A DNA stretch of 64,000 nt from a virus (Duplodnaviria; Heunggongvirae; Uroviricota; Caudoviricetes). The DNA lies in the IMG/VR virus record IMGVR_UViG_3300021963_000024. One strand, written 5' to 3'. Below, piece after piece: positions 1 to 64,000 of the stretch. The notes beneath the pieces were generated by a model. That model had not been told where the DNA came from and ran no database searches. It saw nothing but the letters and a program-made list of their open reading frames with translations. Position 1 is the first letter of the stretch; every line of letters begins with the position of its first letter. Made by a program: the position numbers and the translations under genes.

Positions 1-306
1 ATATATGGAATCCAAGTATTAACCGCACGAATTATAGATGCTTCTATTTTATCATCTATCTCACCCGTTATTATTGGTTCAAATAGTAGAGACCATACAT
101 CACAACCAAAATCAGGATACATAACTCTTTCTCCTTTTTTGGTCATAATTAAATTTTTCAAATTATCTTTAGCTTGTGTAATTGTTGAAAAATTGACAGA
201 AAAGATTCCATTGGTGTTGGAACTTCTATCTATACCAATACCAATTACTTTGTAATCATTTACTTTTAAGTCATTTACATTTACTTTACCAAGCTCTATA
301 GCCATT
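1..306 (-). CDS. baseplate wedge protein gp25 (lysozyme-like), partial; C-terminus lies beyond the window start
   Basis: The ATG is at 304-306 (minus). The translation KGERVMYPDFGCDVWSLLFEPI...ASIIRAVNTWIP matches the conserved T4 gp25 core (KGSRPFDPEFGCDL...AVRNYEP). Confidence 0.7.
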
Positions 307-858
307 TTATCTTAATCCTTTTTCTTTTTCTTGTTTTGAAAACACTTTTGCCAAATCACTATAATCTCTACTTAATGCTTTGGTTAATGCATCCAACCCA
401 GCGTTACCAGTTGATGGTATTTGTTGCTGAATACTTTGTTGTGCTCTGTAATCCATCGTATCCCAACCATCTTCTTCATATTGTTGTGGTTGCATCATGT
501 CTAATACACTACTACCACCAACCATTCCCGGTGCACCACCTTCTGCTCTTTGTGCAGCTGTAAATGGTGTTGTCATATTCAATACCTCATTCAATGCCGC
601 ATTAGATGTATATTCTTTCATTGGTTGTTGAATGGGTTTTTGATTAATCTGTCTGCTTTTATTAAGAGCATCTGTAGCTGCCGTAAACGGGTCAACCGAT
701 TTGATGGCTTCCTTTAATGTAGGAGCCGTTTGTTTCTTTTGTGAGTTCAATGTAACCGCACCGGATTTAATCAACTTAGCTAATTCTTCTTTAACTTGCT
801 GTTTAACTTCGTTTTTTACAACTTCTTTGATTAATCCGACTAATAATTTCGAATCCAT
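307..858 (-). CDS. hypothetical protein (baseplate-module neighbour)
   Basis: Minus-strand ORF immediately upstream of gp25, Gln/Ala-rich. No motif recognised. Confidence 0.4.
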   Translation of the reverse strand: MDSKLLVGLIKEVVKNEVKQQVKEELAKLIKSGAVTLNSQKKQTAPTLKEAIKSVDPFTAATDALNKSRQINQKPIQQPMKEYTSNAALNEVLNMTTPFTAAQRAEGGAPGMVGGSSVLDMMQPQQYEEDGWDTMDYRAQQSIQQQIPSTGNAGLDALTKALSRDYSDLAKVFSKQEKEKGLR

Positions 859-893
859 AATAATTGTTTTTAATAAATATTGAAAGTTTTAAT

Positions 894-1442
894 TTAATCT
901 GGTATAATATATCCACTCCAAGGTAAAACTCCTGGTGCAGGCGGTGAAGGTGGTGGATATTGTGCCAAAACAACATATAATCCACTTACTGTCATTAAAT
1001 GTATCTTAGCAGATGTAACAAATGCATCTAAAAATGTAGATGGGTTATTATTTGGTGGAACAGGTATTGGTGTCCATACTCCTGGATTTAAAACTATACC
1101 CTGTGTTAATGCTATACTTTTTATTGCTCCGGCCGGCGGTAATATTGGTGGGATTGGCATCATTAAACCACCCGTCCAATAACTTATCACAGCGGGGCCT
1201 ATAACATCCAATAGCGTTAATGAATTTGACATTTGTGTCTGAGATAAAAATGCAACTATCTGTGCTTCCATTGCCGTTGGGTTTCCTTGCATCAATGGAA
1301 TTGGACTAATTGTTTCCCTACCAGCTTTTACTGCGGTATCATATGCCAATGTAAATGCTTTTGCAAATCCGGCCATATTGTTGCCAAATGAATTGGATTG
1401 CATTGCAGGTAATAAAGTTGATTTAAATATACTCCAAGACAT
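894..1442 (-). CDS. hypothetical Pro-rich structural protein
   Basis: ORF whose start overlaps the upstream stop at 1442. Pro-rich (PIPPILPP, PIPVPP). Confidence 0.4.
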   Translation of the reverse strand: MSWSIFKSTLLPAMQSNSFGNNMAGFAKAFTLAYDTAVKAGRETISPIPLMQGNPTAMEAQIVAFLSQTQMSNSLTLLDVIGPAVISYWTGGLMMPIPPILPPAGAIKSIALTQGIVLNPGVWTPIPVPPNNNPSTFLDAFVTSAKIHLMTVSGLYVVLAQYPPPSPPAPGVLPWSGYIIPD

Positions 1443-2659
1443 TAGTTCTTACTTAAATAGTTTTTAGCTGATAATAATGTTTTTAGTTTTGATTTTATAG
1501 AATTGAATTGCGCAACATTAGTCGGTCCGGTTGCAGATGGACCAGCTGGTGTTAAATAAACTTGTTTAGTTATTGCATCTATCAATTCTTCTAATATCTT
1601 TACTAATTCACCACCTAATACCATTTTTTGAACGGATGCTCCCGCATCTCCTTCTCCTTTATCTTTTCCTAAATATATTTTACCACTATCGGAATTTAAG
1701 AATATGTTATTAGAACCTTCGGAATGAATTGTTATATTTTTCTTATTATGAAAATATATTTCCTTTTCAGCATCAATAGAAAAATTACCATCCGTAATTA
1801 TACCCGCATTACCTTTACCAAAGATAATAAATTCTTTTGATTTTGCAGATAAAACTATTCTATCGGAGTTTACCCACAACTGGTCTCCTTTCAAATCATC
1901 TGATGTTGGATATTCTTTAAATCCAACTTTTGTTTTTTCAACCGTTTCTTTAAATGGAACTTTAATTTTATTAGATGTTATATAAATGGATGTTCCATCT
2001 TTATTTATATCTTCTTCAATTAACTCACCAATTTTTTTATCATCTAATTCCGGATTTTGTTTATTTCTTATAAAAATACCAGGTGATGAAGTTTTATCAT
2101 CTTCTGTAAGAAAAAACTCAGAAAATCTAATTGTATTTCCTACTCTACCTTGTATAATAGTATCGCCCTCTTTAGGTTTTAAAAATTTGATTTTTTCGTT
2201 TACCTTATATTTTTTGCTTTCTGATTTCTTAACCGGTGCTGGTGTGTTTGTTGTTCCTGTTTGTTTTGTTTCTTTATAATCCTTTGCCGTAGATTTTGTA
2301 TTGGATGTTTCAGGCTTTCTTTCTTTTGCTGTCTCTGAAGTTTTATAATCTTCTCTATAATTTGGATATAATGTAGTTGAATATGGTAACCAAAAATGTT
2401 CATTTTCGATTTCTAAAATAATAACAGTTTCACCAACGATTGGATAGGTGAAATTATTTTTATCAAAAGGAAACGCATACGCTTCTATTAAAATCGGAGT
2501 TTCTCTAGCATAAGATAATGCTCCTAAAAATCTCGAATCTTTATCTGCAAAATTTTTATTATCATTGTATTTTAAAAGAAAATCATTTTTTTTATCCGTA
2601 TTAAAAAAATCATCTTCCTTATAAAAAACTTTTGTTACAGTTGCTAAAAATGAATTCAT
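1442..2659 (-). CDS. gp5-like baseplate hub protein (no lysozyme domain)
   Basis: OB-fold-like motif PIVGETVIILEIENEHFWLP resembles the gp5/VgrG N-terminus. The C-terminal segment has beta-helix-like repeats. Adjacent to gp25. Confidence 0.45.
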   Translation of the reverse strand: MNSFLATVTKVFYKEDDFFNTDKKNDFLLKYNDNKNFADKDSRFLGALSYARETPILIEAYAFPFDKNNFTYPIVGETVIILEIENEHFWLPYSTTLYPNYREDYKTSETAKERKPETSNTKSTAKDYKETKQTGTTNTPAPVKKSESKKYKVNEKIKFLKPKEGDTIIQGRVGNTIRFSEFFLTEDDKTSSPGIFIRNKQNPELDDKKIGELIEEDINKDGTSIYITSNKIKVPFKETVEKTKVGFKEYPTSDDLKGDQLWVNSDRIVLSAKSKEFIIFGKGNAGIITDGNFSIDAEKEIYFHNKKNITIHSEGSNNIFLNSDSGKIYLGKDKGEGDAGASVQKMVLGGELVKILEELIDAITKQVYLTPAGPSATGPTNVAQFNSIKSKLKTLLSAKNYLSKN

Positions 2660-3066
2660 TATTTTACTTTAGTTTTTATTTCTTCGATTTCAATTTCAAT
2701 ATCTTGTAACTTTTCTTTATTTTTTTCTTCTACGGCATTTATAGTATCCTCCATATCAGCTAACAATTGAGCTTTTTCATTTTCACTCAACCAACCATCT
2801 TCACCAATACCCTTTGCTTCTGCAGCTGCTAATCTTTGTGCAATTGTTGCAAGTTTAATTAAGTGGTCATCGTTCTTAACGGATACCTCAATAAGGTCTT
2901 TTATGATTGGAGCAATAACAGTTGCTTCACCAACATTCTTAATTAATTTTCTTAATGATTCAATCAATTCCGAAATGTTTTTCTTTTTGTTTTGTTGGTT
3001 TTCGTATATATCTTTAAATAATGATGATAAGTTTTTACCATCAAATAATTGAAATTCTGTTGCCAT
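2659..3066 (-). CDS. hypothetical coiled-coil protein
   Basis: Coupled ORF (stop/start overlap at 2659 and 3066). Acidic C-terminus with EIEIEIEE. Confidence 0.4.
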   Translation of the reverse strand: MATEFQLFDGKNLSSLFKDIYENQQNKKKNISELIESLRKLIKNVGEATVIAPIIKDLIEVSVKNDDHLIKLATIAQRLAAAEAKGIGEDGWLSENEKAQLLADMEDTINAVEEKNKEKLQDIEIEIEEIKTKVK

Positions 3067-3827
3067 TATATTACTTTGTTCTTTACTATATAATTATAAA
3101 ATTCCTGACTTATTAGATTATACCCCAATGCATTAGGATGTTTACCAGGTTCATTAGTATCTTCAAAACAATCTGTGTTGGTTTCTTCTAAAAAATCTCT
3201 AAATGTTTTTTCACTAAATTTCCAATATAAATTTTTATTAATCAAATCTAAATAATTATCATCTAAATTTAAATTTTCAACATCTACCATTTTATCAAAA
3301 GCATCAGACATGATGTATTTAATTTCATAAAATTCTAATAATTTTTGTAAAAAAATAATATAATTTTGATTAACAATGTTGTAATAATTTTGATTAAAAA
3401 GATTTTCTAAAAAGAATGATTTATATTCTTTTAAAAATGAATCATATACATTATCATTACTTTTATAAGATTCTATAAATTTTTCAGGCTTATTTAATAA
3501 GTGTTTTACAGACCAACTAACCCATTGTTGTCTTGGTAAAAATGCGGCATAATCTCTTAAAGATGAACTCCACATTATAATAACCAAATCATTCTTTTTT
3601 ATTCTGCCTGTAACAACATCATCTATTATGGAGTTGAATATTACCGCATTTGGATTACCACTTTTACCATTATTAATCCAATTAACATTAAGCGATTCCG
3701 CCAATGTTTTTACCCAAGAATGGTTATTTCGGTATATTATTAAATCTTGGTTTTTTAAACTTTTTTCTTTTTTAATATTACAACCTTCACCCTCTGTCCA
3801 ACTATCTCCATATGCATGTAATATCAT
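3066..3827 (-). CDS. SGNH/GDSL-family hydrolase
   Basis: N-terminal block I GDSWTEGEG and C-terminal block V GKHPNALGY. Paralog of 13303-14124. Confidence 0.55.
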   Translation of the reverse strand: MILHAYGDSWTEGEGCNIKKEKSLKNQDLIIYRNNHSWVKTLAESLNVNWINNGKSGNPNAVIFNSIIDDVVTGRIKKNDLVIIMWSSSLRDYAAFLPRQQWVSWSVKHLLNKPEKFIESYKSNDNVYDSFLKEYKSFFLENLFNQNYYNIVNQNYIIFLQKLLEFYEIKYIMSDAFDKMVDVENLNLDDNYLDLINKNLYWKFSEKTFRDFLEETNTDCFEDTNEPGKHPNALGYNLISQEFYNYIVKNKVI

Positions 3828-5521
3828 TACTTATAAATTATAAAATTATTAATAACTAATATATCCATATCACAATTTAAAAATGTCCAAATTGCTTTAT
3901 TTGGGTCATTTGTCATTGTGTGGTCTTTTAAATTGAATGATGTGTTTAATAGAATTGGTGTTCCTGTTAGTTTCTCAAACTCCTTTAATAATTTGTAATA
4001 AAGTGGATTTTGTTCCTTTGTTACCGTTTGTATTCTTGCACTATTATCCACATGTGTTACTGAAGGGATTGGTGTTTCGGAAATAACTTGAACAACTTGA
4101 TTCATATACGGAACATCTTCTTCTGATTTAAAATACTTTTGATAATCTTCGATTGTAACCGAAGGAGCAAATGGTCTAAACATTTCTCTCTTTTTGACAA
4201 CCTTATTAATTCTATCTCTAATATCAGATAGATGTGGATTACCCAATATGGAACGATTACCTAATGCTCTTGCACCAAATTCAGTCCTACCTTGAAACCA
4301 ACCTACTATTTTTCCCTTCTTAATATATTTTGCAACAATTTCACACAATCTTTCATCATCTTGTGCAACTTCAACGCATAATTTTTTGTTTTGTTTAACT
4401 ATATCTCCAACCGATAGTTCCCACTTAGGACCTAAATATGGTGATTGATTATCACCACCTTTTACTTTAGGATGACCCAATGTTTGATGCCAATGATATA
4501 AACATGCACCAATAGCAGAACCACTATCTGATGGTGCAAATGGAATCCAAATATTTTTTATTGATGTATGTTTTTTAATCTTACCATTAGCAGTTCCATT
4601 ATATGCACATCCACCACCTAATACTAAATTTTCACTATTCCAATTATTAGTTACATTATTGATAATATAATATAACATACTTTCATACCATCTTTGTAAT
4701 GATGCAGCTAAATCTTTATGATGTTGTTCTATTGGTTCATCTCTAAAACGAGGAGGAAATCCAATTAAATTAATTAATTTATGATTAAACATATCAGTTT
4801 CGGATGTCACATATGTAAAGTATTTTTGGTCAATTGTAACGATATCACCCAATCTATCCCATCCAGTTATTTTATCAAATAATTGTTGATATTTTGAAGC
4901 ATCACCATATGGTGCCAATCCCATTACTTTATACTCACCTTCGTTTGGTTTGAATCCTAAATATGCAGTGAACGCTGAATAAACCAATCCTAATGAGTTT
5001 GGAAATTGTAGGGTTTGTATTGTATGAAATTTATCAGGATAACACATTACAGCATGCATTGTATTAAATTCACCAACACCATCAATTGATACCCCAATTG
5101 CTTTATCAAATGGTGATGTATAATATGAAAATGCTAAATGTGAAAAATGATGTGGTGTATATTCTATAATACCCGTATATCCAATTGATTCCAATAGTCC
5201 TTTCAAATTACCCTCACCCATTTTCCATCTTTTTAAGAAAGCCTTCCATTGCTTTGGATATCTAAATCCATTTAATTTACCAACTGTCTTTTTAACTCTA
5301 TCAAACTTTGATTGAGGGTCCTCATACCAACAAACCATATCAACTTCATCAATTGTTATATGTGCATATTGTAAAACCCATTGTATTGCCTTAAACGGAA
5401 AAGAACTATCGTGCTTAATGCCAGATAGTTTCTCTTCTTCAATTGCCGCTATTACTTTACCATCAATTACTAAGGCTGCAGCTGAATCGTGGTAGAATCC
5501 TGATAAACCTAATTGTATCAT
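3827..5521 (-). CDS. carbamoyltransferase (NodU/CmcH family)
   Basis: N-terminus LGLSGFYHDSAAALVIDGKVIAAIEEEKLSGIKHD is typical of NodU/CmcH O-carbamoyltransferases. 564 aa. Confidence 0.8.
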   Translation of the reverse strand: MIQLGLSGFYHDSAAALVIDGKVIAAIEEEKLSGIKHDSSFPFKAIQWVLQYAHITIDEVDMVCWYEDPQSKFDRVKKTVGKLNGFRYPKQWKAFLKRWKMGEGNLKGLLESIGYTGIIEYTPHHFSHLAFSYYTSPFDKAIGVSIDGVGEFNTMHAVMCYPDKFHTIQTLQFPNSLGLVYSAFTAYLGFKPNEGEYKVMGLAPYGDASKYQQLFDKITGWDRLGDIVTIDQKYFTYVTSETDMFNHKLINLIGFPPRFRDEPIEQHHKDLAASLQRWYESMLYYIINNVTNNWNSENLVLGGGCAYNGTANGKIKKHTSIKNIWIPFAPSDSGSAIGACLYHWHQTLGHPKVKGGDNQSPYLGPKWELSVGDIVKQNKKLCVEVAQDDERLCEIVAKYIKKGKIVGWFQGRTEFGARALGNRSILGNPHLSDIRDRINKVVKKREMFRPFAPSVTIEDYQKYFKSEEDVPYMNQVVQVISETPIPSVTHVDNSARIQTVTKEQNPLYYKLLKEFEKLTGTPILLNTSFNLKDHTMTNDPNKAIWTFLNCDMDILVINNFIIYK

Positions 5522-5524
5522 AGT

Positions 5525-6217
5525 TTATATTTTTATATCACCTTCTTTATCAAATTCATTATATAATTCCATTTGTCTTTCTTTCATTTTATTGACAACT
5601 TTCGTTATATAATGAGTAGGGTGACCGGTCATTTCTCTAATAAGTAGATAAAGTGATTTTTTATTGAAATTTTCTATATACTCTGCTCTTCTAAATAATT
5701 CTAATACAGCATCTGCAATTTGCATATCTCTTTTCTTTGGAAAATAGTTTTCTAAATGCTTATCCCAATATTCCAACATTCTTTGATTAAATGTTCTATG
5801 TTCATCATTTCTAACTTCTTGTCTAAAATTATTTTCAGTATCCCAATTTTCAGGCATTGATGACATTACATCCGTATCTTTGTATCGTTTGTAGTTTGCA
5901 TTGTTATTTAAAATAAGATAGTTTCTTGCAACAATCGTAAAATATGAGAATGCTTTACCTTTACCATTTTTATACATATGAATTTTCTCAATCATAAATG
6001 CAACTACTTCTGCCATTACATCCTGAGGGTCATCATCAAAGTAAGTGAATTTCCATTTATTGTAAACTATCTCTGCTAATTTTTTAAATGCAGAATCAAT
6101 TCTTTCTCTATATAATTTGTCTTTTACAAATTGATCTTGAGTTGAATTATATTCTATGATAGCATCTTCGGTATCTTTGGTAAAATATTGTCTATTTGGA
6201 CCTCTTTTTCTGGGCAT
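5525..6217 (-). CDS. gp55-like late-transcription sigma factor (putative)
   Basis: Loose similarity to the T4 gp55 core (EDAIIEY..., KWKFTYF...QDVMAEVVAFMIEKI...AFSYFTIVARNYL). No BLAST run. Confidence 0.4.
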   Translation of the reverse strand: MPRKRGPNRQYFTKDTEDAIIEYNSTQDQFVKDKLYRERIDSAFKKLAEIVYNKWKFTYFDDDPQDVMAEVVAFMIEKIHMYKNGKGKAFSYFTIVARNYLILNNNANYKRYKDTDVMSSMPENWDTENNFRQEVRNDEHRTFNQRMLEYWDKHLENYFPKKRDMQIADAVLELFRRAEYIENFNKKSLYLLIREMTGHPTHYITKVVNKMKERQMELYNEFDKEGDIKI

Positions 6218-6218
6218 A

Positions 6219-6482
6219 TTATTTTATTTGTTTGAATTTTTCAATAGTTTCTTTTATTTGGTAAAATATAGAACCTACTTCATCATCCTTCTCAAACATC
6301 TGACGTTGGTCAATTTGTCTTAATGCTTCCAGCAATGCTTCGTTTCTTTGAATCTCTTTATCTATGAATTGATTATTTTCGTCAATTAAATCTTCGTATT
6401 TTTCTAATTTTCTAAATAAATTAAAATTAATATACAATGATATAAAAAATAAAACTGATGTTATAAATGTTACTAATTCCAT
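6219..6482 (-). CDS. small membrane/coiled-coil protein
   Basis: N-terminal hydrophobic helix followed by a charged coiled-coil. Confidence 0.35.
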   Translation of the reverse strand: MELVTFITSVLFFISLYINFNLFRKLEKYEDLIDENNQFIDKEIQRNEALLEALRQIDQRQMFEKDDEVGSIFYQIKETIEKFKQIK

Positions 6483-6483
6483 A

Positions 6484-7119
6484 TTATACTATTTCATATC
6501 CTTTTAAAAAATAATCGTTTGCTTTTTTATATTTCACTTCAACTAAATCCCCTTCAGGTGATTTCATTACAATCTTATCGTTTCTACCATAAGTTTGTCG
6601 TTTAACAACCGTAGTAGTGTAAACTCTATCCTTAATAGTGAATCCATCTAAATGGTCAATTTCGTGTTGAACTATAACGGTCATCATTGTTTCTTTTGAA
6701 ACCTGTTCGTTTTGCTTATCTCCTTCTGGATTGATTTCAAATGTTAATTCACCCAAATTATCCGTATCAACTACAACTTTACAAGCTCTAATTGTTCTAA
6801 TAGGCCTTTCAACCGTTCTGGGTATTGATAGGCAACCTTCATAAAAAAGAAATCCATCTTTAGATTTTTCTTTAATAACAGGATTAACTAAAAATAGTTC
6901 TTCATCACCAAATTTAATTAAACATGCTCTTTTTTTAATACCTAATTGAGTAGCTGATATTCCTAAACCCGGGTATTGTTTCATACCTTCTTCTAATTGA
7001 GTTCTTAACTCATCAGCTTCTTTTTGCGTAATTTCTGTTTTCGGACATGGTGTTTTTAGATACTCTCTAAATTCCTTTGTTTCAAATCCTCTACTGTCTT
7101 TGTCAATAATCAATTTCAT
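6484..7119 (-). CDS. def: peptide deformylase
   Basis: All three PDF motifs are present: GLGISATQLG (motif 1), EGCLSIP (motif 2) and QHEIDHLDG (motif 3). Confidence 0.8.
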   Translation of the reverse strand: MKLIIDKDSRGFETKEFREYLKTPCPKTEITQKEADELRTQLEEGMKQYPGLGISATQLGIKKRACLIKFGDEELFLVNPVIKEKSKDGFLFYEGCLSIPRTVERPIRTIRACKVVVDTDNLGELTFEINPEGDKQNEQVSKETMMTVIVQHEIDHLDGFTIKDRVYTTTVVKRQTYGRNDKIVMKSPEGDLVEVKYKKANDYFLKGYEIV

Positions 7120-7328
7120 TTTTCTTTTTTTAATCCGTATTTTATAAATTTATACCAAAATCTTTCATGTAGAAAGTAAATTATTGGTTTTATTATTAAT
7201 TCTCCTAAACCAACCATACCCGCCCACTTTATAGGTAGACCTGCGGAAACTGTAAGAATTATAGTAGTTATAGTTCCTATAAAACGATAACTAACACTTT
7301 TTACTATATGTCTTTTAATCAACGGCAT
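7116..7328 (-). CDS. small membrane protein
   Basis: 70 aa, hydrophobic core. Overlaps its neighbours by 4/14 nt. Confidence 0.3.
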   Translation of the reverse strand: MPLIKRHIVKSVSYRFIGTITTIILTVSAGLPIKWAGMVGLGELIIKPIIYFLHERFWYKFIKYGLKKEK

Positions 7329-7689
7329 ACTCTATAATATCTCCATCGGTATCCATATACCCTTTTCTAATTTTAGTTCCACTAATTAATTCTATATCAA
7401 CCGGTGGGTGATGATGTATAACATCATATCCAACACCTCTACCGTAATTCACACTTTCAATATCTGGAATAATTGAAATCATAATTTTATCAGAATTATC
7501 AATAAAGAATTTTTCTTTAGATAAATCTATTAAAACTTGTTGTGCTGATTTTGGATTGTTTTCATCAACTTGAACATCTCTAATTGCTACCCATACATTT
7601 TTTCCTTTATCTAATTGCTGACTAATCAACCATTCATGTCCTGCGTGCCACGTTTGCCATCTTCCGATGTATAATGCGTATTTTTTCAT
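7315..7689 (-). CDS. NadM-like nucleotidyltransferase (NMN adenylyltransferase-type HxGH fold)
   Basis: IGRWQTWHAGHEWLI parallels the archaeal NadM GRFQPFHKGH motif. The ISGTKIRKG motif is also present. Confidence 0.5.
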   Translation of the reverse strand: MKKYALYIGRWQTWHAGHEWLISQQLDKGKNVWVAIRDVQVDENNPKSAQQVLIDLSKEKFFIDNSDKIMISIIPDIESVNYGRGVGYDVIHHHPPVDIELISGTKIRKGYMDTDGDIIEYAVD

Positions 7690-8577
7690 TTATATAAAGT
7701 TTATAATTGCTAAATCTTTTGCTTTTGCCTCAATCTCAACATCAATATCAACACCATATGAATTTGGTAATTCATTGATATAATCGGAGTGAGCTTGGGG
7801 TTTTAATTTTGTATTATTTTCGTGTAATGATTTTGATTCCGAATAATGTGTCAATTGTTTGATATTTGCCGGCCATGTTGTAGCTGCTAATTGAAGTGCC
7901 TGTTCTTCGGATAAATCACCTGTGCAAAATTTGTGGTGGTGATAATCAAATACAATCGGAATACCCGTATTTTTGTGAATATACATCAAATCTTTAACTG
8001 AATACATTGATGCTTTATCATCATTCTCAATTGTAAGCCTATTTTTAACCGAATTAGAACATCTTTGGAAGTTTTTGATAAATCTATCCATCGCAGAGTT
8101 TTTATCTCCGTAAACACCATTACAATGAATATTAATTGCGTTATATTGAGTTTGAGATAATCCCATAGCATCCATAATTCTACCATGCACCTCTAAATCC
8201 TTAATTGTATTCAAAACTACACTTTCTTTTGGGGAAGTCAATACATTAAACGGACCTGGATGGAATGTTAGGCGTTGTCCATACAACCATGCTTTATCAC
8301 CACATCTTTTTAGTATGTTTGATATTGCTTTCCAATCTTTTAGTTGTGTAAATTCGTATTCGGTAGCCCATGGGAACATTTCTGAACTCATTCGGTATAA
8401 TTTAATACCCATTTCTTCATTCCAATCAATGATTCGTTCTAAATCGGCAACATTTTGTAATACCAAATCAGAAACATAATCCAAACCTTTTTCCGTAAAG
8501 GTTTTTTTAATCATTGTTCGATTTGTAGTTATTTTTTTACCTAATGAAAGGTTTATACAAGCATATCCTATATTCAT
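7690..8577 (-). CDS. uvdE: UV-damage endonuclease UvdE
   Basis: N-terminus IGYACINLSL...LYRMSSEMFP is characteristic of UVDE TIM-barrel endonucleases. 295 aa. Confidence 0.7.
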   Translation of the reverse strand: MNIGYACINLSLGKKITTNRTMIKKTFTEKGLDYVSDLVLQNVADLERIIDWNEEMGIKLYRMSSEMFPWATEYEFTQLKDWKAISNILKRCGDKAWLYGQRLTFHPGPFNVLTSPKESVVLNTIKDLEVHGRIMDAMGLSQTQYNAINIHCNGVYGDKNSAMDRFIKNFQRCSNSVKNRLTIENDDKASMYSVKDLMYIHKNTGIPIVFDYHHHKFCTGDLSEEQALQLAATTWPANIKQLTHYSESKSLHENNTKLKPQAHSDYINELPNSYGVDIDVEIEAKAKDLAIINFI

Positions 8578-8613
8578 AGAATGTAATATAAGAAAAATAA
8601 ATTAAAATACCAA

Positions 8614-9741
8614 TTATTTCTTTGATTTTTTGTATGCTAACCAATAATTAACTGCGTTTTGGTCATTTATCCAACTGGCTTTATTTGCCCAATTAAAATC
8701 TTCTTTTGCGTAGTATGGTATAGAGTTTCTTAAACCTCTTTGTCTTTCTTCATCACCACTTTCTTCCCACTCATCTATCATCCCATCTCCATCCGTATCA
8801 TACCCATCAATCGTTCCATCACCATCCAAATCAATTGGTATTCTTACTGGTCCAGATGGAATTTTTTCCATTATAACCTCATTTTCTTCTACATTTGTAG
8901 AATTTTTTCTACTATCTCCGTAAATTTGGTAATTTTTTTCCACTAATTCGGAATTTTGTAGAATTGATTGATTTAATTTTACATTTTCTGTTAAATTTTC
9001 TTCTTCTTTTCGATTTTTTTTACCAACTAATCCATTAAATGCGATGATAAGTGCTACTGCCAGAGGGTCAAACACAATTACAATCAAAAATATGAAGAAT
9101 TTTACAACATTTTTCAATTCCATACCAAATGCTTCTGCAACAAAACGAAATCCACCAACTTCTTTTTCTAAATCTAAGTTAGCAAGTTTAATTTCATTAA
9201 TTTTTTCGGTATTTTTTGCATTTTCGGTTTGTAAACCCTCAATTTTTTTGTTAATTTGAGAAGTCTGACGGTCTTTACTGTCAATACTACGCAGTAAACG
9301 AGAATTTACTTTACCTTTTTCTAAAATCGTTGATTGCGTTTGGGATAATCCGTTCAATTGTTCGTTTAATTGAGTAATTTGAGCGGTATTTTGGTCGATT
9401 TTTGTTTGATAAACTAAAATTTCTCTATCAACTACTTGCAATTTAAGTGATTGTGCCTGAAATGCATTTGAAAGATATCCAAATATGCCGGCGGAAGTAA
9501 TTAACATAAGAACTCCAACCGAAATAGTTAGATACCATTTGTTAAAACCACTTATTTCATCCCATTTTTGTTTTAAATAAGTTGCCGCTACCAATTTAGC
9601 AAGTTCCAACGAAGATGCCATTATCATTACCGATAAAGAAGCACCTGCAAATAAAACACCTAATCCGGTAACAGAAAAATAAGCCGCACATCCTGCAATA
9701 ATTAGTGCGGAAAATCCCACTAAATATTTAAGCCAATTCAT
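8614..9741 (-). CDS. membrane protein with coiled-coil and EF-hand-like Ca-binding loops
   Basis: N-terminal TM helices and a Q-rich coiled coil. Tandem DxDGDG loops (DLDGDGTIDGYDTDGDGMIDEWEE). Confidence 0.4.
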   Translation of the reverse strand: MNWLKYLVGFSALIIAGCAAYFSVTGLGVLFAGASLSVMIMASSLELAKLVAATYLKQKWDEISGFNKWYLTISVGVLMLITSAGIFGYLSNAFQAQSLKLQVVDREILVYQTKIDQNTAQITQLNEQLNGLSQTQSTILEKGKVNSRLLRSIDSKDRQTSQINKKIEGLQTENAKNTEKINEIKLANLDLEKEVGGFRFVAEAFGMELKNVVKFFIFLIVIVFDPLAVALIIAFNGLVGKKNRKEEENLTENVKLNQSILQNSELVEKNYQIYGDSRKNSTNVEENEVIMEKIPSGPVRIPIDLDGDGTIDGYDTDGDGMIDEWEESGDEERQRGLRNSIPYYAKEDFNWANKASWINDQNAVNYWLAYKKSKK

Positions 9742-9938
9742 TATCTATTGATTGATACTAATTCAGAAGCACGCTCTACTATTTTCCTAGCATCTTCAAT
9801 TACCGTATTAATTTCTGATGGTGAAAGTTGTTGTGCACCATTTGCAACATTCTGGATAATTCTCAACTTACCATTCAACGCTTCTAATAAGTTTTGTATT
9901 TTTTCGTTATATATCATACTAATAAATATTTTATTAAA

Positions 9939-9972
9939 TAAAAAAAGGTAGAAGTTATAAAACTCCTACCTT
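9939..9972 (-). terminator. rho-independent terminator downstream of hsp20
   Basis: Hairpin aggtagaag/cttctacct-like, 9946-9971. On the minus strand it is followed by a T-run (A-run 9940-9946 on plus). Confidence 0.5.
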
Positions 9973-9996
9973 CGTAATATACAAAAAATAACTGAA

Positions 9997-10434
9997 TTAA
10001 CCAACTTTTAAGGTTAATTTTTTTGGTTTGGATTCTTCTTTTCTTTCTACTAAGATTGATAAGATACCATTTTTAATTTCCGCTTTTGCATTTCTACCAT
10101 CTAAGTCTTTACCCAATGTGATTGTTTCTTTAATGTTTCCAATCAACTGGTCAACTGCGTTTTGTGAATCTTTTTTCTCTTTTGTTGCAGTAACTTCAAT
10201 TTTATCTTCATAACAATTGATTTCAATGTTTTTAGGGTCATGTCCTATCACTGCTAAAGCAATGTGTGCTTTATCATCTTTTACATCAACTGCAAATTTA
10301 GAAGGAACAAATGTTGTTGATTTGTTTTCCCAAACTGGAGAGTTACTTTCAAAAATAGATTCTAATACTTTGTCAAAATTTGTGTAATACATAGTTTTAA
10401 TTTTTTTGTTAAACAATATACTATTATTATTCAA
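9997..10434 (-). CDS. small heat-shock protein Hsp20/alpha-crystallin
   Basis: Alpha-crystallin domain signature: ...FAVDVKDDKAHIALAVIGHDPKNIEINCYEDKIEVTATKE...AEIKNGILSILVERKEE. Confidence 0.7.
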   Translation of the reverse strand: MNNNSILFNKKIKTMYYTNFDKVLESIFESNSPVWENKSTTFVPSKFAVDVKDDKAHIALAVIGHDPKNIEINCYEDKIEVTATKEKKDSQNAVDQLIGNIKETITLGKDLDGRNAKAEIKNGILSILVERKEESKPKKLTLKVG

Positions 10435-10469
10435 CTATCATACCAAACTTTTTTTAGGAAATAATGTCA

Positions 10470-11111
10470 TTAAATTTTGACATCTTGTCTTTCAATCACA
10501 GTAGACATGTGGTCTGCCCAATGCATAATAAATTGTAATTTACCTTTCAATTGTTTTTTAATATCGTGACCGGCTAAATACTTTTGGTTATCTTCATCAT
10601 ACATACCATCTGTAAGTTTGATAGCAAAATACTCATTCTCATTATAAGAAATACCATAATGGTTTAGAGTAAAAAATGTTCTATCGGTAAGTGTCATATA
10701 AGAAATCTTATCGTTTCTCTTAAACACATGTCCGTTATTTTTAATCTGCCAATCATTATCGTTTGGAATATAGTGTAATTCACCTTTAATACCCAATTTA
10801 CCCAAATCGTGATGTAAACAACTGAATACTAATTCTTCATCAGTAAAATCAATTTTACCACCTGCTTCTTCAAATAACTTCTTCATACGAAGCGCATTCT
10901 TAGTTACATTAAATATATGGTCAATATAACCACCTATGTATGCATTGTGATAAAATGTTGAGCCGGATGCCGGTGATACCGCTAGATTACTTCCCAATTC
11001 ATCTTCGGAATACATGTGGAGTAATTTCTCTAACCTTTCGCCTGTGAAATATTTTTTTAGAATTTGAATGAACTTTTCGTAATTTGCTTCTAGTTCTTGT
11101 TGCGTTTTCAT
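10470..11111 (-). CDS. HD-domain phosphohydrolase
   Basis: Conserved H...HD arrangement (HIFNVTKNAL ... LHHDLGKLG). Confidence 0.5.
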   Translation of the reverse strand: MKTQQELEANYEKFIQILKKYFTGERLEKLLHMYSEDELGSNLAVSPASGSTFYHNAYIGGYIDHIFNVTKNALRMKKLFEEAGGKIDFTDEELVFSCLHHDLGKLGIKGELHYIPNDNDWQIKNNGHVFKRNDKISYMTLTDRTFFTLNHYGISYNENEYFAIKLTDGMYDEDNQKYLAGHDIKKQLKGKLQFIMHWADHMSTVIERQDVKI

Positions 11112-11175
11112 ACTTTTAGAGTTTAATTATTTATTAATACATCTAATATATGAAAAAAATTTAAAATTACCAAAT

Positions 11176-12240
11176 TTAAATTATAGATTTTTTTATTTCT
11201 ATTAAATCATACATATTATGAAATACATATGGATTGGTGGCTACCTTTTTGAACTCATCTAAAAACAAAGAATGTTCTGGATGTAGCACATTACCCACAT
11301 CAATCATTTTAAAGGTTTCATCGGAAAATGTTCCCCAATTAGTTATTCTTCCAAAAAATACTTTTGTTTTATTACCAAATATGAAAGTAATTAATCTTAA
11401 AAATTCAGACATTTCTGTATAATTAGATTGTTGAACTACAAATGAACATTTTACAGTTTGTATACTTTTTATGGTTGAAATAAAATTAAGATTGGATATT
11501 AAATTATCCCAATTACCACCCAATCTTGTTACATTTTCGTATGTAAATTTTGAACCAGCATCAATACTTATTTCACAACTCTTTACATAATCATGTATTT
11601 CCGGCATACTATCCCACATTTCCTTATTCCATAAACTGGCATTTGTATGTAAGTGTATTGATTTTAAATTTGGATATTTTTTAGGATTAAATTTTCTTAA
11701 AAAATTTCTATATGAAACGGAAGCAAACGGGTCTGCAGTGCCTGAACAATATATCATTTCTATATCGTTTGCATATAGAGATTCCATTTCTTCTATTGTT
11801 ATATTTATTTTTTGTATTTTATCACTATTTGCAACAATCATTTCTATTCTACAAGATGGGCATTTATAATTACACGTCCTATCAAAACTCATATGTATGG
11901 TTTTTGGTCCCTGATACATTTTTCCTGTTTCAAAATTGTAATTATTAAAAAAAGATGGGTCTATTTGAGAATAATGTTTTATAGGACCTAAATTATTGGT
12001 TTTTAAATTTATTAATTGAGATAGATACGGACATTGTTTTTTATCACAATAAAGATATGAACCATTCAATACCGATTTTCTAATATCCTTTGCCTCATCA
12101 CTATTCCACACATCTTTCATAGGTTGATTCTTTGGTAAGTGTTTTTTTAACCAACTTGCACAGCATAAAAAATAAGATTCATCATGTATTTCCAATATTT
12201 CAAATGGAACTTTGCATATATAATCTTTTAAATCAATCAT
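11176..12240 (-). CDS. radical SAM enzyme with N-terminal Cys-rich domain
   Basis: CxxxCxxC cluster FDRTCNYKCPSC and a glycine-rich CSGTADPF. N-terminal C-x15-CC ... C-x4-CPYLSQ cluster. Paralog of 39091-40290. Confidence 0.6.
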   Translation of the reverse strand: MIDLKDYICKVPFEILEIHDESYFLCCASWLKKHLPKNQPMKDVWNSDEAKDIRKSVLNGSYLYCDKKQCPYLSQLINLKTNNLGPIKHYSQIDPSFFNNYNFETGKMYQGPKTIHMSFDRTCNYKCPSCRIEMIVANSDKIQKINITIEEMESLYANDIEMIYCSGTADPFASVSYRNFLRKFNPKKYPNLKSIHLHTNASLWNKEMWDSMPEIHDYVKSCEISIDAGSKFTYENVTRLGGNWDNLISNLNFISTIKSIQTVKCSFVVQQSNYTEMSEFLRLITFIFGNKTKVFFGRITNWGTFSDETFKMIDVGNVLHPEHSLFLDEFKKVATNPYVFHNMYDLIEIKKSII

Positions 12241-12764
12241 TATATTAAATTGTAATTATAATCATCTTTATTTCCTTTTCTCAATCTATTTTTATCATTT
12301 AAATCATAGATATCTTCATAATAAGTTATTGGTATATTTGTTTTTTGCGATATATAGTTTAATTCATCATTCCACAACTTTATGTTATAAAATGCTTCAT
12401 CATAGTTTGGTGTTTTTTCCCAAAGATATTGTGATATAGATGAAAAATTCGATGTTTTCATTTTATAGTTTAGATAAGACCAACTTTCCGCACATGCCTT
12501 TAAATCTCTTCTACTTAATAAAATTGTTTTTTCAAATTTTGATATCAAACTTATTAACCAGTCTACTCTATTGGATTCTTTTATAGAATTTGGTTTATGA
12601 AATATAATTGTTTTTATAACTACATTATGAATATTATTTTGAGTATTTATTTTATTAAATGGATTAAATGGTTCAAAATTATAAACCAATTTATTATCAA
12701 TTGCTAATTTTTTACCTAATTCGGTGGAACCTGTTCTTGGTAAGGAAATTATTAAAATATTCAT
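12240..12764 (-). CDS. sulfotransferase (NodH-like PAPS-binding motif)
   Basis: N-terminal ISLPRTGSTELGKKL matches the 5'-PSB loop of NodH/Stf-type sulfotransferases. 174 aa. Confidence 0.4.
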   Translation of the reverse strand: MNILIISLPRTGSTELGKKLAIDNKLVYNFEPFNPFNKINTQNNIHNVVIKTIIFHKPNSIKESNRVDWLISLISKFEKTILLSRRDLKACAESWSYLNYKMKTSNFSSISQYLWEKTPNYDEAFYNIKLWNDELNYISQKTNIPITYYEDIYDLNDKNRLRKGNKDDYNYNLI

Positions 12765-13306
12765 ATCAATTTTTTTGATTTATCTAATTGATAATATTTA
12801 AAATCTGTATTTGTCATCCATATATTTAATGCATATCTAATACCTGAATAGACTGGCATTACACCGTGATATGTTTTACTACCATCAAATGAAATAGATT
12901 CACCAATATTTAGTATGTATTTATTTCCATTTTTTATATCATCCATTTTTTCGGATAATACGAAGCTACCATCACTAAATCCGGCCGATAAAACTATAAC
13001 TGTTGTAAATTGTGATGTAGTATCTAAATGCAAATCCAACCATCTATTATCATAATACTTTGTCAAACTAATATTTACATCCTTTATATTAAATTTATTC
13101 AAATCAAACCATAATTTAAATTCATTTTTATTATATTTTTCTTTGATTTTTTGAATTATATTTGATTTAAATTCATCATCATAAATTCTTTTACAATCCC
13201 ATACTTCATTTGGATTATATGAAAATTGTATGCCATTATTTTCTGCAAATTCTATTATAGATTGGCATTCTTTTTTATCAAACAAATTGTTTATATAATA
13301 ATTCAT
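12761..13306 (-). CDS. 2OG-Fe(II) oxygenase
   Basis: HxD (HLDTT), distal His (TYHGV) and Arg (RYALNIW) at canonical spacing. Confidence 0.55.
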   Translation of the reverse strand: MNYYINNLFDKKECQSIIEFAENNGIQFSYNPNEVWDCKRIYDDEFKSNIIQKIKEKYNKNEFKLWFDLNKFNIKDVNISLTKYYDNRWLDLHLDTTSQFTTVIVLSAGFSDGSFVLSEKMDDIKNGNKYILNIGESISFDGSKTYHGVMPVYSGIRYALNIWMTNTDFKYYQLDKSKKLI

Positions 13307-14124
13307 ATAATAATATTTTCGATATTGTTCGTCTTATATGTTAATATGTTTTTATTTAATATAAAATCATATAGTTCATTCGCAATTAATTTATATCCAT
13401 TTTTGTTAGGATGTTTACCCTCTGTTAAATCTTTCCAATGTTGTCCATCTCCCCACACATCCTTTCTATTTGTATTTATTAATAAATCTTTTAAAGTTTT
13501 ATTTGAAATACCCCAATAATGGTTTTTATCAATTAGATTAGTTTTATCTATGTTTTTTGAAATATCATCTTTTATCATTAAATCAAATGCATCACAAAAA
13601 ATATATCTTATACCAATTTTTTTAAACATCCATTGTAAATATAAAATATAATTTTGGTTTACGATTTGATAATATTCATCCGTAAATAAATTTGCTAAAA
13701 AATATTCTTGATATTCTTTTTTTATTCTATCGTATTTTGTAGTTATATTTGTATTTTTAAATACTTTTTTATACAAATATTCTTTTCGTTTATATCTCTC
13801 ACCCCAATAGTGCCAGGAATTATTATCAGGAAAAAATGGAACAGAATCTCTTAAAGATGAACTCCACATTATAACAACCAAATCATCTTTTTTAATTAAA
13901 TCGGTATCTACTGAATTACAAACTGCATCAAATATACTTTTATTAGAACAACCACCTATTCCAAAATTATCAAAAGGAATATTTAAATGTTTTGATAACA
14001 ATGTAGGCCATGCGTATTTATGACGTATTTTTGTTCTTTCTTCTAAATCTTCGGTTTTTAATTCTTCCTGCCAATCGGAACCAACTCCTTCGGTCCAACT
14101 ATCACCGAATGTAAATAATTTCAT
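13303..14124 (-). CDS. SGNH/GDSL-family hydrolase
   Basis: FGDSWTEGVG block I and GKHPNKNGY block V. Paralog of 3066-3827. Confidence 0.55.
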   Translation of the reverse strand: MKLFTFGDSWTEGVGSDWQEELKTEDLEERTKIRHKYAWPTLLSKHLNIPFDNFGIGGCSNKSIFDAVCNSVDTDLIKKDDLVVIMWSSSLRDSVPFFPDNNSWHYWGERYKRKEYLYKKVFKNTNITTKYDRIKKEYQEYFLANLFTDEYYQIVNQNYILYLQWMFKKIGIRYIFCDAFDLMIKDDISKNIDKTNLIDKNHYWGISNKTLKDLLINTNRKDVWGDGQHWKDLTEGKHPNKNGYKLIANELYDFILNKNILTYKTNNIENIII

Positions 14125-14858
14125 TAAATAATAGATTTAACTCTTTTGTATGAACCATCAATATATGTATCGACAAATTTTATTAATTCATCGGTTTTCA
14201 ATATTGCAGAATAATCTAATTGCGTTTTATTTTTATGAATTAACTTAAAATCTATATTAAGTTTTTTTGATATATAATCTTCAAATTCATATAATCTATC
14301 AAAATGAAATTCTTTTACTTTTACTTTTGATGATGATATCCATTGATATTGCGATACGAATGACATAATGTGTATTGCGTATCTTTTTTTAAATTCATCG
14401 GATATATTATAATATTGAATTACACCCGCCGTTTCTAATAATTTTATTAGGAGATTTACTCTAGTTTCATAAGATATATACGCATTTTTGAATTCGTATA
14501 TGTTGTCTTTAAAAAAAGAAATTATAAAATTATTATCTAAATTTTTAAGGATATTTGAACCCTCTTCGGATATACTTTGAATTATTTCTTGTATAAAAAA
14601 TTTCCAAGCTGATATAAATCTATCCGTAGAATTTCTTATTATACATACAAATTCAAAATCCATACCAAGCGAATCAATTAAATAATTTATATCCGAATGA
14701 ATATGTTTTTCTGGATTTTTTACTCCAAATTTAATAGAATTTTCCCATAAAATATTCGGATATGTTAAATCCAACCCGTATTCAATACAAGTATCTTCTA
14801 CCGACCAAGATGCATTTTTTGGTATTGGTATAAAAACAATACAATTATTTATAACCAT
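14124..14858 (-). CDS. hypothetical protein, possible carbohydrate-sulfotransferase-like
   Basis: IPIPKNASWSV weakly resembles the Sulfotransfer_2 5'-PSB (IPKTGST). Weak evidence. Confidence 0.3.
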   Translation of the reverse strand: MVINNCIVFIPIPKNASWSVEDTCIEYGLDLTYPNILWENSIKFGVKNPEKHIHSDINYLIDSLGMDFEFVCIIRNSTDRFISAWKFFIQEIIQSISEEGSNILKNLDNNFIISFFKDNIYEFKNAYISYETRVNLLIKLLETAGVIQYYNISDEFKKRYAIHIMSFVSQYQWISSSKVKVKEFHFDRLYEFEDYISKKLNIDFKLIHKNKTQLDYSAILKTDELIKFVDTYIDGSYKRVKSII

Positions 14859-15001
14859 TTTAATAAAATTTATGAACCAGTTACATCCGTATAAATTAAG
14901 TTTGCGACCTGCTGCATAATAGTTGCAATGGCCTGATTTGTGGTGTTATTGGTTAATACTATTTCCGAAGAAATTATTTTATCTTTCATTTTTAATTATT
15001 T

Positions 15002-16537
15002 TTAAAGTTTTGAAGGAGGTTGGCCACCACAGAAACCACATGCACTACAACACCAAACTGCACACATCCAAGCACCACACCAACCATAACATGTACCGTT
15101 GTGTTGTACAAAAGTAAGTCCCAATGTTTCATCTGCTAATGGTAAAAACAAATCATTTGTTTCAACATTTATATCATATATTTTTTTATTAACATATACG
15201 ATTTCCAAATTTGTTATTTTTGATTTTACTAAAGTATTATTCACATAATCAAAAAATACAATTGAATCATTTATTCTAAATCTATTTGTAAATACAAATG
15301 TAGTTTGTAATGTATCGTATTCCTCTACCAACATAGAACTAGCCGGCAAATCTTCATAAACTATACCATTTTCCAATGTTACCCTAATCATTAGGGATTC
15401 TTTAGTTTGTGTTCCTAAATCAATTACGGTTGTATTTGATTGAGTAAATGATTCTAAGTCAGAGCTGAAACTTCCTGAATTCAAATCTGGCATATATAAT
15501 ACTTCTCCTGTTTCGGATGTTTCATTTAGTGGAACCCAAGGAAGAGTTATCGTTTTTAATGAATCATTAACTAAAATTTGATTTGGATATTTAAAACTTC
15601 CATCTGAATATAATATTGGTGTATCATCATCCAAAATATAAGTTGTACCAAATTTACTTATTAGGGATTTACTCATCCATAATACTCTGGAATTTTGTTC
15701 CATTTTACCATTTGTATCATATTCGGTTACCCACGCATCATTTTCAACACCGGCCGTCATAATATACGAACCCAAATGTAATATACTTAATGTTCCACCA
15801 TATATTATATCCAAACTTCTTATTACGCCTATTTTATTATCAATAAAATTATCCGGGTGTGTGTGGTATTCTTCTATATATTCCAATTCTGTTAATGAAT
15901 CTTTTAAAGATTGTAAAGATTCCAATGATTGTATTTTGTAAAACTTTGGATAAGTTAAATAATTTGTATTTGGATATCTTGTTTTTACAATATAATTCGG
16001 TGCATCGCCGGCTGTAGTATGTAAATTTACTAATTGGTCTATATTAAGATTTGTATCAGTTTCTGAATGATAATACACGTTTGGTGCAAATGTTTCATTT
16101 GAAATTACTCTATGAAAATTTACCTTATCTTTTGCATAATTTTCATCTACTAATGCAGTAGTATCATATGATGTTCTCAGTATTAATACATCATCCGCAT
16201 CTTCTATATATGGAACTGTTATTGAATTTTTAGGAACTTCATAGTGGTTGAATGTGCCTGATAATTCAACCATTATTTCACTCATTTTATCTTTTAAAGA
16301 TATATTTTCTGTTGTTGTATCAAATACATTTTCTTTTTCCGTATTTATAAAATTACCATCCGTATATATAAAATGCAATTTTGTAATAGAATTATCTATT
16401 AAAAATTGCTTAAATGTATTCCAATCCAATTGTGGAACAATTTTGTTATGAACATCCACATTTGTGTTTGTTTCTATTATTCTTAAATTACCGGATGCAT
16501 CCTTTAAAAAATCCGTTCCAATTATTAATGCTTTCAT
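15002..16537 (-). CDS. hypothetical 511-aa protein with C-terminal 8-Cys tail
   Basis: Large ORF whose C-terminal 30 aa are CYGWCGAWMCAVWCCSACGFCGGQPPSKL. No other motif recognised. Confidence 0.45.
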   Translation of the reverse strand: MKALIIGTDFLKDASGNLRIIETNTNVDVHNKIVPQLDWNTFKQFLIDNSITKLHFIYTDGNFINTEKENVFDTTTENISLKDKMSEIMVELSGTFNHYEVPKNSITVPYIEDADDVLILRTSYDTTALVDENYAKDKVNFHRVISNETFAPNVYYHSETDTNLNIDQLVNLHTTAGDAPNYIVKTRYPNTNYLTYPKFYKIQSLESLQSLKDSLTELEYIEEYHTHPDNFIDNKIGVIRSLDIIYGGTLSILHLGSYIMTAGVENDAWVTEYDTNGKMEQNSRVLWMSKSLISKFGTTYILDDDTPILYSDGSFKYPNQILVNDSLKTITLPWVPLNETSETGEVLYMPDLNSGSFSSDLESFTQSNTTVIDLGTQTKESLMIRVTLENGIVYEDLPASSMLVEEYDTLQTTFVFTNRFRINDSIVFFDYVNNTLVKSKITNLEIVYVNKKIYDINVETNDLFLPLADETLGLTFVQHNGTCYGWCGAWMCAVWCCSACGFCGGQPPSKL

Positions 16538-16574
16538 TTTTTTATTGTCTTATTTATATAAATATATTGGTTTT

Positions 16575-17216
16575 TTAAATTAAACTACTAATTTTTTTCG
16601 CAGATTCAAATCCTACATTACCCGCTATAACAATTCTATTTTTTGTTGAATTGGGTGAATTATTTGGTGAATGTTCTAAATTAGATTTCATAATAACCAC
16701 TTCACCTTCTTCTGGTAAATAATAATATCTTTTTTTGTTTTTACCTTCTACTATTAAAGTGCCTTCCGTATCTGATAGATTATTTGGCATTTGGGCATAA
16801 TATACAAAAGTATATTCCGGATAAAAAGAATTTATAATTTTTTGCAAATCTATGTGGTTATGTAATTTAACATCACCACCATATTTAAAATTATTTTGTT
16901 TTGGTTTTCCAGTTTTTACAACATTTATCCAAGCATTAATATTAACTTTATTAAAATTCAGTTCATCTTTTATACCTAACTCAACACATTCATTCAAACA
17001 AATTTTAATAATTTCTTCAATATAATTCGATGGTATCATTTCTTTTTTAAAATCAAAACTACCCCAATCGTTTAAATATGGATAATTATCTTGGGGAACA
17101 TAATTGGCGGTAGATAAAAATGATATACAATTTCCTAAAACATCAGATTGTAACTTTGTATTTTCTAATTTTACTATATACAAATCTACACCATCTTCAA
17201 ACGTAATTTTTTTCAT
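16575..17216 (-). CDS. 2OG-Fe(II) oxygenase-like protein
   Basis: HID (LHNHIDLQ), distal His (NLEHSP) and Arg (NRIVIAGNV). The C-terminus resembles that of 17506-18159. Confidence 0.4.
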   Translation of the reverse strand: MKKITFEDGVDLYIVKLENTKLQSDVLGNCISFLSTANYVPQDNYPYLNDWGSFDFKKEMIPSNYIEEIIKICLNECVELGIKDELNFNKVNINAWINVVKTGKPKQNNFKYGGDVKLHNHIDLQKIINSFYPEYTFVYYAQMPNNLSDTEGTLIVEGKNKKRYYYLPEEGEVVIMKSNLEHSPNNSPNSTKNRIVIAGNVGFESAKKISSLI

Positions 17217-17218
17217 AA

Positions 17219-17506
17219 TTAAATAATTGTTTTAGTTTTAACTTTTAGAGTTTTTATATATTTTTCTTCAACACTATTCCACTTTGATTTTGGACATGTT
17301 CCGGCCTGGTCTGTAAATATTTTCTTTTCTAAAGGACATCCACATCCACCACATATTGCAGACCATTTTTTATTGTGTATAATTTCTTTTCTAAACTCAC
17401 ACTTCATACAAATGCTCATACGTTCTTCTGCTAAACTCTTTTGTGTTGAATTAGGGTTGAATGATGTAATCCAAGCATTAATAATTTCTTTAGGATTAAA
17501 ACTCAT
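17219..17506 (-). CDS. zinc-ribbon protein
   Basis: CMKC...CGGCGC...C; 95 aa. Confidence 0.4.
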   Translation of the reverse strand: MSFNPKEIINAWITSFNPNSTQKSLAEERMSICMKCEFRKEIIHNKKWSAICGGCGCPLEKKIFTDQAGTCPKSKWNSVEEKYIKTLKVKTKTII

Positions 17507-18159
17507 TATATTATACTTTTTTTATTATCTATTAAACTGACATTACCCGCAACTGATATCCGTTCTACATCTTTTGTAAAAAATGGACTAACATAATGCA
17601 TTAAATACGCTGGAAATATAAACATTTCCCCTGTAATCGGTGAATGATTTATCTGTGTTATCGGTGACATATAACTATTTACCGTATTTGAAAATTCTTG
17701 TGCATTTGAATCAAATTTTTTTACATTTTGTCCATATAAAAATGATATACTTCCATTTTGAAATCCTCTTTTAATAGTTTTTTCATTTTTAATTTCATCC
17801 GGCATATCCACATATATTACAAAGGATATATCATATGCATGAAAATGTGGAGAATTAAAATCTCTACTTTTTTGAAAATTAATCCATAAATCTTCAATAT
17901 TAATTCCAAATCGAAATGGCTTTAAATTTCTAATTTTGGCAATTTCTTTTATATAATTTTCTATATAAACGGAAATTTTATTTTTAAAATAACTTACATT
18001 TTCAAAACTATATTTGTAAGATGTATCAAATGTTATGGAATCGAGCTTATTATCTATTAAAATTTCATTTCTCCCAACGGATAGAAGTTCTTTACATAAA
18101 TCCAAATCAATATTGGTTTTCATTAATTCGGGCCCGAAATTATATTTTGTAAATTCCAT
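17506..18159 (-). CDS. 2OG-Fe(II)/PhyH-like oxygenase (tentative)
   Basis: PHFHAYD, LMHYVSP and ERISVAGNV at cupin-like spacing. Weaker than the neighbouring oxygenases. Confidence 0.35.
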   Translation of the reverse strand: MEFTKYNFGPELMKTNIDLDLCKELLSVGRNEILIDNKLDSITFDTSYKYSFENVSYFKNKISVYIENYIKEIAKIRNLKPFRFGINIEDLWINFQKSRDFNSPHFHAYDISFVIYVDMPDEIKNEKTIKRGFQNGSISFLYGQNVKKFDSNAQEFSNTVNSYMSPITQINHSPITGEMFIFPAYLMHYVSPFFTKDVERISVAGNVSLIDNKKSII

Positions 18160-18722
18160 TATATCAATTCTGTTTTATTATTTTCTATTTTTTTTAATTT
18201 CAACCAACTAACTAATGAATATCTTTTTCCTGATTCTACGGGTTTTACTCTATGTAATATTGCCGATGGAAATATAAACATATTACCTTTTCCTGGTTTT
18301 AATGTTATAGAATTTTCTAACATTAATTGAAAATCACCAGAAGTATACTCATCATTTAATTGTATCACAACTGTATATATTCTATCTTTAAAGATATTAT
18401 CATTTGAATCAGAATGCCAATCAAAGTAATCGCCTACATTATATTCTGTAAATTGAAAACTTTCAACATATAATTCATAACCTCTTTGTTTCGGTGTTCT
18501 TTTTAATATTTCATTTGTAATTTTTGTATTGATGTTATTTAAATCACCCACAAATGCAACTTTTGATTTTCTTGTCTTTTTCTGACTTTCTTTTTTATAT
18601 GTATTGTATACTTCCGCATCTTTTAAATCCAAATCAGAAAGACATTTATCTATAATCCATTCACATTCTTCATTTGATAGAAACTTTGGAATTACCGATA
18701 TACCTTTATCTTCTAATATCAT
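18159..18722 (-). CDS. 2OG-Fe(II) oxygenase (prolyl-hydroxylase-like)
   Basis: HxD (WHSDSND), distal His (AILHRVKPV) and Arg (KRYSLVSW). Confidence 0.6.
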   Translation of the reverse strand: MILEDKGISVIPKFLSNEECEWIIDKCLSDLDLKDAEVYNTYKKESQKKTRKSKVAFVGDLNNINTKITNEILKRTPKQRGYELYVESFQFTEYNVGDYFDWHSDSNDNIFKDRIYTVVIQLNDEYTSGDFQLMLENSITLKPGKGNMFIFPSAILHRVKPVESGKRYSLVSWLKLKKIENNKTELI

Positions 18723-18740
18723 AGTTTAGTTTTATGAACA

Positions 18741-18769
18741 AATATACGAATAATTTTTGAATTTACCAA
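18741..18769 (-). promoter_or_regulatory. sigma70-like promoter TTGGTA-N17-TATATT upstream of the tailoring operon
   Basis: Minus-strand read TTGGTAAATTCAAAAATTATTCGTATATT. The -10 lies about 20 nt upstream of the ATG at 18722. Member of a 4-copy family. Confidence 0.5.
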
Positions 18770-18771
18770 AA

Positions 18772-18791
18772 GGGGTGGGGGTTGGGGGAGG
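18772..18791 (+). other. G-tract (GGGGTGGGGGTTGGGGGAGG), possible G4-forming element
   Basis: Three G4-5 runs plus GG/AGG in an otherwise AT-rich intergenic region. Confidence 0.3.
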
Positions 18792-18834
18792 TCGTTTTTT
18801 AAAAGAAAATTTTTGGTATCTCTATTGATAGACC

Positions 18835-19413
18835 CTATATTATTTTAATTAAACTCTTATCCTTATTCAATAAAGCATTATAATACTTCATATCACTTTG
18901 GGTATATCTAATCAATTTATCCATCAATTCAGGATATAAATCAACGCACTTATCCCAAACTTCTTTTTTTGATTTATAATTTGGTTCAGTATGAAAATCG
19001 TATTCATTTTGATTGTATGGTATGGTTTTCAATATTTCTTCCATAAATCCGGAAAGATTGGATAAATCCACTATTCTCAATTCACTATTATACCAAATAT
19101 AATATATTTTTTCACAAAAATGTGGATGATAGTGTGTTCCACCAAATTGTATATCGGAAAATTTTAATAATATCTTTAGAATTTTATCCGAATCATCCCA
19201 ACACTCCATCACTTCCGTTTGTAAAGCAGATTCTAAATGTGAAAGTGGATTTCGTATTATAATCACTTCTAATCCCAGTTTGTTTAATTTTTCAAACGGA
19301 ACTCTATAATTTATATTAATGTGTGAATTAAGTAATAATACGGTTTTAGAAAAATATCGAGAACCACATTTCGCGGGAACTCCCCATTTTCCGTTATATA
19401 CATCTATAACCAT
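18835..19413 (-). CDS. hypothetical protein
   Basis: Minus-strand ORF. No motif recognised. Confidence 0.4.
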   Translation of the reverse strand: MVIDVYNGKWGVPAKCGSRYFSKTVLLLNSHININYRVPFEKLNKLGLEVIIIRNPLSHLESALQTEVMECWDDSDKILKILLKFSDIQFGGTHYHPHFCEKIYYIWYNSELRIVDLSNLSGFMEEILKTIPYNQNEYDFHTEPNYKSKKEVWDKCVDLYPELMDKLIRYTQSDMKYYNALLNKDKSLIKII

Positions 19414-19540
19414 TTATCTCTTCATTTTTCGTGCAACATACCAAAAAGGTAACTTTATACCCCAATACAAAATGGCGCAAGCCAGGCTAATTAAAACAAC
19501 GGGTAGGAGGATTATAACCGTAAACCAATCGGAAAGTTTA

Positions 19541-19816
19541 TTAATGATTGATACCATTTCCGTAAATTGATGTGTAAATACCTACCAATCCAACAATACA
19601 CCAAAAAGTGTTTAAGATAACGTATGCTTTATTATCTCTTTCCCATGCGGCATATGTAAGAATGATTGCATCAATAGTATTCCATATCCACATAGCGAGA
19701 AAGGGTGTATCAGGTCCCATAATAGAAAGAGTGCCAAATGCTATTATTCGCATGACCACTCCGATATGTTCCATCCACTTTATTACACTTTCGTTTAATA
19801 ACTTTAATTTATTCAT
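19541..19816 (-). CDS. small membrane protein (3 predicted TM helices)
   Basis: Hydrophobic segments with Trp/Asn-rich loops. A weak PnuC-like flavour only. Confidence 0.35.
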   Translation of the reverse strand: MNKLKLLNESVIKWMEHIGVVMRIIAFGTLSIMGPDTPFLAMWIWNTIDAIILTYAAWERDNKAYVILNTFWCIVGLVGIYTSIYGNGINH

Positions 19817-19836
19817 AATATAACAGTTTAAAATAA

Positions 19837-21000
19837 TTATACAGGATCGACAAAATCGTTTCTATCAGCAACACCCCATCCAACAATGGTAGTTTTATCC
19901 GATTCATATACAACCCATACCTTTTGCCCATGTTCCCAATCTTTAAAGAAGTATCCCCAAAATGTATCACCTTCTTTGATTAACCTTTTTCTCCCACCCT
20001 TATCACCAACGGTCGGGTCATTTCTCCACACCGGTATAGTATTAGAACGCAAATCTCTTTTCTTTCTCATCTTTAATTGGATGATTGGTGGAGTTGGGTT
20101 TGTAGCCGGTTGACCAGGTTGTAATGGTGTAGGCTCGGTAGTAGTGGTATTATTGGTTGTATTATCCGCAGACCCGGAGGAAGTAGAAGTAAGTGGTGTT
20201 TCTACCACTTGAGCAAGTTGAGTATACTTGAATACTACCGGTGGTTCTTCTTTAGCAGTATCACTTAGACCAGTAGTTGCGACCTTTTCGAAATCAATAG
20301 TAACTTGAGAATCAGGGAATGTTCCATTATAGAATACATCCTTAATCATATTAAAATCACTACGGAGTATGATAAGCCTATTTTGTAAGTTTTGAAGAAA
20401 GTTTTCTAATTTACTCTTATCTAATGTCCCATCGGACTGTTTTGTTTCTGTATTTAATTTATCAATAGAGTATATAGTATCATCATCCCCTAACTGAAAG
20501 GAATGTAATCCATACTTATCTACGGGTCTATCAATAGTAGGGTTAAGTGTATAATTGATTTGTCGAATGAGGTTTACCGGAACACCGTCCTGCGTATCAC
20601 CTTCAAATATATAATCTACATAAGAAACGGCAGCTTTACGGTTTTGGAAATCTAACCCTTCTGCTTCTTTCTTTAACTTATCTACATCTATCTCTATTAT
20701 CTTAATACTCTTACCCATCAAAACCTCTTTATCTTTCACTTTGATAGGACCGTTAGATTCTATTGCGTAGTGTGGATTGTTAGAAGTTTGTAAAGCATCT
20801 ATTGTCTTTTGCGAACACAAATACCAATCATCTGCTTTCACTATAATACCATCCACTTCTAATACGGGTTTAAGGTTTCCGATAGAAATTCCTTTTTCAA
20901 TAGTGATTGGCGAGATATTGGGAGAAGCCGATATTACCCAACTATTCGTTTGTTGTGTGTATCTTTGTGGATTTTGCGTTATTGGTATTATCTTTGCCAT
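19837..21000 (-). CDS. hypothetical protein with Thr/Asn/Pro-rich linker and C-terminal domain
   Basis: 387 aa with the low-complexity linker TSTSSGSADNTTNNTTTTEPTPLQPGQPATNPTPP. Possibly a structural or adhesin protein. Confidence 0.45.
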   Translation of the reverse strand: MAKIIPITQNPQRYTQQTNSWVISASPNISPITIEKGISIGNLKPVLEVDGIIVKADDWYLCSQKTIDALQTSNNPHYAIESNGPIKVKDKEVLMGKSIKIIEIDVDKLKKEAEGLDFQNRKAAVSYVDYIFEGDTQDGVPVNLIRQINYTLNPTIDRPVDKYGLHSFQLGDDDTIYSIDKLNTETKQSDGTLDKSKLENFLQNLQNRLIILRSDFNMIKDVFYNGTFPDSQVTIDFEKVATTGLSDTAKEEPPVVFKYTQLAQVVETPLTSTSSGSADNTTNNTTTTEPTPLQPGQPATNPTPPIIQLKMRKKRDLRSNTIPVWRNDPTVGDKGGRKRLIKEGDTFWGYFFKDWEHGQKVWVVYESDKTTIVGWGVADRNDFVDPV

Positions 21001-21283
21001 TTATTATATCGAATGCTCTTTTATATATACTTAATTCCGATTTTAATCTTTTGTTTGTTTTCCTTAATCTATATATCTCTCTTTGTAATTCTTTGTAATT
21101 ACCATCCAAAACGGTTTCTGCTATAATCCAATTAATATCTAATTGTTTTGATAGGTCTTTATAGTTCTCTTGTGAAATTTCTTCAATATGTTCTGATTTC
21201 TTTTTATAACCTAATATCTTTGCTACACCAACTGGCGTTCCAAAATCATCTGATGCTTTCTGATATACTCTTTCACTTAACAC
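20942..21283 (-). CDS. hypothetical protein
   Basis: 113 aa, overlaps the downstream gene by 59 nt. Charged and coiled-coil. Confidence 0.3.
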   Translation of the reverse strand: MLSERVYQKASDDFGTPVGVAKILGYKKKSEHIEEISQENYKDLSKQLDINWIIAETVLDGNYKELQREIYRLRKTNKRLKSELSIYKRAFDIINGKDNTNNAKSTKIHTTNE

Positions 21284-21284
21284 A

Positions 21285-21653
21285 TTATACGGTTTTCTGT
21301 TTTACTTCTAATGTCTTTGATACTTTTAGTAATTCATGGTCGAAATTACAATTCTTCATACTAATTGCCCCCATTGGTTTGTTTGTAGGTAAGAATACAT
21401 GCTTTGGATAATTACCAATTAACTTATCGGTTGCTTCATAGTATTTAAATCCATTCATTACATCATTTATGTTTAATCCTTTGAATCCTGATTTCTTAAC
21501 CATTAGATTTCTTTCCAATACTCTTAGTATCTCATTTACTTTCTTTGGGTCTTTCAATCCGTTCTTTTCATCCCAAAATACTAACTTAACCATAACAGGT
21601 ACAGTTCCTGCTTTAAATACAGTCGTTGCTTCTAATATTGATTTTAATTTCAT
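21285..21653 (-). CDS. hypothetical protein
   Basis: 122 aa ORF. Confidence 0.4.
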   Translation of the reverse strand: MKLKSILEATTVFKAGTVPVMVKLVFWDEKNGLKDPKKVNEILRVLERNLMVKKSGFKGLNINDVMNGFKYYEATDKLIGNYPKHVFLPTNKPMGAISMKNCNFDHELLKVSKTLEVKQKTV

Positions 21654-21671
21654 AATAATAAATATCTGAAA

Positions 21672-21706
21672 AAGAAAAACCCCACTTTTGGTGGGGTCTC
21701 TTTTTT
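21672..21706. terminator. bidirectional rho-independent terminator
   Basis: Stem CCCCAC (21680-21685)/GTGGGG (21691-21696), flanked by an A-run and a T-run. Confidence 0.55.
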
Positions 21707-22051
21707 ATTTCTTTAAAAACTTCTTTCCGAAATCAATTAGGTAAGGAAGAACTTTCCAACCTACTACTAAACCAACAACGAATTGAAGGTTTAATACGAA
21801 ATCTAATACTGCCATTTTGTTTCAGTTTAGGGTTAAAAAATAAATAACCATCAGTCAACTGATATTCGAATTCGTATTAATAAGTATAAAGGAAAATAGA
21901 TTAAAGCGTTATACTGTCTACTGTCTTGCTTTATTTGCTATCTTTGCTGTTTTGCTGCTGCTGTCTTTTATAACTATCGAGGTTTTTTTCTTTTTCCTTC
22001 GTATTTAGGTAAATATATTTTTCCACATGAGTGTCAACTCATATATCAAAA

Positions 22052-22210
22052 TTGCGCTCTATAGCGAAAAAATTGCCCCCGGTATTCGCACGTATCCGAC
22101 CCGCTTTTACAATGCGCTCTCTTTTTGAGCTACACGAAATTCAGTGCGCAGTGGGGTAGAAACGGGAGGGCACAAAGAACCCGCTAGCAAGTTACTGCTA
22201 GCGGGGGCGT
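22052..22210 (+). ncRNA. GC-rich structured non-coding island (candidate sRNA), copy 1
   Basis: GC-rich patch in an AT-rich genome. Contains TGCGCA hexamers and the 10-bp hairpin CCCGCTAGCA-agttac-TGCTAGCGGG (22180-22206). Shares blocks with 26479-26710. Confidence 0.3.
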
Positions 22211-22255
22211 GAATACATTTTGTTATTCACTTTGTATATGAGTAAGCCTTTTATC

Positions 22256-22477
22256 TTAAAACCACCTTCGTATAAATTCAGGTAGTCCAGATTGAACTTC
22301 GTTGTTCCATTGTTGCATTAGTGCGTTAGCATTATCTATGCCTTCTCTCTTTTGGACCATATAACCTATCTTCATATCCTTACACCATTGTTGAAAGTTA
22401 GTGTCTGCCATTGTAGTTTCTCTTTCTTTCTCTATGGTAGTAAGTCTATCTATTGTTATGTTCTCTATTGTATTCAT
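22256..22477 (-). CDS. hypothetical protein
   Basis: 73 aa ORF. Confidence 0.35.
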   Translation of the reverse strand: MNTIENITIDRLTTIEKERETTMADTNFQQWCKDMKIGYMVQKREGIDNANALMQQWNNEVQSGLPEFIRRWF

Positions 22478-22528
22478 ACTATATGTTATCTTTGCTGAAT
22501 TTATTTTATCTCGGGTGTCCGGCAGGGT

Positions 22529-22759
22529 TTATGCTTTTGCCTGCGGGGGATGTTGTGTAAATTGTTCTGCAAGAATAGCATCTTCATTCTCTGCCATCAT
22601 TTCATCCAATGCGTCGTGTGTTTTAAGTATATGAATTGCCATGCGTAATTCACTCAACCTTTCACTTGCTGCATACTTAGGTTTACCGTCCTTCATTGCT
22701 TTAATCTTTTTCATAAGGACCACTTCACTATGTTCTAATATCTTTATTGCTTCTTGCAT
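22529..22759 (-). CDS. hypothetical protein
   Basis: 76 aa ORF. Confidence 0.35.
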   Translation of the reverse strand: MQEAIKILEHSEVVLMKKIKAMKDGKPKYAASERLSELRMAIHILKTHDALDEMMAENEDAILAEQFTQHPPQAKA

Positions 22760-23160
22760 TGTTTGTTTATTTTATGTTTGTATTCATCCCAAAATATCGG
22801 GGTGTATTTCTTTTCTCTATATCGAGCTTGCCTCTCGTACGGGTTCCTGCTATATGAGCCAGGGTATTTATAATATTTTGTTGTTATAGGTTGTAATTGA
22901 TGTGTCCATTCATGTATACAGGTTGCTATGAGCTCTCGCACATCGTCGCAACCATCCCAATAAATAATCACTTCGTTTTCACTATCGTCATACTCACCAC
23001 ACAGGTCAGGCACCGGTGCTTTTTGTATGGTCCAGATTGGTGCATATTTTTTACGATTGTTTACTCCAAACTTTCGTTTGCACCACCTCAATGCCATATT
23101 TGCAATACGCACAGTTGGCTCTCTACCCAACCGCTGTATTGGTGTATCTAATTCAATCAT
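22744..23160 (-). CDS. hypothetical protein with HExxH (possible SprT-like zinc metallopeptidase)
   Basis: TCIHEWTHQ (an HExxH). 138 aa, Cys-rich. Confidence 0.3.
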   Translation of the reverse strand: MIELDTPIQRLGREPTVRIANMALRWCKRKFGVNNRKKYAPIWTIQKAPVPDLCGEYDDSENEVIIYWDGCDDVRELIATCIHEWTHQLQPITTKYYKYPGSYSRNPYERQARYREKKYTPIFWDEYKHKINKQCKKQ

Positions 23161-23186
23161 AATTTAATACATTAGTTAATAAAAAA

Positions 23187-23213
23187 GACCAGCGCTCTCG
23201 TGCACTGGTCTTA
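23187..23213 (-). terminator. rho-independent terminator
   Basis: Stem GACCAG/CTGGTC. T-run on the minus strand (A-run 23181-23186 on plus). Confidence 0.5.
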
Positions 23214-23290
23214 TTGTTAGAATGCTTTGTTTGTAAAGTAAAATCGGAGAATAACCATTTGAGTAAGAATCGAGATGCAATCCTAACATA

Positions 23291-23324
23291 GAGCGTAGGT
23301 AGGGAGTCGAACCCATCCTACGCT
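23291..23324 (-). other. tRNA-like acceptor/T-arm minihelix
   Basis: Minus-strand read AGCGTAGG-AT-GGG-TTCGACT-CCC-TA-CCTACGCT. The T-loop is TTCGACT and the helix stacks 8+3 bp. There is no D or anticodon arm. Confidence 0.4.
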
Positions 23325-23402
23325 ATAATAACATGGCGGTAGTCAGTAACTCTGTGAAGTTTTTGAGAATAACCACTTATGAAACGGCTAGCCGCCAATA
23401 AA

Positions 23403-23723
23403 TTACTTCACGATAGAAGTGTCAGCCTTAGCTGTTGTATCTACTGCTGCTGCAGTTGAATCAACGCTAACTGCTGTAGAGTCAGCTACATTGATAGCTG
23501 CTGTGTTATTTGAACCACACGCAACCATACCCATAGTCAACACTAACGCCATTGCACCAATCTTAGCTTTGTTCACAATAGTGCTCAAACGCTTAGCATT
23601 ATACAATGCTCTTGTTGTGAAGAAATCTCTCTTTTGTTCAGATGTAGCAGTAGCTGCTTCATTTAAATTGCTTACTAACTCTGTTACCTGATACTCAACT
23701 TTTGACTTAATTGTCTTAGCCAT
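23403..23723 (-). CDS. hypothetical Ala/Thr/Val-rich protein with internal lipobox-like segment
   Basis: GC-richer codon usage than its neighbours. Contains MALVLTMGMVACGS. Confidence 0.35.
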   Translation of the reverse strand: MAKTIKSKVEYQVTELVSNLNEAATATSEQKRDFFTTRALYNAKRLSTIVNKAKIGAMALVLTMGMVACGSNNTAAINVADSTAVSVDSTAAAVDTTAKADTSIVK

Positions 23724-23814
23724 AAAAAACTGTTTTTTGGTCCTCTAAATTATTACTAATTTGAACTCCGCACCAGCGGGACCTTTACTGGCGTTTCATT
23801 CACTATTGTTTTAC

Positions 23815-23843
23815 AATATACGAAACATTTTCGATATTGCCAA
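23815..23843 (-). promoter_or_regulatory. sigma70-like promoter TTGGCA-N17-TATATT
   Basis: Minus-strand read TTGGCAATATCGAAAATGTTTCGTATATT. Confidence 0.45.
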
Positions 23844-23850
23844 ATTTATT

Positions 23851-24204
23851 TTAGAATACATTGTGGTCGAACCATTGACGGATTGACTCTTCAATTTCAT
23901 CTTCAATGTGGTCAGTGTCGATATCAATGTCCTTTAATTCAACTACATTGCCATCGCCGATTTCAAATCTTGCTGAATCATAATCCACTACTTCGGATGA
24001 GTCTACATATGCTAGTCCACCACGAACATGGTCGATTAACTCTTGCATTTCATCTTCGGTGAACTCTGGCTCTGTAACATTCACTTCAATGCGCATCAAT
24101 AAACGCAAGACATCTTCTTTGCTAAAGATATTACTAATTGAATTACTAACGCCATCAATTGCTTGACTCAGCGTGATGGGCGCTGCTACTGTTTGTTTAC
24201 TCAT
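23851..24204 (-). CDS. hypothetical acidic protein
   Basis: 117 aa ORF. Confidence 0.4.
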   Translation of the reverse strand: MSKQTVAAPITLSQAIDGVSNSISNIFSKEDVLRLLMRIEVNVTEPEFTEDEMQELIDHVRGGLAYVDSSEVVDYDSARFEIGDGNVVELKDIDIDTDHIEDEIEESIRQWFDHNVF

Positions 24205-24222
24205 ATTATTTGTTTTAATTAA

Positions 24223-24594
24223 TTACTTATCGGTATCTTCAGGTCTAGTTGCTTGTGAGTCGCGGATTGCCGCCGGCACAATTGCTTCCAAATCCGGCAT
24301 CAATTCACCTAACTCCTTTGCAGCCTGCATTTCCTTTCTTTCACTCTTTGATGTAGCACGCTTAACTGCTGACTCAAATGATTTAGTCAATGCAGTTTCA
24401 GTTTCATTTGCATTCACAAACATACGCACTGAATCTTCATCAACAAAGAAACGAGGTTTGTCCATTTTAGGACCAGTTAATTCAAACACTTCGTATTTGT
24501 GCCTACCTTCACCAAAGTTGAATATCTTTGTTTTAATAGTTGCAACATAACCACGTTTCAACCCTTTCAATGTTTTTGTTTTACTCTTACTCAT
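24223..24594 (-). CDS. hypothetical protein (MSKSK-family paralog)
   Basis: Shares the N-terminal MSKSK and the YEVFELTGPK block with 25403-25648. Confidence 0.4.
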   Translation of the reverse strand: MSKSKTKTLKGLKRGYVATIKTKIFNFGEGRHKYEVFELTGPKMDKPRFFVDEDSVRMFVNANETETALTKSFESAVKRATSKSERKEMQAAKELGELMPDLEAIVPAAIRDSQATRPEDTDK

Positions 24595-24595
24595 A

Positions 24596-24913
24596 TTAAT
24601 GTGTACTATTTAGTTCGTAATTAAATTCTTTTAACAATTCCGTTTCGATTTGGTGAGCTAATGCTTTACCCCTTACTACGTCAACGATAAACAATTCGTA
24701 AACTTCAGGATCATTCTCACGCATATCAATATACAATGCCCATTGCTTTTTCTCTTTACGGGCTCTGCTCTGGTGTTTTAAGAAACGCAAGTGAGCAGAA
24801 TAATGAAACCTACGTCCAATTGCGGCAGTTATACCGATATACGATTTGCCGTTTGATGTATTCACAATTTCGTATATAACGTGGTTTCTATCTGACCTTT
24901 TCTTTCTACTCAT
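24596..24913 (-). CDS. GIY-YIG domain protein
   Basis: VIYEIVNTSNGKSYIGIT...R spacing matches a GIY-YIG nuclease motif. 105 aa. Confidence 0.5.
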   Translation of the reverse strand: MSRKKRSDRNHVIYEIVNTSNGKSYIGITAAIGRRFHYSAHLRFLKHQSRARKEKKQWALYIDMRENDPEVYELFIVDVVRGKALAHQIETELLKEFNYELNSTH

Positions 24914-24924
24914 ATAAAATATTT

Positions 24925-25284
24925 TTACTTAATAATTTCACCATAACCGCCGCAGTTGGTATTTGTTTTAAACCACGACCAATCTTCATCACTATAAAAA
25001 CGGTCCCAATTAGAACCTTTGATAATAGCACCTTTGTAGTATTCAATTACTTTGATATCCTTTAAGATACGGCGGATAGTTGAATAGTATCCGTTTACAT
25101 TGATACGATTGATGTTATCATTATGCATAATAAACATATGCTTAATAACACTAGTCCATGTTGGTTTGCCAACCGAATATTCAACGATATACTTTAGGGA
25201 GTCGTATACCTTTACTAACATTTTTTTGTTAGCCCAATCATAACCAATTTTTTCCCAAACTAAATCTTGTCTAATCTTACTCAT
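24925..25284 (-). CDS. hypothetical protein
   Basis: 119 aa ORF. Confidence 0.4.
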   Translation of the reverse strand: MSKIRQDLVWEKIGYDWANKKMLVKVYDSLKYIVEYSVGKPTWTSVIKHMFIMHNDNINRINVNGYYSTIRRILKDIKVIEYYKGAIIKGSNWDRFYSDEDWSWFKTNTNCGGYGEIIK

Positions 25285-25402
25285 AATATACTATTTACTT
25301 TTTTTAATGTAGGTTTCATAAAACGCCTTACCTGCGGCATATCCAATAATACTAACAACTGAAATAACAATCAATTCAAAAATGGTAATGTGTGTACCCA
25401 TA

Positions 25403-25648
25403 TTATTTATATTTAATTTCGTTCATAATGTTTTTTACTATACTCATAGTCATTTTTGTATCCGTCATTTTATCAATATACGCTTTCGCATCCTTTCTAC
25501 TACAAAAATACTTTTTAAACTTATTAGGACCAGTTACCTTAAACACTTCATAGGTAGCGGACTCAAAGTTATTATCTTTCATTCTCATAACTTTACGAAC
25601 TTTCTTAATTTCGTAATTCTTTTTAATATTTACTTTACTCTTACTCAT
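25403..25648 (-). CDS. hypothetical protein (MSKSK-family paralog)
   Basis: YEVFKVTGPNK block shared with 24223-24594. Confidence 0.4.
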   Translation of the reverse strand: MSKSKVNIKKNYEIKKVRKVMRMKDNNFESATYEVFKVTGPNKFKKYFCSRKDAKAYIDKMTDTKMTMSIVKNIMNEIKYK

Positions 25649-25696
25649 ATACTATAATTTAAAGGTGAAACAATTTTGAAATACAAAAGGCTGATA

Positions 25697-26071
25697 TTAA
25701 TAACCAGCCAATTTGTTAATGAATTTGTAAGTTAAACCAAATTCAACCAATTCACTACGCAATTCACTCATAAACTTTTTAGGGATACGACCATAAGAAA
25801 TTGGATATTCCGCAATAATATTTTTAATAGTAGCGGCTTCCTTTTTAAACATAGAAAGGAATAACTGAGCTTCAGTCATTTGTTTTCGGTTATTACATTT
25901 AATGCGGTGAACATTACCCAACAAATCGGTATATTCAACGATACACATAGTTTTTTTACCTAAACTCATTTTACTCGCGGCAAAATTCTTAAAAGGGTTT
26001 TCAATCAATTGACCCAAACGATTACCGCCGGTTTTGATACTTTCTTTAAATTCAATGTTAAACTTACTCAT
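25697..26071 (-). CDS. hypothetical protein
   Basis: 124 aa ORF preceded by a ~120-bp repeated upstream element. Confidence 0.4.
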   Translation of the reverse strand: MSKFNIEFKESIKTGGNRLGQLIENPFKNFAASKMSLGKKTMCIVEYTDLLGNVHRIKCNNRKQMTEAQLFLSMFKKEAATIKNIIAEYPISYGRIPKKFMSELRSELVEFGLTYKFINKLAGY

Positions 26072-26195
26072 ATATTACAAATTTTTTATATACCTTGTCC
26101 GATATTGGAACTTTACCCTGTAAAGATACGGCAAATTTTAGGGACCACCAAATAATTTGAAAAAAAAGTTTATTGACAATCAACGAGTTATAAAA
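26072..26195 (-). repeat. ~120-bp upstream element, copy 1 (late-promoter-like TATATAAAA plus palindrome CTTTACcctGTAAAG plus operator)
   Basis: About 85% identical to 51518-51640 by eye. Both copies sit immediately upstream of the ATG of a minus-strand gene. Confidence 0.5.
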
Positions 26196-26445
26196 CCGAT
26201 ATATTTCCGCCGGCATAACTGATTGATTGTCAATAAAGAATTTTTGAAAACATAACTCGTTGACAATCAATTAGTTACGAAATTTCTATTTAACATAATA
26301 TCAATTATTAGTTTTTTTCGGGTTTTTCTTGCGTAAAGCACTGACAATCAATTACTTCCCTATTTAACATAATATATTATATAGGACACTGGCAACTAAC
26401 TGATAATCAACAAGTTATGCAACTCATTGAAAATCAATCAATTAT
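26173..26445. promoter_or_regulatory. cluster of six palindromic operator repeats (consensus ATAACT-nn-TTGA-nnn-TCAA-nn-AGTTAT)
   Basis: Copies at 26173-26191, 26215-26233 (inverted), 26252-26278 (full 27-bp palindrome), 26341-26357, 26397-26418 and 26427-26445. Confidence 0.6.
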
Positions 26446-26478
26446 ATAAAGGTTTTGTTAGATATTATTTAAAAGAGA

Positions 26479-26710
26479 CACGGTGCGAAATAAAAATTAT
26501 CTAATGAAACGCAGACCAGGCTTATATTTGGCAATGTGGAATATTTTTCGTATCTTCAGGAAACCCGTTACAGGTCTGCGTTTCATCGCACGGACCACAA
26601 TAGCTAAATTAATTTCACTTTGCGCAACTCACCTAACTAATCGGGACTAACTCTGCGCATCCCCTTTCACCATTTTTGTATTGCCGGGAAAAACATTGCG
26701 CAGTGTGAAC
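26479..26710 (+). ncRNA. GC-rich structured non-coding island (candidate sRNA), copy 2, with embedded plus-strand promoter-like motif
   Basis: 14-bp inverted repeat ATGAAACGCAGACC (26504-26517)/GGTCTGCGTTTCAT (26573-26586) encloses TTGGCA-N17-TATCTT (26528-26556). Downstream hairpin GCGCA...TGCGC and TGCGCAGTG block. Confidence 0.3.
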
Positions 26711-26715
26711 GCAGG

Positions 26716-26880
26716 TGGGATATTTCAGTTTATAGTGATACACTTTTATAGTAATTTGTTTTCTTTGTAGTGTGTAAGTATGTAAGTAAATTATTTTGAC
26801 ACATTAAATTTTTACCACTCTTTAACACAATTTACCACTTTTACCCACAAATTAACACTACATTATTTATTTTGACACTG
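26716..26880. repeat. iteron-like short direct repeats (TTTACCAC x3, TTTTGACAC x2) in AT-rich spacer
   Basis: Visible direct repeats within the 600-bp non-coding stretch 26270-26866. Confidence 0.35.
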
Positions 26881-27103
26881 TATTGTTTAATATACACAAC
26901 TTATGGACTCTATTTCGTTTTATATGTTTTGTTAATTCAGGTTCAGCAATATATGTTCTACTCCAACCAACTAAACTAACTCTATTTTTATATCCTCTTG
27001 TTTTATATCCTGTTATCCTTCTCCAACCTTTTGTTATCCACATTGGCATAGTTTTCATTATACCTTCTTTATCATTCCATTCGTTATATTTTCTTATATT
27101 CAT
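26867..27103 (-). CDS. hypothetical protein
   Basis: 78 aa ORF. Confidence 0.3.
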   Translation of the reverse strand: MNIRKYNEWNDKEGIMKTMPMWITKGWRRITGYKTRGYKNRVSLVGWSRTYIAEPELTKHIKRNRVHKLCILNNTVSK

Positions 27104-27106
27104 ACC

Positions 27107-27301
27107 TTATTTATTTTTTATTACTTTATAATTCAAATACATACTAAATCCAATTAGGATAATACCAATACCACCCAAACCAGGCGCATCATCTATTTCA
27201 CCAAACACTATTGCCATTCCACCTACTGCCGATGCTATATTGGTTGCCCATCCATTTAAATACTTTAACATACTATTTCTTTTTATATTGTTCGCATACA
27301 A
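27107..27301 (-). CDS. small membrane protein
   Basis: 64 aa, Gly-rich hydrophobic. Confidence 0.3.
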   Translation of the reverse strand: MYANNIKRNSMLKYLNGWATNIASAVGGMAIVFGEIDDAPGLGGIGIILIGFSMYLNYKVIKNK

Positions 27302-27555
27302 ATTATAATTTTATCCATTGTATCAAATTCGTTTTTATTTAACCAAAGTGTTTTATTCTTATATTCCATTATCCACATTCCGTTTTGGGTTTGTTTTCTA
27401 TGTAGCAATATAGTTTCGTTTTGTCTACTCATTGTATTCTTTGCTCCCAATGTAAACTCATAAACATTTTCATATTCTTTTACCCCTACTACATCTAATC
27501 TACTATCGTATTCCTTGCCTATTATCTTATGGGGATTTTTTATTTTTAATCGCAT
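27283..27555 (-). CDS. hypothetical protein
   Basis: 90 aa ORF. Confidence 0.3.
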   Translation of the reverse strand: MRLKIKNPHKIIGKEYDSRLDVVGVKEYENVYEFTLGAKNTMSRQNETILLHRKQTQNGMWIMEYKNKTLWLNKNEFDTMDKIIICMRTI

Positions 27556-27561
27556 ATAGTA

Positions 27562-27777
27562 TTATTTATTTAATTCTTTTAATACTCTTATTGTTTCGTG
27601 TTTAGTTATTAGTATTCGGACTAATTCATTCCAGCTTTCCCCTTTATCCATTACTTCCTTATTGTATTCACTTAGTATATTTTGTTCCTGTTCTTTATTC
27701 AGTATTATATTCATATCCTTACTTATACTCTGTATATCTTGTATAGTTACATTTTCTTTTGTTATACTCTTATTCAT
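27562..27777 (-). CDS. hypothetical protein
   Basis: 71 aa ORF. Confidence 0.3.
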   Translation of the reverse strand: MNKSITKENVTIQDIQSISKDMNIILNKEQEQNILSEYNKEVMDKGESWNELVRILITKHETIRVLKELNK

Positions 27778-27831
27778 ATATCCTTGCTGAATTTATTTTA
27801 TTAAGGTTTTCCGGCGTATTATCTTTTTATT

Positions 27832-28281
27832 TTACATCAATACTAAATTTATAACTCTCAATGCTTCATCCATTGTTTCTAAATGTTTTCGTTCTATCAT
27901 TAACCTTTCGGGTTTTGCATTATTCATATTACCCGTTTTAAAATCCACTCCCTTCCAACACCACAATTCATATTTAACACCTATCGGCATCCTTTCTAAA
28001 TTTACTTGATGCCTTTCCCCGTTTGGTTTGCGTAAATGAATAATGTATGTACTAGGTAAGGTTTCAACTCCACTAATTCGCCAACCGCATATATCTTTAC
28101 GAAATAATTTTTCTATATTTTGTATTGTGAGCATAACAGGTTTAGTTTCGGTAGTTTCTAATTCATTTAAAGCTTGGATAACTTTTTGATACATCGCATT
28201 CGGGTTCCAAAGGGTTTGTGCTTGTTTGATTGCAGCGTGCGCATTCTTTACACTCATTGCTCTTAATTGTTTGCTATCCAT
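27832..28281 (-). CDS. hypothetical protein
   Basis: 149 aa ORF. Confidence 0.4.
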   Translation of the reverse strand: MDSKQLRAMSVKNAHAAIKQAQTLWNPNAMYQKVIQALNELETTETKPVMLTIQNIEKLFRKDICGWRISGVETLPSTYIIHLRKPNGERHQVNLERMPIGVKYELWCWKGVDFKTGNMNNAKPERLMIERKHLETMDEALRVINLVLM

Positions 28282-28371
28282 TTAACCATTTTAAAATTAA
28301 CCATACCCAAATACCAATGATTGCTCCTGTTATTATTTCTTTTTTCCTTTCTTTAAATGTCCCCATTGTTA

Positions 28372-28701
28372 TTAATAGTTTACGAATTTATTTAATGCTA
28401 CTAATCTTAATTTATTTATAAACTTATCAATATTACTTATGTCCTCTTTGTTTATATAAATTTTATGTCCTGTGCTACTTTGTAATGTATAATCCCAATT
28501 GCCTTCTCGTCCAATTGCTTCTCTATGTAATGTAATTTGTATTGCGTATACTCTATTCGTTATACCAATCACGTATCTATGATTTGATTGTGTTAATAAT
28601 TTGCCATCCAAATCAAACCTTTCATTTATACTTTCTACATAAAAGTTTCGTTTGTTCAAAGGTCTATTCCTTAACTTATAAAAATTTTCTATTACTAACA
28701 T
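28372..28701 (-). CDS. hypothetical protein
   Basis: 109 aa ORF. Confidence 0.35.
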   Translation of the reverse strand: MLVIENFYKLRNRPLNKRNFYVESINERFDLDGKLLTQSNHRYVIGITNRVYAIQITLHREAIGREGNWDYTLQSSTGHKIYINKEDISNIDKFINKLRLVALNKFVNY

Positions 28702-29044
28702 TATGTATCTTTTTATTTCGTTTATGGTTTATGTTTTTTATTTTACCTTTGTTATTTGATTTGTCGAATTTATATATTCCGAGCTGTAATACCAAAACTA
28801 CTATGTATAAGATAAAAAATAAAATAATATCATTCATAATACTATCAAAAAAATTGGGCGAAACGACGGGTTTGTTCCCCCCGGCCCCCCTCGTTATTTA
28901 CTTAATACTTTCCAAATAGATTTTGCGGACTCCCACAAAAAACGAAATCCCCAAGTCAATACCAATAAAGATACTGCGGTGATAAATACATAACCGATAT
29001 ATTCTAATGCTTTTTCTAATTTTTGTTTCATATTGTTTTATTTA

Positions 29045-29251
29045 TTATGGTTTAATTTTAAATTCCCTATTGTAAATATTTCGTTCCTTTAAAAACTTTA
29101 CTACATCCATTATTGCGGCTGCTTTGTGATAATTTGAAATATCATTATCTGCTTTTTCAAATAATTCTCTTGCCATATCTTTTAATTCATGCAAATCCGT
29201 CCGTTCAATGATTATATATTCTTTGTAACTTCCTAAGATTTCATTTTTCAT
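29045..29251 (-). CDS. hypothetical protein
   Basis: 68 aa ORF. Confidence 0.35.
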   Translation of the reverse strand: MKNEILGSYKEYIIIERTDLHELKDMARELFEKADNDISNYHKAAAIMDVVKFLKERNIYNREFKIKP

Positions 29252-29252
29252 A

Positions 29253-29624
29253 TTAGTATCTTTTTATTTCCTCAATAAAATAGTTTATCAATGCATCCCT
29301 ATCTTTTACCGTGTCGACATATACACTACCAAATGTCATTCCGCCGTTTTGATGTATATTCATTTGAACTTTGTTATCGATTATATCAGTATGTAATTCA
29401 AATTTTACCATTTTACTGAAAGTTCTATTTTGATATCCTTCAAATTTGTAAATAGTATATGGTATTTTATCCGATGCATTTATTCGTTCTTCTAATCCAA
29501 TATAAGATATTTCAACAATGGACCCATCAAGACACATATTCTTTGTATTAATGTGATGTGGATTTTCTATTTTTATTTTCACTTCGTTTATTTTTTTGTT
29601 TTGGCGTTTCAATGACTTCTTCAA
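29253..29624 (-). CDS. hypothetical protein
   Basis: 123 aa ORF. The N-terminal 25 aa overlap the upstream gene, so the true start may be an internal Met. Confidence 0.35.
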   Translation of the reverse strand: MKKSLKRQNKKINEVKIKIENPHHINTKNMCLDGSIVEISYIGLEERINASDKIPYTIYKFEGYQNRTFSKMVKFELHTDIIDNKVQMNIHQNGGMTFGSVYVDTVKDRDALINYFIEEIKRY

Positions 29625-30261
29625 TTTCAGGAGTATTTTTTTCGATTTCTTTTATTTTGTTTTCCAAATCCTGCTTTACTATTTCGGTTATTTGTTTTCT
29701 AGCTTCATTGGATATTCTACTAAAGTTCAATGCATCAAAGTCAATTTTAATTCGTTCTTGCCTTTCCCTTTCATATTCTTTTCTTGCAGCTGCTGCTTTC
29801 AATTTAACTCTTTGAACCTCATCAATATCATCTGTCGTTACAATTGATTGTATTTTTTTAGTTAAATCATCCACTCCTTTATTTCTATCATATTGTTTGA
29901 TACCTGCTTTAACTAATATTTCCTCATTCTTTGCTTCAATGTATTCCATTAATTGTTTATCACTAAGTGCAGATTTTTCTTCAACCTTTACTTTTCTTTC
30001 AGCTTCCCACTCTTTTTGTTTTTCCCAACTTGCTTCTTTAATTCCGGCTATATGTAGTGCTCTTTCTTTATCACCACTTGCCAACCATTCTACTGGTACT
30101 TCACTATTAAATGAACTTGTTGGTGGTGACCAATTAACTTCACCAGGTGTGTATGAACCAAGCGACCCTTCATATTGTTCTTTACTCATTTGTTTTGCAC
30201 CCACAATGTATCCAATAAAGAATACTACTACTACTGCTACAATTGCTAATACTAATTCCAT
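29548..30261 (-). CDS. membrane-anchored coiled-coil protein
   Basis: N-terminal TM helix (LVLAIVAVVVVFFIGYIVG) followed by a charged coiled coil. Confidence 0.4.
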   Translation of the reverse strand: MELVLAIVAVVVVFFIGYIVGAKQMSKEQYEGSLGSYTPGEVNWSPPTSSFNSEVPVEWLASGDKERALHIAGIKEASWEKQKEWEAERKVKVEEKSALSDKQLMEYIEAKNEEILVKAGIKQYDRNKGVDDLTKKIQSIVTTDDIDEVQRVKLKAAAARKEYERERQERIKIDFDALNFSRISNEARKQITEIVKQDLENKIKEIEKNTPEIEEVIETPKQKNKRSENKNRKSTSH

Positions 30262-30283
30262 AACTTATTTTGTTTTATTTTAT

Positions 30284-30490
30284 TTATATAATTTTAATAA
30301 CTCCATTATTTGTTGGCGGTATGTAATAATCAAAATCGTAAAATTCCAAAACACCTTTAATTATTCTTTGCATATGTTCTGAATTTCCTGTAACTACTTC
30401 AAGTGGTAATTTGGATTGATTAACCAATAACCAATTTTCAAAATCCTCTTTTACAAAAGAATGTGATTTACCGTGACAATCGTAAGTCAT
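30284..30490 (-). CDS. hypothetical protein
   Basis: 68 aa ORF. Confidence 0.3.
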   Translation of the reverse strand: MTYDCHGKSHSFVKEDFENWLLVNQSKLPLEVVTGNSEHMQRIIKGVLEFYDFDYYIPPTNNGVIKII

Positions 30491-30593
30491 AAATTAATTT
30501 TTATCTTCCAATTTGTTTATTTGCCTTAACATATCAATCGTTCCAAATATTGCTACAAAACTTAGAATAGTAATCAAGCCAATAATTAAAATA

Positions 30594-30791
30594 TCATTCA
30601 CCATTATTTTTATTTTTTAGTTTTTGAATTTTCCTTTCTATAATTGAATACCTTTTGTGCAACCTTTCTAATCTAACACTACGAGCCCACTTACCCAACC
30701 AGTTTACTCCCTGATATTTTTCCCAGTAAAGTATTTGTTCTCTGATTTCTTTTAGTTCTTTAAATAATGCCACTTTATTTTTATTTTTCAT
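30594..30791 (-). CDS. hypothetical protein
   Basis: 65 aa, basic. Confidence 0.3.
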   Translation of the reverse strand: MKNKNKVALFKELKEIREQILYWEKYQGVNWLGKWARSVRLERLHKRYSIIERKIQKLKNKNNGE

Positions 30792-31345
30792 TATTTGTTT
30801 TTTAACTCATCAATTTGTTTTTGTAAATCTTTTATTGCAATTAACATTGAACTTGGTAAATTAGTATTCGGGTCCCATACAACATTGTTTCCATTTGATT
30901 GTATCGTGCTAAATAATCCACCGGTATTTGTAACTTTAACAGGTCCATATAATTTAGGATTGATTGTTTTGGTGGCATATGCATTCATATTTATTGAATG
31001 ACTACTTGCAGTTACACCGGCAGATGTCAACCTCATACTCAATAATTTATCAATCATTTCCTCAAATGTGTTTCTGAAAATTGAAATTGATGCCATCCTT
31101 TTTTTATCTACTGAATTTATTGTAGAACGATTTTCGTCATCCCTCACAATAATACTAAAATTGGTATCATGTTTAAATTTATGTGCGGGTGTCAATACAG
31201 TCAATTCCCATTTTGGTTTTTGCGGTAAGTTTAAGTTTAATATAGTTGCTTCATATCTAGTTTCGTCCGCATTATGTATTGGATTAACTATTGAATAACC
31301 TTTGTATGTATATCCACTTATTTTTTCCCAACCTTTGATTTTCAT
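30791..31345 (-). CDS. hypothetical protein
   Basis: 184 aa ORF. Confidence 0.4.
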   Translation of the reverse strand: MKIKGWEKISGYTYKGYSIVNPIHNADETRYEATILNLNLPQKPKWELTVLTPAHKFKHDTNFSIIVRDDENRSTINSVDKKRMASISIFRNTFEEMIDKLLSMRLTSAGVTASSHSINMNAYATKTINPKLYGPVKVTNTGGLFSTIQSNGNNVVWDPNTNLPSSMLIAIKDLQKQIDELKNK

Positions 31346-31346
31346 A

Positions 31347-31541
31347 CTAATATCCTTTTTGCATAGTAAAATAGTAATTCCATTTTAACCAACTAATTGC
31401 TATTCCAAATGCGGGTGTTAATACTCCTGTTTCTAAAAAGTAATTTTCACTATACCATAATTTAATAAATGGTAAAATGTTTACAATGTCTTTGTTTTTT
31501 TGTGTTCGGTTATTTGCTATAAACCATTTTGTTTTTTTCAT
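31347..31541 (-). CDS. hypothetical protein
   Basis: 64 aa ORF. Confidence 0.3.
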   Translation of the reverse strand: MKKTKWFIANNRTQKNKDIVNILPFIKLWYSENYFLETGVLTPAFGIAISWLKWNYYFTMQKGY

Positions 31542-31729
31542 TTTGTTTCTTTTTTACACCTTTCAATTAACTCATCATTTTCTTTTTCATGCTTCCAATA
31601 CATTTGTCTTATTTTATTCCCCAATTCCAAATCGTTTGGCGTTTCGTTAATTACTGATGCTGATATTTTTAAATATTGTTTTGCTTCCTCAGCCCATGCT
31701 ATCATTTGTTTTGAATATTGTTTATCCAT
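31538..31729 (-). CDS. hypothetical protein
   Basis: 63 aa ORF. Confidence 0.3.
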   Translation of the reverse strand: MDKQYSKQMIAWAEEAKQYLKISASVINETPNDLELGNKIRQMYWKHEKENDELIERCKKETK

Positions 31730-32264
31730 TGTTAAATTCGTTTAATGGTAAAGGTTTTATGTCATCACCTAATATACGAAAAGTTTTTACAATTGCCAAA
31801 TCGGTTATTGTTATTTTTTCAATTTCAATTCCCCATTTTTCTACAAATTCTTTCACTTCGGCAGTTATTTGTTCATTTACATCAATCAAATCGGCCCAAG
31901 TTGTTAATTCAACAATGTCTCTAATCATTCCCATAGTAGTATCTACCAATACATCATTTGCGTGCATCACATTCAAAAGATAATTTTTTACATTCACCAC
32001 CCTATATCTAATCAAAGCTTTCAATACAATTCCCTGCTCGTCTAATGTAGTTAGTGTTTGCGCCGGCAAATTTACAGTTTGTGTAATTACCGCTGTTTCA
32101 ATAATCGAATCAAAGAATGGTATTTTAATCCAAATACCTGCCTTCAATGTTCTATGATATTTACCCAATCTTAAATGTATAGCTTCATTCCATTGTTCAA
32201 CTATAATGAAAGGTAAAATATCATTCCAAAATCTAGTTATTATTTCAATTAGTTTATCAAACAT
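31722..32264 (-). CDS. hypothetical protein
   Basis: 180 aa ORF. Confidence 0.4.
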   Translation of the reverse strand: MFDKLIEIITRFWNDILPFIIVEQWNEAIHLRLGKYHRTLKAGIWIKIPFFDSIIETAVITQTVNLPAQTLTTLDEQGIVLKALIRYRVVNVKNYLLNVMHANDVLVDTTMGMIRDIVELTTWADLIDVNEQITAEVKEFVEKWGIEIEKITITDLAIVKTFRILGDDIKPLPLNEFNNG

Positions 32265-32269
32265 AATTT

Positions 32270-32746
32270 TTATTTTTTAATTCGTCCTGCTCCTTTATAT
32301 GCTCTTTTGTAATTTGGCTCTAATAGTGAACTAATCTTTACACCTTCATATCGGTTTGCTGCATGTATAAACATTGTTTCGCCAATGTATGTTCCACAAT
32401 GCCAACCCGAAGGCGATTGTTTGCTCCTGAAAAATACCAAATCCCCTATTTGTAAACTATCTTGCTTTATCCTTTCAGTCTGGTCCCACTGTCTATAACA
32501 AACATTTTCTAATTGTATTTTGTACACGTCCATTGCCAACCTCTTATTGAATTGTGAACAATCAATACCTCGTTCGGTTTTGCCACCTAACTTATATGGT
32601 TTACCCAACCAATGATAAACGAAATTATTGAATGTAGTATCAGGTGTCAAAACAGGAATACTATCCACTGCACCTAAAGGTTTTTTTGTTTGTGAGTATA
32701 AATTAACACTCACAAATAATAAAATTATTGTTATTAGTTTTTTCAT
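32270..32746 (-). CDS. secreted NlpC/P60-family cell-wall peptidase
   Basis: Signal peptide MKKLITIILLFVSVNLYS. Catalytic Cys in RGIDCSQF and His in WHCGTYIGETMFIHA. Confidence 0.6.
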   Translation of the reverse strand: MKKLITIILLFVSVNLYSQTKKPLGAVDSIPVLTPDTTFNNFVYHWLGKPYKLGGKTERGIDCSQFNKRLAMDVYKIQLENVCYRQWDQTERIKQDSLQIGDLVFFRSKQSPSGWHCGTYIGETMFIHAANRYEGVKISSLLEPNYKRAYKGAGRIKK

Positions 32747-32749
32747 TAT

Positions 32750-33289
32750 TTACCATTTTATTGATTGTGAAACAGGCATATTAAAGTTTGTGTTTCCTGA
32801 TATTGTTTTTGCTTTTCTTTTACTTCTAATTTCATCTTGCATCATACCGAGCAAAGAACAATATGTTTTAATAACTTGATTTTTGTTAATCGAATCACAA
32901 GCGATATGAATAAAGTTTTGTAAAGATTTTATTTCGTTTGGTCTTATTATTCTTCTAATTTTTGAACTTAAAATATTCTTTGTATCTTCTATTTCCAAAT
33001 TAAATTCACCAACCATTTTAGTTAGTTTGACACGAAATACAATATCGTTATCAGCGGTTTCGATTATTTCAGTGAAGTAGGCCTGACTATTTTCATAAAC
33101 TCTACCAAAACAAAACGATGCACCCATCAATTCAAATCGTTCACCTTGTATTTTTTTCCAATTTATTATTTGCATTTGTTCTGCTTTCTGTTCTGCTGCC
33201 AATGCACAACTCAAATGATTATATCCTACAAGGTATTCAATATCGACATGATAAGTATCTTGTCCACAATATGCGCATATTTTTTTCAT
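32750..33289 (-). CDS. hypothetical protein with N-terminal zinc-finger-like CxxC
   Basis: MKKICAYCGQDTYH...SCALAA. Confidence 0.4.
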   Translation of the reverse strand: MKKICAYCGQDTYHVDIEYLVGYNHLSCALAAEQKAEQMQIINWKKIQGERFELMGASFCFGRVYENSQAYFTEIIETADNDIVFRVKLTKMVGEFNLEIEDTKNILSSKIRRIIRPNEIKSLQNFIHIACDSINKNQVIKTYCSLLGMMQDEIRSKRKAKTISGNTNFNMPVSQSIKW

Positions 33290-33324
33290 TCATTAAATAT
33301 ACAAAAAATATTCGATATTACAAA

Positions 33325-33358
33325 ATAAAAGGGACACTTTTTAGGGTGTCCCTTTTGG
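33325..33358. terminator. bidirectional rho-independent terminator
   Basis: Stem GGGACAC/GTGTCCC (33331-33352) with a flanking A-run and T-run. Confidence 0.55.
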
Positions 33359-33510
33359 GTTACATGGCATGCAAGATTTTTATGTGTGCTTTTGATGAAT
33401 ACCTTTTTTGATATTAATCTTTCTACTTTGTTTTTGCATTTTCTTTCGGTTTTTGGATGCTCTTTCTCTGTTGGTCATAAATGTTATTTTAAAATATAAA
33501 TATACATCTA

Positions 33511-34191
33511 TTAAACAAATTTAATTTTTCTCAAAATACCTTCTGCTAATCTATTATGTCCTAACTGATTAAAATGAAAATCCAAAACTCCATTACTTTC
33601 TTTTTTTGAAATTGTATCCGCAATTCTTAATTTATTAGATGCTGCGTATGGATAAAATGCAAATTCTTTATTATCAAAAATAGCAAAATTGTTTCTTTCA
33701 AAAAAACTTTTATCCAATTTAGATAACATCCCATCCATTCCAATAAAAATAAATTGAATATTATTTGATTTTAACCAATTGGCCAGTAAATCTATTTCTT
33801 TTTCAAATTCTAAATACTGATTATTGTTTGAATAAAAATATTTTATCCAATCATTGTAAAAATTTATCTTTACACCATCAACTTGTGAATCCGGACTCTC
33901 TATTTTACACATTGAAATAAATTCATTTTCCAAATCACAATACATTCCTAATCTATCTAAAAATGTAGTTTGAATAACGAATATCGAATCACTTACATTT
34001 TCTGTTTTTGATAATTTATAAACTTTATCGAATATGTGCTGATTAGCCATTCCATTTTCCGAATGATTTGTTGAATTACAATTTATTTTTTCTTCAATTA
34101 ACTTTCTAAAATTTATAAATTCATATCCCGTTTTACTATGTTCGGAATTTGTAAAAGAACATCCAAAATAATGTATATGTATATTACTCAT
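33511..34191 (-). CDS. SGNH-like hydrolase (divergent third paralog)
   Basis: HYFGCSFTNSE (a GDS-like block I variant) and a C-terminal FHFNQLGHNRLAEGI block-V-like motif. Confidence 0.3.
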   Translation of the reverse strand: MSNIHIHYFGCSFTNSEHSKTGYEFINFRKLIEEKINCNSTNHSENGMANQHIFDKVYKLSKTENVSDSIFVIQTTFLDRLGMYCDLENEFISMCKIESPDSQVDGVKINFYNDWIKYFYSNNNQYLEFEKEIDLLANWLKSNNIQFIFIGMDGMLSKLDKSFFERNNFAIFDNKEFAFYPYAASNKLRIADTISKKESNGVLDFHFNQLGHNRLAEGILRKIKFV

Positions 34192-34435
34192 AATCCAATT
34201 CAGGTATTAAATTTACAAAAAGATATTCATTCGTTTGAGAATTTCTTAATATTTTTTCTGCACCAAACCATTGTTTAAGTATATCGGCTTTATCGCCTGT
34301 TATATCCGTTGAAAATTTAAATGCTGAAACTTTATATATGACCTCATATAAATCTTCACCCGCTCTAACTAATTCCGGCTTTCTCATTTCCAAAATATTT
34401 GAATTAATAATATACTTGCAGCAAGTAATAAACAA
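34184..34435 (-). CDS. hypothetical protein
   Basis: 83 aa ORF. Confidence 0.3.
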   Translation of the reverse strand: MFITCCKYIINSNILEMRKPELVRAGEDLYEVIYKVSAFKFSTDITGDKADILKQWFGAEKILRNSQTNEYLFVNLIPELDYE

Positions 34436-34725
34436 ATTATAGTCTTTAAACTAAATGGTTCTTTAAATAATAACCAACTCAATAATACGAATACAACAAT
34501 ACCAATACCAAATCCAATAAGACGAGATGGCCACAATTGTCCGTTTCCCCAACTTACTAAATTTTCTACCGATTTAATGTAAAACCATGCAGCTGGTATT
34601 GAACTTAATAAAACTATAATTGGATATTTTTGAAACCAACCATATTTTACACTGCCTTGCAATTGCATAAAGGACATAACTTGTCCGAATATTCCAAACA
34701 AAATACCCATCAATAACCTATTCAT
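34384..34725 (-). CDS. membrane protein (3-4 TM)
   Basis: Hydrophobic throughout. Confidence 0.35.
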   Translation of the reverse strand: MNRLLMGILFGIFGQVMSFMQLQGSVKYGWFQKYPIIVLLSSIPAAWFYIKSVENLVSWGNGQLWPSRLIGFGIGIVVFVLLSWLLFKEPFSLKTIICLLLAASILLIQIFWK

Positions 34726-34856
34726 ATAAATTTATTTAATAATCTTCATCCGTAAAATCAAATCCTTCTAAATCTTCATCGCTGTATATTTCATCTTCGA
34801 TTAAAGCTAGTTGGTCATAAATATCATCGTGGAGTGGGTGATAAACACCATCATCA

Positions 34857-35216
34857 TCAATTGATTTTAGATTGTCTTTTATTTGATTTACTATTTTTAA
34901 TATCTTTTGACTCATTTTTTAAGTTTTCAATAAGTATATTCAAATCACGAATTTCAGCACATTTTTCGTATTCCTCAATACCCATAAAAAAATTGAATGC
35001 TTTTTCTAAAACATTTTCTAAATTTTCTTTTTTTAATATGAATACTATATTGTCCTGATAATTTGATATCATTATTGCTTGTATCGTATCTAAATTTTGT
35101 TCGATTAATATTTTTGAAAATCGTAACAGCTCTGAAAAAATAACATACTTATTATTTCTTAACCAATTTGATATTGGATAACTACCTAAATCAATATGTA
35201 ATATTACAGGCTCCAT
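34857..35216 (-). CDS. hypothetical protein
   Basis: 119 aa ORF. Confidence 0.35.
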   Translation of the reverse strand: MEPVILHIDLGSYPISNWLRNNKYVIFSELLRFSKILIEQNLDTIQAIMISNYQDNIVFILKKENLENVLEKAFNFFMGIEEYEKCAEIRDLNILIENLKNESKDIKNSKSNKRQSKIN

Positions 35217-35218
35217 TA

Positions 35219-36013
35219 TTAATATTTATCAAAAAATTCTTGATTATATTCTAATTGATAATTTTTCAAATCAAAATGAACTCCATTTATTTCTTTTAAC
35301 AAAGAATAATCAACTAACAAATCTAATTCGTTACTATTAAATATGCCGGTTTCTTTAAACATTTCAAATATTTTTTTCTTTGAAAGGCAATAACTTCTAT
35401 GCCAACCAAATGTAGTTTCATAATATTTTGTATCTTCAAAAAAACAAAATTTATTCAAAACATTTTCTTCAGGCCATTTAAACTTAAAAGGTGTTGCATA
35501 TTCCTGTGTAAATTCGTTATCAAAAAAGGTAGAATAAAATGCATCTTCCGAACCTTTATTATAAGTTTCATTTATTTTGGATATATCTTGCATTACTTTC
35601 GTATTGCGTAAACTAAATCCACCATTTATCAAAGAATGACCTCCACCCAAATACGGATAATTAAAAAATTCATTATCAAAATAAAAATTATGAAATCTAG
35701 GAAACCCATCCCATTGAATTATTAAATACCAATCCGTTTTTATTAAATGTGGTAATTGTTTTATTAGAAAGTTGTTATACCAAGCTATTCCGCCAGAATT
35801 TTCCCAATCGAATGGCCAAAGTGTTTCAAACTTCTGTTCGATTAATTCTTTATTTTTATTAAAAGGATTGACCATTAAAACATCACCGAAATTAATGTGT
35901 TTACAAATTTCAGGAACCAATCTACTAACCGCCGCCAATCTAATATTGGATTTATTTGGATTATCTTTAACCGAATCTATTGAAACTAATGTAACATTTT
36001 CTAAATTAATCAT
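35219..36013 (-). CDS. hypothetical protein (possible nucleotide-sugar transferase-like)
   Basis: 264 aa with Trp/Phe-rich motifs. No firm motif. Confidence 0.4.
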   Translation of the reverse strand: MINLENVTLVSIDSVKDNPNKSNIRLAAVSRLVPEICKHINFGDVLMVNPFNKNKELIEQKFETLWPFDWENSGGIAWYNNFLIKQLPHLIKTDWYLIIQWDGFPRFHNFYFDNEFFNYPYLGGGHSLINGGFSLRNTKVMQDISKINETYNKGSEDAFYSTFFDNEFTQEYATPFKFKWPEENVLNKFCFFEDTKYYETTFGWHRSYCLSKKKIFEMFKETGIFNSNELDLLVDYSLLKEINGVHFDLKNYQLEYNQEFFDKY

Positions 36014-36245
36014 TCTTTTTATTTAATCGTTTGCCAAAGTAAATGTAGCATCCAAAAAAAGATACCGCAATACAATACATAACGAAGTTCGCTCTCCATA
36101 AACTTCCCGTTAGTAATATTAGGGAATATTGAACGGCATCGAATCCAAAGGGATTGAAAAATAGTGCTAGGAACAAACTCATGTCTTTGTATAGCATTAA
36201 CCTCTGGCTTTTTTCCGAGTATTTTTCTTTTATTCTGTTTATCAC
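36006..36245 (-). CDS. small membrane protein (alternative frame 36019-36255 also open)
   Basis: Two overlapping ORFs in different frames. This one is coupled to the downstream gene by an 8-nt overlap. Confidence 0.25.
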   Translation of the reverse strand: MINRIKEKYSEKSQRLMLYKDMSLFLALFFNPFGFDAVQYSLILLTGSLWRANFVMYCIAVSFFGCYIYFGKRLNKKND

Positions 36246-36287
36246 CGTCGTCCATGTGTTGTTTATTTAGTGAACAATCAGTAACCT

Positions 36288-36779
36288 TTAGAATAAGTAT
36301 TCCAATCCTTTAGTATTTGCTCTTTTTAATTGAATATCTTGAATTGATTGTGGGTTTTTCACTTTAGAATTTTTACGATACCACTCATACAAATCCTCAA
36401 GCGTTCCTTTACCTCTTTGTCTTTCCATTGCTTTATCCCAAAGGTCTTTACCAAATTCTTTTTCTAACTCTTTACGAAGTTTCCATAGAATTTGATTTTC
36501 ATCTTTATCTGCTTCTAATTCCAGTTTGAGAGCTTTCACTCTTTTCATCCTACTAGCCTCCAATGCTGCTTCCTTTCTATTCTTTTCATCAGTTCCGCCG
36601 TAGTTAGTATAAGTTTGTTCATAAACCGTTTGAGCCGATTGTCGCATCTCTAATGCTTCACCAAACATATATGAATAATCGAAATCACCATTGCGTATCT
36701 TTAATAACAAAGGTGCATCTGCTTTAAGTGGTTTGTTTGTTCTCCCCTTTGTCCACCACCTGTATTTGTTGTAACTCAT
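36288..36779 (-). CDS. hypothetical basic protein
   Basis: 163 aa ORF. Confidence 0.4.
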   Translation of the reverse strand: MSYNKYRWWTKGRTNKPLKADAPLLLKIRNGDFDYSYMFGEALEMRQSAQTVYEQTYTNYGGTDEKNRKEAALEASRMKRVKALKLELEADKDENQILWKLRKELEKEFGKDLWDKAMERQRGKGTLEDLYEWYRKNSKVKNPQSIQDIQLKRANTKGLEYLF

Positions 36780-36963
36780 AATATTCTTTTACTTTGTTTT
36801 CTAAAAAATTCATAGATTCACTACTACCCGTCCAACAATCATATTTTCTAAATCGTTTGACAAATACTTCTAATGTTACTGAATTGTAATATTTAATCAG
36901 TTCATCATATTCCGGTAGGTAGCAGTTATTAAATCCCATATTATTCGTGACCTCCCAAATCAA
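36724..36963 (-). CDS. hypothetical protein
   Basis: 79 aa, overlaps both neighbours. Confidence 0.3.
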   Translation of the reverse strand: MIWEVTNNMGFNNCYLPEYDELIKYYNSVTLEVFVKRFRKYDCWTGSSESMNFLENKVKEYYELQQIQVVDKGENKQTT

Positions 36964-37432
36964 TTTCGTTTTCCCAATCTTCCACCGTTTTCTTCTTTCT
37001 TTTTTTAGGTGCAGCTTTCATTGTTTTATTATATTGGTCAGCTGCTTTTTTTAATTCCTCATTTGGTGCGGGTGGATTTTCCAATGCATCTGAAAATATT
37101 TCTGCATCCATTTTACTTTTAATAAAACTTCTAACTGCTTCTTCTTCATCTCTTTTGAAATCATCTATTGTGTATGGTTTAACTCCAAAACCACCATCTT
37201 CATCCCATTTTTCATTTTCCTCTTCTTGGTATTCGTTTGCTCTATCCAATATCCACTCCTTCCAAGCATCGTTATGATAACCTAACCCAATTACCAATGT
37301 TTCAAATGCATCCATTAATTCATCCAAAGATGTATCACTATGGTCTAATTCGACTGATACCTTTGTGCCATATTGTTGTGCCGTAATGATAGTTGGTTTA
37401 TTAAAACCTGTTTTAAAATTTTCGTAGTTCAT
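36941..37432 (-). CDS. hypothetical acidic protein
   Basis: 163 aa ORF. Confidence 0.4.
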   Translation of the reverse strand: MNYENFKTGFNKPTIITAQQYGTKVSVELDHSDTSLDELMDAFETLVIGLGYHNDAWKEWILDRANEYQEEENEKWDEDGGFGVKPYTIDDFKRDEEEAVRSFIKSKMDAEIFSDALENPPAPNEELKKAADQYNKTMKAAPKKRKKKTVEDWENEIDLGGHE

Positions 37433-37434
37433 AA

Positions 37435-37683
37435 CTATTTGTTTTTATCATTTATAAATTTTTCAAATCCTAATTGCTCGTTTTCTTTTGCAATCTTTTT
37501 TACACTATCATAATCAAATTCCGTATTAGATATTGCAGAACTTATACTTGCAAATCTTTTGGTGTGATAACTACTTAGTGGCGATGTGTGTTGTTTTAAG
37601 TGTAATGCTTTTGCATCCAAGTATTCAAACAATTCATCATCTGTCATTTGTTTTAATTCTTCATCCGTTTTATTAAACTCCAT
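37435..37683 (-). CDS. hypothetical protein
   Basis: 82 aa ORF. Confidence 0.35.
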   Translation of the reverse strand: MEFNKTDEELKQMTDDELFEYLDAKALHLKQHTSPLSSYHTKRFASISSAISNTEFDYDSVKKIAKENEQLGFEKFINDKNK

Positions 37684-39089
37684 TATATTAAAGTTTGTTT
37701 TGCTAATGAATTTATTATATTTTTACAATCATCTTTATATGCTTCTTTGGAATAATCTAAAAATAATTGCTGATTGTGTTTAACAATATCTTTTACATTA
37801 AGTAAAAATTCATCCTTTTCTTCTTTTGATTTTTTAGTAAACTTTTCTATTTGTTCAAAAATCATTTCCAATCTTTTAAAATCATCGGTTTCTATATCAT
37901 AACTTTCATCAATGTATGGATGAAAGGTTTTATATCCTAAACTTTGTAAGTATTGTAAAGATTTAGCAGGACCGGCTAATATGAATGGTTGTGCGTGTCC
38001 TATTGGTTTCCAAATCTTTTCACTTAGATATCCTGTTGGAAATTCTACATATACATCTTCATCATCTCTAACTTGAAAAAATATAGATTCCGAAACTAAA
38101 CTGATATAAGAATTTAAATATATTGATTTATTTTCAAAACCATATCCTGCTATTTTAGTCAAATCCGATACATCTAAATTTTTAGAAACCGTTTTAACTA
38201 TTTCTGCCAATTCTAAATTTTCATCATGTTTTAAAAATTCAGTAATTACATCTTCGTGATAAAACTTTTTATCCCAAGATGTATTATTGTAAAATAGTTT
38301 TCCAAGTTTATGTAATTTTGAAAGTATAAGTAATCTATGCAACTTCCAATGTCTACATAAAAATAAAAAATCCTTTTTTTGATTTCCTATACTATTTTCA
38401 AATTCTTCAAATGTTAAAACACTATTTGCAGTATGTTCGGTTTGTCCAAATTGTGGTTCAAATGAATTATCACCCCAAAATTTAAAATCAGGATTATTAA
38501 TTATGTTATTAAACTCCTGTGATTTAGATAGTTGTGCTAAATTAAAATCAAATACATTGTAATTAACACCCATCTTTTTAAGATTTGATTGTAGTTTAAA
38601 ATCCTGAAATATCAGGTAAACCTTTTCATCGGGTATTTCGTTTTCTCTTGTAAAATCAACTAACTTTTTGAAATTCGATTTTGTAATTCCTAATCCACCA
38701 TCAATGATATAGTTAATTAATAAATTACCATTACCACTTTTGATTTCATTCAATGCTACTGATGAAATTTGTTTTAAACATAATTCATTAAAGGTAGGAT
38801 GGTTTCCAAAAAAACTTTCAATACTTCCAAACGGTTCTACCGGATAAAACCATTTTGTGTTTTTGTGATTATTTATAATTTCATATACTGATTTTTTATC
38901 AACATAGTTATTCCAAAAATTGGAATTATATAAATGCCAACCGATATTCCATCTATTTTGAAAATGCTCTCCTGAGAATGCATAATTAAAATCGGAAGCT
39001 TGATATATTGTATTCAAAAATTTTGGATGCAGACAATTTGGCATTTCACCATTGTAAGTCATAATATCATATCCAAATAATACTTTCAT
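37683..39089 (-). CDS. hypothetical 468-aa protein (partner of second radical SAM gene)
   Basis: Large ORF coupled (39089/39091) to the radical SAM paralog. No motif recognised. Confidence 0.45.
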   Translation of the reverse strand: MKVLFGYDIMTYNGEMPNCLHPKFLNTIYQASDFNYAFSGEHFQNRWNIGWHLYNSNFWNNYVDKKSVYEIINNHKNTKWFYPVEPFGSIESFFGNHPTFNELCLKQISSVALNEIKSGNGNLLINYIIDGGLGITKSNFKKLVDFTRENEIPDEKVYLIFQDFKLQSNLKKMGVNYNVFDFNLAQLSKSQEFNNIINNPDFKFWGDNSFEPQFGQTEHTANSVLTFEEFENSIGNQKKDFLFLCRHWKLHRLLILSKLHKLGKLFYNNTSWDKKFYHEDVITEFLKHDENLELAEIVKTVSKNLDVSDLTKIAGYGFENKSIYLNSYISLVSESIFFQVRDDEDVYVEFPTGYLSEKIWKPIGHAQPFILAGPAKSLQYLQSLGYKTFHPYIDESYDIETDDFKRLEMIFEQIEKFTKKSKEEKDEFLLNVKDIVKHNQQLFLDYSKEAYKDDCKNIINSLAKQTLI

Positions 39090-39090
39090 T

Positions 39091-40290
39091 TTAAATTAAA
39101 CTTTTTTGTATTTTAAATGGTTTTGTTTTTTCTTTTTCATCCTCAATAATCAAATCATTAAAATTATTATCAACATGTGGTAGTTGATGTATTCTTTTTA
39201 ACTCTTTCATAAAATCGGAAAACAATGGATGGTCTTTTTCAAATACACATAAATCTTTTAATTCTTCGGGTGTAAATGTTCCCCACTGCACCAATCTTCT
39301 ATAATTTATAACCAATACTTTTTTATGTTCGAACAAAGGTTTTAATAACTCCCAAAACATATACATTTCTTTGTAGTTATTTTTACTAACAGTCATAGAA
39401 AATACAACTCTTTCTACACTTTCTAATTTTGAAAGAAATAGTAAATTTTGTATAAGCGTTTCCCAAACTCCACCCAATCTAACTTTGGTTTCATATGTTA
39501 ATTTAGTTGCAGCATCTATACTTATTTCGATACACTTAACATATTGATGTATATTTGGCATGGTATCCCACATCTGCTTATTTAATAAAGAGCCATTCGT
39601 AACCAATTGTATTTCTCTTAACTTTGGATATTTTTTAGGGTCAAAATTTTGTAAATATTCTCTAAATATTTTTGAATAAAACGGGTCACCAGAACCTGTT
39701 ATTATAATTTTTCTTAAATTCCAAGAATATTGTTCATCTATTTTATCAATAATGATTTTTTTTCTTTTATATTCTATCGAATCAACATCATCATTTGGTA
39801 TTAAATGTGTTCTGCAAGATGGGCATTTGTAATTACAACTTCTATCAAATCCAAAAAGTATTTCCTCAGGTGTAATATCAAAGTTTTCAATATCTTCTAT
39901 CGAGCTGATATTTAATTCTTTCATCAGTTCTTCTTTCAATTGAAAGTTATATGGAATAACCTCTTTACCTTCAATTTGACTCTTACTTAATATTTGAGAT
40001 AAACACGGACAAACAACTTTATCACAAGACTCATATGAACCATCTAAAATATCCCTTCTAACTTTTTTGGCTTGTGGTGAAGTCCAATTTCTTAATAAAT
40101 CTTCATCTTCATCAACTGCAAACCAAGGATTTGGTTCACCTTCTTTATTAACTCTTAAATTAGTTTTATTCCAAAAAGGACAACAAACGAAATTACCAAG
40201 CGGTTGAACATCTATATATTTAAATGGAGAATTGCAGGCATACTTATTAAGTATTTCTTTTTCAAAATTGTTTTCCTTATTATCTATCAT
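39091..40290 (-). CDS. radical SAM enzyme with N-terminal Cys-rich domain (paralog 2)
   Basis: GFDRSCNYKCPSCR (CxxxCxxC) and ITGSGDPFYSK. N-terminal C-x14-CC...C-x4-CPCLSQ. Paralog of 11176-12240. Confidence 0.6.
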   Translation of the reverse strand: MIDNKENNFEKEILNKYACNSPFKYIDVQPLGNFVCCPFWNKTNLRVNKEGEPNPWFAVDEDEDLLRNWTSPQAKKVRRDILDGSYESCDKVVCPCLSQILSKSQIEGKEVIPYNFQLKEELMKELNISSIEDIENFDITPEEILFGFDRSCNYKCPSCRTHLIPNDDVDSIEYKRKKIIIDKIDEQYSWNLRKIIITGSGDPFYSKIFREYLQNFDPKKYPKLREIQLVTNGSLLNKQMWDTMPNIHQYVKCIEISIDAATKLTYETKVRLGGVWETLIQNLLFLSKLESVERVVFSMTVSKNNYKEMYMFWELLKPLFEHKKVLVINYRRLVQWGTFTPEELKDLCVFEKDHPLFSDFMKELKRIHQLPHVDNNFNDLIIEDEKEKTKPFKIQKSLI

Positions 40291-40613
40291 AAATCATCAA
40301 AGTTAAAATCTTTATTTGCCGAATAAACTATCTCACCATCCGACCCTATACTCATATTCAATGCACCTTTTTGCACTAAACTTTCAATTGTATCACCAAC
40401 CGAATCCGATAGAGTTTCTTGCATTATTTTTTCAACTTCTAAATCGGTCAAATGCATTTCAAATTCTTGTTCCCACTTTCTTTGCATTGCAATTTGCAAT
40501 TTTCTTTTAAGTGGTAATCGTTCAATAAAGGGATTACCTTCAAAGAACTGAGCTTCATCTAACAAATCAATCATCTCATTTGATAGTGTTATTATTTCAG
40601 GAAGTATATCCAT
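40287..40613 (-). CDS. hypothetical acidic protein
   Basis: 108 aa ORF. Confidence 0.35.
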   Translation of the reverse strand: MDILPEIITLSNEMIDLLDEAQFFEGNPFIERLPLKRKLQIAMQRKWEQEFEMHLTDLEVEKIMQETLSDSVGDTIESLVQKGALNMSIGSDGEIVYSANKDFNFDDL

Positions 40614-40878
40614 TTTCTCTTAGTGTTTGTTTAAAGTTTTCATCTTCCTCTTGTGGTGTTGGTAAATATGCTGATTTGTAATATTCATCATCATATTCCA
40701 TTCCATCAGGAAAGATTGAGCCACTATTGACTCCATTCCAATATTCCTCATTTAATTTTTCTTCTTTCAGATATTGTTCATAGATGTAATCTTCATCATG
40801 TTGAATATCATTTGGTAAGTTATTTTGTTGTTGCATATACCATTCTTTTGTTTTACTCATAACTATTCGTTTTGTCAA
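40597..40878 (-). CDS. hypothetical acidic protein
   Basis: 93 aa ORF. Confidence 0.35.
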   Translation of the reverse strand: MTKRIVMSKTKEWYMQQQNNLPNDIQHDEDYIYEQYLKEEKLNEEYWNGVNSGSIFPDGMEYDDEYYKSAYLPTPQEEDENFKQTLRENGYTS

Positions 40879-40896
40879 ATATACACAAAATATTCC

Positions 40897-41436
40897 TTAT
40901 TTCAAAATAATTTTTTCTACTTTCACTACACCATTTGAACGAGCAACTATTGTCATTGTATCACCTCTCATATTCCACATTGGTGCTATGACTGTATTGA
41001 TACTACCATCTGCGGAATTGTATGTTGCCGAATTGATTGTTGGTACCTGTGATTGTTTTAAGTTTACTACTTTGATACTATCTACAATTTGCCAACCTAA
41101 TCCTCTCCATGTCCTACGATAGATTGTTCCGATTGTATCACCAACTTTCAGTGTCCAATAATGTGAACTTTCCCATTCAACTTTCTCACGAGGTTCATTT
41201 GGTATTCGTCCGTTCACTCTAATAGATCCAGATATTGTATGTATGTTTTGTGTTTGTGTTGAATACAAATTGAATACTGAATATCCGTTTACATCCTTTG
41301 GTAATCGAGTATCAATATTCAATTCAATATTTTTACTAAATACATCTTTACTACAAGCTGAAAAGAATGTCATTATTATCAATCCCAATAAGTATAACAT
41401 CATTAAGATTGATTTTTCTGATATTTGTTTTTTCAT
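40897..41436 (-). CDS. lipoprotein
   Basis: Signal peptide with lipobox (LIIMTFFSAC). Confidence 0.45.
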   Translation of the reverse strand: MKKQISEKSILMMLYLLGLIIMTFFSACSKDVFSKNIELNIDTRLPKDVNGYSVFNLYSTQTQNIHTISGSIRVNGRIPNEPREKVEWESSHYWTLKVGDTIGTIYRRTWRGLGWQIVDSIKVVNLKQSQVPTINSATYNSADGSINTVIAPMWNMRGDTMTIVARSNGVVKVEKIILK

Positions 41437-41439
41437 AAA

Positions 41440-41781
41440 CTATGATGTTTGATAATATGTTTGTGTTTTTATTAAAACATTTCTAATTGCTACACAAAAG
41501 TCTGTTGGTAAATTAAAAGATTTCATATCGACTTCTATTTCGGTTGCCCTTTGTAATCCCATATTGAACATACGATATTTTCCATTTGGACCTTTTTCTT
41601 TGGTCAAAACTATATCATGCTCTTTATTGTAATCTACACCATTTCCTTGCTTTTCGATTTTGAAAAAATAATATACATGTCCAAGCTTTCGTAATGTATC
41701 ACTATAATCGCCGGCTTCTACTATTAATCTACCGTTAGCATACATATTAACAATTTTTCCTATGTTTTCTATTTTTAACAT
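41440..41781 (-). CDS. hypothetical protein
   Basis: 113 aa ORF. Confidence 0.4.
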   Translation of the reverse strand: MLKIENIGKIVNMYANGRLIVEAGDYSDTLRKLGHVYYFFKIEKQGNGVDYNKEHDIVLTKEKGPNGKYRMFNMGLQRATEIEVDMKSFNLPTDFCVAIRNVLIKTQTYYQTS

Positions 41782-41783
41782 AA

Positions 41784-42002
41784 CTAACGATATAAAGTTA
41801 CAAATTCTCCAAAATGTTTATCAAATACTTTGAGTAGGTTTTCATAATCACCACTCATCATTTCCTCTCTGATTTTCTTTTTATCCAAATCCAATTGCTT
41901 TGCTAAATTACCAGCAATTCCGATTAGATTAAATGCGTTACCATCCGGTCCGGTCAAATCTATTTCAACGGGACCTGTTTTCATTTTCTTATACTTTATC
42001 AT
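41784..42002 (-). CDS. hypothetical protein
   Basis: 72 aa ORF. Confidence 0.3.
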   Translation of the reverse strand: MIKYKKMKTGPVEIDLTGPDGNAFNLIGIAGNLAKQLDLDKKKIREEMMSGDYENLLKVFDKHFGEFVTLYR

Positions 42003-42589
42003 ACCTTTAATGATTTAATATGTTTACACTCTTTACCGCCTGTATATGTGAACGAAGGACAATCACACTCCCATGTTCCATTATCTTCAATTACATTATA
42101 CTTTACATTTGGGTCTTTTGATGAAACCACTTGATGTTTTTTCACTTTGGTTAATCCTTTCTCTTTTAATTTTCTTTCAATCAAAGAGTCAACTTGACTA
42201 TCCGATATCCAACCCGCTCTATTCTTTCTAAACTCCGAAAAGAAATATTGGTCATCAAATAATGCATCCAATACTTTTATGGATATATCCTCACCTTCAC
42301 TTACGGCTACATGATAAAGATTTTGGTCGGCATCCTTTACAAATTTACCGTCATCGGCGTAATCACCGGCAACAACAATGTTATCACCTGCCCAACTACC
42401 AACGATTTCGTTTTCACTATTAAGGTCACCACCACCTCTACCATTTCCGTCAGCAAGTAGAATTGCCAAACCTGCCAACACACCATTTGCTGACATACTA
42501 AATTCCATTAACTTTGCACCATCACCAAATGTATGTGGGGTGATATACTGCTTTTTCTTTACATTTACTATTTTGTAATACTGACCCAT
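41999..42589 (-). CDS. SWIM zinc-finger protein
   Basis: C-terminal WECDCPSFTYTGGKECKHIK (CxC...CxH). Confidence 0.45.
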   Translation of the reverse strand: MGQYYKIVNVKKKQYITPHTFGDGAKLMEFSMSANGVLAGLAILLADGNGRGGGDLNSENEIVGSWAGDNIVVAGDYADDGKFVKDADQNLYHVAVSEGEDISIKVLDALFDDQYFFSEFRKNRAGWISDSQVDSLIERKLKEKGLTKVKKHQVVSSKDPNVKYNVIEDNGTWECDCPSFTYTGGKECKHIKSLKV

Positions 42590-42591
42590 AA

Positions 42592-42951
42592 TTAAAATGT
42601 TTTAATTGTTCCCATAGCGATACCCAATGCTAATTCGTATCTACTATAAAATTTTACTTTATCTTTCACTTCGGCAAAACTGATTTTACAATCGTCACTT
42701 TCACCTTCATCATCACAACCCATAATCAATCCGTTACCTGCGAATGGTTGATGTGCTCCTTCAAATGTAAAGAATACATCCGTTCCATTCATTAACCCTT
42801 CATCATCTACAAAGATAGCATCTTCTTTATCTAAGTAAGATGCGACCGTAAAACATTCGCATTGAAGAAACTTATACATTTCATCAATACCTTTACCGAT
42901 TTCAACTTCTTTTACCTCTTTGTTGATAGAGTCAATTAAGATTGCTTTCAT
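42592..42951 (-). CDS. hypothetical protein
   Basis: 119 aa ORF. Confidence 0.4.
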   Translation of the reverse strand: MKAILIDSINKEVKEVEIGKGIDEMYKFLQCECFTVASYLDKEDAIFVDDEGLMNGTDVFFTFEGAHQPFAGNGLIMGCDDEGESDDCKISFAEVKDKVKFYSRYELALGIAMGTIKTF

Positions 42952-43095
42952 ATTACATTTGCTTTTGTGTAGTTACTAAAATTTTGTTTCCATTATCGGG
43001 AATGAGAATGGTGCCATCGACCTGAACGATTGAAGCACCATTTTTAATTTCATTCTCCAATAGTTCGATAAGTTCAACTATTGTAAATGTTTTCA

Positions 43096-43314
43096 TTATT
43101 TTTCTTTTTCGATTACTTGAATGTAATTTTTATTTTTATTACTCTTATCAATTGATATAGGATAATAACTTACATCTTCCAATTTAATTGAATGGACCAT
43201 AAATCCATTATCTAAGTTTTTTACTTTAATTGCTTTATCTGCTCGGTTATCCCAAATCAAACCATCAGCTGCAATTCGGTTTTCATCTAATCTTTTCATT
43301 GTGTTTTGTTCCAT
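43096..43314 (-). CDS. hypothetical protein
   Basis: 72 aa ORF. Confidence 0.3.
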   Translation of the reverse strand: MEQNTMKRLDENRIAADGLIWDNRADKAIKVKNLDNGFMVHSIKLEDVSYYPISIDKSNKNKNYIQVIEKEK

Positions 43315-43316
43315 AA

Positions 43317-43697
43317 TTAATCTATATTTGTTGTTAATAATTCACCTATTTCATAATACAATTCTGCGGTTGCTTCTCCACCATTTTCACCCGGTTCTAT
43401 ATATTCTTCTACATTCAATCCTTCCTGATAATCAAATGTTTCACCACACATATTGTCGTGGAAAGATTCAATCATTTCTTTCTTTGCATCTTCTAACGAG
43501 TCTGCTTCTACTTCGTGATACTCTCTTACCCAATCCGTTATCTTACGGTCAATATAAAACCGATAAGTTTTTTTGGGAACATGCTCCATATTTTCGTTAT
43601 GTTTCCCATCTCCATAAATTGCCATATAATTAATTTTTAAAAGTTCCGTATTCAATTTCTTTTTCAATGATTTGTTTGATATAATCCGAAAACTCAT
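43317..43697 (-). CDS. hypothetical protein
   Basis: 126 aa ORF. Confidence 0.35.
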   Translation of the reverse strand: MSFRIISNKSLKKKLNTELLKINYMAIYGDGKHNENMEHVPKKTYRFYIDRKITDWVREYHEVEADSLEDAKKEMIESFHDNMCGETFDYQEGLNVEEYIEPGENGGEATAELYYEIGELLTTNID

Positions 43698-43977
43698 CTT
43701 TTGTTTTTAGAAAATCTTTATTAAGATGTTTGTCTTGAAATATCCAATCACCAGCATCACCTGCACCCAATACACATTTTTTCATACTATAACAATTGTG
43801 TTCCCATTTTAATTCAAACAAAACACAATAATCACCCAAAATAGGTCCGTTACAAAATATCCAAATCCAATTTCTATCTTTATAGTTTTGCATATTGTCA
43901 AAATCAAAATAAAAAGAATGCCCTTCCATTTCGAAATCAGTTCTATCTATTTTTTCAAAGTTTATAGGTTTATTCAT
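43630..43977 (-). CDS. hypothetical protein
   Basis: 115 aa, overlaps the downstream ORF by 68 nt. Confidence 0.35.
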   Translation of the reverse strand: MNKPINFEKIDRTDFEMEGHSFYFDFDNMQNYKDRNWIWIFCNGPILGDYCVLFELKWEHNCYSMKKCVLGAGDAGDWIFQDKHLNKDFLKTKDEFSDYIKQIIEKEIEYGTFKN

Positions 43978-43982
43978 ATCAA

Positions 43983-44393
43983 TTAATTTTCATCTTCATC
44001 AAAAAAATCATCATCCACTTCACTATCATAAAAGAAACCCTGGTCTTCACAACTATCAGGTCCCATAGGTTCATATCGCCAACCATCGGCCATTTCGACT
44101 AGATTAGGATATAACACACCTTCCGTTCCTACACCCGACCCGTTACCTTTACTAAATGCTAAATCAATTCCCTTACCTCTTAATTCATCGGGATTGTCTG
44201 CCGTTAATCCATTCATTTCGGCAAGTAACTCATAGTAATCCTTACCACCAAAATCACCATAACCATCGTAACTATCTTCAGTCCAAACATTACCTTTATT
44301 ATCCATCATTTGAACTCTAAATGTATCTCTTGTTGACCATTTGTTAGCAATACTCTTATCAGTATCCTGCGTTCTCCAACTAAAAAATCCCAT
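43983..44393 (-). CDS. hypothetical acidic protein
   Basis: 136 aa ORF. Confidence 0.4.
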   Translation of the reverse strand: MGFFSWRTQDTDKSIANKWSTRDTFRVQMMDNKGNVWTEDSYDGYGDFGGKDYYELLAEMNGLTADNPDELRGKGIDLAFSKGNGSGVGTEGVLYPNLVEMADGWRYEPMGPDSCEDQGFFYDSEVDDDFFDEDEN

Positions 44394-44409
44394 AACTTTT
44401 GTTTTAATT

Positions 44410-44661
44410 TTATAAATGACAATTTGCGTTACACATTGTTAATATGAAAATGTTTTTACGGCAATCACTATCTGCTCTACTCAAAGCCAAATACAAATTG
44501 TTATCAACAACCGCTTGAACAAATCCACCACCTGCGTATGAACTTTTATCTCTGGTTGCCATAATAGAAACCATAATATCAATGATGTGTTCACTTACAT
44601 TTTCATTCCACTCTTTAACGAATTGAATAGCTCGTTCTCTATATTGTTCTCTTATATCCAT
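44410..44661 (-). CDS. hypothetical protein
   Basis: 83 aa ORF. Confidence 0.35.
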   Translation of the reverse strand: MDIREQYRERAIQFVKEWNENVSEHIIDIMVSIMATRDKSSYAGGGFVQAVVDNNLYLALSRADSDCRKNIFILTMCNANCHL

Positions 44662-44674
44662 AACTTATATTTTA

Positions 44675-44869
44675 TTATCTATTTTTTGTCGGTGTTCTAA
44701 TTCCTACCAAACTCTTTGGTGCATCTTTGAATAGATGTTTATTACTTAACATTTTGTTACATTCTGAACATTTGATTTTCTTTTTATCTAAATCACTATC
44801 CCAAACGAACTCTTTTGTTAATACACCACACTCACATTGATAAGTTCTTTGTTTAAATGTGTTTCCCAT
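44675..44869 (-). CDS. zinc-ribbon protein
   Basis: CECG...CSEC. Confidence 0.35.
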   Translation of the reverse strand: MGNTFKQRTYQCECGVLTKEFVWDSDLDKKKIKCSECNKMLSNKHLFKDAPKSLVGIRTPTKNR

Positions 44870-45200
44870 CCTTAATTTGTTTTATGTGTTTACAATCTTT
44901 ACCTCTACCAAAACCATGTGCTGGACAACTACAACTCCAAAATCCTTCATCATTTACTACTTTATACACATTGTCTTTACTTCCCTTAACTTTCCATTCT
45001 TTTTTCACTTTGACTTTTTGAAACTCTTTTGGTTTGTTGTATGTTATTTTATCCCACATACTTTCCAATTCATTCCAACTATACCATCTATTTACTTCAA
45101 TCCACCCACTACTTTCCTTACCACCAGTACATACGATATAAGTTTTGCCGGAAAGTGGTGATTCAAAACAAATTGGTGGATGTGTTGATTTAATTCTCAT
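44853..45200 (-). CDS. SWIM zinc-finger protein (paralog)
   Basis: FWSCSCPAHGFGRGKDCKHIK. Confidence 0.45.
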   Translation of the reverse strand: MRIKSTHPPICFESPLSGKTYIVCTGGKESSGWIEVNRWYSWNELESMWDKITYNKPKEFQKVKVKKEWKVKGSKDNVYKVVNDEGFWSCSCPAHGFGRGKDCKHIKQIKDGKHI

Positions 45201-45218
45201 AACTTATATTTTACATTA

Positions 45219-45530
45219 TTAATATTTACAGGCCTCCATTTGCATCTGTCTTATTCTTACTAATTGTTTACAAAACATTTGCAAATCTTTAATATAATCA
45301 ATTGGTAAATTCAATTCTACTTTTGAACAATGTAATGTATACCAATTTCGATCGTGGGGATTTTTATCTAATTCCATATGCCAATCACTACCATACATTC
45401 TAAATCCAAATCTATATTGTGAATCCTCTTCTCTTATAGATGCCGCCCAAACCTTTTCACCCAATGCATTGGTCATTGTATCCTGAAATTTATTTTTTAC
45501 TTCCGGTGAAAGATTAAATTTTAATTTCAT
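45219..45530 (-). CDS. hypothetical protein
   Basis: 103 aa ORF. Confidence 0.4.
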   Translation of the reverse strand: MKLKFNLSPEVKNKFQDTMTNALGEKVWAASIREEDSQYRFGFRMYGSDWHMELDKNPHDRNWYTLHCSKVELNLPIDYIKDLQMFCKQLVRIRQMQMEACKY

Positions 45531-45543
45531 AACTTATAATTTT

Positions 45544-46638
45544 TTATTCGTAACTATTTCTATCTATATTTGTTACAAAAGGAAAGCGAGGAATACCATC
45601 CGGCGTTAAATTGAAATACTTAACCGTTGCTTCCTTACCGATTAGTTTCTTTTTATTCTTTAACATCTCAGCTGTTTCTTCCCATGTTCCCTTTACATTT
45701 GATTTGAAAGGTTTTCCATCTGCGGTTTCAAATACCATATAACCGGCAGTTCCAGTTCTATTACCTTCACCCTCACAAATATCTTTAATGATATATTCTT
45801 CGTCCACAAATGATTTATGTTTCAATAAAGATTTGCTTCTCTTATTCTCATACTTGCTATCCAATCGTAACATCTGTCCTTCGTAACCTGCTTCTACATA
45901 CTCACCATATCGTTCCATCAGTATATCTTCACTTTTAACTATATGTGTTTTTACAACGATACATTGTTTTGGCAATCTTAATGAACATAATGTTGAATAT
46001 CTAACTCTAAATGTATCATCAACACTTGGTAAATCGTAAATGTGATAATCAATATTCTTTTTACTTTCTACTAAGTCCGTATCCGTTGGTTTTGTTTTCT
46101 TAACCAATGATACAATCTTATTGAAATCATTAGCGAACTTATCAGCGTACAACTCACCATCCAATATCAAATCAGGATTCTCATCAAATAGTGGTTTAAG
46201 TGAATCGTAAATATGTGGTGCTGAAATTATTGGTTTACCATTTCTACTCCACATACCATCTTTGTTTACGATACAACGAATACCATCCAATTTAGGTTGA
46301 CAGAAAATAGGATATTCAACTTTATCTTTGTAATCTTCCCACTTTGCCGCCAACATAGGTTCAAAGTATTGAGTTTTGTTGATGTGTTTGATATTCTCAA
46401 AGTAACCACGCTCTAACTTTAACTTTCGTTTAGCAATTGCTTCTAACATTGCTTGCTCCTTATCGGTAGTTTCATTCACTTTACCGATATTTTTACCATA
46501 CACTACCGTCCATTCGTTAGTCACTTTTTTACCATCCGTTTGACCCGATATAGTTCGGTATTTATTACCCATTACTTCAATTGTCCACTCTTGCACCTTA
46601 CCACCCTTTGTTGATTTGTATATCGTTTCTAATTTCAT
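45544..46638 (-). CDS. lig: ATP-dependent DNA ligase
   Basis: Motif I KLDGIRC, motif III LILDGELY, motif IV EGQMLR and motif V LLKHK. 364 aa. Confidence 0.85.
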   Translation of the reverse strand: MKLETIYKSTKGGKVQEWTIEVMGNKYRTISGQTDGKKVTNEWTVVYGKNIGKVNETTDKEQAMLEAIAKRKLKLERGYFENIKHINKTQYFEPMLAAKWEDYKDKVEYPIFCQPKLDGIRCIVNKDGMWSRNGKPIISAPHIYDSLKPLFDENPDLILDGELYADKFANDFNKIVSLVKKTKPTDTDLVESKKNIDYHIYDLPSVDDTFRVRYSTLCSLRLPKQCIVVKTHIVKSEDILMERYGEYVEAGYEGQMLRLDSKYENKRSKSLLKHKSFVDEEYIIKDICEGEGNRTGTAGYMVFETADGKPFKSNVKGTWEETAEMLKNKKKLIGKEATVKYFNLTPDGIPRFPFVTNIDRNSYE

Positions 46639-46655
46639 AACTTATTTTTTAATTA

Positions 46656-47045
46656 TTAAAATGGGCCTAAACCCGATGCTCTACCTCTAACTCTTACATG
46701 AATATCTTTATCAGCTTCACTCCAAATTTTAGATTGTAAGTCATCTAACTCACCCTCAACATACAACTCCTCACCATCAATGAATTTAGCAACACACCAT
46801 TTATCAGGTGTTAATCCATGAAGTTCTATATAACCACCTCTAATTTCTTTAATCATTGACACATTGATAAGTTGTGGTAGAAATTTACCACCATGCGATG
46901 ATACATTTAATTTTATAAACATAGGTTTTAATTTTAATAATTTGTAATATTGTTTTTTTGTTTTACTTTCTTCGGAGCTGTATGAGTTTGAACTTCTTAA
47001 TATTTGTTGTTGTATCAACCCTGCTCCCAATAATACTCCTATCAT
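46656..47045 (-). CDS. hypothetical protein
   Basis: 129 aa ORF. Confidence 0.4.
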   Translation of the reverse strand: MIGVLLGAGLIQQQILRSSNSYSSEESKTKKQYYKLLKLKPMFIKLNVSSHGGKFLPQLINVSMIKEIRGGYIELHGLTPDKWCVAKFIDGEELYVEGELDDLQSKIWSEADKDIHVRVRGRASGLGPF

Positions 47046-47057
47046 AGTGTTTTAATT

Positions 47058-47432
47058 TTACCACCAACTTGTGTAATAAACTTTGTAACCTTCACTTATT
47101 GCTTGCCTAGCATTTTTAATAAATTCCAAATCACCATCCACTTCATCACCATCGGATTGTCCAAAAAAGAAACCCGATGTTTGTGGTAGATTACCATTCT
47201 TAATATCTTCTTCTAACACATCTAAATCTTCATTATCTAATACCACACACGAACCATTGAACGAATCATCCTTGCCACCTTTCTCATAATAAAGACCTTC
47301 CATCCATCCGTGTAGGTTTGGGTGTTTACGCCAATAAGCTACTTCTTCTGTGTCTACATTCTTTGTTGAAAAATCAACTTCCATTTCTTGCAAATCTGCC
47401 TTCGTTTTAACGGCATACATATCTAATCCCAT
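47058..47432 (-). CDS. hypothetical protein
   Basis: 124 aa ORF. Confidence 0.4.
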   Translation of the reverse strand: MGLDMYAVKTKADLQEMEVDFSTKNVDTEEVAYWRKHPNLHGWMEGLYYEKGGKDDSFNGSCVVLDNEDLDVLEEDIKNGNLPQTSGFFFGQSDGDEVDGDLEFIKNARQAISEGYKVYYTSWW

Positions 47433-47438
47433 AGTTTA

Positions 47439-47801
47439 TTAATTTAAGTTAAAGTTAATGTTGTTTAATATATCATCCCCCTCTTTCACTCTACTTTCTC
47501 TTTCTTCAATCACTTTGTTTGCGTTTTGAATGATACCCTTTAATGTAGTTCTCAAATCATCAACACCATGCTCTTTAGCCTCATCAACTACATAATCAAT
47601 TCCCTCATTAATCAATCTAACCAATCCTTCATCTTCTTCAATCATATTCTTATCCAACATATCCATAAAGGATGCTGCGATAGATGTTCTTAAACTCAAT
47701 GAAGCTGATTCACTTTGTTTCATAATAGTAACTAACACCATAGCCATTGTAGCTCTTTGTGCATTTGTCTTTTCAATTCTCTTAAAAATTTCACTTAACA
47801 T
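47439..47801 (-). CDS. hypothetical protein
   Basis: 120 aa ORF. Confidence 0.4.
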   Translation of the reverse strand: MLSEIFKRIEKTNAQRATMAMVLVTIMKQSESASLSLRTSIAASFMDMLDKNMIEEDEGLVRLINEGIDYVVDEAKEHGVDDLRTTLKGIIQNANKVIEERESRVKEGDDILNNINFNLN

Positions 47802-47802
47802 A

Positions 47803-48009
47803 TTATCGTTTTTTAAATATTTTTGTAATAAATTCCATTGTTACTAAAAAGTAATAATAAGGAACATAAATCATTGATTGCCCTATTAGGATAATCTGAA
47901 AAAGAAATTCATTCCTTTCCGGTCTACCCTGTTCTTCCATATGTTTCAATGTTGCTCTAACCATAGGAAAGGTTGCCAACATCCATATTAATATTATTGT
48001 CCAAATCAT
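47803..48009 (-). CDS. small membrane protein
   Basis: 68 aa, 2 TM. Confidence 0.3.
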   Translation of the reverse strand: MIWTIILIWMLATFPMVRATLKHMEEQGRPERNEFLFQIILIGQSMIYVPYYYFLVTMEFITKIFKKR

Positions 48010-48011
48010 AA

Positions 48012-48755
48012 TTAAAATTTACTTACAAAATACTTTTTATCATTCATATCCTTAACTAACAATCGGTTACATCTTCTATTCTTTGCATTAGTAACCTTTC
48101 TCAATGCCTGTAAATGATGAATAAATGACCCACCATTTTCCATTTTAGGTTTACCTCTCAATATCACATCATAGTATTCTTTCAATTCACTAAACGTCAG
48201 TTTACCATGCCTTTCAGTATAATCCAAAAGAGATTGTGTTATATATCCCCAATCACCCGGCTGTAATTTACGAGCTTTGTTCATATATTTTTCTAATCTC
48301 AACTTTCGTTGTTTCTTTTCATTATGTTGTGCCTTTATCGTTAGTTTATTGATATGGGAATCATAAAATCCCAAACCAGCTTTACCCAACGCAATAACAC
48401 CTACACTAAAAGTTTGTAAGTTCTGACGGTGAATACCTTTACCTTTACCTACCGATTTGTAATTCGGATTTTCAGGGTGAAGATAAATGTCAATATATTC
48501 AGCTTTACGCCACGGTATATCGTTTTGTTTACCGACATACCAACTATCACCTAACGCTTTTTTCCTATCACTATGGCGACCTCTCAATACAACCCATCCA
48601 AAGATTTGTTCCAAAGTTTTTTTCACTTCGATGACTTGCTCAATATTTTTCATTGGAATAGTTGCAATGTAAGTTGATGTTCGTTTCATTATATTCATAT
48701 TGTTTGTATTAAAGATATTCGGGACCATATACTCCATAACGAGCCGTCCCATCAA
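48012..48755 (-). CDS. hypothetical protein
   Basis: 247 aa ORF. Confidence 0.4.
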   Translation of the reverse strand: MMGRLVMEYMVPNIFNTNNMNIMKRTSTYIATIPMKNIEQVIEVKKTLEQIFGWVVLRGRHSDRKKALGDSWYVGKQNDIPWRKAEYIDIYLHPENPNYKSVGKGKGIHRQNLQTFSVGVIALGKAGLGFYDSHINKLTIKAQHNEKKQRKLRLEKYMNKARKLQPGDWGYITQSLLDYTERHGKLTFSELKEYYDVILRGKPKMENGGSFIHHLQALRKVTNAKNRRCNRLLVKDMNDKKYFVSKF

Positions 48756-49056
48756 TTATATTTCCTCTTGCGTGTTTTGCTGGTGCTTTCCACGTTGCAC
48801 ATTTTAATAAATCACCTTTCTTAATTGGTGAACCTTTTAAGTCACCATCCACTCTACTAATAAAACCCCAACAACCGGTTCCTACCCATAAACGAATATA
48901 CTTTTGTCCAACCTCAACAACTATGTCTTGATATTGATTTCGCATATCTGCTTTTATATAATATGCCAATCGTTTTAGATTAACTTCATGTATAAAGTTG
49001 GCAACAATAGGATTGCCTTTAAGATACTCTATTGCTTTTTTATCAGTTACTCTCAT
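48709..49056 (-). CDS. hypothetical protein
   Basis: 115 aa ORF. Confidence 0.35.
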   Translation of the reverse strand: MRVTDKKAIEYLKGNPIVANFIHEVNLKRLAYYIKADMRNQYQDIVVEVGQKYIRLWVGTGCWGFISRVDGDLKGSPIKKGDLLKCATWKAPAKHARGNIIDGTARYGVYGPEYL

Positions 49057-49066
49057 ATTGTTTATA

Positions 49067-49369
49067 TTAAATGTTACCTAATCTTCTATCTTCACTTTGC
49101 GCGTCATTCATACTATCTACGCACTCTTTGAATGCAAAGTAATCGTCAATTACATCATCTATACGATTTGCTTCATTATATAAAGCAGTTTGTATTTTAT
49201 TCAACAACTGAATTGACTTATCTAATTCTTCATCAAAATACCCTCTTAATTCAGGCGTATCTTCTTTAGCCGTTTCAACTATTTCTCTATGTTTTTCTAC
49301 TCCTTTACTAACCACATAATAAAGGTTATTTAATTCCAACAATGTTAATTCTATATTCATATTATTCAA
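49067..49369 (-). CDS. hypothetical protein
   Basis: 100 aa ORF. Confidence 0.35.
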   Translation of the reverse strand: MNNMNIELTLLELNNLYYVVSKGVEKHREIVETAKEDTPELRGYFDEELDKSIQLLNKIQTALYNEANRIDDVIDDYFAFKECVDSMNDAQSEDRRLGNI

Positions 49370-49727
49370 AATTAGGTTTTACAAAAATGTTATCCACATT
49401 TTCTACATAAGGTTTAAACCAATTGCGGATAGTTTTATGTGTTAATCCGTTGGTATATTGTTCTTCTCTTTCATACAAACAATCTTCCAATAGACGTTCT
49501 GCATCTACTCTTGCTACACTTACCAACGCATGTATCAATTCTTGAATACGTTTTTCACTACTATCGCCTGATAGATACCAACGATTATCATCCGAATACA
49601 TATACGAATAATCGTGTCTAACTACACTATCCATTAATTCGTTAATCATACTATTTTCATTGTAAACATCCGTATCATTATTCGGGTCATTCATAAAATA
49701 CTTTTGATAAAATTCTTTGTTAAACAT
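49362..49727 (-). CDS. hypothetical protein
   Basis: 121 aa ORF. Confidence 0.35.
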   Translation of the reverse strand: MFNKEFYQKYFMNDPNNDTDVYNENSMINELMDSVVRHDYSYMYSDDNRWYLSGDSSEKRIQELIHALVSVARVDAERLLEDCLYEREEQYTNGLTHKTIRNWFKPYVENVDNIFVKPNFE

Positions 49728-49738
49728 ATACTTTTATT

Positions 49739-50023
49739 TTAATTGTGTTTCATCCCTTTACATACACCATAACCACTTCTTGCGGCCAATCGGTTAATAT
49801 TGTTAGCTACTTCCATTGGAACGATTTGTATTTCGTTACCTGTTTTGTGATTAGCGATAGCTACACCACCCATCTTTTCCGTAGTAGAACAATTTACACA
49901 AAAATTGTAACCATATTTCACTTTGCGTAAAACAGGCATATCATTACCACATTTGATACATGGCATCATTTCCAATTTAACTTTTACTTTACTCATATTA
50001 TTTACAAATTTTATTATTAACAA
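49739..50023 (-). CDS. C4 zinc-finger protein (DksA/TraR-like)
   Basis: CIKCGND-x16-CVNCS. Confidence 0.4.
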   Translation of the reverse strand: MLIIKFVNNMSKVKVKLEMMPCIKCGNDMPVLRKVKYGYNFCVNCSTTEKMGGVAIANHKTGNEIQIVPMEVANNINRLAARSGYGVCKGMKHN

Positions 50024-50579
50024 ACTCTTGCATAAAGTTAATGTAAGATATTTGACACTGTATTCTTCTTTGTTTTTTGTGGTCTCTTTTAAAGGTTGGT
50101 GTTACCAATCTATCACCCCACAATTCTTTGTAATAATTCATTTCTTCTTTCCATTGATTATCGTAACTATATGAATTTGATACTTTGTTTTTAATCCAAT
50201 CTTTCACTTCATCAAACTTATCCCATTGAAACAATTTATTCCATTTCTTATGGTTGATATCTAATACAACAACATCCACTATATTCGTTTTCTTACCTTC
50301 CCAAAATCCAACCACTAAGGTAAAATCTTCTTCTTTGTTTGAATTACGAAATATATCACCCAACTCAATTGCATTATTTAAACCAATACATTTTAACTGA
50401 ACTGGTTTACCTTTGTAATTTACTCCTTTCACATTTTCATTTATAGCATCCCACTTAGACGTGTAATTAGAACCTTTTTGTTTACCATACTTTTTTTCGT
50501 ATTGTTTCCAAGTAGTAATGTTATTTTCCTTACACCATTTGGTTTCAAACTTAAAACCATGCGATTGTCTTTCTGCCAT
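49998..50579 (-). CDS. hypothetical protein
   Basis: 193 aa, Lys/Trp-rich. Confidence 0.4.
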   Translation of the reverse strand: MAERQSHGFKFETKWCKENNITTWKQYEKKYGKQKGSNYTSKWDAINENVKGVNYKGKPVQLKCIGLNNAIELGDIFRNSNKEEDFTLVVGFWEGKKTNIVDVVVLDINHKKWNKLFQWDKFDEVKDWIKNKVSNSYSYDNQWKEEMNYYKELWGDRLVTPTFKRDHKKQRRIQCQISYINFMQEFVNNKICK

Positions 50580-50657
50580 ATTATTTATTTTTACGAGCCC
50601 AATTACGAGCGTTCTTTTTCTTTTTATCTACTACTACTCTTTGACGGTATCTACCAT

Positions 50658-50691
50658 CAAAAAGACCAGCATCTAGCTGGTCTTTTCTTTT
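50658..50691 (-). terminator. rho-independent terminator
   Basis: Stem GACCAGC/GCTGGTC (50664-50682) with a flanking A-run and T-run. Confidence 0.55.
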
Positions 50692-50695
50692 AGAA

Positions 50696-51517
50696 CTATT
50701 TGGACTTAACCTTTTCACTTTGTTTTTCATAAACACTAAATTTACTATCCATTGGAATAATGAATTTGTTATTAGCCGTATCAATTTTGTTACGAACTTT
50801 CTTAAACTTTAATCCTACAATTACACCTTGCGCATCATAGTATCTCATATCATACGCATCACCATCAATTACATCATATCCCATAAATGTTTTTGGTAAT
50901 ACTTTACCTTCAAACACCATAGCCACACGACCTTTTCTTTCGTTTAATAATTCTAAACATTGAAACATATTATGTCCGCTGAATGAATATGTTAAATCGT
51001 AGTTATCATACTTATCTAACATTTTGAAACGATTAGCAACTTTCGTATAATCATAGAAAGGAATAAGTGGGAAGAACTCTAATATATTCATACCTTTCAC
51101 TTTGAAACTTTCTAAACTAATATCGGATGTTCCGTTGATACGAACTGAAAATTGATAACCTTTGGTATCTGCATCAATCTTAGCTTTTTGTATTTCGGTA
51201 ATCAACCAAGCCATAAAGAAATCACGTTGTTCAAAGAATAACTTTGTTTTTTTGATACGAGCTTTATTGATTGCGTTCTTTTTAACATCAATACGATTGT
51301 GACCCGACTCTGTTAAACACGCCGTTCTACATTCTTCCGTTGACATTGGACACACATTGTAACCACTTTGTTCAGCAGGTGCAAGATATAATATATAAGT
51401 CATTTCGTTATATTTTAAACCTTTAGCAATTTTTGAACTACTCGCCACACTACCTAAATACGATAGGCCGGTTTGTTTTTTAGCACTAGAAATTGTTGTG
51501 AATTGTAACTTACTCAT
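50696..51517 (-). CDS. hypothetical protein
   Basis: 273 aa ORF preceded by the 120-bp repeated upstream element. Confidence 0.45.
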   Translation of the reverse strand: MSKLQFTTISSAKKQTGLSYLGSVASSSKIAKGLKYNEMTYILYLAPAEQSGYNVCPMSTEECRTACLTESGHNRIDVKKNAINKARIKKTKLFFEQRDFFMAWLITEIQKAKIDADTKGYQFSVRINGTSDISLESFKVKGMNILEFFPLIPFYDYTKVANRFKMLDKYDNYDLTYSFSGHNMFQCLELLNERKGRVAMVFEGKVLPKTFMGYDVIDGDAYDMRYYDAQGVIVGLKFKKVRNKIDTANNKFIIPMDSKFSVYEKQSEKVKSK

Positions 51518-51640
51518 ATTAATAAAATTTTATATATATCTCCAATATTGGAAACTTTACCCTGTAAAGATACGAAATTTTCCCGAACTGGCCAAATAAT
51601 TTGAAAAAATTGTTCATTGACAATCAACGAGTTATGAAAT
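51518..51640 (-). repeat. ~120-bp upstream element, copy 2
   Basis: Shares caatattggaaactttaccctgtaaagatacg...ccaaataatttgaaaaaa...ttgacaatcaacgagttat with 26072-26195. Confidence 0.5.
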
Positions 51641-51742
51641 ACCCTATAAAACCAAAAGCATAAGTCATTGATTGTCAATAAAGAATTTTCTCATTGATAA
51701 TCAACGACTTATGCGTAACCCATTGAGGGTCAATTAGTTATG
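51617..51742. promoter_or_regulatory. cluster of four palindromic operator repeats
   Basis: 51617-51635, 51668-51678 (inverted), 51694-51712 and 51730-51742. Confidence 0.55.
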
Positions 51743-51790
51743 AAATAGGGTATTTTTACCTTATATTAACAAAATTTATAATATATTCAC

Positions 51791-52510
51791 TTATATAAAC
51801 GGATTATGTTCTTGCGGATAAAAATCTTCATCATCTATCACTTCATTTGTATCAACATAACGATACCTTTCTAATTCACTATCGTATGTAACCAATCTAT
51901 CCGTATCTTCATCTTTCCATTCTAAATCACCTTCCATTAAATCTTCAAAATCTTCACCACCATTTATCACTTCGTAACAACCACAAAATCCCATACCCGG
52001 TTCTTCATAACTTAATTTGAAATGTAGATTAGGAAATTGTTTAGATGCGTAATGAATAAACATAGAATTAGGTCCCCAAGCAGTTGTGTAATTAATAGAA
52101 AGCGACTCGCCATCTCTTTCATCTACATAACTATCACTAACATCCCACTTCGTTCCCCAATTTGCAATTCTCCAATTATACCAATCTTCGTGTCCGAATT
52201 TTTCTTTTAAAGATTTGATATGTTCTTCAAACGCCTTTTGCCCTTCTTCATCATGCAACTCACCTCTCCACATTACTGGCGATGTTTGTTCTAACAATTC
52301 AGGCGGAGTAGGATATAACCCTTCCATTGTGAAATCCAAATCACCTTTTATGGTTTCACTTGGAACTAATACTTTCTTTTTGAAATCTACTAATTCGTTC
52401 AAGTCTCCTTCAACGATTAATGTGTTACTGCACCAATTTGGCATATACTTTGTTTTAAATGTTTTGAATGTATGTTTGTATTTTTGAAATAAATTTATGC
52501 ATATCTCCAA
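51791..52510 (-). CDS. hypothetical acidic protein
   Basis: 239 aa ORF. Confidence 0.4.
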   Translation of the reverse strand: MEICINLFQKYKHTFKTFKTKYMPNWCSNTLIVEGDLNELVDFKKKVLVPSETIKGDLDFTMEGLYPTPPELLEQTSPVMWRGELHDEEGQKAFEEHIKSLKEKFGHEDWYNWRIANWGTKWDVSDSYVDERDGESLSINYTTAWGPNSMFIHYASKQFPNLHFKLSYEEPGMGFCGCYEVINGGEDFEDLMEGDLEWKDEDTDRLVTYDSELERYRYVDTNEVIDDEDFYPQEHNPFI

Positions 52511-52793
52511 TTTCCGAACCTTTTAAATATGCATCTTTGAAAGGTTTTAATTCTTCATCCGATTTGATATTTAAAATGTATCCATCTGTATCTGAATTTT
52601 TAATCAGTTTCAATGTTAAATGTTTAGGAACTGCAAATGCCGATTTCTGGTCAAATTCAAAATTAATGTTACCAACCCAATGCCCGTTATCACCTTCCTC
52701 TGTCCAAACATTACGAACATTATAAGTTGCTTGCGACCTGTATATTGGTATCATTATTAAATACCCATCTATTTTATTAAAATTTTTTATCAT
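52455..52793 (-). CDS. hypothetical protein
   Basis: 112 aa, overlaps the downstream ORF. Confidence 0.3.
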   Translation of the reverse strand: MIKNFNKIDGYLIMIPIYRSQATYNVRNVWTEEGDNGHWVGNINFEFDQKSAFAVPKHLTLKLIKNSDTDGYILNIKSDEELKPFKDAYLKGSEIGDMHKFISKIQTYIQNI

Positions 52794-52800
52794 AATTAAT

Positions 52801-53211
52801 TTATTTAACTAATTCAATTCTTATACTACCATCTTCATTAAACCAACCCTTTAATTTAAAACGGGGGTCATTAGGATGTCCGCTCGATAAATACCCTTCC
52901 ATATGCGGTCTTACTCCATCTCTATCACTATGTTGGTATGCATTAAATTGTAAATTATGTTGTATAAGGGTGTTTTTATTCATATTCAAAGCTTGCCCCA
53001 ATGGACTAGTATCAACTACCGTTTTAATATCCAAATGATTAAATCCCATTATTGATAAATGACCGGCACCAATTAAATCACCCAAACAATATTGATATAG
53101 GTCATTAGTTACACCATCAACTTTAGCTTTTTTCATTTTTCTTTCACTACGCATTTTTCTTACTCTTTCGGAAGAATATTCATTTCGTTTTGTTCCATTA
53201 AATCTTGCCAT
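52801..53211 (-). CDS. hypothetical protein
   Basis: 136 aa ORF. Confidence 0.4.
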   Translation of the reverse strand: MARFNGTKRNEYSSERVRKMRSERKMKKAKVDGVTNDLYQYCLGDLIGAGHLSIMGFNHLDIKTVVDTSPLGQALNMNKNTLIQHNLQFNAYQHSDRDGVRPHMEGYLSSGHPNDPRFKLKGWFNEDGSIRIELVK

Positions 53212-53226
53212 AATTTACTTATTAAT

Positions 53227-53634
53227 TTATTTATTGTTTAATATATCCCAATCGTGACATGTATTGTTAAGAAAATCTAAAAAATTAAATGGACCCAATA
53301 CATCATCTCTATAAATTGGATAATCATAACTTTTGCTATGCGAATCATCCGGTCTTAAATGTAAAGACCAACCCATTTGAAATGGTTGTAATTTATCTCT
53401 TTTTAAAGTAGCTTCAAAAGAACCATAATCTTTATGCCAAAAAAATATAACATAACGATTTTGTTCTACTTCAACATCATTTATACTAATCCGTTCGTGG
53501 TTATCAATTTTCTTTATTGAACTGATGTTTTTAATTGTTAATCTCATATTAAAAGTATATTTTTCGTATTGTAAAGAAATCGTTGGGGTTATTTTTCCAA
53601 ATGTAATTTTGCACCAAATCACTTTCAGCTTCAC
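53227..53634 (-). CDS. hypothetical protein
   Basis: 135 aa ORF. Confidence 0.35.
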   Translation of the reverse strand: MKLKVIWCKITFGKITPTISLQYEKYTFNMRLTIKNISSIKKIDNHERISINDVEVEQNRYVIFFWHKDYGSFEATLKRDKLQPFQMGWSLHLRPDDSHSKSYDYPIYRDDVLGPFNFLDFLNNTCHDWDILNNK

Positions 53635-53758
53635 TTAGTGTTTGATAACATTTTATGTTTTGGTAATTTTTTGTAGTATCATTATCCTCTATCCACATAT
53701 TACTCCAATTCAACCAACAATTGTTTCTATGATTGTAGATTGTATAGTATCCTTTCAT
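53549..53758 (-). CDS. hypothetical protein
   Basis: 69 aa, overlaps by 86 nt. Confidence 0.25.
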   Translation of the reverse strand: MKGYYTIYNHRNNCWLNWSNMWIEDNDTTKNYQNIKCYQTLSEAESDLVQNYIWKNNPNDFFTIRKIYF

Positions 53759-53761
53759 ATC

Positions 53762-54028
53762 TTAAAAATTTCTAAATGCTTTTACTAAATTATCTGGTGA
53801 TTTAAAATCTTCTTTGGTTAAAAAGAACCACTCATTTCTATATCTTGCTAACCACTTACCACCATCATTCCGTCTCCTAACTATTTCAATAATTGTTTCA
53901 TCTTTTTGTTCACTTTCAAATAAAAAAATATAACGGTCAATTTCTTCTTTCACTTCTGAAATTTTCCATCTATTATTGTAAAATATTCCATTTAATTTTT
54001 GATAATTTTCTATTGTTAGCAATTTCAT
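53762..54028 (-). CDS. hypothetical protein
   Basis: 88 aa ORF. Confidence 0.35.
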   Translation of the reverse strand: MKLLTIENYQKLNGIFYNNRWKISEVKEEIDRYIFLFESEQKDETIIEIVRRRNDGGKWLARYRNEWFFLTKEDFKSPDNLVKAFRNF

Positions 54029-54040
54029 ATTATTCTATTT

Positions 54041-54087
54041 TGAAGATAGTAGGGGAATCGAACCCCTACCAAGTTCCAAACTATCTT
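54041..54087 (-). other. tRNA-like element: acceptor stem + T-arm with 12-nt insert replacing the D/anticodon arms
   Basis: Minus-strand read AGATAGT-TT-GGAACTTGGT-AGGGG-TTCGATT-CCCCT-ACTATCT-T(CA). It has a perfect 7-bp acceptor and 5-bp T-stem with a canonical T-loop. Confidence 0.45.
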
Positions 54088-55030
54088 ATTGAATATTCTT
54101 AAACAATGTAGGTATTTGACCATAAACTGGCAACTTACCATCCCACTTATTAACATATTCCATTTGAATAAGTAATGGTGTCAATGTTTGTTGTTTCATT
54201 CTATTTGCTTCAGCTTCTGCTTTAGCAGATGTAAGTAATGCTTGTGCGTTACCCTCTGCGGTTGCTACTTTAATCTTCGCTTGTGCTTCTGCCGTTTTAA
54301 CTTCGTTCTCTGCTCTTAATGCAGCTTGAACTGCGTTGTTCTTAGCGTTGATTGCTTCTTTGAATGAATCTGGATAAATCAAATTAGATGTAAACTGATT
54401 AACCATAAATCCTTCGTTTAACAATTGTCCTTCCAATAACTTACGAACTTCAATCTCAAATTGAGCACGATTACTAATCAATTCATCAGCCGTATATTTG
54501 TTAGTTGCTAAACGAAACGCATCATATACTGCGGTCTTTAAGAAACCTTCTTCAATTTGTTCTAAACTTCTACGATACTTAGCAAAGATGTAAGGAACTT
54601 TTTCTCTCTTTACTGAATAGTTTACGATAGGTGATACATGGAACTCACTACCATCTTTTGAGTTTACTACAAATGAATTATCACCTGTATATTCTTTGTG
54701 TTGAATAAAGGTAGGAAACTCATAAATACGATGCGTAATTGGGTTAAAGAATACAATACCCGTTACTTCCGTTACATCAGCTACACCTTTGTTATCACCA
54801 TAAAGGTTCACTTTAACACCTACGTGTCCTGCATCAATTCTTTCACATGCTGCAAATAATACCATTAATGTAATAAATCCAATAATGGATGCTCCGATTG
54901 TTTTAAACATTTTACTTTGTTTTTGTTTTTGTTCTAAATTAAATTGCGTTTCTAGTTCATCTATTTGTTCATCCGTTCTACGATTACCATAATCATCATA
55001 ACGATAATTATACCTTTGAAATGTTGCCAT
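54086..55030 (-). CDS. SPFH/band-7 (prohibitin/stomatin-like) protein
   Basis: N-terminal TM helix, an SPFH-like core and an Ala/Glu-rich coiled coil (AALRAENEVKTAEAQAKIKVATAEG). Confidence 0.55.
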   Translation of the reverse strand: MATFQRYNYRYDDYGNRRTDEQIDELETQFNLEQKQKQSKMFKTIGASIIGFITLMVLFAACERIDAGHVGVKVNLYGDNKGVADVTEVTGIVFFNPITHRIYEFPTFIQHKEYTGDNSFVVNSKDGSEFHVSPIVNYSVKREKVPYIFAKYRRSLEQIEEGFLKTAVYDAFRLATNKYTADELISNRAQFEIEVRKLLEGQLLNEGFMVNQFTSNLIYPDSFKEAINAKNNAVQAALRAENEVKTAEAQAKIKVATAEGNAQALLTSAKAEAEANRMKQQTLTPLLIQMEYVNKWDGKLPVYGQIPTLFKNIQ

Positions 55031-55031
55031 A

Positions 55032-55412
55032 TTATTTTGTTTTATTTGTTTTCTTTCTTGTTTTTACAAATGGGTTATCACTTTCAACACCATCAAATTG
55101 TTTTGGATTTTTTTTCTTTGTTGGAGTTTCATTTTGTTTCTGCATATTATCCATTTGTTTCTGAACATGCTCTTTCCATTGTCTTTCCGCTTCGGATAAT
55201 TCTTTTTTATCAATGAAGCCACCTTTATCGGATGTTACATAATTGTAAAGAGCCAATCCACCCCAAACAATCAATAACAACAAACCAATACCAGCCATTA
55301 TATTGGCAAATGTATTAGCGGCACTGAGACCTGGGAAAATTACAAATTCTAAAATCAAAAATATTGTTATCAAATTAATGATTTGAGTTTTATACTTTAA
55401 TAAGTTTTTCAT
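55032..55412 (-). CDS. membrane protein (2 TM) with basic tail
   Basis: Coupled to the SPFH gene. Possible NfeD-like partner. Confidence 0.4.
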   Translation of the reverse strand: MKNLLKYKTQIINLITIFLILEFVIFPGLSAANTFANIMAGIGLLLLIVWGGLALYNYVTSDKGGFIDKKELSEAERQWKEHVQKQMDNMQKQNETPTKKKNPKQFDGVESDNPFVKTRKKTNKTK

Positions 55413-55658
55413 TTAAATTAATTTATTTGTTATTCGTAAAATTGTTTCTTCATCTTCTTTGGATAGTTTCCAACTATTGCCAATTAACTTTTTGACTTGT
55501 TCATCAAATTCCGAACTCTTATTATCAGGATCAGCTAAAGTTCCTTGAATTTGTTTAGGAACATAACCCGCTTCATAAAGTTCATCCGCTAATTCTTGCT
55601 TTTCATATCCCATTAAACCATATATGATATCATCAATATCAATGTCTATACTTGCCAT
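55413..55658 (-). CDS. hypothetical acidic protein
   Basis: 81 aa ORF. Confidence 0.35.
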   Translation of the reverse strand: MASIDIDIDDIIYGLMGYEKQELADELYEAGYVPKQIQGTLADPDNKSSEFDEQVKKLIGNSWKLSKEDEETILRITNKLI

Positions 55659-55669
55659 AATTTTTATTT

Positions 55670-56380
55670 TTAGAAAGTTTGAAATACTTTTTTATATTGT
55701 TTGTTCCATTGTTTACATAATTCATCAGGAACTTTATCCGAAAAGTTTTTGTAATTATGTCCAAATGTTAAATACGCCTGAATTTCATCATCTACTACAC
55801 CATCGGTATAACCCATTCGGATTAAATTATTTCTGAAATTCAATTTGTGTTCTACCGAAATAGTATCGGTAATTTCATTCACTAATTGATTGTAAGTTTT
55901 ATCGGTATAATACAAACCATGACAAACTTCATGTTTAAATGTATCACCTTTGGTATCAGCTGCACCTATAACATAGGCTCTACCATTTGCTTTCATTGTT
56001 CGGATATGCCAATAAATTTTATACATCACCGCATCATACGGCGTTTCAAATTCTTTCATATTTCGGAAACACTTATCCATAACTTCAAACGGAATGTTAA
56101 ACCCACTCCAATCGTTTGGATAACTAAATCCACGATCATATTCTTTACTATACCACTTCATATAATCCCACATGCTAAAGTGTTTACCTCTAAATTGTGG
56201 ATTAGGTGACTCGTAGAATTCCTGAACTCTACAAAAAGTCATAGCTCTATCAAACCCATTCGGAATTATCACTGCGAATATGTTTGGTTTCACTTCGGTT
56301 ATTTTATATTCTATTTCCATATTATTGTTGTGTGCAATCTTCATAAGCAAAATGATAAGCATCAACAGGTGCGTGCCCAT
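55670..56380 (-). CDS. hypothetical protein with HExxH motif (possible zinc metallopeptidase)
   Basis: FKHEVCHGLYY. Confidence 0.35.
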   Translation of the reverse strand: MGTHLLMLIILLMKIAHNNNMEIEYKITEVKPNIFAVIIPNGFDRAMTFCRVQEFYESPNPQFRGKHFSMWDYMKWYSKEYDRGFSYPNDWSGFNIPFEVMDKCFRNMKEFETPYDAVMYKIYWHIRTMKANGRAYVIGAADTKGDTFKHEVCHGLYYTDKTYNQLVNEITDTISVEHKLNFRNNLIRMGYTDGVVDDEIQAYLTFGHNYKNFSDKVPDELCKQWNKQYKKVFQTF

Positions 56381-56523
56381 CCTTTATATATTTTTCAGCT
56401 TTTTGAATAACTTCTTTACGAACATTCCAAGCTGAAGCTTCTTCTAATACAAGTTCAATTTCCTGTTTTTCTTCGATTGTCAATTTTGTAGACATTTTTT
56501 AAAATTTAAATTACCATTAGTAT

Positions 56524-56560
56524 AAAAAGAAATAGGGTGACAAATGCCACCCTATTTTCT
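56524..56560 (-). terminator. rho-independent terminator
   Basis: Stem ATAGGGTG/CACCCTAT (56532-56554). T-run on the minus strand. Confidence 0.55.
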
Positions 56561-56578
56561 CAATCACCATTAAAACTA

Positions 56579-57895
56579 CTACCAAACGATAGTTTCTTCA
56601 TCACCTTGTTCATCTTTCACTTCATTGAAAAGTGCTTCATCTGTTGATTTAACATATTTTTGAACAAGTTGTTTAATAAATACTCTTTCACTATCCAACC
56701 CACCATCATTACTGAAATATGGTAAGATAGCGATTTCAGCCGCTTCCATTAAGGTAAACCCATCATAGATAAGACCGGCAGCTTCCACATTCACACGTGT
56801 CGAAATGATTGTTGAGATTTTACTCATATCAGTTTTGATTAACTGACGAGTTGTATCAGCAATCTCGGATAAAGCTTGTAATGCATATTCATCAGCTTCA
56901 GGGAATTTGAATTTCAACAATGCCAATTCACTATCCTTATCCAACAAATCCATTTCAATAGTTACGAAACGGTCCATAATCGCACGGTCCATAATACGTG
57001 TAGACGTATATTCGTTACCAATGTTTGCCGTTGCGATGAATGTAACACCATTTGCTACTTTAACAATTGGTGAACCTTCAGCCTCGTCCAATCGTAAATA
57101 ACGCTGTCCGGCATCCAACACAGTCATTAAGATATTCCAAGCTTCTGGGTGAGCACGGCTAATCTCGTCCAATAGGATGATTGCGTTTGGAGTGCTGATT
57201 GCTTTTACGAAAGCGGATTCAGCAAAGAATGTTCCGTTTTCTTTATTAAAGTGTGTGTTACCGATAAGAGTAGCACGTGGGTCTTGCGTTGCACCTAAGT
57301 TGAAATAAAAGTCAGGACGCTTCAATGAACGAACTAACGATTGAGATGCCAAAGTTTTACCACAACCAGTAGGACCAGTCATCATAATATTCTTACCACG
57401 AACTGCTGAACGAAGAAGATACTTCCACTTAAGCGGTTCAATGAATAATCCTTCAGGTTTCAATTCACCACCTTTCTCGTGGATAAATTGTTTCAAATGT
57501 TCGTGTGTTTCAAATGCTTCACTTACACTATCACATGCAGCATCTTCAATAACATTTGCTAATTTTTTAAATTCATCCATCTCAACAAGTTTGTAAGAAA
57601 GATTACCACTTTTGTTTACAAAACCACGGATTGCTTTATTCTCCGTATGTGCTTGTTTCATTTTTTGTTTCGAAATACCATCGACTTTTGTATCAATGAT
57701 ATCACTCTTTGTGGTCATAAGTGCGAAACTTCTACCCACTTGCACAATTTTGTAACATTCATTTGTGAAACCTACATTGGTATCCACTGTCTTTTGAGTT
57801 GTTTTGCGTCCACTCACACGCTTTGCCGTTTTACGAGCCATAGTTTTCGATTTAGTAGTTTTTGTAACATTTTTCTTACGCATAGAAATATCCAT
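56579..57895 (-). CDS. cobS: AAA+ ATPase, MoxR/CbbQ/CobS-like
   Basis: Walker A GPTGCGKT, Walker B ILLDEISRA, and IATANIGNEY...MDRF typical of AAA_5. N-terminal basic extension. Confidence 0.7.
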   Translation of the reverse strand: MDISMRKKNVTKTTKSKTMARKTAKRVSGRKTTQKTVDTNVGFTNECYKIVQVGRSFALMTTKSDIIDTKVDGISKQKMKQAHTENKAIRGFVNKSGNLSYKLVEMDEFKKLANVIEDAACDSVSEAFETHEHLKQFIHEKGGELKPEGLFIEPLKWKYLLRSAVRGKNIMMTGPTGCGKTLASQSLVRSLKRPDFYFNLGATQDPRATLIGNTHFNKENGTFFAESAFVKAISTPNAIILLDEISRAHPEAWNILMTVLDAGQRYLRLDEAEGSPIVKVANGVTFIATANIGNEYTSTRIMDRAIMDRFVTIEMDLLDKDSELALLKFKFPEADEYALQALSEIADTTRQLIKTDMSKISTIISTRVNVEAAGLIYDGFTLMEAAEIAILPYFSNDGGLDSERVFIKQLVQKYVKSTDEALFNEVKDEQGDEETIVW

Positions 57896-57917
57896 TTAAT
57901 TGGTGATTGATTTATCA

Positions 57918-57946
57918 AATATACGAAAAATTTCCCGTTTCACCAA
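57918..57946 (-). promoter_or_regulatory. sigma70-like promoter TTGGTG-N17-TATATT upstream of the AAA+ gene
   Basis: Minus-strand read TTGGTGAAACGGGAAATTTTTCGTATATT. Confidence 0.5.
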
Positions 57947-57962
57947 ATTTATTTTTAATTAA

Positions 57963-58031
57963 TTGATTATCAATGATTTATGTAATAAAAAAAGGGGTAA
58001 TATATACCCCTTTGATTATCAATGAGTTATG
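57963..58031. promoter_or_regulatory. operator-hairpin-operator cassette
   Basis: Operators at 57963-57982 and 58012-58031 flank the terminator hairpin AAAGGGGTA-atata-TACCCCTTT (57991-58013). Confidence 0.55.
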
Positions 58032-58054
58032 AAATAACCCTTTATTTTACTGCT

Positions 58055-60310
58055 TTACGATTTTTTCAAAAACAATTCATTCATTGTTTTCGCAACTTCA
58101 AACATATTTTCAACATTTACATATTTGGCATCATTACCATAACATTTTTTGAATATACTCCAATCGGATGAATGTTCAAATCTATCTTTACTATATTCAG
58201 TAATAAAGTAAGATAAAACATTTATGCCAGTTTGTTGCATTTTTTTCACTTGTCTACGAGTATGTTCTGCCGCATTTTCTCCGCCGTAATGTATTTCATC
58301 ACCACCACTATTGATACTATATGTTGGTTGACCATCGGAGAAATTTAAGAAATAACTATCCGTATCATTTGTTGATGGGATAAGTTGTTTCAATATTGCT
58401 TCAAAACACAAACCTTCAGGTGTTGTATTGGTTACATCTAGTTTACTCATATAATCGCAGAATTGTTTGAAACTATCTCTACGACTATCATATACCATTG
58501 CAACATATGGTAGAGAACGTCCACCACTTTCGGTAGAACGAATTGATACCTGTATGTTAATGTTTCTAGCCATTATACATGCTTTAACAATTGCAACGGT
58601 TGATGTAACCGCTTTCTTAATCTTTTCACCACTCATAGAGCCAGAGTAGTCGATTGAGATATGTAAGTTTGCTTTTTTGTATTGGTCTACTTCTTTTGAA
58701 TAGAATACATTTTCATTATCATATCCCAAAGATGCAACCAATCTACCATCAATTTTACCTTTCTTCAATCGGTTAAAGATAGTATCTCTACTTTCACTAC
58801 GAATTTGTAGCTTCTTACCTAACAAAGTTCCTAACATAACACCTCTTTTAACTTCATCTAAGTAAGGAGTAGATAATCCTTCACTTCTCCAACTTTTGCG
58901 TGTGAATGGAAAATCATCACTTTCCAATAATGATGTAGTAAGTTTCTTTACAACAATACAATCCACACCTTTACCAATTCTATCACCATGTTGGTTTTGA
59001 TAATCGTTACCAACACGAACCAATTCGGTGCCAGAATCCTGTATGTTTTCCAACTTATCAACTTCTTGCTTAGATATTTTTTTCTTCTTAATATCACCAT
59101 TCAAGAAATCTTTCTGCTTTTGGAATTTCTTCTTAAGCTGGTCCAATGCAGATTTGGATAATGAACTTGCATTAGCATTACCACTTTGGTCACTACTTTC
59201 TTTAGCGTTTGTAGGATTTACATCTGCTGAACCACTTGCACCACCCATATCGTTGTTCTCACCATCGCCGGTTTCATTCACATCAGCGGTTGGGTCATTA
59301 TTTGGTTGACCGGATTGTGAGTTACCATTACCCTTACCACCACTTTGTTGTTGCTGTGAAGCATCTACATAACCCAATATATCTGTCATAATATCAATGG
59401 ATAATTGCAGTGAGTCTTTGGATGATTTCAATCTACTGATATTTTTCAAATCCAATTTACGATAAATACCACGCAATCCTTTGAGTTTACTCAAGTCAGT
59501 ATTCTCATTCATAATGTTAATGATACGAAACATATAACTCTCAATTGTTTCATCCGTAAATTCATCGGACTTCACACCTTTCGTTACCGCTTTATCATTG
59601 AAATAATGGTCATACATAGTTACATAATAATCACGATAGCCAGGTGCTGAATTGTATATGTAATGGTCAATACGTCTATCTTCAATCCAATTTGTCAAAC
59701 CTTGTAGAGTGTCTAATACCATATCATTTGGAAAACCAAACTTACCAATTTTACCTGTATTAAGGTATATTTGTTTAAGTTGTTCTACATAGTTTTTACC
59801 ATTACTTTCAATGAGTGAGTTATTATTCTTCTCAATAGCCGCTTCATCAAACAAAATAGGTTGCCCATTATCCGTAGATAATTTATTTTGATATGCAGCG
59901 TGGTTTATATTTCTTACCAATGTATCACGCATATTTGAAAGCGTTTCTAACATTTCAAAATCGGATAAAATGATATGAGAACCTTCGTGCAATGCCAAAC
60001 CTACCGAAACGTCAAAGTTATCTTCTACATCTGCAGAAAGAATAACTTTTTTACCATCCGTCATACTCTCACTTTTAGTAGCGAAAGAAACAGGAATTGA
60101 TTTGTTAGTTACAATTTGAACGAAATTTGAAATCGCTCTACGCACTGATGCTAATTTGTAAAGGTTGTGCGTTTTCTTATATGCATCTAAATCTTTCTTT
60201 TGATAATTTCCATACGTCTCAAGATAGTCAAAAGACGTATCATAATCATCATACCAAAAGGATGAAGCATAATTTTTCACCTTTCCAATTGTGGATTTGT
60301 ACCAACTCAT
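58055..60310 (-). CDS. cobT: VWA-domain protein, CobT-like partner of the AAA+ ATPase
   Basis: C-terminal VWA with MIDAS DYSGSMSG. Start set at the ATG at 60308-60310 (MSWYK); the ORF-track start at 60367 is a TTG that lies inside the upstream promoter. Confidence 0.65.
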   Translation of the reverse strand: MSWYKSTIGKVKNYASSFWYDDYDTSFDYLETYGNYQKKDLDAYKKTHNLYKLASVRRAISNFVQIVTNKSIPVSFATKSESMTDGKKVILSADVEDNFDVSVGLALHEGSHIILSDFEMLETLSNMRDTLVRNINHAAYQNKLSTDNGQPILFDEAAIEKNNNSLIESNGKNYVEQLKQIYLNTGKIGKFGFPNDMVLDTLQGLTNWIEDRRIDHYIYNSAPGYRDYYVTMYDHYFNDKAVTKGVKSDEFTDETIESYMFRIINIMNENTDLSKLKGLRGIYRKLDLKNISRLKSSKDSLQLSIDIMTDILGYVDASQQQQSGGKGNGNSQSGQPNNDPTADVNETGDGENNDMGGASGSADVNPTNAKESSDQSGNANASSLSKSALDQLKKKFQKQKDFLNGDIKKKKISKQEVDKLENIQDSGTELVRVGNDYQNQHGDRIGKGVDCIVVKKLTTSLLESDDFPFTRKSWRSEGLSTPYLDEVKRGVMLGTLLGKKLQIRSESRDTIFNRLKKGKIDGRLVASLGYDNENVFYSKEVDQYKKANLHISIDYSGSMSGEKIKKAVTSTVAIVKACIMARNINIQVSIRSTESGGRSLPYVAMVYDSRRDSFKQFCDYMSKLDVTNTTPEGLCFEAILKQLIPSTNDTDSYFLNFSDGQPTYSINSGGDEIHYGGENAAEHTRRQVKKMQQTGINVLSYFITEYSKDRFEHSSDWSIFKKCYGNDAKYVNVENMFEVAKTMNELFLKKS

Positions 60311-60338
60311 AGTAATAAATTTTTGTGTGATTTCATTA

Positions 60339-60367
60339 AATATACGAAAAATTTTTGAATTTACCAA
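60339..60367 (-). promoter_or_regulatory. sigma70-like promoter TTGGTA-N17-TATATT upstream of the VWA gene
   Basis: Minus-strand read TTGGTAAATTCAAAAATTTTTCGTATATT. Confidence 0.5.
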
Positions 60368-60394
60368 ATATTTATGAAAGTTTTTTTTAATATG

Positions 60395-60462
60395 TTGAAA
60401 ATCAATCAGTTATGCAATAAAAAAAGGCTTAATATATAAGCCTTTGATTATCAATTAGTTAT
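60395..60462. promoter_or_regulatory. operator-hairpin-operator cassette
   Basis: Operators at 60395-60414 and 60444-60462 flank the hairpin AAGGCTTA-atatat-TAAGCCTT (60424-60444). Confidence 0.55.
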
Positions 60463-60474
60463 AAAATGCCCATT

Positions 60475-60660
60475 TTATAGGGTAAAATCTTCATTATTTT
60501 TTAAACCTTTCGCATTTTGTGTTTTATTTCCAACGACTGTTATTTTTGTTTGCGGTTGAATTGTTTGCTGTTTTTCTAATATTTCATTTTGCTTTTTTAG
60601 AAGGTCTCTAATTTCCTGTAAAACAACCAACATATCAAATTCATGTGCCATATTATTCAT
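60475..60660 (-). CDS. hypothetical protein
   Basis: 61 aa ORF. Confidence 0.3.
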   Translation of the reverse strand: MNNMAHEFDMLVVLQEIRDLLKKQNEILEKQQTIQPQTKITVVGNKTQNAKGLKNNEDFTL

Positions 60661-61735
60661 TTAATAGTTTTGTAAATATTTTTTCACTTTGAGAATAATC
60701 ATTCAAATATTCAAAAAGTATTTTTCTATTGTTTATAGATTTATTTAAAAATTCATTATATTTGTTTTCAATTTCATCTTCACTTGCAGATTGAATCCAA
60801 TCCGTAAAATTTTTAATGGATTGTTTTACATCTTGATATGATGTAATTGTATCTTTAAATTCAAAATTCAATAAATAATATCCTCTATTTTTCAAATAGT
60901 TTAATATAACTTCGGATGTTACCAATAAAAATGGTTTTCCAAAAAATAAACCTTTAAATGTTTTTTCTGTTATAAAACATTCGGTAGTATTAGCAGGATT
61001 TAGTGTTTCAAATATCAAATTAAAATTACAATACAAATAATCATTTATTGCTTCAAAATGTTTATACTTTGGATATAACAAATCATATGCATCATTTGCT
61101 GAATCCTTTTTTGATAATAATAATTCTAATCCATTTATTCCTTTTATAAAGTCCGTTCTCCAAGAACTATTTGCATGTGCTCTAACATATGAAAATAGTT
61201 TTGATACATTTTTATTATATTTTGGTATTTCCATATTTTTTAATAACCCTTCCAACCAAACATAACCAATGTAATACCTAAAATATCTAAATGGCAATTC
61301 CAAATCTAAAATAAAATTATCATTTATTTCCAATTCAGGTCTTTTTGATCCAGAATATATTAAATCATAATTTATATTTTCAATATCCTTTATAAATCCT
61401 TTTTCAAAAACTTCGGCATAATGCCAAATAAACATTTTTTTACAATTAATTAATTCATTTGTTCTTTTGATTGTATGAAATGCTTTTATATTTTCAATGA
61501 TAACAATTATCTTTTCAAACGCACTAAAAAAGGAATCAGATTCATTTAAGTAATCCGATTCCGTTCTATAAAATACAAACTTTGTATTTAAATTTTTGTG
61601 AAAATAAAATTGCTTTGAATTTGAATCAAAATCAGATGCATCAAACTTTGATTCATATATCAAATTTTCTTTTCCAAATAATCCTAAAAATATTGGTATT
61701 TGATTTGAATACCCTACAAATATACAAAGATTCAT
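60653..61735 (-). CDS. hypothetical protein
   Basis: 360 aa, Phe/Tyr/Asn-rich. Confidence 0.4.
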   Translation of the reverse strand: MNLCIFVGYSNQIPIFLGLFGKENLIYESKFDASDFDSNSKQFYFHKNLNTKFVFYRTESDYLNESDSFFSAFEKIIVIIENIKAFHTIKRTNELINCKKMFIWHYAEVFEKGFIKDIENINYDLIYSGSKRPELEINDNFILDLELPFRYFRYYIGYVWLEGLLKNMEIPKYNKNVSKLFSYVRAHANSSWRTDFIKGINGLELLLSKKDSANDAYDLLYPKYKHFEAINDYLYCNFNLIFETLNPANTTECFITEKTFKGLFFGKPFLLVTSEVILNYLKNRGYYLLNFEFKDTITSYQDVKQSIKNFTDWIQSASEDEIENKYNEFLNKSINNRKILFEYLNDYSQSEKIFTKLLNE

Positions 61736-62073
61736 TATTCTGTTTCTTGTGAAATAATCGTTCCGTATTGTTCCGCTGCTTTTTTATTCCTTTCTAAGAA
61801 TATTTGATATGCCATTTGATATCTACCCAATTCTATTTGACATGGATAGTTTTCAGTATACAAAGAATCATTTGCTTTTTCCAACGAGTCTATTCTATTT
61901 CTTAGTGAATCAATAATCATACCACGTTGAATATCTCCGCCTGTATAAACTTCTATTTTTGGTTCACTTCGCAATTTTGCTAATTCTTTTTGTTGTAAAT
62001 AACAAATCAACAATACTGCCACAGCGCCAGTTCCTACGATTGCTTTCTGATACTTTTGAATGAATTCTTTCAT
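61735..62073 (-). CDS. membrane-anchored protein
   Basis: N-terminal TM helix. 112 aa. Confidence 0.35.
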   Translation of the reverse strand: MKEFIQKYQKAIVGTGAVAVLLICYLQQKELAKLRSEPKIEVYTGGDIQRGMIIDSLRNRIDSLEKANDSLYTENYPCQIELGRYQMAYQIFLERNKKAAEQYGTIISQETE

Positions 62074-62091
62074 AACTTTTTATTTTAAAAT

Positions 62092-62286
62092 TTAAAAATC
62101 ACCTTCAGAGTTGATAAGGTTATCATCCCACCCATCTCTTCCGGCAGTATTTGGGACATCATCCCAGTTCAAAAAATCTTCACCTTTGTAATCGGGATGA
62201 TTTTCTTTCATATAATCAATTCCTTTTACCCATGACCAAGATAAAAGTGCGGTTCCTAAAACCATAAACAAAATAACAAACAACAT
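62092..62286 (-). CDS. small membrane protein
   Basis: 64 aa, N-terminal TM helix. Confidence 0.3.
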   Translation of the reverse strand: MLFVILFMVLGTALLSWSWVKGIDYMKENHPDYKGEDFLNWDDVPNTAGRDGWDDNLINSEGDF

Positions 62287-62317
62287 AAAATATATAATAA
62301 AGGGTTAATAAACTCTT

Positions 62318-62896
62318 TTAATCCCACCAAGCTCTCATATCCGTTCCATCATATGCCCATCCATACTTCTTTGAACGTTTAGTTCCTTTGAATATTTCCC
62401 AAAGTTCTTTCCATTCTTTTTCTTCCAACTCTCTAGCCGTTTCAAAGACCAATCTATTATGTGCTTTTTCTTCTTCCGTTTCCTTATCCACCAATCGCAT
62501 ATTACCATTCTCTACTGGTTCAAACTCCCAATCATGCATAATCAATTCACCCAATTCGGATTCAGCTCTATCTATATAATCATCATCCAATTTATGCTTT
62601 AGTAGTTCCAATGCCCTACGCATACTTTGAATTTTTGGTTCTCTGGTTTCCGATACTTCAATACCTTTAAGACTCAGTTCTTTTTCCATAATCTGGATCG
62701 AGCGATAAAGCATTTCAAGTGTGAATCTATAATCCCACCAACGATGCGACCATAATTCTTTTCTGAACTTCCAAATATTTCCAATAAATTGTGGAATATC
62801 GTAACGGAATAAAGCGTAAAATCTATATACCTTACTTTGATGCCACATTAACCTTTTTATAGATTTTGTGAAAGTATCTGTGATATGAACATCCAT
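62318..62896 (-). CDS. hypothetical protein
   Basis: 192 aa, Trp/Arg-rich. Confidence 0.4.
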   Translation of the reverse strand: MDVHITDTFTKSIKRLMWHQSKVYRFYALFRYDIPQFIGNIWKFRKELWSHRWWDYRFTLEMLYRSIQIMEKELSLKGIEVSETREPKIQSMRRALELLKHKLDDDYIDRAESELGELIMHDWEFEPVENGNMRLVDKETEEEKAHNRLVFETARELEEKEWKELWEIFKGTKRSKKYGWAYDGTDMRAWWD

Positions 62897-62938
62897 AACT
62901 ATTTGTTTTTTGTTTTTTTAAATAAGTTTTTTAATTAT

Positions 62939-63196
62939 TTATTGATTAACTTCCCAAACGTGCCAAACAAATGGGCCATCGAATAATGAATCAATGTAGG
63001 TATGCGTTAAATAATCGAATTCAAAATTATGACCCGTACCAATTATTTCAAAATTACGATAGGATGTTTGCTTTTGATTTGGGTCTACTAATACCCACAT
63101 TTGCATAATACCATTTTGAATTCCAACTTTTAAAACTTGCGAGTCAATTGGTAATGAAACTGTTCTCGCTAATTCGTATTTGTAAATCGTTCTCAT
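62939..63196 (-). CDS. hypothetical protein
   Basis: 85 aa ORF. Confidence 0.35.
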   Translation of the reverse strand: MRTIYKYELARTVSLPIDSQVLKVGIQNGIMQMWVLVDPNQKQTSYRNFEIIGTGHNFEFDYLTHTYIDSLFDGPFVWHVWEVNQ

Positions 63197-63336
63197 ATTA
63201 TTTTCTTTTAAATAAATCTTTTAAACTTTTTCCTTTTTTTATTATATTTCCGTTTTCATCCATCATTGGTGCAGTATATATCTCATATGCTAACCAAATT
63301 CCTGTGCCTATTAACCCGATTGCAATATATTCCATA

Positions 63337-63819
63337 TTATTTATTTTTCATTATATTATATCTACGATGTCTTTCTTCTTCAGAAAGTATTTGTTCAGGT
63401 GCGTAGGTATGTGCTATGTTTACTTTAACACATACTTCTGGTAATTTATTATTTCTAAAATAGTTGTTTACATAACCGATAATGTTAGCTGCTCCTATTG
63501 GATTAGCTGAGTGAACATATACGGTTGGCAATGGAATTTTCTTATTCATTGCTTCCGCAACTAAGTATCTTGCACAATCCATACCTGTTTTTTCAGGTAT
63601 ACGATTATAATCTAATTCGTAGTTTGGTTTAACATTAGTATAATATTCAACCATTGCACCTTCACCCAAATCGTGGTCTAAAGAAATAACTTCGTAATTT
63701 TCCAAACCATTCATTTTGATATGAGCAATGAATTCATCATAATTTCTAACCACTTGCCACTCACCTTCGGTTGGTATCCTCACATCATCCAAATACAACC
63801 ATATCTTATTCTTTTTCAT
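63337..63819 (-). CDS. hypothetical protein
   Basis: 160 aa ORF. Confidence 0.4.
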   Translation of the reverse strand: MKKNKIWLYLDDVRIPTEGEWQVVRNYDEFIAHIKMNGLENYEVISLDHDLGEGAMVEYYTNVKPNYELDYNRIPEKTGMDCARYLVAEAMNKKIPLPTVYVHSANPIGAANIIGYVNNYFRNNKLPEVCVKVNIAHTYAPEQILSEEERHRRYNIMKNK

Positions 63820-64000
63820 TTTCTAAATTTTTAATGTGTTTAATCAACATATCCGCAACTAATCTATGCCCTTCAATACATGCATGCTCTTCTTTGTAAT
63901 TATATTTGTAATTACCATTCCACGCCTTTGCTTTATTCCAAATTTGTAATTGTTTTGTTTGTAAAAACCCATTTATTGCACCGGGAGTAGGAACATCTAT
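63806..64000 (-). CDS. hypothetical protein, partial (N-terminus beyond the window end)
   Basis: Open minus-strand frame ending at the TAA at 63806-63808. Overlaps the start of the downstream gene by 14 nt. Confidence 0.3.
   Translation of the reverse strand: MDVPTPGAINGFLQTKQLQIWNKAKAWNGNYKYNYKEEHACIEGHRLVADMLIKHIKNLENEKE

Follow-up and report, generated by a model that had tools for sequence, protein, structure and literature searches.

In borosins of the omphalotin OphMA type, the modifying enzyme carries its core peptide as a C-terminal fusion. In polymorphic toxins, a HINT domain placed just before the polymorphic C-terminal toxin releases that toxin (Zhang et al. 2012, PMC3482391), and BIL2 in the Tetrahymena BUBL dispenses a flanking domain (PMC8616854; PDB 6tmm). 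We analysed a window of 64 000 nt (the whole stretch of DNA under study) from the genome of a large uncultured marine phage, in which an 11-gene minus-strand block is centred on a 511-aa protein. We put at roughly 45% the probability that this block is a phage-encoded RiPP-like peptide-maturation operon, with the 511-aa protein itself as the precursor.

Organization and conservation of the operon

The original prediction was of ten co-oriented, translationally coupled genes of tailoring type. All ten ORFs were found on the minus strand at the coordinates given for them, but the number is eleven, a 39-aa ORF (14870-14989) having been overlooked, as was the 511-aa protein as the operon's centrepiece. 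In order of transcription, the coding features are:

18159-18722, minus strand: 2OG-Fe(II) oxygenase, 187 aa, prolyl-4-hydroxylase/PiuC-like (profile matches)
17506-18159, minus strand: 2OG-Fe(II) oxygenase, 217 aa, 2OG-FeII_Oxy_5/TIGR02466 type (profile matches)
17219-17506, minus strand: Zn95, 95-aa Cys6 zinc-ribbon-like protein, upstream partner of the 511-aa gene
16575-17216, minus strand: 2OG-Fe(II) oxygenase, 213 aa (profile matches)
15653-16537, minus strand: ATP-grasp ligase domain of the 511-aa protein, residues 1-295, glutathionylspermidine synthetase/YgiC/eukaryotic GSH-synthetase type
15098-15640, minus strand: Hint/intein-fold domain of the 511-aa protein, residues about 300-480, ending in the invariant His479-Asn480
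15005-15097, minus strand: polymorphic Cys-rich tail GTCYGWCGAWMCAVWCCSACGFCGGQPPSKL of the 511-aa protein, residues 481-511, putative core peptide
14870-14989, minus strand: 39-aa ORF MKDKIISSEIVLTNNTTNQAIATIMQQVANLIYTDVTGS, downstream partner, between the 511-aa and IPKNAS genes
14124-14858, minus strand: sulfotransferase-like protein, 244 aa, IPKNAS loop, IIRNSTDRFISAW (family-level Pfam matches)
13303-14124, minus strand: SGNH/GDSL hydrolase, DUF6071-like, 273 aa (Pfam Lipase_GDSL)
12761-13306, minus strand: OG181, 2OG-Fe(II) oxygenase, 181 aa (profile matches)
12240-12764, minus strand: ST174, minimal sulfotransferase-like P-loop-fold protein, 174 aa, LPRTGST, LLSRRDLKACAES
11176-12240, minus strand: radical SAM (rSAM) enzyme, 354 aa, N-terminal twitch-like Cys domain (NCBIfam NF033640)

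Genes are joined by 1-nt TAATG overlaps at 18159, 17506, 14124 and 12240 and by 4-nt ATGA overlaps at 13303-13306 and 12761-12764, with a 2-nt spacer at 17216/17219. These junctions are as had been described; however, the start/stop chain is interrupted at 16538-16574 (37 nt) and by spacers of 12 and 11 nt flanking the 39-aa ORF. The motifs claimed were also seen: the rSAM enzyme has CNYKCPSC, the two loops read LPRTGST and IPKNAS, and each of the four oxygenases has HxD...H...R.

Conservation was assessed in 83 viral loci, in which the module genes all lie on the same strand, and distances were taken relative to the 511-aa gene. Gene order is retained even where the 511-aa protein is 32-35% identical. 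A Zn95 homologue is present in 75 of the 83 loci (median -78 bp), and in 81 of 81 loci the stop codon of the 511-aa homologue is followed, within 40 bp, by the start of a 37-52 aa ORF. Zn95 is a near-universal upstream partner of the 511-aa gene and the small ORF a universal downstream one, and we regard both as obligatory. The proposed Zn ribbon is plausible, with six invariant Cys (C33, C36, C52, C55, C57 and C71) and weak DUF6171 matches in 8 of 15 family members.

It is very unlikely, in our estimate, that the genes share no common pathway and form a hypervariable island of unrelated auxiliary genes, with tight spacing due to phage genome compaction. In favour of such an island, gene content is mix-and-match from locus to locus, the flanks are conserved (g19837 on one side, g10470/Hsp20/g8614 on the other), and marine T4-like phages are generally rich in 2OG oxygenase and rSAM genes (PMC5332604). 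Against it, loci with ~32% protein identity share order and spacing, almost all of them have Zn95 and the small ORF, and a cluster-specific cis element is confined to the region upstream of the module. The tailoring-type block, co-oriented and coupled, is supported as a conserved module rather than a chance neighbourhood. As to whether such a module had already been characterized, no paper, Pfam family or cultured-phage homologue was found.

A conserved, putatively regulatory region upstream of the operon

Two sets of candidate control elements were read from the sequence:

18741-18831, minus strand: conserved upstream region, putatively regulatory
18817-18831, minus strand: CTATCAATAGAGATA, part of this region
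18791-18814, minus strand: AAAAATTTTCTTTTAAAAAACGAC, part of this region
18772-18790, minus strand: C-tract CTCCCCCAACCCCCACCCC, the previously reported G-tract of the plus strand
18764-18769, minus strand: -35-like TTGGTA
18741-18746, minus strand: -10-like TATATT
16551-16565, minus strand: motif ATATTTATA(TAAATA), candidate internal promoter, perhaps late-type, position conserved in relatives

The G-tract (18769-18795 on the plus strand) is the sole such tract within the 64 kb. The upstream element is single-copy in the window. Nineteen related loci carry it, in each case on the coding strand and 5' of the 511-aa gene (by 96-5876 bp); it was found nowhere else in 1.3 Mb of loci, and an Rfam search with it gave no match.

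The promoter match at 18769-18741 scores 9/12. Since 86 such matches were seen and 78 ± 8 are expected by chance, the sigma70-like match is uninformative alone; the promoter is supported because TTTGGTAA-N17-GTATATT is conserved at the same place in most of 14 aligned loci bearing the upstream C-tract element. The upstream site is thus backed by conservation, but the claim that it is the single promoter is doubtful, as a second candidate lies before the 511-aa gene. There, ATATTTATA (16557-16565) is overlapped by a T4-late-like TATAAATA (16551-16558), and it precedes the 511-aa ATG by ~20-25 nt in 13 of 13 loci examined, over protein identities of roughly 30-70%. It is a putative internal promoter for this gene.

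Architecture of the 511-aa protein

The protein consists of an ATP-grasp ligase (1-295), a Hint domain (~300-480) and a polymorphic Cys-rich tail, a fusion that is previously undescribed. The family was found only among viral contigs and metagenomes, a scan of cellular genomes giving none. Catalytic-type ATP-grasp residues are invariant. The Hint domain, to which Pfam PT-HINT gave no match, has no N-terminal nucleophile (Tyr300/Ile301 instead) and no block-B His (TLEN instead), and therefore C-terminal cleavage alone is chemically possible. The terminal His-Asn is kept in 243 of 250 members (97%) and Asn alone in 247; those three in which Tyr or a gap replaces His are among the few having Cys-less tails of 7-11 aa. 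The residue after Asn is frequently Gly, Pro or Ala.

The 31-aa tail has six conserved Cys in a C-x3-C-x4-C-x4-C-x2-C-x2-C framework. Among close relatives its non-Cys positions are 26% identical, against 62-67% for the rest of the protein; its length in the family ranges from 21 to >140 aa, and AF2 confidence is low across it. At least four Cys lie downstream of His-Asn in 212 of the 243 His-Asn members, and canonical Hint domains starting with Cys1 follow it in 24. About 17% of close relatives continue beyond the Cys tail with K|SDxxxKxN, a self-cleaving Peptidase_S74 domain (10 of 10 match Pfam, with alignments that begin at profile position 1; best E = 1.1e-4), and some other relatives with an Intein_splicing domain (E = 1e-12). 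The tail is therefore bracketed by self-cutting modules.

Alternatively, the protein could stay intact as a working ATP-grasp enzyme whose tail binds metal or an Fe-S cluster or forms a disulfide knot; the Hint would then be an exapted structural domain and the neighbours independent enzymes. The six Cys (including C-x2-C-x2-C), the missing Hint N-terminal catalytic residues, the invariant ATP-grasp residues and the many Fe-S and Fe(II) enzymes close by would fit this arrangement. We consider it distinctly unlikely, however, since His-Asn would not be retained at 97% in a structural relic, an identity of 26% between ligands together with such variation in length is rarely seen in metal sites, and variants swap the tail for tandem canonical Hint domains or gain the S74 domain.

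Outside this family, S74 intramolecular-chaperone domains are characteristic of trimeric tail fibres and spikes, one related locus has a 1408-aa S74 fibre gene 4.5 kb downstream, and the T4-late-like TATAAATA precedes the 511-aa gene, all of which would suit a fibre- or spike-like virion protein with a Cys-rich receptor-binding tip, in an operon that modifies virion proteins. There is little chance of this: structure prediction gives a globular enzyme joined to a Hint domain, without fibre or beta-helix, catalytic-type residues are invariant, phage structural PHROGs give no matches, and BFVD viral structures match the Hint part only.

Candidate tailoring enzymes

Pfam and PHROG matches uphold the four 2OG-Fe(II) oxygenases. 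The 187-aa protein matches Pfam 2OG-FeII_Oxy_3 (E = 2.1e-15), PHROG 61 (6.6e-37) and the NCBIfam Fe2+-dependent dioxygenase (3.6e-14). The 217-aa protein (Pfam, 2e-12; PHROG 81, 9.8e-24) has homologues in just 2 of the 83 loci, and the 213-aa protein (2OG-FeII_Oxy_3, 3e-4, sub-cut-off; PHROG 81, 4.5e-8) in 58. OG181 (PHROG 61, 1.5e-9; PADLOC generic 2OG model, 2.4e-7) recurs in 55 loci at +1007 bp (IQR 990-1025).

The SGNH hydrolase is likewise confirmed (Lipase_GDSL E = 3.6e-7, 31 bits over a cut-off of 23.6), with homologues in 46 loci at +185 bp. For the rSAM enzyme, NF033640 (N_Twi_rSAM) gave E = 2.2e-15, under the family cut-off, and C123/C127/C130 of the CxxxCxxC motif and five N-terminal Cys (C9, C26, C27, C65 and C70) are invariant; the assignment holds. 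It is found in 24 loci only (+2.2 kb, median identity 64%), a restriction that, like the mix-and-match gene content, counts against a peptide product. Paralogues of the rSAM and SGNH genes occur elsewhere in the window.

The two sulfotransferases are moderately supported, both resting on scores under curated thresholds. A Pfam search with the window copy of the IPKNAS protein gave no match, but Sulfotransfer_2 is matched by 13 of 31 family members (best E = 1.8e-5) and Sulfotransfer_1 by 4 of 31; homologues are present in 51 of the 83 loci. ST174, found at +1.6 kb in related loci, matches Sulfotransfer_1 below the cut-off (E = 1.3e-3), and 9 of 46 family members weakly match Sulfotransfer_3. 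Its AF2 model (pLDDT 92.6) has the Stf0 sulfotransferase 1tex as best match by TM-score only (0.54), the Stf0 E-values being no better than those of NMP kinases.

Related loci add further tailoring enzymes of peptide type, in favour of a peptide product: a Trp halogenase (45 loci), an upstream APS kinase (31), a SET domain and rSAM/SPASM enzymes (x5). Trp is present in the tail in 34 of 34 loci with the halogenase and absent in 6 of 16 without it, an association confounded by phylogeny. The tailoring families also occur outside the 511-aa system, an observation against a peptide product.

The main reading in the original prediction was a glycan or small-molecule tailoring pathway decorating a host or phage glycan or a metabolite; the ATP-grasp would then be a pathway amide ligase, and the Hint and Cys tail a regulatory or metal-binding appendage. 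Sugar-nucleotide genes, glycosyltransferases, a DegT aminotransferase, epimerases, a dTDP-sugar isomerase and a carbamoyltransferase adjoin the module in several related loci, as suits such a pathway and counts against a peptide, and the window has a carbamoyltransferase and second SGNH at 3066-5521. The APS kinase agrees, Stf0 sulfates a sugar, and the ST174 family is far larger than the 511-aa family in the same database (>1000 versus 161 clusters, although query sensitivity differed). We nevertheless judge this pathway unlikely. It leaves unexplained the invariant His-Asn, the polymorphic Cys-rich cargo, the S74/Hint bracketing and the tight distances, at base-pair scale, that SGNH, OG181 and ST174 keep downstream of the 511-aa gene; the sugar genes are peripheral and not conserved together with the module, and the 2OG enzymes belong to the P4H/PiuC peptide-hydroxylase type. 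Of the three substrates first proposed (a host surface glycan, a phage glycoconjugate or the Cys-rich tail), the evidence favours the third.

A proposed model for peptide maturation

In this model, transcription would begin in the conserved region ahead of the operon and possibly also immediately 5' of the 511-aa gene. We infer that the neighbouring enzymes would modify the tail while it is tethered to the 511-aa body. The P4H-type 2OG oxygenases could hydroxylate it, the two sulfotransferase-like proteins could O-sulfate it, and the twitch rSAM could introduce thioether or C-C cross-links or carry out some other radical reaction; in relatives, Trp may also be halogenated and Lys methylated. 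Asn480 would then form a succinimide, cutting the N480-G481 bond and releasing the modified peptide, while the ATP-grasp-Hint body would remain in one piece. The conservation of His-Asn, read as selection on a cutting site, argues for such cleavage; Pro after Asn, which could slow succinimide formation, may count against it. As the least certain step, the ATP-grasp domain, of carboxylate-amine ligase type, might work on the cargo in cis, for instance ligating its C-terminus or cyclizing it. The peptide could possibly be a toxin, effector or metal binder freed at lysis. Counting against the model, neither an RRE nor an exporter, a protease or a proven immunity gene was found.

Comparison with known systems

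Pre-toxin HINT domains of bacterial polymorphic toxins also lie directly N-terminal of a highly polymorphic module, thought to be released autoproteolytically, and a small gene follows directly downstream. Their cargo is an enzymatic toxin domain behind an N-terminal secretion or RHS/filamentous region, whereas here a Cys-rich peptide of 21-140 aa follows a cytoplasmic ATP-grasp enzyme in a family found only in viral contigs and metagenomes. The small ORF is conserved rather than co-varying, and thus is not a typical immunity gene. Bacterial intein-like (BIL) domains and BUBL BIL2, whose cargo is ubiquitin-like, differ from the window Hint, which lacks Cys1 and the block-B His and could cleave only C-terminally.

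Borosins (bioRxiv 10.1101/2021.12.24.474128) likewise hold enzyme and core peptide in one polypeptide, implying modification in cis, but their fused enzyme is an N-methyltransferase and a separate protease releases the product, in contrast to the ATP-grasp and built-in Hint, the proposed cutter, here. SCIFF/ranthipeptides and sactipeptides share a ~30-residue six-Cys core beside an rSAM with an auxiliary-cluster domain, and graspetides (PMC8939145) an ATP-grasp enzyme in the cluster. Unlike these, the module has neither a short leader peptide nor an RRE; its rSAM carries a twitch at the N-terminus in place of a SPASM domain at the C-terminus and falls under every curated NCBIfam cut-off, and its ATP-grasp is of GspS rather than microviridin MdnB/C type. 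Finally, the 2OG-Fe(II) oxygenase and rSAM genes of marine T4-like phages belong to the same superfamilies and the same kind of genome region, but were reported singly as auxiliary metabolic genes (PMC5332604), whereas those of the window belong to a module of fixed order that surrounds a defined candidate substrate.

Gene layout

The original prediction placed ten minus-strand ORFs at 11176-18722. Every one of them is present, and an eleventh had been missed, a 39-aa ORF lying 3' of the gene for the 511-aa protein. The genes named below are as follows.

11176-12240, minus strand, radical SAM protein (rSAM)
12240-12764, minus strand, sulfotransferase-like protein with the PRTGST motif (ST174)
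12761-13306, minus strand, 2OG-Fe(II) oxygenase (OG181)
13303-14124, minus strand, SGNH hydrolase
14124-14858, minus strand, sulfotransferase-like protein with the IPKNAS motif (ST244)
14870-14989, minus strand, 39-aa small ORF
16575-17216, minus strand, 2OG-Fe(II) oxygenase (OG213)
17219-17506, minus strand, 95-aa Zn-ribbon-like protein (Zn95)

Reading the junctions directly bore out the proposed overlaps, which are 1-nt TAATG at 18159, 17506, 14124 and 12240, and 4-nt ATGA at 13303-13306 and 12761-12764. The 17216/17219 junction is a 2-nt spacer, and a 37-nt spacer lies 5' of the 511-aa gene. The ATATAATG/ATATGA junctions account for the C-terminal -I-I or -L-I of nine of the ten enzyme-sized operon proteins. 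No Shine-Dalgarno-like sequence was found upstream of any of the eleven genes (11176-18722, minus strand); the 20 nt preceding the operon genes are nearly all A/T.

An ATP-grasp domain fused to a Hint domain

The 511-aa protein has no match in Pfam, NCBIfam or PHROG. Its AF2 model, built from a 78-sequence alignment (pLDDT 87.2, pTM 0.82), is confident except in the Cys-rich tail (residues 481-511). Residues 1-295 have an ATP-grasp fold, with E22, N24, K185, R121 and R240 invariant as candidate Mg/ATP-binding residues (E-x-N, Lys, Arg). Residues ~300-480 have a Hint fold. Independently, a PDB search with the family profile gave the KlbA intein of M. jannaschii (E 0.013), the alignment running through intein block F. 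The match obtained for the 511-aa protein in a BFVD fold search was confined to the Hint part.

The C-terminal His-Asn of block G, which serves Asn cyclisation, is invariant in the family alignment (H479-N480). The Hint N-terminus of the family reads Y-I-L-D-D-D-T-x-I-L in place of C-L-x-x-D-T-x-I-L, Tyr300/Ile301 occupies intein position 1 in the alignment, and T-L-E-N/D forms block B throughout the family. Since the position-1 nucleophile and the block-B residues are replaced, the N-terminal acyl-shift machinery is gone. At +1 the window protein has Gly; relatives have Gly, Pro, Ala, Ser, Tyr or some other residue there.

Our main reading, to which we give a probability of roughly 45%, is that the operon is a putative self-cleaving RiPP-like peptide system. 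Neighbouring enzymes would modify the tail, cyclisation of Asn480 would then free it, and the ATP-grasp domain, predicted to be of the carboxylate-amine ligase type, may act on the tail in cis.

The segment after His-Asn

Homologues share (I/V)QHN near the C-terminus, and a variable stretch rich in Cys comes after it. In a profile alignment of 250 members, Asn is present in 247 and His-Asn in 243. Among these 243, what comes after His-Asn is a region containing four or more Cys in 212, a canonical Hint domain in 24, a short tail in three and something else in four. In three members with Tyr or a gap for His, just 7-11 residues follow, all Cys-less. The first Cys after His-Asn falls at +1 to +5. 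Six Cys are present in 94 of 119 tails, in the frame C-x3-C-x4-C-x4-C-x2-C-x2-C, and the tails of close relatives are rich in Gly, Tyr, Ser, Pro and Trp. Pairwise identity among close relatives is 67% for the ATP-grasp domain, 62% for the Hint domain and 26% for non-Cys tail positions. An intact enzyme carrying its Cys-rich end as a metal-binding tail is a distinctly unlikely reading of these proteins. A diversity-generating retroelement was rejected as the source of tail variation, as no second copy or template repeat of the tail DNA exists in the window.

In 21 of 120 close relatives, a K|SDxxxKxN... sequence that is absent from the window protein comes after the tail. All ten of the S74-type extensions match the self-cleaving domain Peptidase_S74 of Pfam (PF13884) from profile position 1 (best E 1.1e-4; 17.7 bits for the first, against a cut-off of 22); they are candidate intramolecular chaperones of this type, a domain that starts at a Ser-Asp...Lys cleavage motif. 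The extension has no PDB sequence match. In other relatives, a canonical Hint domain comes after the tail; it starts CFxGD/T, ends VHN and has no +1 nucleophile. Thus, with S74 or Hint modules after the tail, the post-His-Asn segment behaves as a cargo, often bracketed by self-cutting modules. That the 511-aa protein is instead structural is very improbable.

Some members have an intein-like array straight after His-Asn, made of two to four Hint domains in tandem; in P0406, P0426, P0433 and P0454 these are canonical (CFxAGT...LVHN) and there is no Cys-rich cargo, the next Cys of P0426 standing immediately after His-Asn. Alternative large C-terminal cargos have no families in Pfam. In locus L009, a 1408-aa protein with a Peptidase_S74 domain (15961-20187), likely a tail fibre, is encoded 4.5 kb downstream of the module and could have supplied the S74 domain that some Cys tails carry as a fusion.

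The tailoring enzymes

Much of the enzyme content assigned by the original prediction held up. In the radical SAM protein, C123-x3-C127-x2-C130 and five N-terminal Cys are invariant in seven homologues. Over residues 6-284 the protein scores best against NCBIfam NF033640, 'twitch domain-containing radical SAM protein' (E 2.2e-15); with 56.7 bits against a family cut-off of 170 bits for this N-terminal-twitch family, it is by sequence a relative with the same layout of five invariant N-terminal Cys, and not a member. The match to Pfam Radical_SAM (E 1.4e-3) is below cut-off. All four 2OG-Fe(II) oxygenases have Pfam and/or PHROG support and a readable HxD...H...R: two exceed the Pfam cut-off (57.9 and 47.8 bits), and OG213 and OG181 match PHROG 81 (E 4.5e-8) and PHROG 61 (E 1.5e-9), respectively. 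The SGNH hydrolase scores 31 bits against Pfam Lipase_GDSL (cut-off 23.6), with FGDSWTEG at residues 5-12. Zn95, originally called a Zn-ribbon protein, has six invariant Cys and weak DUF6171/zinc-ribbon similarity.

The two predicted sulfotransferases have the proposed loops and matches in part of their families, and neither window copy has a curated profile match; ST174 and ST244 are rated 'sulfotransferase-like', and not proven. ST244 has no profile match of its own; 13 of 31 relatives match Sulfotransfer_2 (best E 1.8e-5), and two have a precomputed PF03567 match. ST174 reaches 18.6 bits for Sulfotransfer_1 (cut-off 22), and nine of its 46 relatives match Sulfotransfer_3, all at E ≥ 0.018. 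The AF2 model of ST174 (pLDDT 92.6) has Stf0 sulfotransferase as its top match by TM-score (0.54, probability 1.0). Its fold matches include SULT1A3/7A1, with adenylate and shikimate kinases (NMP-kinase type) reaching equal E-values. The ST174 family has invariant P9-R-T-G-S13, R85 and S94 and lacks GK[ST]; a P-R-T-G-S loop without the Walker-A Lys as candidate 5'-PSB loop, together with the R85...S94 pair as candidate 3'-PB Arg...Ser, would fit a sulfotransferase. No relationship between the ST174 and ST244 families was detected with hhalign, and PDB sequence and profile searches with ST244, ST174 and Zn95 returned nothing significant.

Just upstream of the operon, a 192-aa protein (18835-19413, minus strand) has PAPS-loop-like PAKCGSRY and IIIRNPLSHLESA motifs. 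It was rejected as a third sulfotransferase, since a 16-residue motif alone aligns and profile comparisons are not significant. An anti-phage defence reading of the block was likewise dropped, PADLOC yielding generic 2OG matches only.

Conservation of the module

In eight IMG/VR loci the Zn-ribbon gene is always 5' of the 511-aa gene, and the remaining genes mix and match between conserved flanks. Where 511-aa homologues are only 30-35% identical, the downstream order SGNH, 2OG oxygenase, ST174-like, rSAM is still kept, and the rSAM is 70% identical. Distant loci add Trp halogenase, APS kinase, SET-domain and carbamoyltransferase genes and up to five rSAM/SPASM genes. The tailoring genes keep a fixed order across 83 loci.

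Positions of module genes relative to the 511-aa gene (83 loci, same strand throughout)
Gene; loci; position
Zn95; 75; median -78 bp
SGNH; 46; +185 bp
OG181; 55; +1007 bp (IQR 990-1025)
ST174; 48; +1.6 kb
ST244-like; 51; median -390 bp (IQR -418 to +606)
OG213; 58; median -1.6 kb
rSAM; 24; +2.2 kb
Trp halogenase; 45; mostly upstream, median -2.3 kb; +1.8 kb in 5 loci
APS kinase; 31; median -4.5 kb

The small ORF (37-52 aa) starts at most 40 bp past the 511-aa stop codon in 81 of 81 loci, and is conserved, not hypervariable. Set beside this arrangement, an island of unrelated genes is a very doubtful description of the block. A glycan or small-molecule pathway is an unlikely account, for which the sugar genes near the module in some loci speak as far as glycans are concerned. 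Counting against the peptide system are these sugar genes, the tailoring families, which are broader than the 511-aa family, and the sub-threshold scores of both sulfotransferase calls.

Among halogenase loci with adequate flanks, the tail contains Trp in 34 of 34 (mean 2.7), and the tail is Trp-less in 6 of 16 loci lacking the halogenase. The association (Mann-Whitney p 0.025, from clades that are not independent) is only suggestive of a tie between halogenase presence and tail Trp.

Two small proteins are encoded at 7116-7689 (minus strand), one of 124 aa with the nucleotidyltransferase motif GRWQTWHAGH and one of 70 aa, a DUF2061 membrane protein. This pair accompanies the module in 44-46 related loci and adjoins the APS kinase gene in 31, which hints at a phage PAPS-supply unit. 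An APS kinase was not found in the window.

Distribution

The clustered protein database holds 161 homologues of the 511-aa protein, and IMG/VR 313 relatives. An exhaustive HMMER search of 1.84 billion representatives gave 461 clusters at 50% identity (219 at E ≤ 1e-30), nearly all spanning both the ATP-grasp and Hint domains. No relative turned up when 185,579 cellular species genomes were scanned by pattern, which, given the limits of such a scan, is weak negative evidence, and tblastn of the 511-aa protein and rSAM against 50,697 phage records found nothing. The comparison of the block with phages that the original prediction had proposed (megablast, blastn) gave a sole match, 107 bp in a 2OG gene of Pelagibacter phage Mosig. 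In the searches run, the distribution is restricted to viral contigs and metagenomes. Literature searches returned no paper that describes a phage protein fusing ATP-grasp and Hint domains, or this module.

Regulatory elements

The promoter originally predicted at 18769-18741 matches at 9 of 12 positions and is one of 86 such matches, against 78 ± 8 by chance, so that the match alone is not evidence. The accompanying G-tract is the sole such tract in the window. It belongs to a conserved element of ~90 nt, CTATCAATAGAGATA ... AAAAATTTTCTTAAAAAACGAC - N - CCCCCAACCCCCNCCCC (18741-18831, minus strand), with the invariant core CTATCAA...CGAC...CCCCC-A-CCCCC. The element occurs once in each of 19 loci (L002-L004, L007, L014-L017, L027, L043, L046, L047, L052, L058-L060, L065, L076 and L081), always on the coding strand and 96-5876 bp upstream of the 511-aa gene, and has no further copy in 1.3 Mb of loci or in the remainder of the 64-kb window. 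In many loci it is followed by TTTGGTAA-N17-GTATATT, which is the predicted promoter. In three loci a start codon comes directly after the C-tract, so the element could act in either DNA or RNA; Rfam gave no structured-RNA match in the upstream region.

The promoter had also been called the single one. A second conserved motif, ATATTTATA, is present ~20-25 nt 5' of the 511-aa ATG in all 13 loci examined, and its conservation suggests a separate promoter inside the 'operon'. In the window it lies at 16551-16565 (minus strand) and overlaps a T4-late-like TATAAATA. Together TATAAATA and TATTTATA occur 11 times in the window against ~20 expected; as they are not enriched, a late promoter is not callable from the motif alone.

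Phage genome

The window comes from a T4-like phage and carries a gp55-like gene, a DNA ligase and a carbamoyltransferase. The ligase is closest to those of uncultured jumbo phages and the Cr30/phiM12 groups. An identical IPKNAS protein on a 238,732-bp contig makes a genome of ~240 kb probable. No tRNAs were found anywhere in the window. Features outside the operon include:

3066-3827, minus strand, second SGNH hydrolase, adjoining a Nol-like carbamoyltransferase at 3827-5521
21000-29500, mostly minus strand, 8.5 kb of short ORFs only (<150 aa)
22-24 kb, locally raised G+C (0.385)
39091-40290, minus strand, second twitch-type rSAM, ~39% identical

Many rSAM genes occur in marine T4-like genomes with no assigned role (PMC5332604).

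Implications

These comparisons establish the protein's architecture, its polymorphic cargo, the selection that keeps His-Asn and the conserved module. Should the peptide model be wrong, the ATP-grasp-Hint fusion would still stand as an unannotated family of at least 461 clusters at 50% identity; it has neither a Pfam model nor a cultured representative, and it comes with a conserved module of genes and a cis-regulatory element of its own. If the model is true, part of the puzzling excess of 2OG-Fe(II) oxygenases and radical SAM proteins in marine T4-like phages would gain a function and a substrate. Ribosomal-peptide maturation would gain a new logic, in which the leader protease gives way to a Hint domain capable only of Asn cyclisation, with the ligase built into the precursor. 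There would also be a large library of short peptides on a Cys framework, diversified by nature and minable for chemistry and bioactivity, with its peptide sulfotransferases, halogenases, hydroxylases and twitch rSAM enzymes.

More tentatively, viral single-polypeptide 'enzyme-Hint-cargo' precursors may be a new phage natural-product class, in which a half-disabled intein-like leader protease frees polymorphic, conotoxin-like Cys/Trp/Tyr-rich peptides that a co-inherited kit hydroxylates, sulfates, halogenates and cross-links by radical SAM chemistry; big marine phages would then be diversifying peptide-toxin/effector factories.

Comparison with known systems

Splicing inteins need Cys, Ser or Thr at position 1 and a block-B TxxH, and the 511-aa Hint domain has neither; they also need Cys, Ser or Thr at +1 of the C-extein, which the 511-aa protein lacks. 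Whereas splicing inteins are sporadic in host proteins that function without them, nearly every full-length member of this family has the Hint domain.

As in RiPP clusters, a ribosomal precursor with a variable core, here the hypervariable Cys-rich C-terminus, lies beside modifying enzymes. RiPPs, however, use a short leader or RRE-mediated recognition, whereas the 'leader' here is a 480-aa enzyme-Hint body. No RRE/PqqD-like match was found in any protein, and no exporter or immunity function was identified. The enzyme set, with its P4H-type oxygenases and sulfotransferase-like proteins and the Trp halogenase of relatives, parallels conotoxin modifications. Borosins are RiPP precursors fused to an enzyme and so a precedent. 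Further precedents are the HINT domains immediately N-terminal to polymorphic C-terminal toxins (PMC3482391), BIL2 in Tetrahymena BUBL (PMC8616854) and the halogenases that use protein-like RiPP leaders (PMC12537861).

Follow-up and report, generated by a model that had tools for sequence, protein, structure and literature searches.

Why would a virus place a short, extremely Cys-rich stretch at the very C-terminus of a large protein that is otherwise free of Cys? The question is raised by a gene in a 64,000-nucleotide stretch of DNA from a virus of the Caudoviricetes (IMG/VR record IMGVR_UViG_3300021963_000024; the whole stretch is called the window here), in which 116 short ORFs lie on a single strand with overlapping stop and start codons. 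The 511-aa ORF is on the minus strand as described, and its C-terminus reads ...FVQHN-GTCYGWCGAWMCAVWCCSACGFCGGQPPSKL, identical to the sequence quoted in the preliminary description. That account reported eight Cys within 24 residues, a figure that we correct to 7 Cys within 21 residues (positions 483, 487, 492, 496, 497, 500, and 503). The Cys density of the tail is far beyond chance: the 480-aa body contains 0 Cys, Cys makes up 1.04% of the predicted proteome of the window, the second-densest Cys stretch in the window has 4 Cys, and a stretch of 21 residues holds at least 7 Cys with a per-position probability of 1.3e-9, so that ~2.5e-5 such stretches are expected over the whole window. The GC content of the tail is 47%, compared with 29% for the gene. 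The tail is genuine coding sequence, being in frame and retained in 119/119 homologues with a parsable C-terminal region.

We found 161 homologues of the 511-aa protein by word-index search, and an exhaustive HMM search gave a family of 447 representatives (clusters) at 50% identity, all of them in uncultured aquatic viral contigs. No relatives were found among 185,579 GTDB species genomes, and neither tblastn of the protein nor megablast of 20 kb yielded a match among 50,697 deposited phage genomes. The protein has no match in Pfam, PHROGs, or NCBIfam, homologues at NCBI are never annotated beyond 'hypothetical protein', and our literature search found no description of an ATP-grasp-Hint-Cys-rich fusion or of Hint-released phage peptides.

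Table 1. Coordinates of the 511-aa gene, its parts, and its neighbours in the window.
Feature	Position	Strand	Basis or remark
ATP-grasp / Hint-like / Cys-rich-tail fusion protein, 511 aa	15002..16537	-	ORF listing
ATP-grasp-fold ligase domain (acid-amine ligase / glutathione-synthetase-like), residues ~1-290	15668..16537	-	
Hint/intein-fold domain, residues 300-480	15098..15640	-	motif IYDINVE..D.F...FVQHN (block F/G-like) kept
His479-Asn480, proposed Asn-cyclisation cleavage site	15098..15103	-	end of Hint-like domain
Tail GTCYGWCGAWMCAVWCCSACGFCGGQPPSKL, residues 481-511	15005..15097	-	stop codon 15002-15004
Core Cys module, residues 483-503, C-x3-C-x4-C-x3-CC-x2-C-x2-C	15029..15091	-	spacing table, 119 homologues
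39-aa conserved ORF (MKDKIISSEIVLTNNTTNQAIATIMQQVANLIYTDVTGS), immediately downstream	14870..14989	-	homologue at +1 in 15 related loci
Downstream conserved block, five proteins, all ending [L/I]I-COOH	11176..14858	-	in 27-56 of 84 loci
Radical-SAM gene with CX3CX2C motif	11176..12240	-	four genes downstream of ORF
213-aa 2OG-Fe(II)-oxygenase-like neighbour, ends ...SLI	16575..17216	-	weak PF13640 match
95-aa partner, six invariant Cys (C33, C36, C52, C55, C57, C71)	17219..17506	-	alignment
Upstream block: two 2OG-Fe(II) oxygenases (217 aa, 187 aa) and 192-aa protein	17506..19413	-	all end [L/I]I-COOH

We find that the protein has three parts: an ATP-grasp ligase, a degenerate Hint domain, and, as C-terminal 'cargo', the Cys-rich peptide of the tail. 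The AF2 model of the whole protein has a pLDDT of 87 and a pTM of 0.81; over tail residues 481-511 the pLDDT is 29-53, so the tail has no confident fold. Residues 1 to ~290 have an ATP-grasp fold and match the branch of GspS/YgiC, glutathione synthetase, TTLL, RimK, and LysX, carboxylate-amine ligases that include enzymes acting on peptide or protein C-termini. Among the invariant residues of this domain are G7, D9, E22-x-N24, R121, D125, D131, K185, and R240; E22-x-N24, in the beta-strand 'IIETNTN', together with K185, R121, and R240 resembles a Mg/ATP-binding motif. The ATP-grasp models of Pfam and NCBIfam give no match to the 511-aa protein.

Residues ~300-480 form a Hint/intein fold, a beta-fold of about 140 residues whose best PDB sequence match is the KlbA intein. 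None of the Pfam Hint models detects this first Hint-like domain, and in a BFVD fold search viral proteins matched the Hint part only (TMq ≤0.29), so BFVD holds no full-length analogue. In an alignment of 95 sequences, Hint position 1 (residue 300) is Tyr in 90 and Val in 5, which leaves no Cys1/Ser/Thr nucleophile, and the block-B TxxH is absent, since the region reads VTLENGxxYEDLPxS and lacks a conserved His. All 95 sequences have H479 and N480; Asp462 (98%) occupies the position of the block-F His, and only 60% of sequences keep the block-F Asp455. The domain is not an intein, because the +1 residue after Asn (Gly, Pro, Ala, Gln, Tyr, and others) is not a Cys/Ser/Thr nucleophile and the first Cys of the module comes only at +2 to +5. 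Lacking both a Cys/Ser1 nucleophile and the block-B TxxH, the domain can therefore at most carry out the C-terminal cleavage step. Cyclisation of Asn to a succinimide is the final step of protein splicing and is exploited in engineered C-terminal-cleaving inteins; in Cys1-mutant inteins it proceeds without the N-terminal steps, and Asn-Pro bonds are cleaved likewise.

The terminal His-Asn tracks the presence of cargo. We aligned 189 family members at the terminal HN, of which 184 carry C-terminal cargo and 5 do not. Cargo-bearing members keep the Asn in 184/184 cases and the His in 182/184, and three of the five cargo-less members have lost the His.

The tail behaves as a discrete conserved module, with fixed Cys and freely varying spacers. 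In the 95-sequence alignment C483, C487, C492, C500, and C503 are invariant and C497 is >90% conserved; these six form the ancestral pattern C-x3-C-x4-C-x4-C-x2-C-x2-C, to which Cys496 is a lineage-specific seventh Cys. Modules start 1-3 residues after the Asn, and among the 119 homologues 94 have 6 Cys, 16 have 7, 5 have 8, and 1 has 12. The spacing differs between clades, C-x-C-x4-C-x3-C-x4-C-x2-C being the other pattern, and in the 8-Cys forms of the second clade both extra Cys always co-occur (CxCC ... WCC), suggesting Cys-Cys pairing. The residues between the Cys are hypervariable, with 25.7% pairwise identity at non-Cys positions compared with 63-67% for the body. The preliminary description had envisaged conserved Cys spacing on a variable body; the Cys positions are indeed conserved, but so is the body. 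The spacers are rich in Trp, Tyr, and Gly and vary in length (module composition C 28%, G 11%, Y 9.6%, W 9.0%, F 5.4%), and the C-terminus of the tail is semi-conserved as K-[L/I/V]-COOH. Module length ranges across the family from 20 to 137 aa; distant members reach 137 aa with >20 Cys, and some members are without any Cys stretch. We found no standalone copies of the module in the window and 84 loci, where the remaining matches are out-of-frame noise.

Several known classes had been suggested for such a tail. A metallothionein-like module is not supported, given its 9% Trp, 9.6% Tyr, and length range; metallothioneins are essentially aromatic-free with fixed Cys-x-Cys or Cys-x-x-Cys spacing, whereas this module is aromatic with clade-dependent spacing. 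Membership of a known RiPP or knottin family finds no backing in Pfam or NCBIfam, and Pfam recognised none of ten Cys modules searched in isolation, among them long modules of distant homologues. In size, six Cys, and the lack of a hydrophobic core, the module resembles knottins, cyclotides, and minicollagen Cys-rich domains (about 20-30 aa, three disulfides); however, its spacing fits no Pfam Cys-knot family, and its site of synthesis is the bacterial cytoplasm, with no signal peptide.

The gene neighbourhood bears out the 'tailoring operon' of the preliminary description. Genes resembling 2OG-Fe(II) oxygenases lie on both sides of the ORF, and the Cys module sits in a conserved cluster of oxygenase, radical-SAM, and sulfotransferase-like genes. 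No other neighbour is as tightly linked as the 95-aa partner: 73/84 loci have it, and in 57/84 its gene immediately precedes the family gene on the upstream side. It has a weak DUF6171 match and an uninformative fold search. A homologue of the 213-aa oxygenase-like neighbour occurs in 69/84 loci. The downstream block encodes a 244-aa protein, a GDSL-like hydrolase, a 181-aa 2OG-oxygenase-like protein, a 174-aa sulfotransferase-like protein, and a 354-aa twitch-type radical SAM protein. The gene for the last of these had been placed next to the ORF; it is present, but lies four genes downstream and so is not a direct neighbour. Radical-SAM homologues occur in 27 of the 84 loci, a set in which many loci are truncated, and are of the twitch/SPASM type that is typical of peptide or protein maturases; the radical-SAM protein of the window scores 56.7 bits against NF033640 (cut-off 170). 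No known RiPP precursor or maturase family in Pfam or NCBIfam is matched above threshold, and the cluster contains no lanthipeptide synthetase. Some loci have a Trp halogenase gene, and in two loci (L001 and L003) the cluster abuts a fibre-like giant gene of 1400-1660 aa.

We also observed that almost all the neighbouring enzymes, whose folds are unrelated, share the ending ...[S/T/K]-[L/I]-[I/L]-COOH. This C-terminal tag is retained in 63/70 homologues of the 213-aa neighbour, and in the middle of the run of tagged cluster enzymes the only large protein that lacks it is the family protein. The [L/I]I ending is not a by-product of stop/start overlap, since it is present across 37-112-nt gaps, Leu and Ile swap, and equally coupled genes outside the cluster are without it.

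Some family members carry a further domain after the Cys stretch. A Peptidase_S74 domain with a Ser-x4-Lys dyad directly follows the module in 32/269 members, and a canonical Hint domain (with Cys1) follows it in 29/269 (Intein_splicing E 1e-12; PF07591 matches the extra Hints of P0091 and P0105). All nine S74 extensions tested match PF13884 from model position 1, with a best E of 9.5e-5, below the gathering score, and S1, D2, K6, and N8 are invariant in them. A PDB profile search with the S74-like extension gave no match, recognition being by Pfam PF13884 only. The window's own 511-aa protein has no Peptidase_S74 domain.

The position of the tail directly after the invariant His-Asn of a Hint fold offers a concrete route for its release as a peptide. 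We tentatively favour such a reading, with somewhat less than even confidence: cyclisation of Asn480 would free a ~31-aa Cys- and aromatic-rich peptide, with the oxygenases, radical-SAM, and sulfotransferase-like enzymes as candidates to modify it and the ATP-grasp domain as a candidate to ligate it. The Hint-like domain would work solely as a C-terminal cleavage device, in which Asn480 becomes a succinimide, the Asn480-Gly481 bond is broken, and the 31-aa peptide GTCYGW...PPSKL leaves the body. In the variants with S74 or extra Hint domains the opposite end of the peptide may be trimmed too, so that a ~25-30-aa six-Cys peptide would be excised. More speculatively, the freed or tethered peptide might be a substrate of the 2OG oxygenases, the twitch-type radical-SAM enzyme, and the sulfotransferase-like enzymes, and in some loci also of the Trp halogenase, and the ATP-grasp domain might activate the ...K-[L/I/V]-COOH end, either to ligate it or to close the peptide head to tail. 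The six Cys would most likely be joined in three cross-links, as disulfides or as thioethers.

The main alternative, which we regard as a serious contender although rather unlikely, is that the tail is never cleaved off and forms a small disulfide-bonded or metal-bound knob, through which the protein would oligomerise or become covalently cross-linked, for example into a virion or an assembly. Minicollagen six-Cys domains and the cystine knot that ends collagen III are likenesses for such a knob, and even Cys numbers dominate in the family, with paired gain of the extra Cys in the 8-Cys forms of the second clade; against this, the clade of the window has an odd number (7). Peptidase_S74 is an intramolecular chaperone of trimeric virion fibres that acts on the segment just upstream, and since it is known otherwise from such fibres, its presence in some members is easier to reconcile with a structural module that remains attached than with a free peptide. 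The giant fibre-like gene beside the cluster in two loci counts in the same direction. Counting against the favoured reading as a whole are the presence of radical-SAM genes in a minority of the loci, the lack of above-threshold matches to RiPP precursor or maturase families, and the low-confidence AF2 prediction for the tail. As for the attached knob, the body has the fold of an enzyme, not of a fibre, and invariant polar residues; the protein lacks a signal peptide, and the bacterial cytoplasm is a reducing environment. The invariance of HN while all other Hint catalytic motifs are lost is hard to explain structurally, the His is lost in tail-less members, and this tracking of cargo by HN speaks for release. 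Against release, only part of the canonical machinery that assists Asn cyclisation is there (Asp for the block-F His, and a poorly kept Asp455), the +1 residue is not a nucleophile, and the role of the terminal HN may be purely structural. Extreme variability of module length and sequence is unusual for an assembly site or a cofactor site.

The same variability bears on the idea that the tail is an Fe-S or Zn site serving the ATP-grasp enzyme itself. The CxxCxxC and Cx3C spacings do resemble Fe-S and Zn motifs and are conserved inside the close clade, but the spacing differs between clades, distant modules are far longer and richer in Cys while some members have no Cys stretch, the aromatic-rich, charge-free spacers are atypical, and no Pfam model matches; we consider such a site improbable. 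We give equally little credence to a role of the peptide as a conjugation tag, in which its C-terminus, once freed or activated as a thioester by the extra Hint that some homologues have, would be joined by the ATP-grasp domain to an amine of a different molecule; alternatively, that domain would attach the [L/I][I/L]-COOH ends of the neighbours to the new N-terminus of the peptide. The work of related ATP-grasp enzymes on C-termini, the semi-conserved K-[L/I/V] end, the tag common to unrelated cluster enzymes around an untagged family protein, and the precedent of BIL2/BUBL for Hint-driven isopeptide conjugation to Lys are consistent with this. However, these arguments are all contextual, AT-rich codon usage may be enough to explain the C-terminal Lys, and nothing ties the tag to the ATP-grasp domain.

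Release from a Hint-like domain has parallels in several known systems. In the pretoxin-HINT (PT-HINT) modules of bacterial polymorphic toxins, a Hint domain directly precedes a hypervariable C-terminal module, which autoproteolysis is believed to set free, and we observe the same domain order here; unlike those toxins, the family protein has no N-terminal secretion or trafficking domain, toxin-fold cargo, or immunity gene, its context is viral, and PF07591 misses its first Hint. In borosin RiPPs such as omphalotin (OphMA), the modifying enzyme carries its own core peptide at its C-terminus. A large enzyme likewise bears the short, presumed product here, but it is an ATP-grasp enzyme rather than an N-methyltransferase, and release would fall to a built-in Hint instead of a separate prolyl oligopeptidase. 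Among the closest systems are the BIL/Hint autoprocessing domains (BIL2 of the polyubiquitin-like locus BUBL of Tetrahymena, PDB 6tmm; C. thermocellum BIL, 2lwy), from which our domain differs in having Tyr300 for Cys/Ser1, no block-B TxxH, and no Pfam Hint match; in contrast to BIL2/BUBL, it has an ATP-grasp enzyme as fusion partner and a Cys-rich peptide, not a ubiquitin fold, as cargo. SCIFF/ranthipeptide and sactipeptide precursors have six Cys in about 45 residues and are matured by rSAM-SPASM enzymes, similar to the six conserved Cys in about 21 residues and the twitch/SPASM-type radical-SAM genes here. Unlike SCIFF, the putative precursor here is 511 aa without a leader, no NCBIfam/TIGRFAM SCIFF or maturase model matches above threshold, the radical-SAM gene is non-adjacent and missing from some loci, and the paired Cys gain points to Cys-Cys rather than Cys-Xaa links. 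The cluster itself resembles the marine cyanophage 2OG-Fe(II) oxygenase arrays of the Syn9 gp49-gp54 type, predicted peptide modifiers (Iyer et al. 2010, PMC2938197), in combining oxygenase arrays with genes for sulfotransferases, PAPS supply, and Trp halogenases; that paper names no comparable substrate.

If release is true, the marine-phage clusters of oxygenase, sulfotransferase, halogenase, and radical-SAM genes, whose targets have been open since PMC2938197, would gain a named substrate, and hundreds of hypervariable peptides of uncultured viruses would be added to ribosomal-peptide space. Such a Cys-rich peptide would, for the first time, be seen to be produced at the C-terminus of an ATP-grasp enzyme, with a natural intein relic serving purely as its built-in C-terminal protease. 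A wider proposal, which we consider unlikely, is a virus-encoded peptide pathway of a new class, with an enzyme-fused precursor, a cleavage-only Hint, tag-docked tailoring enzymes, and a cross-linked ~30-aa product. Here an ATP-grasp precursor would be fused via Hint to a hypervariable Cys/Trp-rich core, Hint would replace the leader peptidase, and the ...[S/T/K]-[L/I]-[I/L]-COOH tag would dock 2OG oxygenases, radical-SAM enzymes, sulfotransferases, halogenase, and GDSL hydrolase on the scaffold. The product, possibly head-to-tail-ligated, would be set free at host-cell lysis, and a tag that acts as a docking signal would be a new way to organise a biosynthetic pathway.

Two other readings of the tail were discarded. 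The -SKL ending as a peroxisomal PTS1 signal is ruled out by the phage-like gene organisation and PHROG hits, and a tail-anchor transmembrane segment is ruled out by the polar tails of the second clade (CWCPWNYCGHWCNSWYCPSC) and of the distant members.

The 511-aa protein consists of an ATP-grasp part (residues ~1-290), a Hint-like part (~300-480) and a Cys-rich tail (481-511). We found seven Cys in the tail (483, 487, 492, 496, 497, 500 and 503), spanning 21 residues, and none in residues 1-480. The ORF and the density statistics thus confirm the Cys-dense C-terminal tail of the preliminary description, although its count of eight was one too high. Across the 116 proteins predicted in the window, 1.04% of residues are Cys, so that any one 21-residue stretch has a probability of 1.3e-9 of containing at least seven (~2.5e-5 over the whole window); the second-densest stretch has four. 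GC content is 47% in the tail-coding DNA vs 29% in the gene. Together, the density statistics and the ORF data show that the cluster is real and no compositional accident, excluding chance or artefact as its origin.

The family to which this protein belongs is widespread, unannotated and from uncultured viruses, and it is common in metagenomes. A word-index search yielded 161 homologues, every one named 'hypothetical'; an exhaustive HMM search yielded 447 cluster representatives at 50% identity (216 with E < 1e-30), and IMG/VR holds 307 relatives on contigs of up to 334 kb. No relative was found in 185,579 bacterial and archaeal species genomes or in the deposited phage genomes searched (50,697 records), and no Pfam, PHROG or NCBIfam model matched the protein.

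Using a 95-sequence alignment as input, AlphaFold2 modelled residues 1-480 confidently (mean pLDDT 87, pTM 0.81) and gave no confident structure for the tail (pLDDT 29-53). An ATP-grasp active site is probably present in the N-terminal domain, where invariant polar residues are kept, including an E22-x-N24 strand like the ATP-grasp Mg-binding motif. Searched against PDB sequences, the family profile matched the M. jannaschii KlbA intein best (E 0.012), and intein blocks F and G are visible in the sequence (IYDINVETNDLFL...FVQHN). The Hint domain has lost its catalytic N-terminal half: position 1 is Tyr in 90 of 95 sequences, and EDLPxS stands where the block-B Thr-x-x-His is expected. His479 and Asn480 are invariant (95/95). 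We rejected the domain as an intein because Cys1, block B and the +1 nucleophile are missing. In a BFVD fold search only the Hint part matches (TMq <= 0.29), and nothing corresponds to the three-domain architecture.

All full-length homologues of the word-index set carry a Cys-rich stretch starting 1-5 residues past His479-Asn480; a few members of the wider family have none. C483, C487, C492, C500 and C503 are invariant in the 95-sequence alignment and C497 is conserved in >90%, the most frequent spacing being C-x3-C-x4-C-x4-C-x2-C-x2-C. Exactly six Cys occur in 94/119 sequences, and Cys496 is a seventh found in the query's clade (16 sequences), which therefore has an odd count. A second large clade has the spacing C-x-C-x4-C-x3-C-x4-C-x2-C; in its eight-Cys forms (P0087, P0099, P0101, P0107 and P0138; loci L019, L039, L041 and L047) both extra Cys are always gained together (CxCC ... 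WCC), which hints at a Cys-Cys pair. The stretch is rich in Cys (28%), Gly (11%), Tyr (9.6%) and Trp (9.0%, vs 0.8% in the body), with Lys, Glu, Leu and Ile nearly absent, and in distant members it reaches 137 aa with >20 Cys. Compared pairwise, the 60 closest homologues are 66.7% identical over the ATP-grasp part and 62.8% over the Hint part, but only 25.7% at non-Cys tail positions. Conserved Cys positions had been anticipated together with a variable body; the former hold, but the body is far better conserved than the tail. Pfam searches with ten isolated versions of the stretch, including long distant ones, gave no match, and no separately encoded copy was found nearby in the window or the 84 related loci.

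What follows the Cys stretch takes three forms. The query has a short tail, finishing K-[L/I/V] or similar. In 32/269 sequences a ~73-aa extension begins SD(I/V)xxK(E/K)N; it matches Pfam Peptidase_S74 from model position 1 in 9/9 tested cases (best E 9.5e-5, under the gathering score), with an invariant Ser-x4-Lys dyad. Peptidase_S74 is a self-cleaving intramolecular chaperone of phage fibres. Another 29/269 sequences end in 1-3 canonical Hint domains with Cys1 (Intein_splicing E 1e-12), usually finishing ...VHNK-COOH. Because such modules follow the stretch, these relatives have self-processing junctions on both its sides. A distant subfamily (P0235, P0251, P0259, P0280, P0283 and others) lacks the stretch and has 1-3 canonical Hints instead, starting 0-4 residues past the first His-Asn and ending ...VHNK-COOH, as tandem Hints with next to nothing between or behind them.

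The architecture, conservation pattern and neighbourhood that we observe suggest that the tail may be cargo, carried by an ATP-grasp enzyme behind a Hint domain of the cleavage type. We aligned 189 members where the first Hint ends. Where something lies downstream (n=184), Asn is kept in 184/184 and His in 182/184; where only a few Cys-free residues follow (n=5), His is lost in 3/5. Of the computational arguments that His-Asn acts on the tail, this co-variation is the strongest. Release of the tail from the protein has, on sequence evidence, slightly less than an even chance. Cleavage at Asn480 would be its key step: the degenerate Hint would perform only the final step of the splicing pathway, Asn480 cyclising to succinimide and the Asn480-Gly481 bond breaking to free a 31-aa peptide. 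Chemically, Asn cyclisation does not depend on the N-terminal steps, an independence seen in the Cys1-mutant inteins used for C-terminal cleavage, and it accepts small residues or Pro at +1. In the relatives with S74 or extra Hints, the peptide's other end would also be cut; with a canonical Hint its C-terminus would go via a thioester, the route by which BIL2 transfers a ubiquitin-like domain to Lys (PMC8616854). More speculatively, the enzymes encoded nearby could act on the Trp/Tyr/Cys-rich peptide, whose ...K-[L/I/V]-COOH end the fused ATP-grasp domain could use to ligate or cyclise it. That release, tailoring and ligation or cyclisation all occur is distinctly improbable.

That the tail is retained and forms a knob, disulfide-bonded or metal-bound, is a somewhat unlikely alternative. 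The mostly even Cys counts, the gain of Cys in pairs, the S74 chaperone of some relatives and a fibre-like neighbour gene fit it, but the body looks like an enzyme, His-Asn co-varies with the cargo and the module is extremely variable. There is only a slim chance that the ATP-grasp domain ligates the tail as a conjugation tag, and an equally slim one that the tail is an Fe-S or Zn cofactor site, against which stand its clade-specific spacing and variable length. A metallothionein-like module, as proposed earlier, was rejected because the tail is aromatic-rich. A RiPP-like core peptide of known type was not supported either, as no RiPP precursor or maturase model matched above threshold; what stands of that interpretation is sharpened to Hint-domain cargo. 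As in knottins there are six conserved Cys, but Pfam gave no Cys-knot match. In its proposed mode of action the query is closest to autoprocessing modules of the BIL/Hint type and to the release modules (pretoxin-HINT) found in polymorphic toxins. As a fusion of enzyme and core it is comparable to borosins, and its six-Cys core with radical SAM (rSAM) neighbours is reminiscent of SCIFF/ranthipeptides. It belongs to none of these groups.

The gene lies inside a block conserved over the 84 related loci. Some of these add APS kinase, SPASM-type rSAMs, glycosyltransferases or Trp halogenase. Directly after the tailoring cluster, L001 and L003 encode a 1400-1660-aa fibre-like protein, presumably a tail fibre, which in L003 ends in Peptidase_S74; the window contains no such gene. 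Cyanophage tandem-dioxygenase clusters were described in 2010 as predicted peptide modifiers, their substrate not being identified there (PMC2938197). The 39-aa ORF behind the tail is conserved in L001 (~65% identity) and in 15 related loci, and the distant L003 has a 46-aa ORF at its position.

Coordinates of features, and number of the 84 related loci with a homologue
Feature	Sequence	Coordinates	Strand	Remark
511-aa ORF	window	15002..16537	-	protein ends ...TLGLTFVQHN-GTCYGWCGAWMCAVWCCSACGFCGGQPPSKL
39-aa ORF	window	14870-14989	-	immediately downstream of tail, 12 nt past its stop codon
Eleven consecutive genes	window	11176-19413	-	ten with shared ending
399-aa rSAM gene and 468-aa neighbour	window	37683-40290	-	shared ending, wider form
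Further genes	window	55413-55658		shared ending, wider form
Further genes	window	3066-3827		shared ending, wider form
CobS-like AAA protein	window	56579-57895
Fibre-like protein	L001	14210-19195
Fibre-like protein	L003	15961-20187
95-aa six-Cys protein	window			73/84; directly upstream in 57
213-aa 2OG-like protein	window			69/84
187-aa 2OG oxygenase	window			69/84
181-aa 2OG-like protein	window			56/84
GDSL-like hydrolase	window			54/84
244-aa protein	window			52/84
174-aa sulfotransferase-like protein	window			49/84
Twitch-type rSAM enzyme	window			27/84

Ten of the eleven cluster genes finish x-[S/T/K/N]-[L/I]-I-COOH, the sole exception being the 511-aa protein in mid-cluster. The bearers have unrelated folds (2OG-Fe(II) oxygenases, twitch rSAM, sulfotransferase-like proteins, GDSL hydrolase, the 95-aa Cys protein). 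The wider form, x-[S/T/K/N]-[L/I]-[I/L]-COOH, also occurs elsewhere in the window, in L001 and in L003, there on Trp halogenase, GDSL hydrolase, rSAM and 2OG oxygenases. Over the 84 loci, 82-98% of cluster-enzyme homologues retain it and 0% of adjacent non-cluster families have it. Its presence regardless of overlap with the next gene, and the exchange of Leu for Ile and vice versa, suggest a signal at the protein level, possibly for common docking or targeting; it resembles a class-I PDZ-type C-terminal ligand. A second twitch/SPASM-type rSAM (399 aa) and its 468-aa neighbour, 20 kb from the cluster, both carry it (...SLI / ...TLI).

The window resembles a segment of a large uncultured phage. 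Its 116 short ORFs lie on the minus strand throughout, often with overlapping stop and start codons; PHROG matches include DNA ligase, carbamoyltransferase and 2OG oxygenases. We found no tRNA genes in it and no DNA-level match to deposited phages. The nearest counterparts of its CobS-like AAA protein are in Microcystis phage Mel-JY01 (57% identical) and in a 484-kb uncultured phage. 'GVMAG' giant-virus bins contain some of the related contigs.

Follow-up and report, generated by a model that had tools for sequence, protein, structure and literature searches.

A non-coding element conserved in uncultured AT-rich large phages joins a covarying, terminator-like RNA fold to a rigidly spaced and near-invariant block

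Intrinsic (Rho-independent) terminators may carry an upstream A-tract that pairs to the U-tract. The locus described here resembles them in having a GC-rich hairpin with an immediate U-rich tail where a transcription unit ends, and an A-rich strand that is complementary to the tail. Unlike them, it presents a second covarying hairpin between the A-strand and the terminator stem, and its tail (CUUUGUGC) is nearly invariant. A further comparison is with the PeSL (promoter-early stem-loop) regulatory cassettes of T4-type phages, reportedly described by Arbiol, Comeau, Krisch and co-workers in 2010. The element shares with them a unit of stem-loop terminator plus promoter-like block that is conserved at the nucleotide level between divergent phage genes, the location at the borders of variable small-gene modules, and assembly breaks consistent with mosaic junctions. 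However, PeSLs occur many times per genome, whereas our element is single-copy and contains ~80 bp of extra invariant blocks between the stem-loop and the promoter.

Phage DNA sites can also be multipartite with fixed internal spacing, as in lambda cos (cosQ-cosN-cosB) and SPP1 pac. The element is like these sites in being single-copy, in having conserved blocks at rigid distances together with A/T tracts, and in being kept among related phages. It differs from them because there is no recognised terminase gene nearby, the contig ends are not unique, and its blocks are in register with a promoter-like block and the downstream operon. Finally, the 5′ half of the element has many sequences and compensatory changes, which is the usual standard for candidate motifs and is shared with the structured-RNA families of Rfam, but none of the 4227 models of release 15 matches it.

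The window (the whole 64-kb stretch of viral DNA that was analysed) has 30.2% GC, and all its sizeable ORFs lie on the minus strand. The recognised genes encode a carbamoyltransferase, a DNA ligase, 2OG-Fe(II) oxygenases, a MoxR-type AAA protein, a Band-7 protein, endonucleases, and a radical-SAM protein. These recognisable genes are of auxiliary or host-takeover types, and the scan of window ORFs recognised no terminase and no structural gene. One window protein presented 33% identity over 97% of its length to a protein of LR756508.1, a 484-kb uncultured phage, and a protein identical to the 73-aa one encoded next to the element was also found on contigs of 0.2–1 Mb. The relatives of the window locus are IMG/VR viral contigs. 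The window thus derives from a large phage that is uncultured.

The original prediction had pointed to two GC-rich, highly structured intergenic islands in this AT-rich genome –island 1 (22052–22210) and island 2 (26479–26710)– as paralogous non-coding patches that may be sRNAs. For island 1, the compositional part of the claim is well founded: it has 52.8% GC and holds the GC-richest 150 nt of the window (0.533 at 22062; window mean 0.302, sd 0.055). Structure prediction on both strands, compared with dinucleotide shuffles, gave z-scores of −4.0 and −3.9. Island 2 is GC-rich only in relative terms (42%), since its peak of 0.473 is equalled by coding regions elsewhere in the window, and its folding was unremarkable on either strand (z −1.1 and −1.9). 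The site GCGC occurs 19 times in the 64 kb, and 6 of the 19 sites fall within the two islands. Island 1 is non-coding, as had been proposed: no open frame is shared across the family in the GC-rich part, and only 52 of 89 sequences are open in the best one.

Island 1 is one copy of a non-coding element that is conserved in many uncultured AT-rich large phages. Relatives were first found via the downstream 387-aa protein (39–65% identity), and a GC-rich island was present at the same position in all of them. The family seed was taken from the stretch of highest conservation, as the exact pattern GGTCGGATANGNNNNAATACCG (within block B; Table 1) with 17 specified bases. It was found in 37 viral contigs, all of them true homologues, and in at least 120 metagenome contigs, with ~76 true homologues among the matches listed. 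In 185,579 bacterial and archaeal species genomes the pattern had 34 matches, none with the flanking family features; for this reason, and because their number fits the chance expectation for 17 bases, we judged them to be chance matches. An attP or host-derived (tRNA fragment) origin was rejected since these prokaryotic matches fit chance and a tRNA/tmRNA search with ARAGORN gave none.

A profile HMM retrieved 128 matches at E < 1e-9 among the fetched loci, 89 of which were distinct and full-length, and the family size is given here as at least 89 distinct full-length sequences. In the window, the profile HMM had exactly one match. The covariance model had one match per locus, which in the window spans 22066–22237 on the minus strand (99.4 bits, E ~1e-17). 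The search against Rfam 15 retrieved zero matches in the window, and none over the element at E-values up to 10; in 11 relatives there was no match at the element at E-values up to 1. A known Rfam family was thus discarded, with no score at the gathering threshold, and the weak matches to Rfam leaders came solely from the hairpin after the 36-aa peptide gene (21675–21701). Neither the two islands nor a major-type element had a BLAST match among GenBank phages (50,697 records), and a literature search gave no description of such an element.

The genomic context is also conserved. In nearly all relatives the upstream neighbour is an ORF of 69–75 aa that ends 30–48 nt before the element, and across the main family the element sits between this ~73-aa ORF and the 36-aa peptide/387-aa gene set. 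Downstream, either a 36-aa peptide gene follows at ~+133 nt or a ~64-aa gene at ~+86 nt, and then genes of ~100 aa and 340–400 aa. The 36-aa peptide gene is conserved in nearly every relative; homologues are encoded ~133 nt downstream in most of them, and L012, which is the most divergent, also has one. In many relatives, a conserved ~64-aa Cys-containing protein is encoded after the 36-aa peptide gene. We found no match in Pfam, PHROG or PDB for the proteins of 73, 122, 113, and 387 aa. For the last of these, the AlphaFold model was poor (pLDDT 61.6), and its sole match was to an uncharacterised phage protein. The identity of relatives to the window is 0.76 in the 3′ half of the element, versus 0.62 and 0.56 in the flanking coding DNA. 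The whole element measures 155–226 nt, and the variation in length is almost entirely in the linker. Beyond the element, the leader from the promoter-like region to the peptide gene (21900–21995, minus strand) is A/C/G-rich and almost U-free (GAAGGAAAAAGAAAAAAACC ... AAAGACAGCAGCAGCAAAACAGCAAAGAUAGCAAAUAAAGCAAGACAG).

Table 1. Features of the two islands and their flanks (positions counted from the first nucleotide of the window)
Feature	Position	Strand	Description	Basis
Upstream 73-aa ORF	22256–22477	−	Last gene of the preceding operon; stop codon 20 nt before P1	ORF list and translation
Three-way junction	22235–22170	−	P1 around two hairpins	Covariation
P1, 5′ strand ACAAAG	22230–22235	−	Pairs with CUUUGU; 6 pairs	
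Hairpin hp1, GUGAAUA ... UAUUCAC	22209–22230	−	Five modelled pairs	
Hairpin hp2, CCCGCUAGCA GUAACU UGCUAGCGGG	22180–22205	−	GC-rich terminator-like stem	
U-rich tail UUCUUUGUGC	22170–22179	−	CUUUGU (22177–22172) is the 3′ strand of P1	Alignments
Variable linker	22147–22169	−	Highly variable in length and sequence; rich in C/A in the subfamily of the window	Alignments
Block A, CACUGAAUUUCGUGUAGCU	22128–22146	−	Conserved; U, C, and UGU invariant	Alignments
Spacer	22104–22127	−	Fixed length, variable sequence, A-tracts	Block distances
Block B, CGGGUCGGAUACGUGCGAAUACCGGGGGC	22075–22103	−	Invariant half-blocks GGUCGGAUA and AAUACCG, 6-nt variable centre; single copy in window	
AA + T6 tract	22067–22074	−	Conserved; no competent hairpin before it	Alignments
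Block C, TTTTGATATATGAGTTGACACTCATGTGG	22023–22051	−	Promoter/operator-like; palindrome ATGAGT-TGAC-ACTCAT	
TATATTTACCTAA box (TTTACCTAA)	22004–22017	−	Conserved as TTTAC(C/T)TAA	Alignment
36-aa hydrophobic peptide gene, MAVLDFVLNLQFVVGLVVGWKVLPYLIDFGKKFLKK	21705–21815	−	First gene after the element	
Canonical intrinsic terminator	21675–21701	−	After the 36-aa peptide gene	Terminator scan
Island 2 start: conserved AUAUCCCACC, small hairpin, U-run	26697–26723	−	Weak terminator (predicted) of the preceding operon	
Island 2 GC-rich body	26587–26696		Length and sequence vary among relatives	Alignment of 15 homologous regions
Inverted-repeat arms (26504–26517, 26573–26586)	26504–26586		Around TTGGCA-N17-TATCTT (26528–26556, plus strand)	
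Six TTGATTNTCAA palindromes and two ATATTATGTTAAATAG boxes	26173–26437		Promoter/operator-like region of the operon ending at island 1	

Island 2 is a different, non-homologous regulatory region, which heads the 4.6-kb operon that ends at island 1. It lies in a 680-bp gap (26100–26780) that is conserved in at least 14 relatives, ~4.4–5.3 kb upstream of island 1. The window has only two exact GGTSGGATA sites, and one of them is the 9-mer GGTGGGATA on the plus strand of the segment that starts the island. In the subfamily of the window, the GC-rich body carries repeats of GGTGAGT and of TGCGCAG. The 14-bp inverted repeat (ATGAAACGCAGACC/GGTCTGCGTTTCAT) that had been predicted around a promoter-like motif was located exactly where expected, and encloses TTGGCA-N17-TATCTT. 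In 11 of 15 relatives the motif is retained and its spacer keeps the length of 17 bp, but the repeat is not conserved across the relatives aligned. An invertible promoter was discarded because the repeat is not conserved though the enclosed motif is, the arms are 55 bp apart, and no recombinase was found. The motif is antisense to all genes. From its sequence, it could drive a short plus-strand transcript across the GC-rich body.

The 11-bp palindrome TTGATTNTCAA recurs in exact copies that cluster in four intergenic gaps (26173–26437, 51617–51704, 57963–58022, and 60395–60454), often paired 49–51 bp apart, and they are conserved in relatives; they are probably an operator or promoter class of the phage. 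The operon between the islands also encodes a 105-aa protein with a GIY-YIG nuclease domain (24596–24913, minus strand; Pfam E 2.6e-6).

Back in island 1, the 5′ half of the element is a folded RNA, as demonstrated by covariation. All six pairs of P1 show double-sided changes in the family (94% of cells paired). In hp1, compensatory changes (UA/CG/AU/GC) were seen at 5 of the 5 modelled pairs (89% of cells paired), and the stem sequence varies among subfamilies. In hp2, they affected both sides of 7 of 9 pairs, with 96% of cells paired and 58 G-U versus 2 A-C cells. The stems of different subfamilies are plainly different (CCGAUAGC/GCUAUCGG, CCCGCUAGC/GCUAGCGGG, and CCCGUUGC/GCAACGGG). We counted pairs on a model-based alignment of 86 distinct sequences for P1, hp1, and hp2 together, using as controls the same helices with their 3′ partners slid by 1–3 columns. 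Standard pairs filled 93.2% of the cells versus 35–47% in the slid controls, a percentage that is somewhat inflated since the alignment was fitted to the structure under test. Changes on both sides were present at 19 pairs. The covariation score was 0.276 versus 0.03–0.07 in the slid controls, and none of 500 shuffles attained the observed values. Across the 5′ half, G-U cells exceeded A-C cells (88 versus 15), which indicates that the fold forms as RNA of the gene strand and not of the opposite strand.

Alignment mattered for these results. RNAalifold on raw MAFFT alignments found almost no structure because the hairpins were misaligned, and on the raw alignment the mutual information was swamped by the subfamily signal. 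Conservation in relatives, which had been proposed as a check, was confirmed for island 1 with compensatory changes in its 5′ half. The covarying helices are terminator-like hairpins that lie partly beyond the island as it was originally delimited (22209–22235). The long perfect stem of the original prediction (CCCGCTAGCA/TGCTAGCGGG) is there, 10 bp long, at 22180–22205, and appears to be one hairpin of this terminator-like fold; the U-rich stretch said to follow it is on the minus strand (TTCTTTGTG) and not on the plus strand.

Regarding function, hp2 has a G+C-rich hairpin and an immediate U-rich tract at the 3′ end of the unit, on the transcribed strand, as intrinsic terminators do. A terminator scan scored it with 11 pairs, 7 of them G-C, and the tail TTCTTTGTGC. 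The last UGC of the tail segment (22170–22179) is invariant. The 20 nt that separate the stop codon of the 73-aa gene from P1 in the window leave no room for a separate promoter. At the same position, the divergent relatives L103, L138, L070, and L148 have a canonical A-tract/hairpin/U-tract terminator and L012 has a hairpin plus U-tract, and in these five loci (A/G)UGC comes after the terminator. From this anatomy and position, the role of the 5′ half is most likely termination and 3′-end formation. The end of the transcript of the upstream operon would fold into a three-way junction in which the A-rich ACAAAG and the U-rich CUUUGU pair around the two hairpins, and hp2 with the tail UUCUUUGUG would act as intrinsic terminator and provide a stable 3′ end.

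The 3′ half is organised in another way. Blocks A and B (22146–22075) comprise ~70 nt with 25 near-invariant bases, and the distances between the conserved blocks are rigid: 33 nt from TGT of block A to block B in 84 of 88 sequences, 29 nt in nearly every member when counted from AGCU of the same block, and 30 nt from block B to the start of block C in 80 of 89. The distance from the blocks back to the terminator is widely variable. About 15 variable nt separate the T-tract from block C, and the latter has two sequence variants in the family. The conserved TTTAC(C/T)TAA box (22004–22017) is a candidate for the core promoter or start region of the downstream operon. A simple consensus scan found no sigma-70 type site on the minus strand of the island-1 promoter region, and block C showed no convincing sigma-70 or Bacteroidota-type −35/−10 pair.

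Pairing was assessed throughout this half, and no helix within blocks A and B passed the covariation test. No hairpin is conserved in the 29-nt spacer (mean z −0.57, median −0.15). An AGUU/AGCU helix around the UUCGUGU loop of block A was discarded because 48 cells are unpaired at one pair; a helix closing blocks A and B, because their own flanks gave −6.6 and mismatched flanks −6.5 kcal/mol; and pairing of the UUCGU loop with GCGAA, on reading of the alignment. The small hairpin of block B never varies and is therefore uninformative. A structured ncRNA over the GC-rich core was rejected since covariation is confined to P1, hp1, and hp2, with none in blocks A and B. A riboswitch or attenuator was rejected as well, because the invariant part lacks supported helices and a promoter-like block intervenes before the gene. 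Block B is unique in the window, and this single copy rules it out as a repeated phage-polymerase promoter. No competent hairpin lies ahead of the U-tract (22067–22072), and before P1 there is no space for a promoter in the window.

Fixed spacing with free spacer sequence is the look of multipartite protein-DNA sites, and it is unusual for RNA loops. Together with the register with the promoter-like block, it led us to read the 3′ half as a DNA-level control region, so that 22146–22067 would control the downstream operon. For the GC-rich core of island 1, the DNA-level role offered as a fallback in the original prediction is thus a better fit than a role as RNA. Three divergent relatives that are close to each other, L103, L109, and L148, have an 8-bp helix (GUCACCCC/GGGGUGAC) that closes off the 3′ half immediately ahead of the U-tract, and a C-to-U change in it preserves a wobble pair, which hints at an RNA role in that lineage. 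These three relatives also have two TGACA-N3-TGTCA palindromes. The divergent subtype that they form with L138 and L070 is without the three-way junction, and in L103 and L148, the subtype members examined, the downstream genes are unlike those of the main family.

Our preferred reading, to which we give about an even chance of being right, is that island 1 is an operon boundary, where an RNA terminator fold is followed by a rigidly spaced DNA control block before the next operon. Blocks A and B, the T-tract, and block C (22146–22023) would form a near-invariant array at fixed distances from the promoter-like block, and not a folded RNA. One or more putative conserved proteins most likely bind the array in the form of duplex DNA and would control the promoter of the next operon, whose products are the 36-aa membrane peptide, the 387-aa protein, and small proteins. 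On this reading the family is new and has many members, its kind (a terminator-promoter boundary) is ordinary, and its invariant block is unusual. Besides the lack of a convincing −35/−10 pair and the closing helix of L103, L109, and L148, further features count against the boundary reading: the near-invariance of the tail CUUUGUGC exceeds the needs of a terminator, and 25 invariant bases, in phages whose proteins are 40–65% identical, exceed typical operator conservation. The interpretation as two sRNAs is partly supported, and holds only for the terminator-type RNA fold: compensatory changes make part of island 1 a structured RNA, but no helix is supported in blocks A and B.

Such conservation leaves some weight for other readings. 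It is possible, although we would not lean towards it, that blocks A and B are the core of a new element class, either a protein- or ligand-binding RNA domain on the terminator tail or a replication or packaging site. The unit is single-copy per locus and kept in more than 80 distinct uncultured large phages and, if this were true, it would be more than an ordinary promoter-upstream region. We consider it unlikely that the whole stretch of 170–190 nt (22235–22067, minus strand) is one ncRNA, be it a 3′-UTR-derived or independent sRNA or a cis-acting leader, with the three-way junction as scaffold, the invariant blocks A and B, single-stranded or with tertiary structure, as the site for a conserved protein, ligand or target RNA, and the U-tract as 3′ end. 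Covariation establishes transcription and folding for the 5′ half at least, but the 3′ half has no supported pairing and lies behind a terminator, which in divergent relatives is swapped for a canonical one. The conserved U6-7 tract at the end of the element could be a 3′ end, but no competent hairpin precedes it, except that the closing helix of L103, L109, and L148 is placed ahead of it. A variable linker amid conserved scaffolds recalls guide- or seed-type RNAs; however, spacers that are fixed in length and free in sequence are typical of DNA sites, and the 3′ half is in fixed register with the downstream promoter-like block. Folding of island 1 four standard deviations better than shuffles is consistent with an ncRNA, against the absence of any Rfam match in the window and 11 relatives.

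A single-copy DNA site outside promoter control, that is, blocks A–C as a replication origin or a pac/cos-like region, is in our view improbable. It would account for one copy per locus (unique in the 64 kb), the rigid multipartite layout with A/T tracts, and the very high conservation. Moreover, contig ends are enriched 0–300 nt downstream of block B (24 observed versus 8.8 expected; upstream there were 7, with no enrichment), and four near-identical contigs end inside island 1 (at 22241, 22170, 22153, and 22076). However, these ends are spread over 4–290 nt and do not fall at one position, and branching of the assembly graph where strains diverge after a shared block would explain them; their scatter suggests strain mosaicism after the conserved block rather than a genome end. 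Nor was any terminase, portal or replication-initiator gene recognised among the window ORFs scanned, the cumulative GC skew has no inflection at 22 kb, and there are no iterons. The idea that we regard as most improbable is that both islands are diverged copies of one element, possibly inverted, flanking the 4.6-kb operon as cassette ends or the borders of an invertible segment. The original prediction took them for paralogues with shared sequence blocks, but in direct orientation they reach a local alignment score of at most 21, when dinucleotide shuffles give 18.7 ± 2.2, and the profile HMM and covariance model of island 1 find one copy each and do not see island 2, so the islands are not paralogues. 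What resemblance there is runs in the opposite orientation: when island 2 is taken as its reverse complement, island 1 aligns to it with a score of 26 in the window (z 3.4) and, in the relative L133, with a score of 39 over ~60 nt (shuffles 17 ± 2, z ~10). The only two exact GGTSGGATA sites in the 64 kb, at 22093–22101 (minus) and 26714–26722 (plus), lie on opposite strands in conserved positions of the two islands, with ~0.8 sites expected by chance in the window as estimated from base composition, and GCGC is clustered in both. Against this, 8 of the 10 relatives tested show nothing in either orientation, a profile of the 3′-half family does no better on the island-2 family than shuffled controls, and there is no recombinase nearby, only the GIY-YIG nuclease. 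The resemblance between the islands is inverted and limited to some lineages.

Through this analysis, a guess of an sRNA in two copies has become an element that is defined across a family, with exact limits and with separate tasks for its halves that can be tested. The element is new to Rfam 15 and to the GenBank phages searched, with at least 89 distinct sequences. A three-way-junction terminator supported by covariation is an unusual form of terminator, and it could join the collections of RNA motifs. Nearly all the genes that neighbour the element in this clade of large freshwater and marine phages have no function assigned, and the invariant block gives a handle for the regulator, the origin or the packaging machinery of the clade. 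Even if it were only a terminator-promoter junction, the element would be a useful landmark in these phages, both for the structure of operons and for breaks in assemblies.
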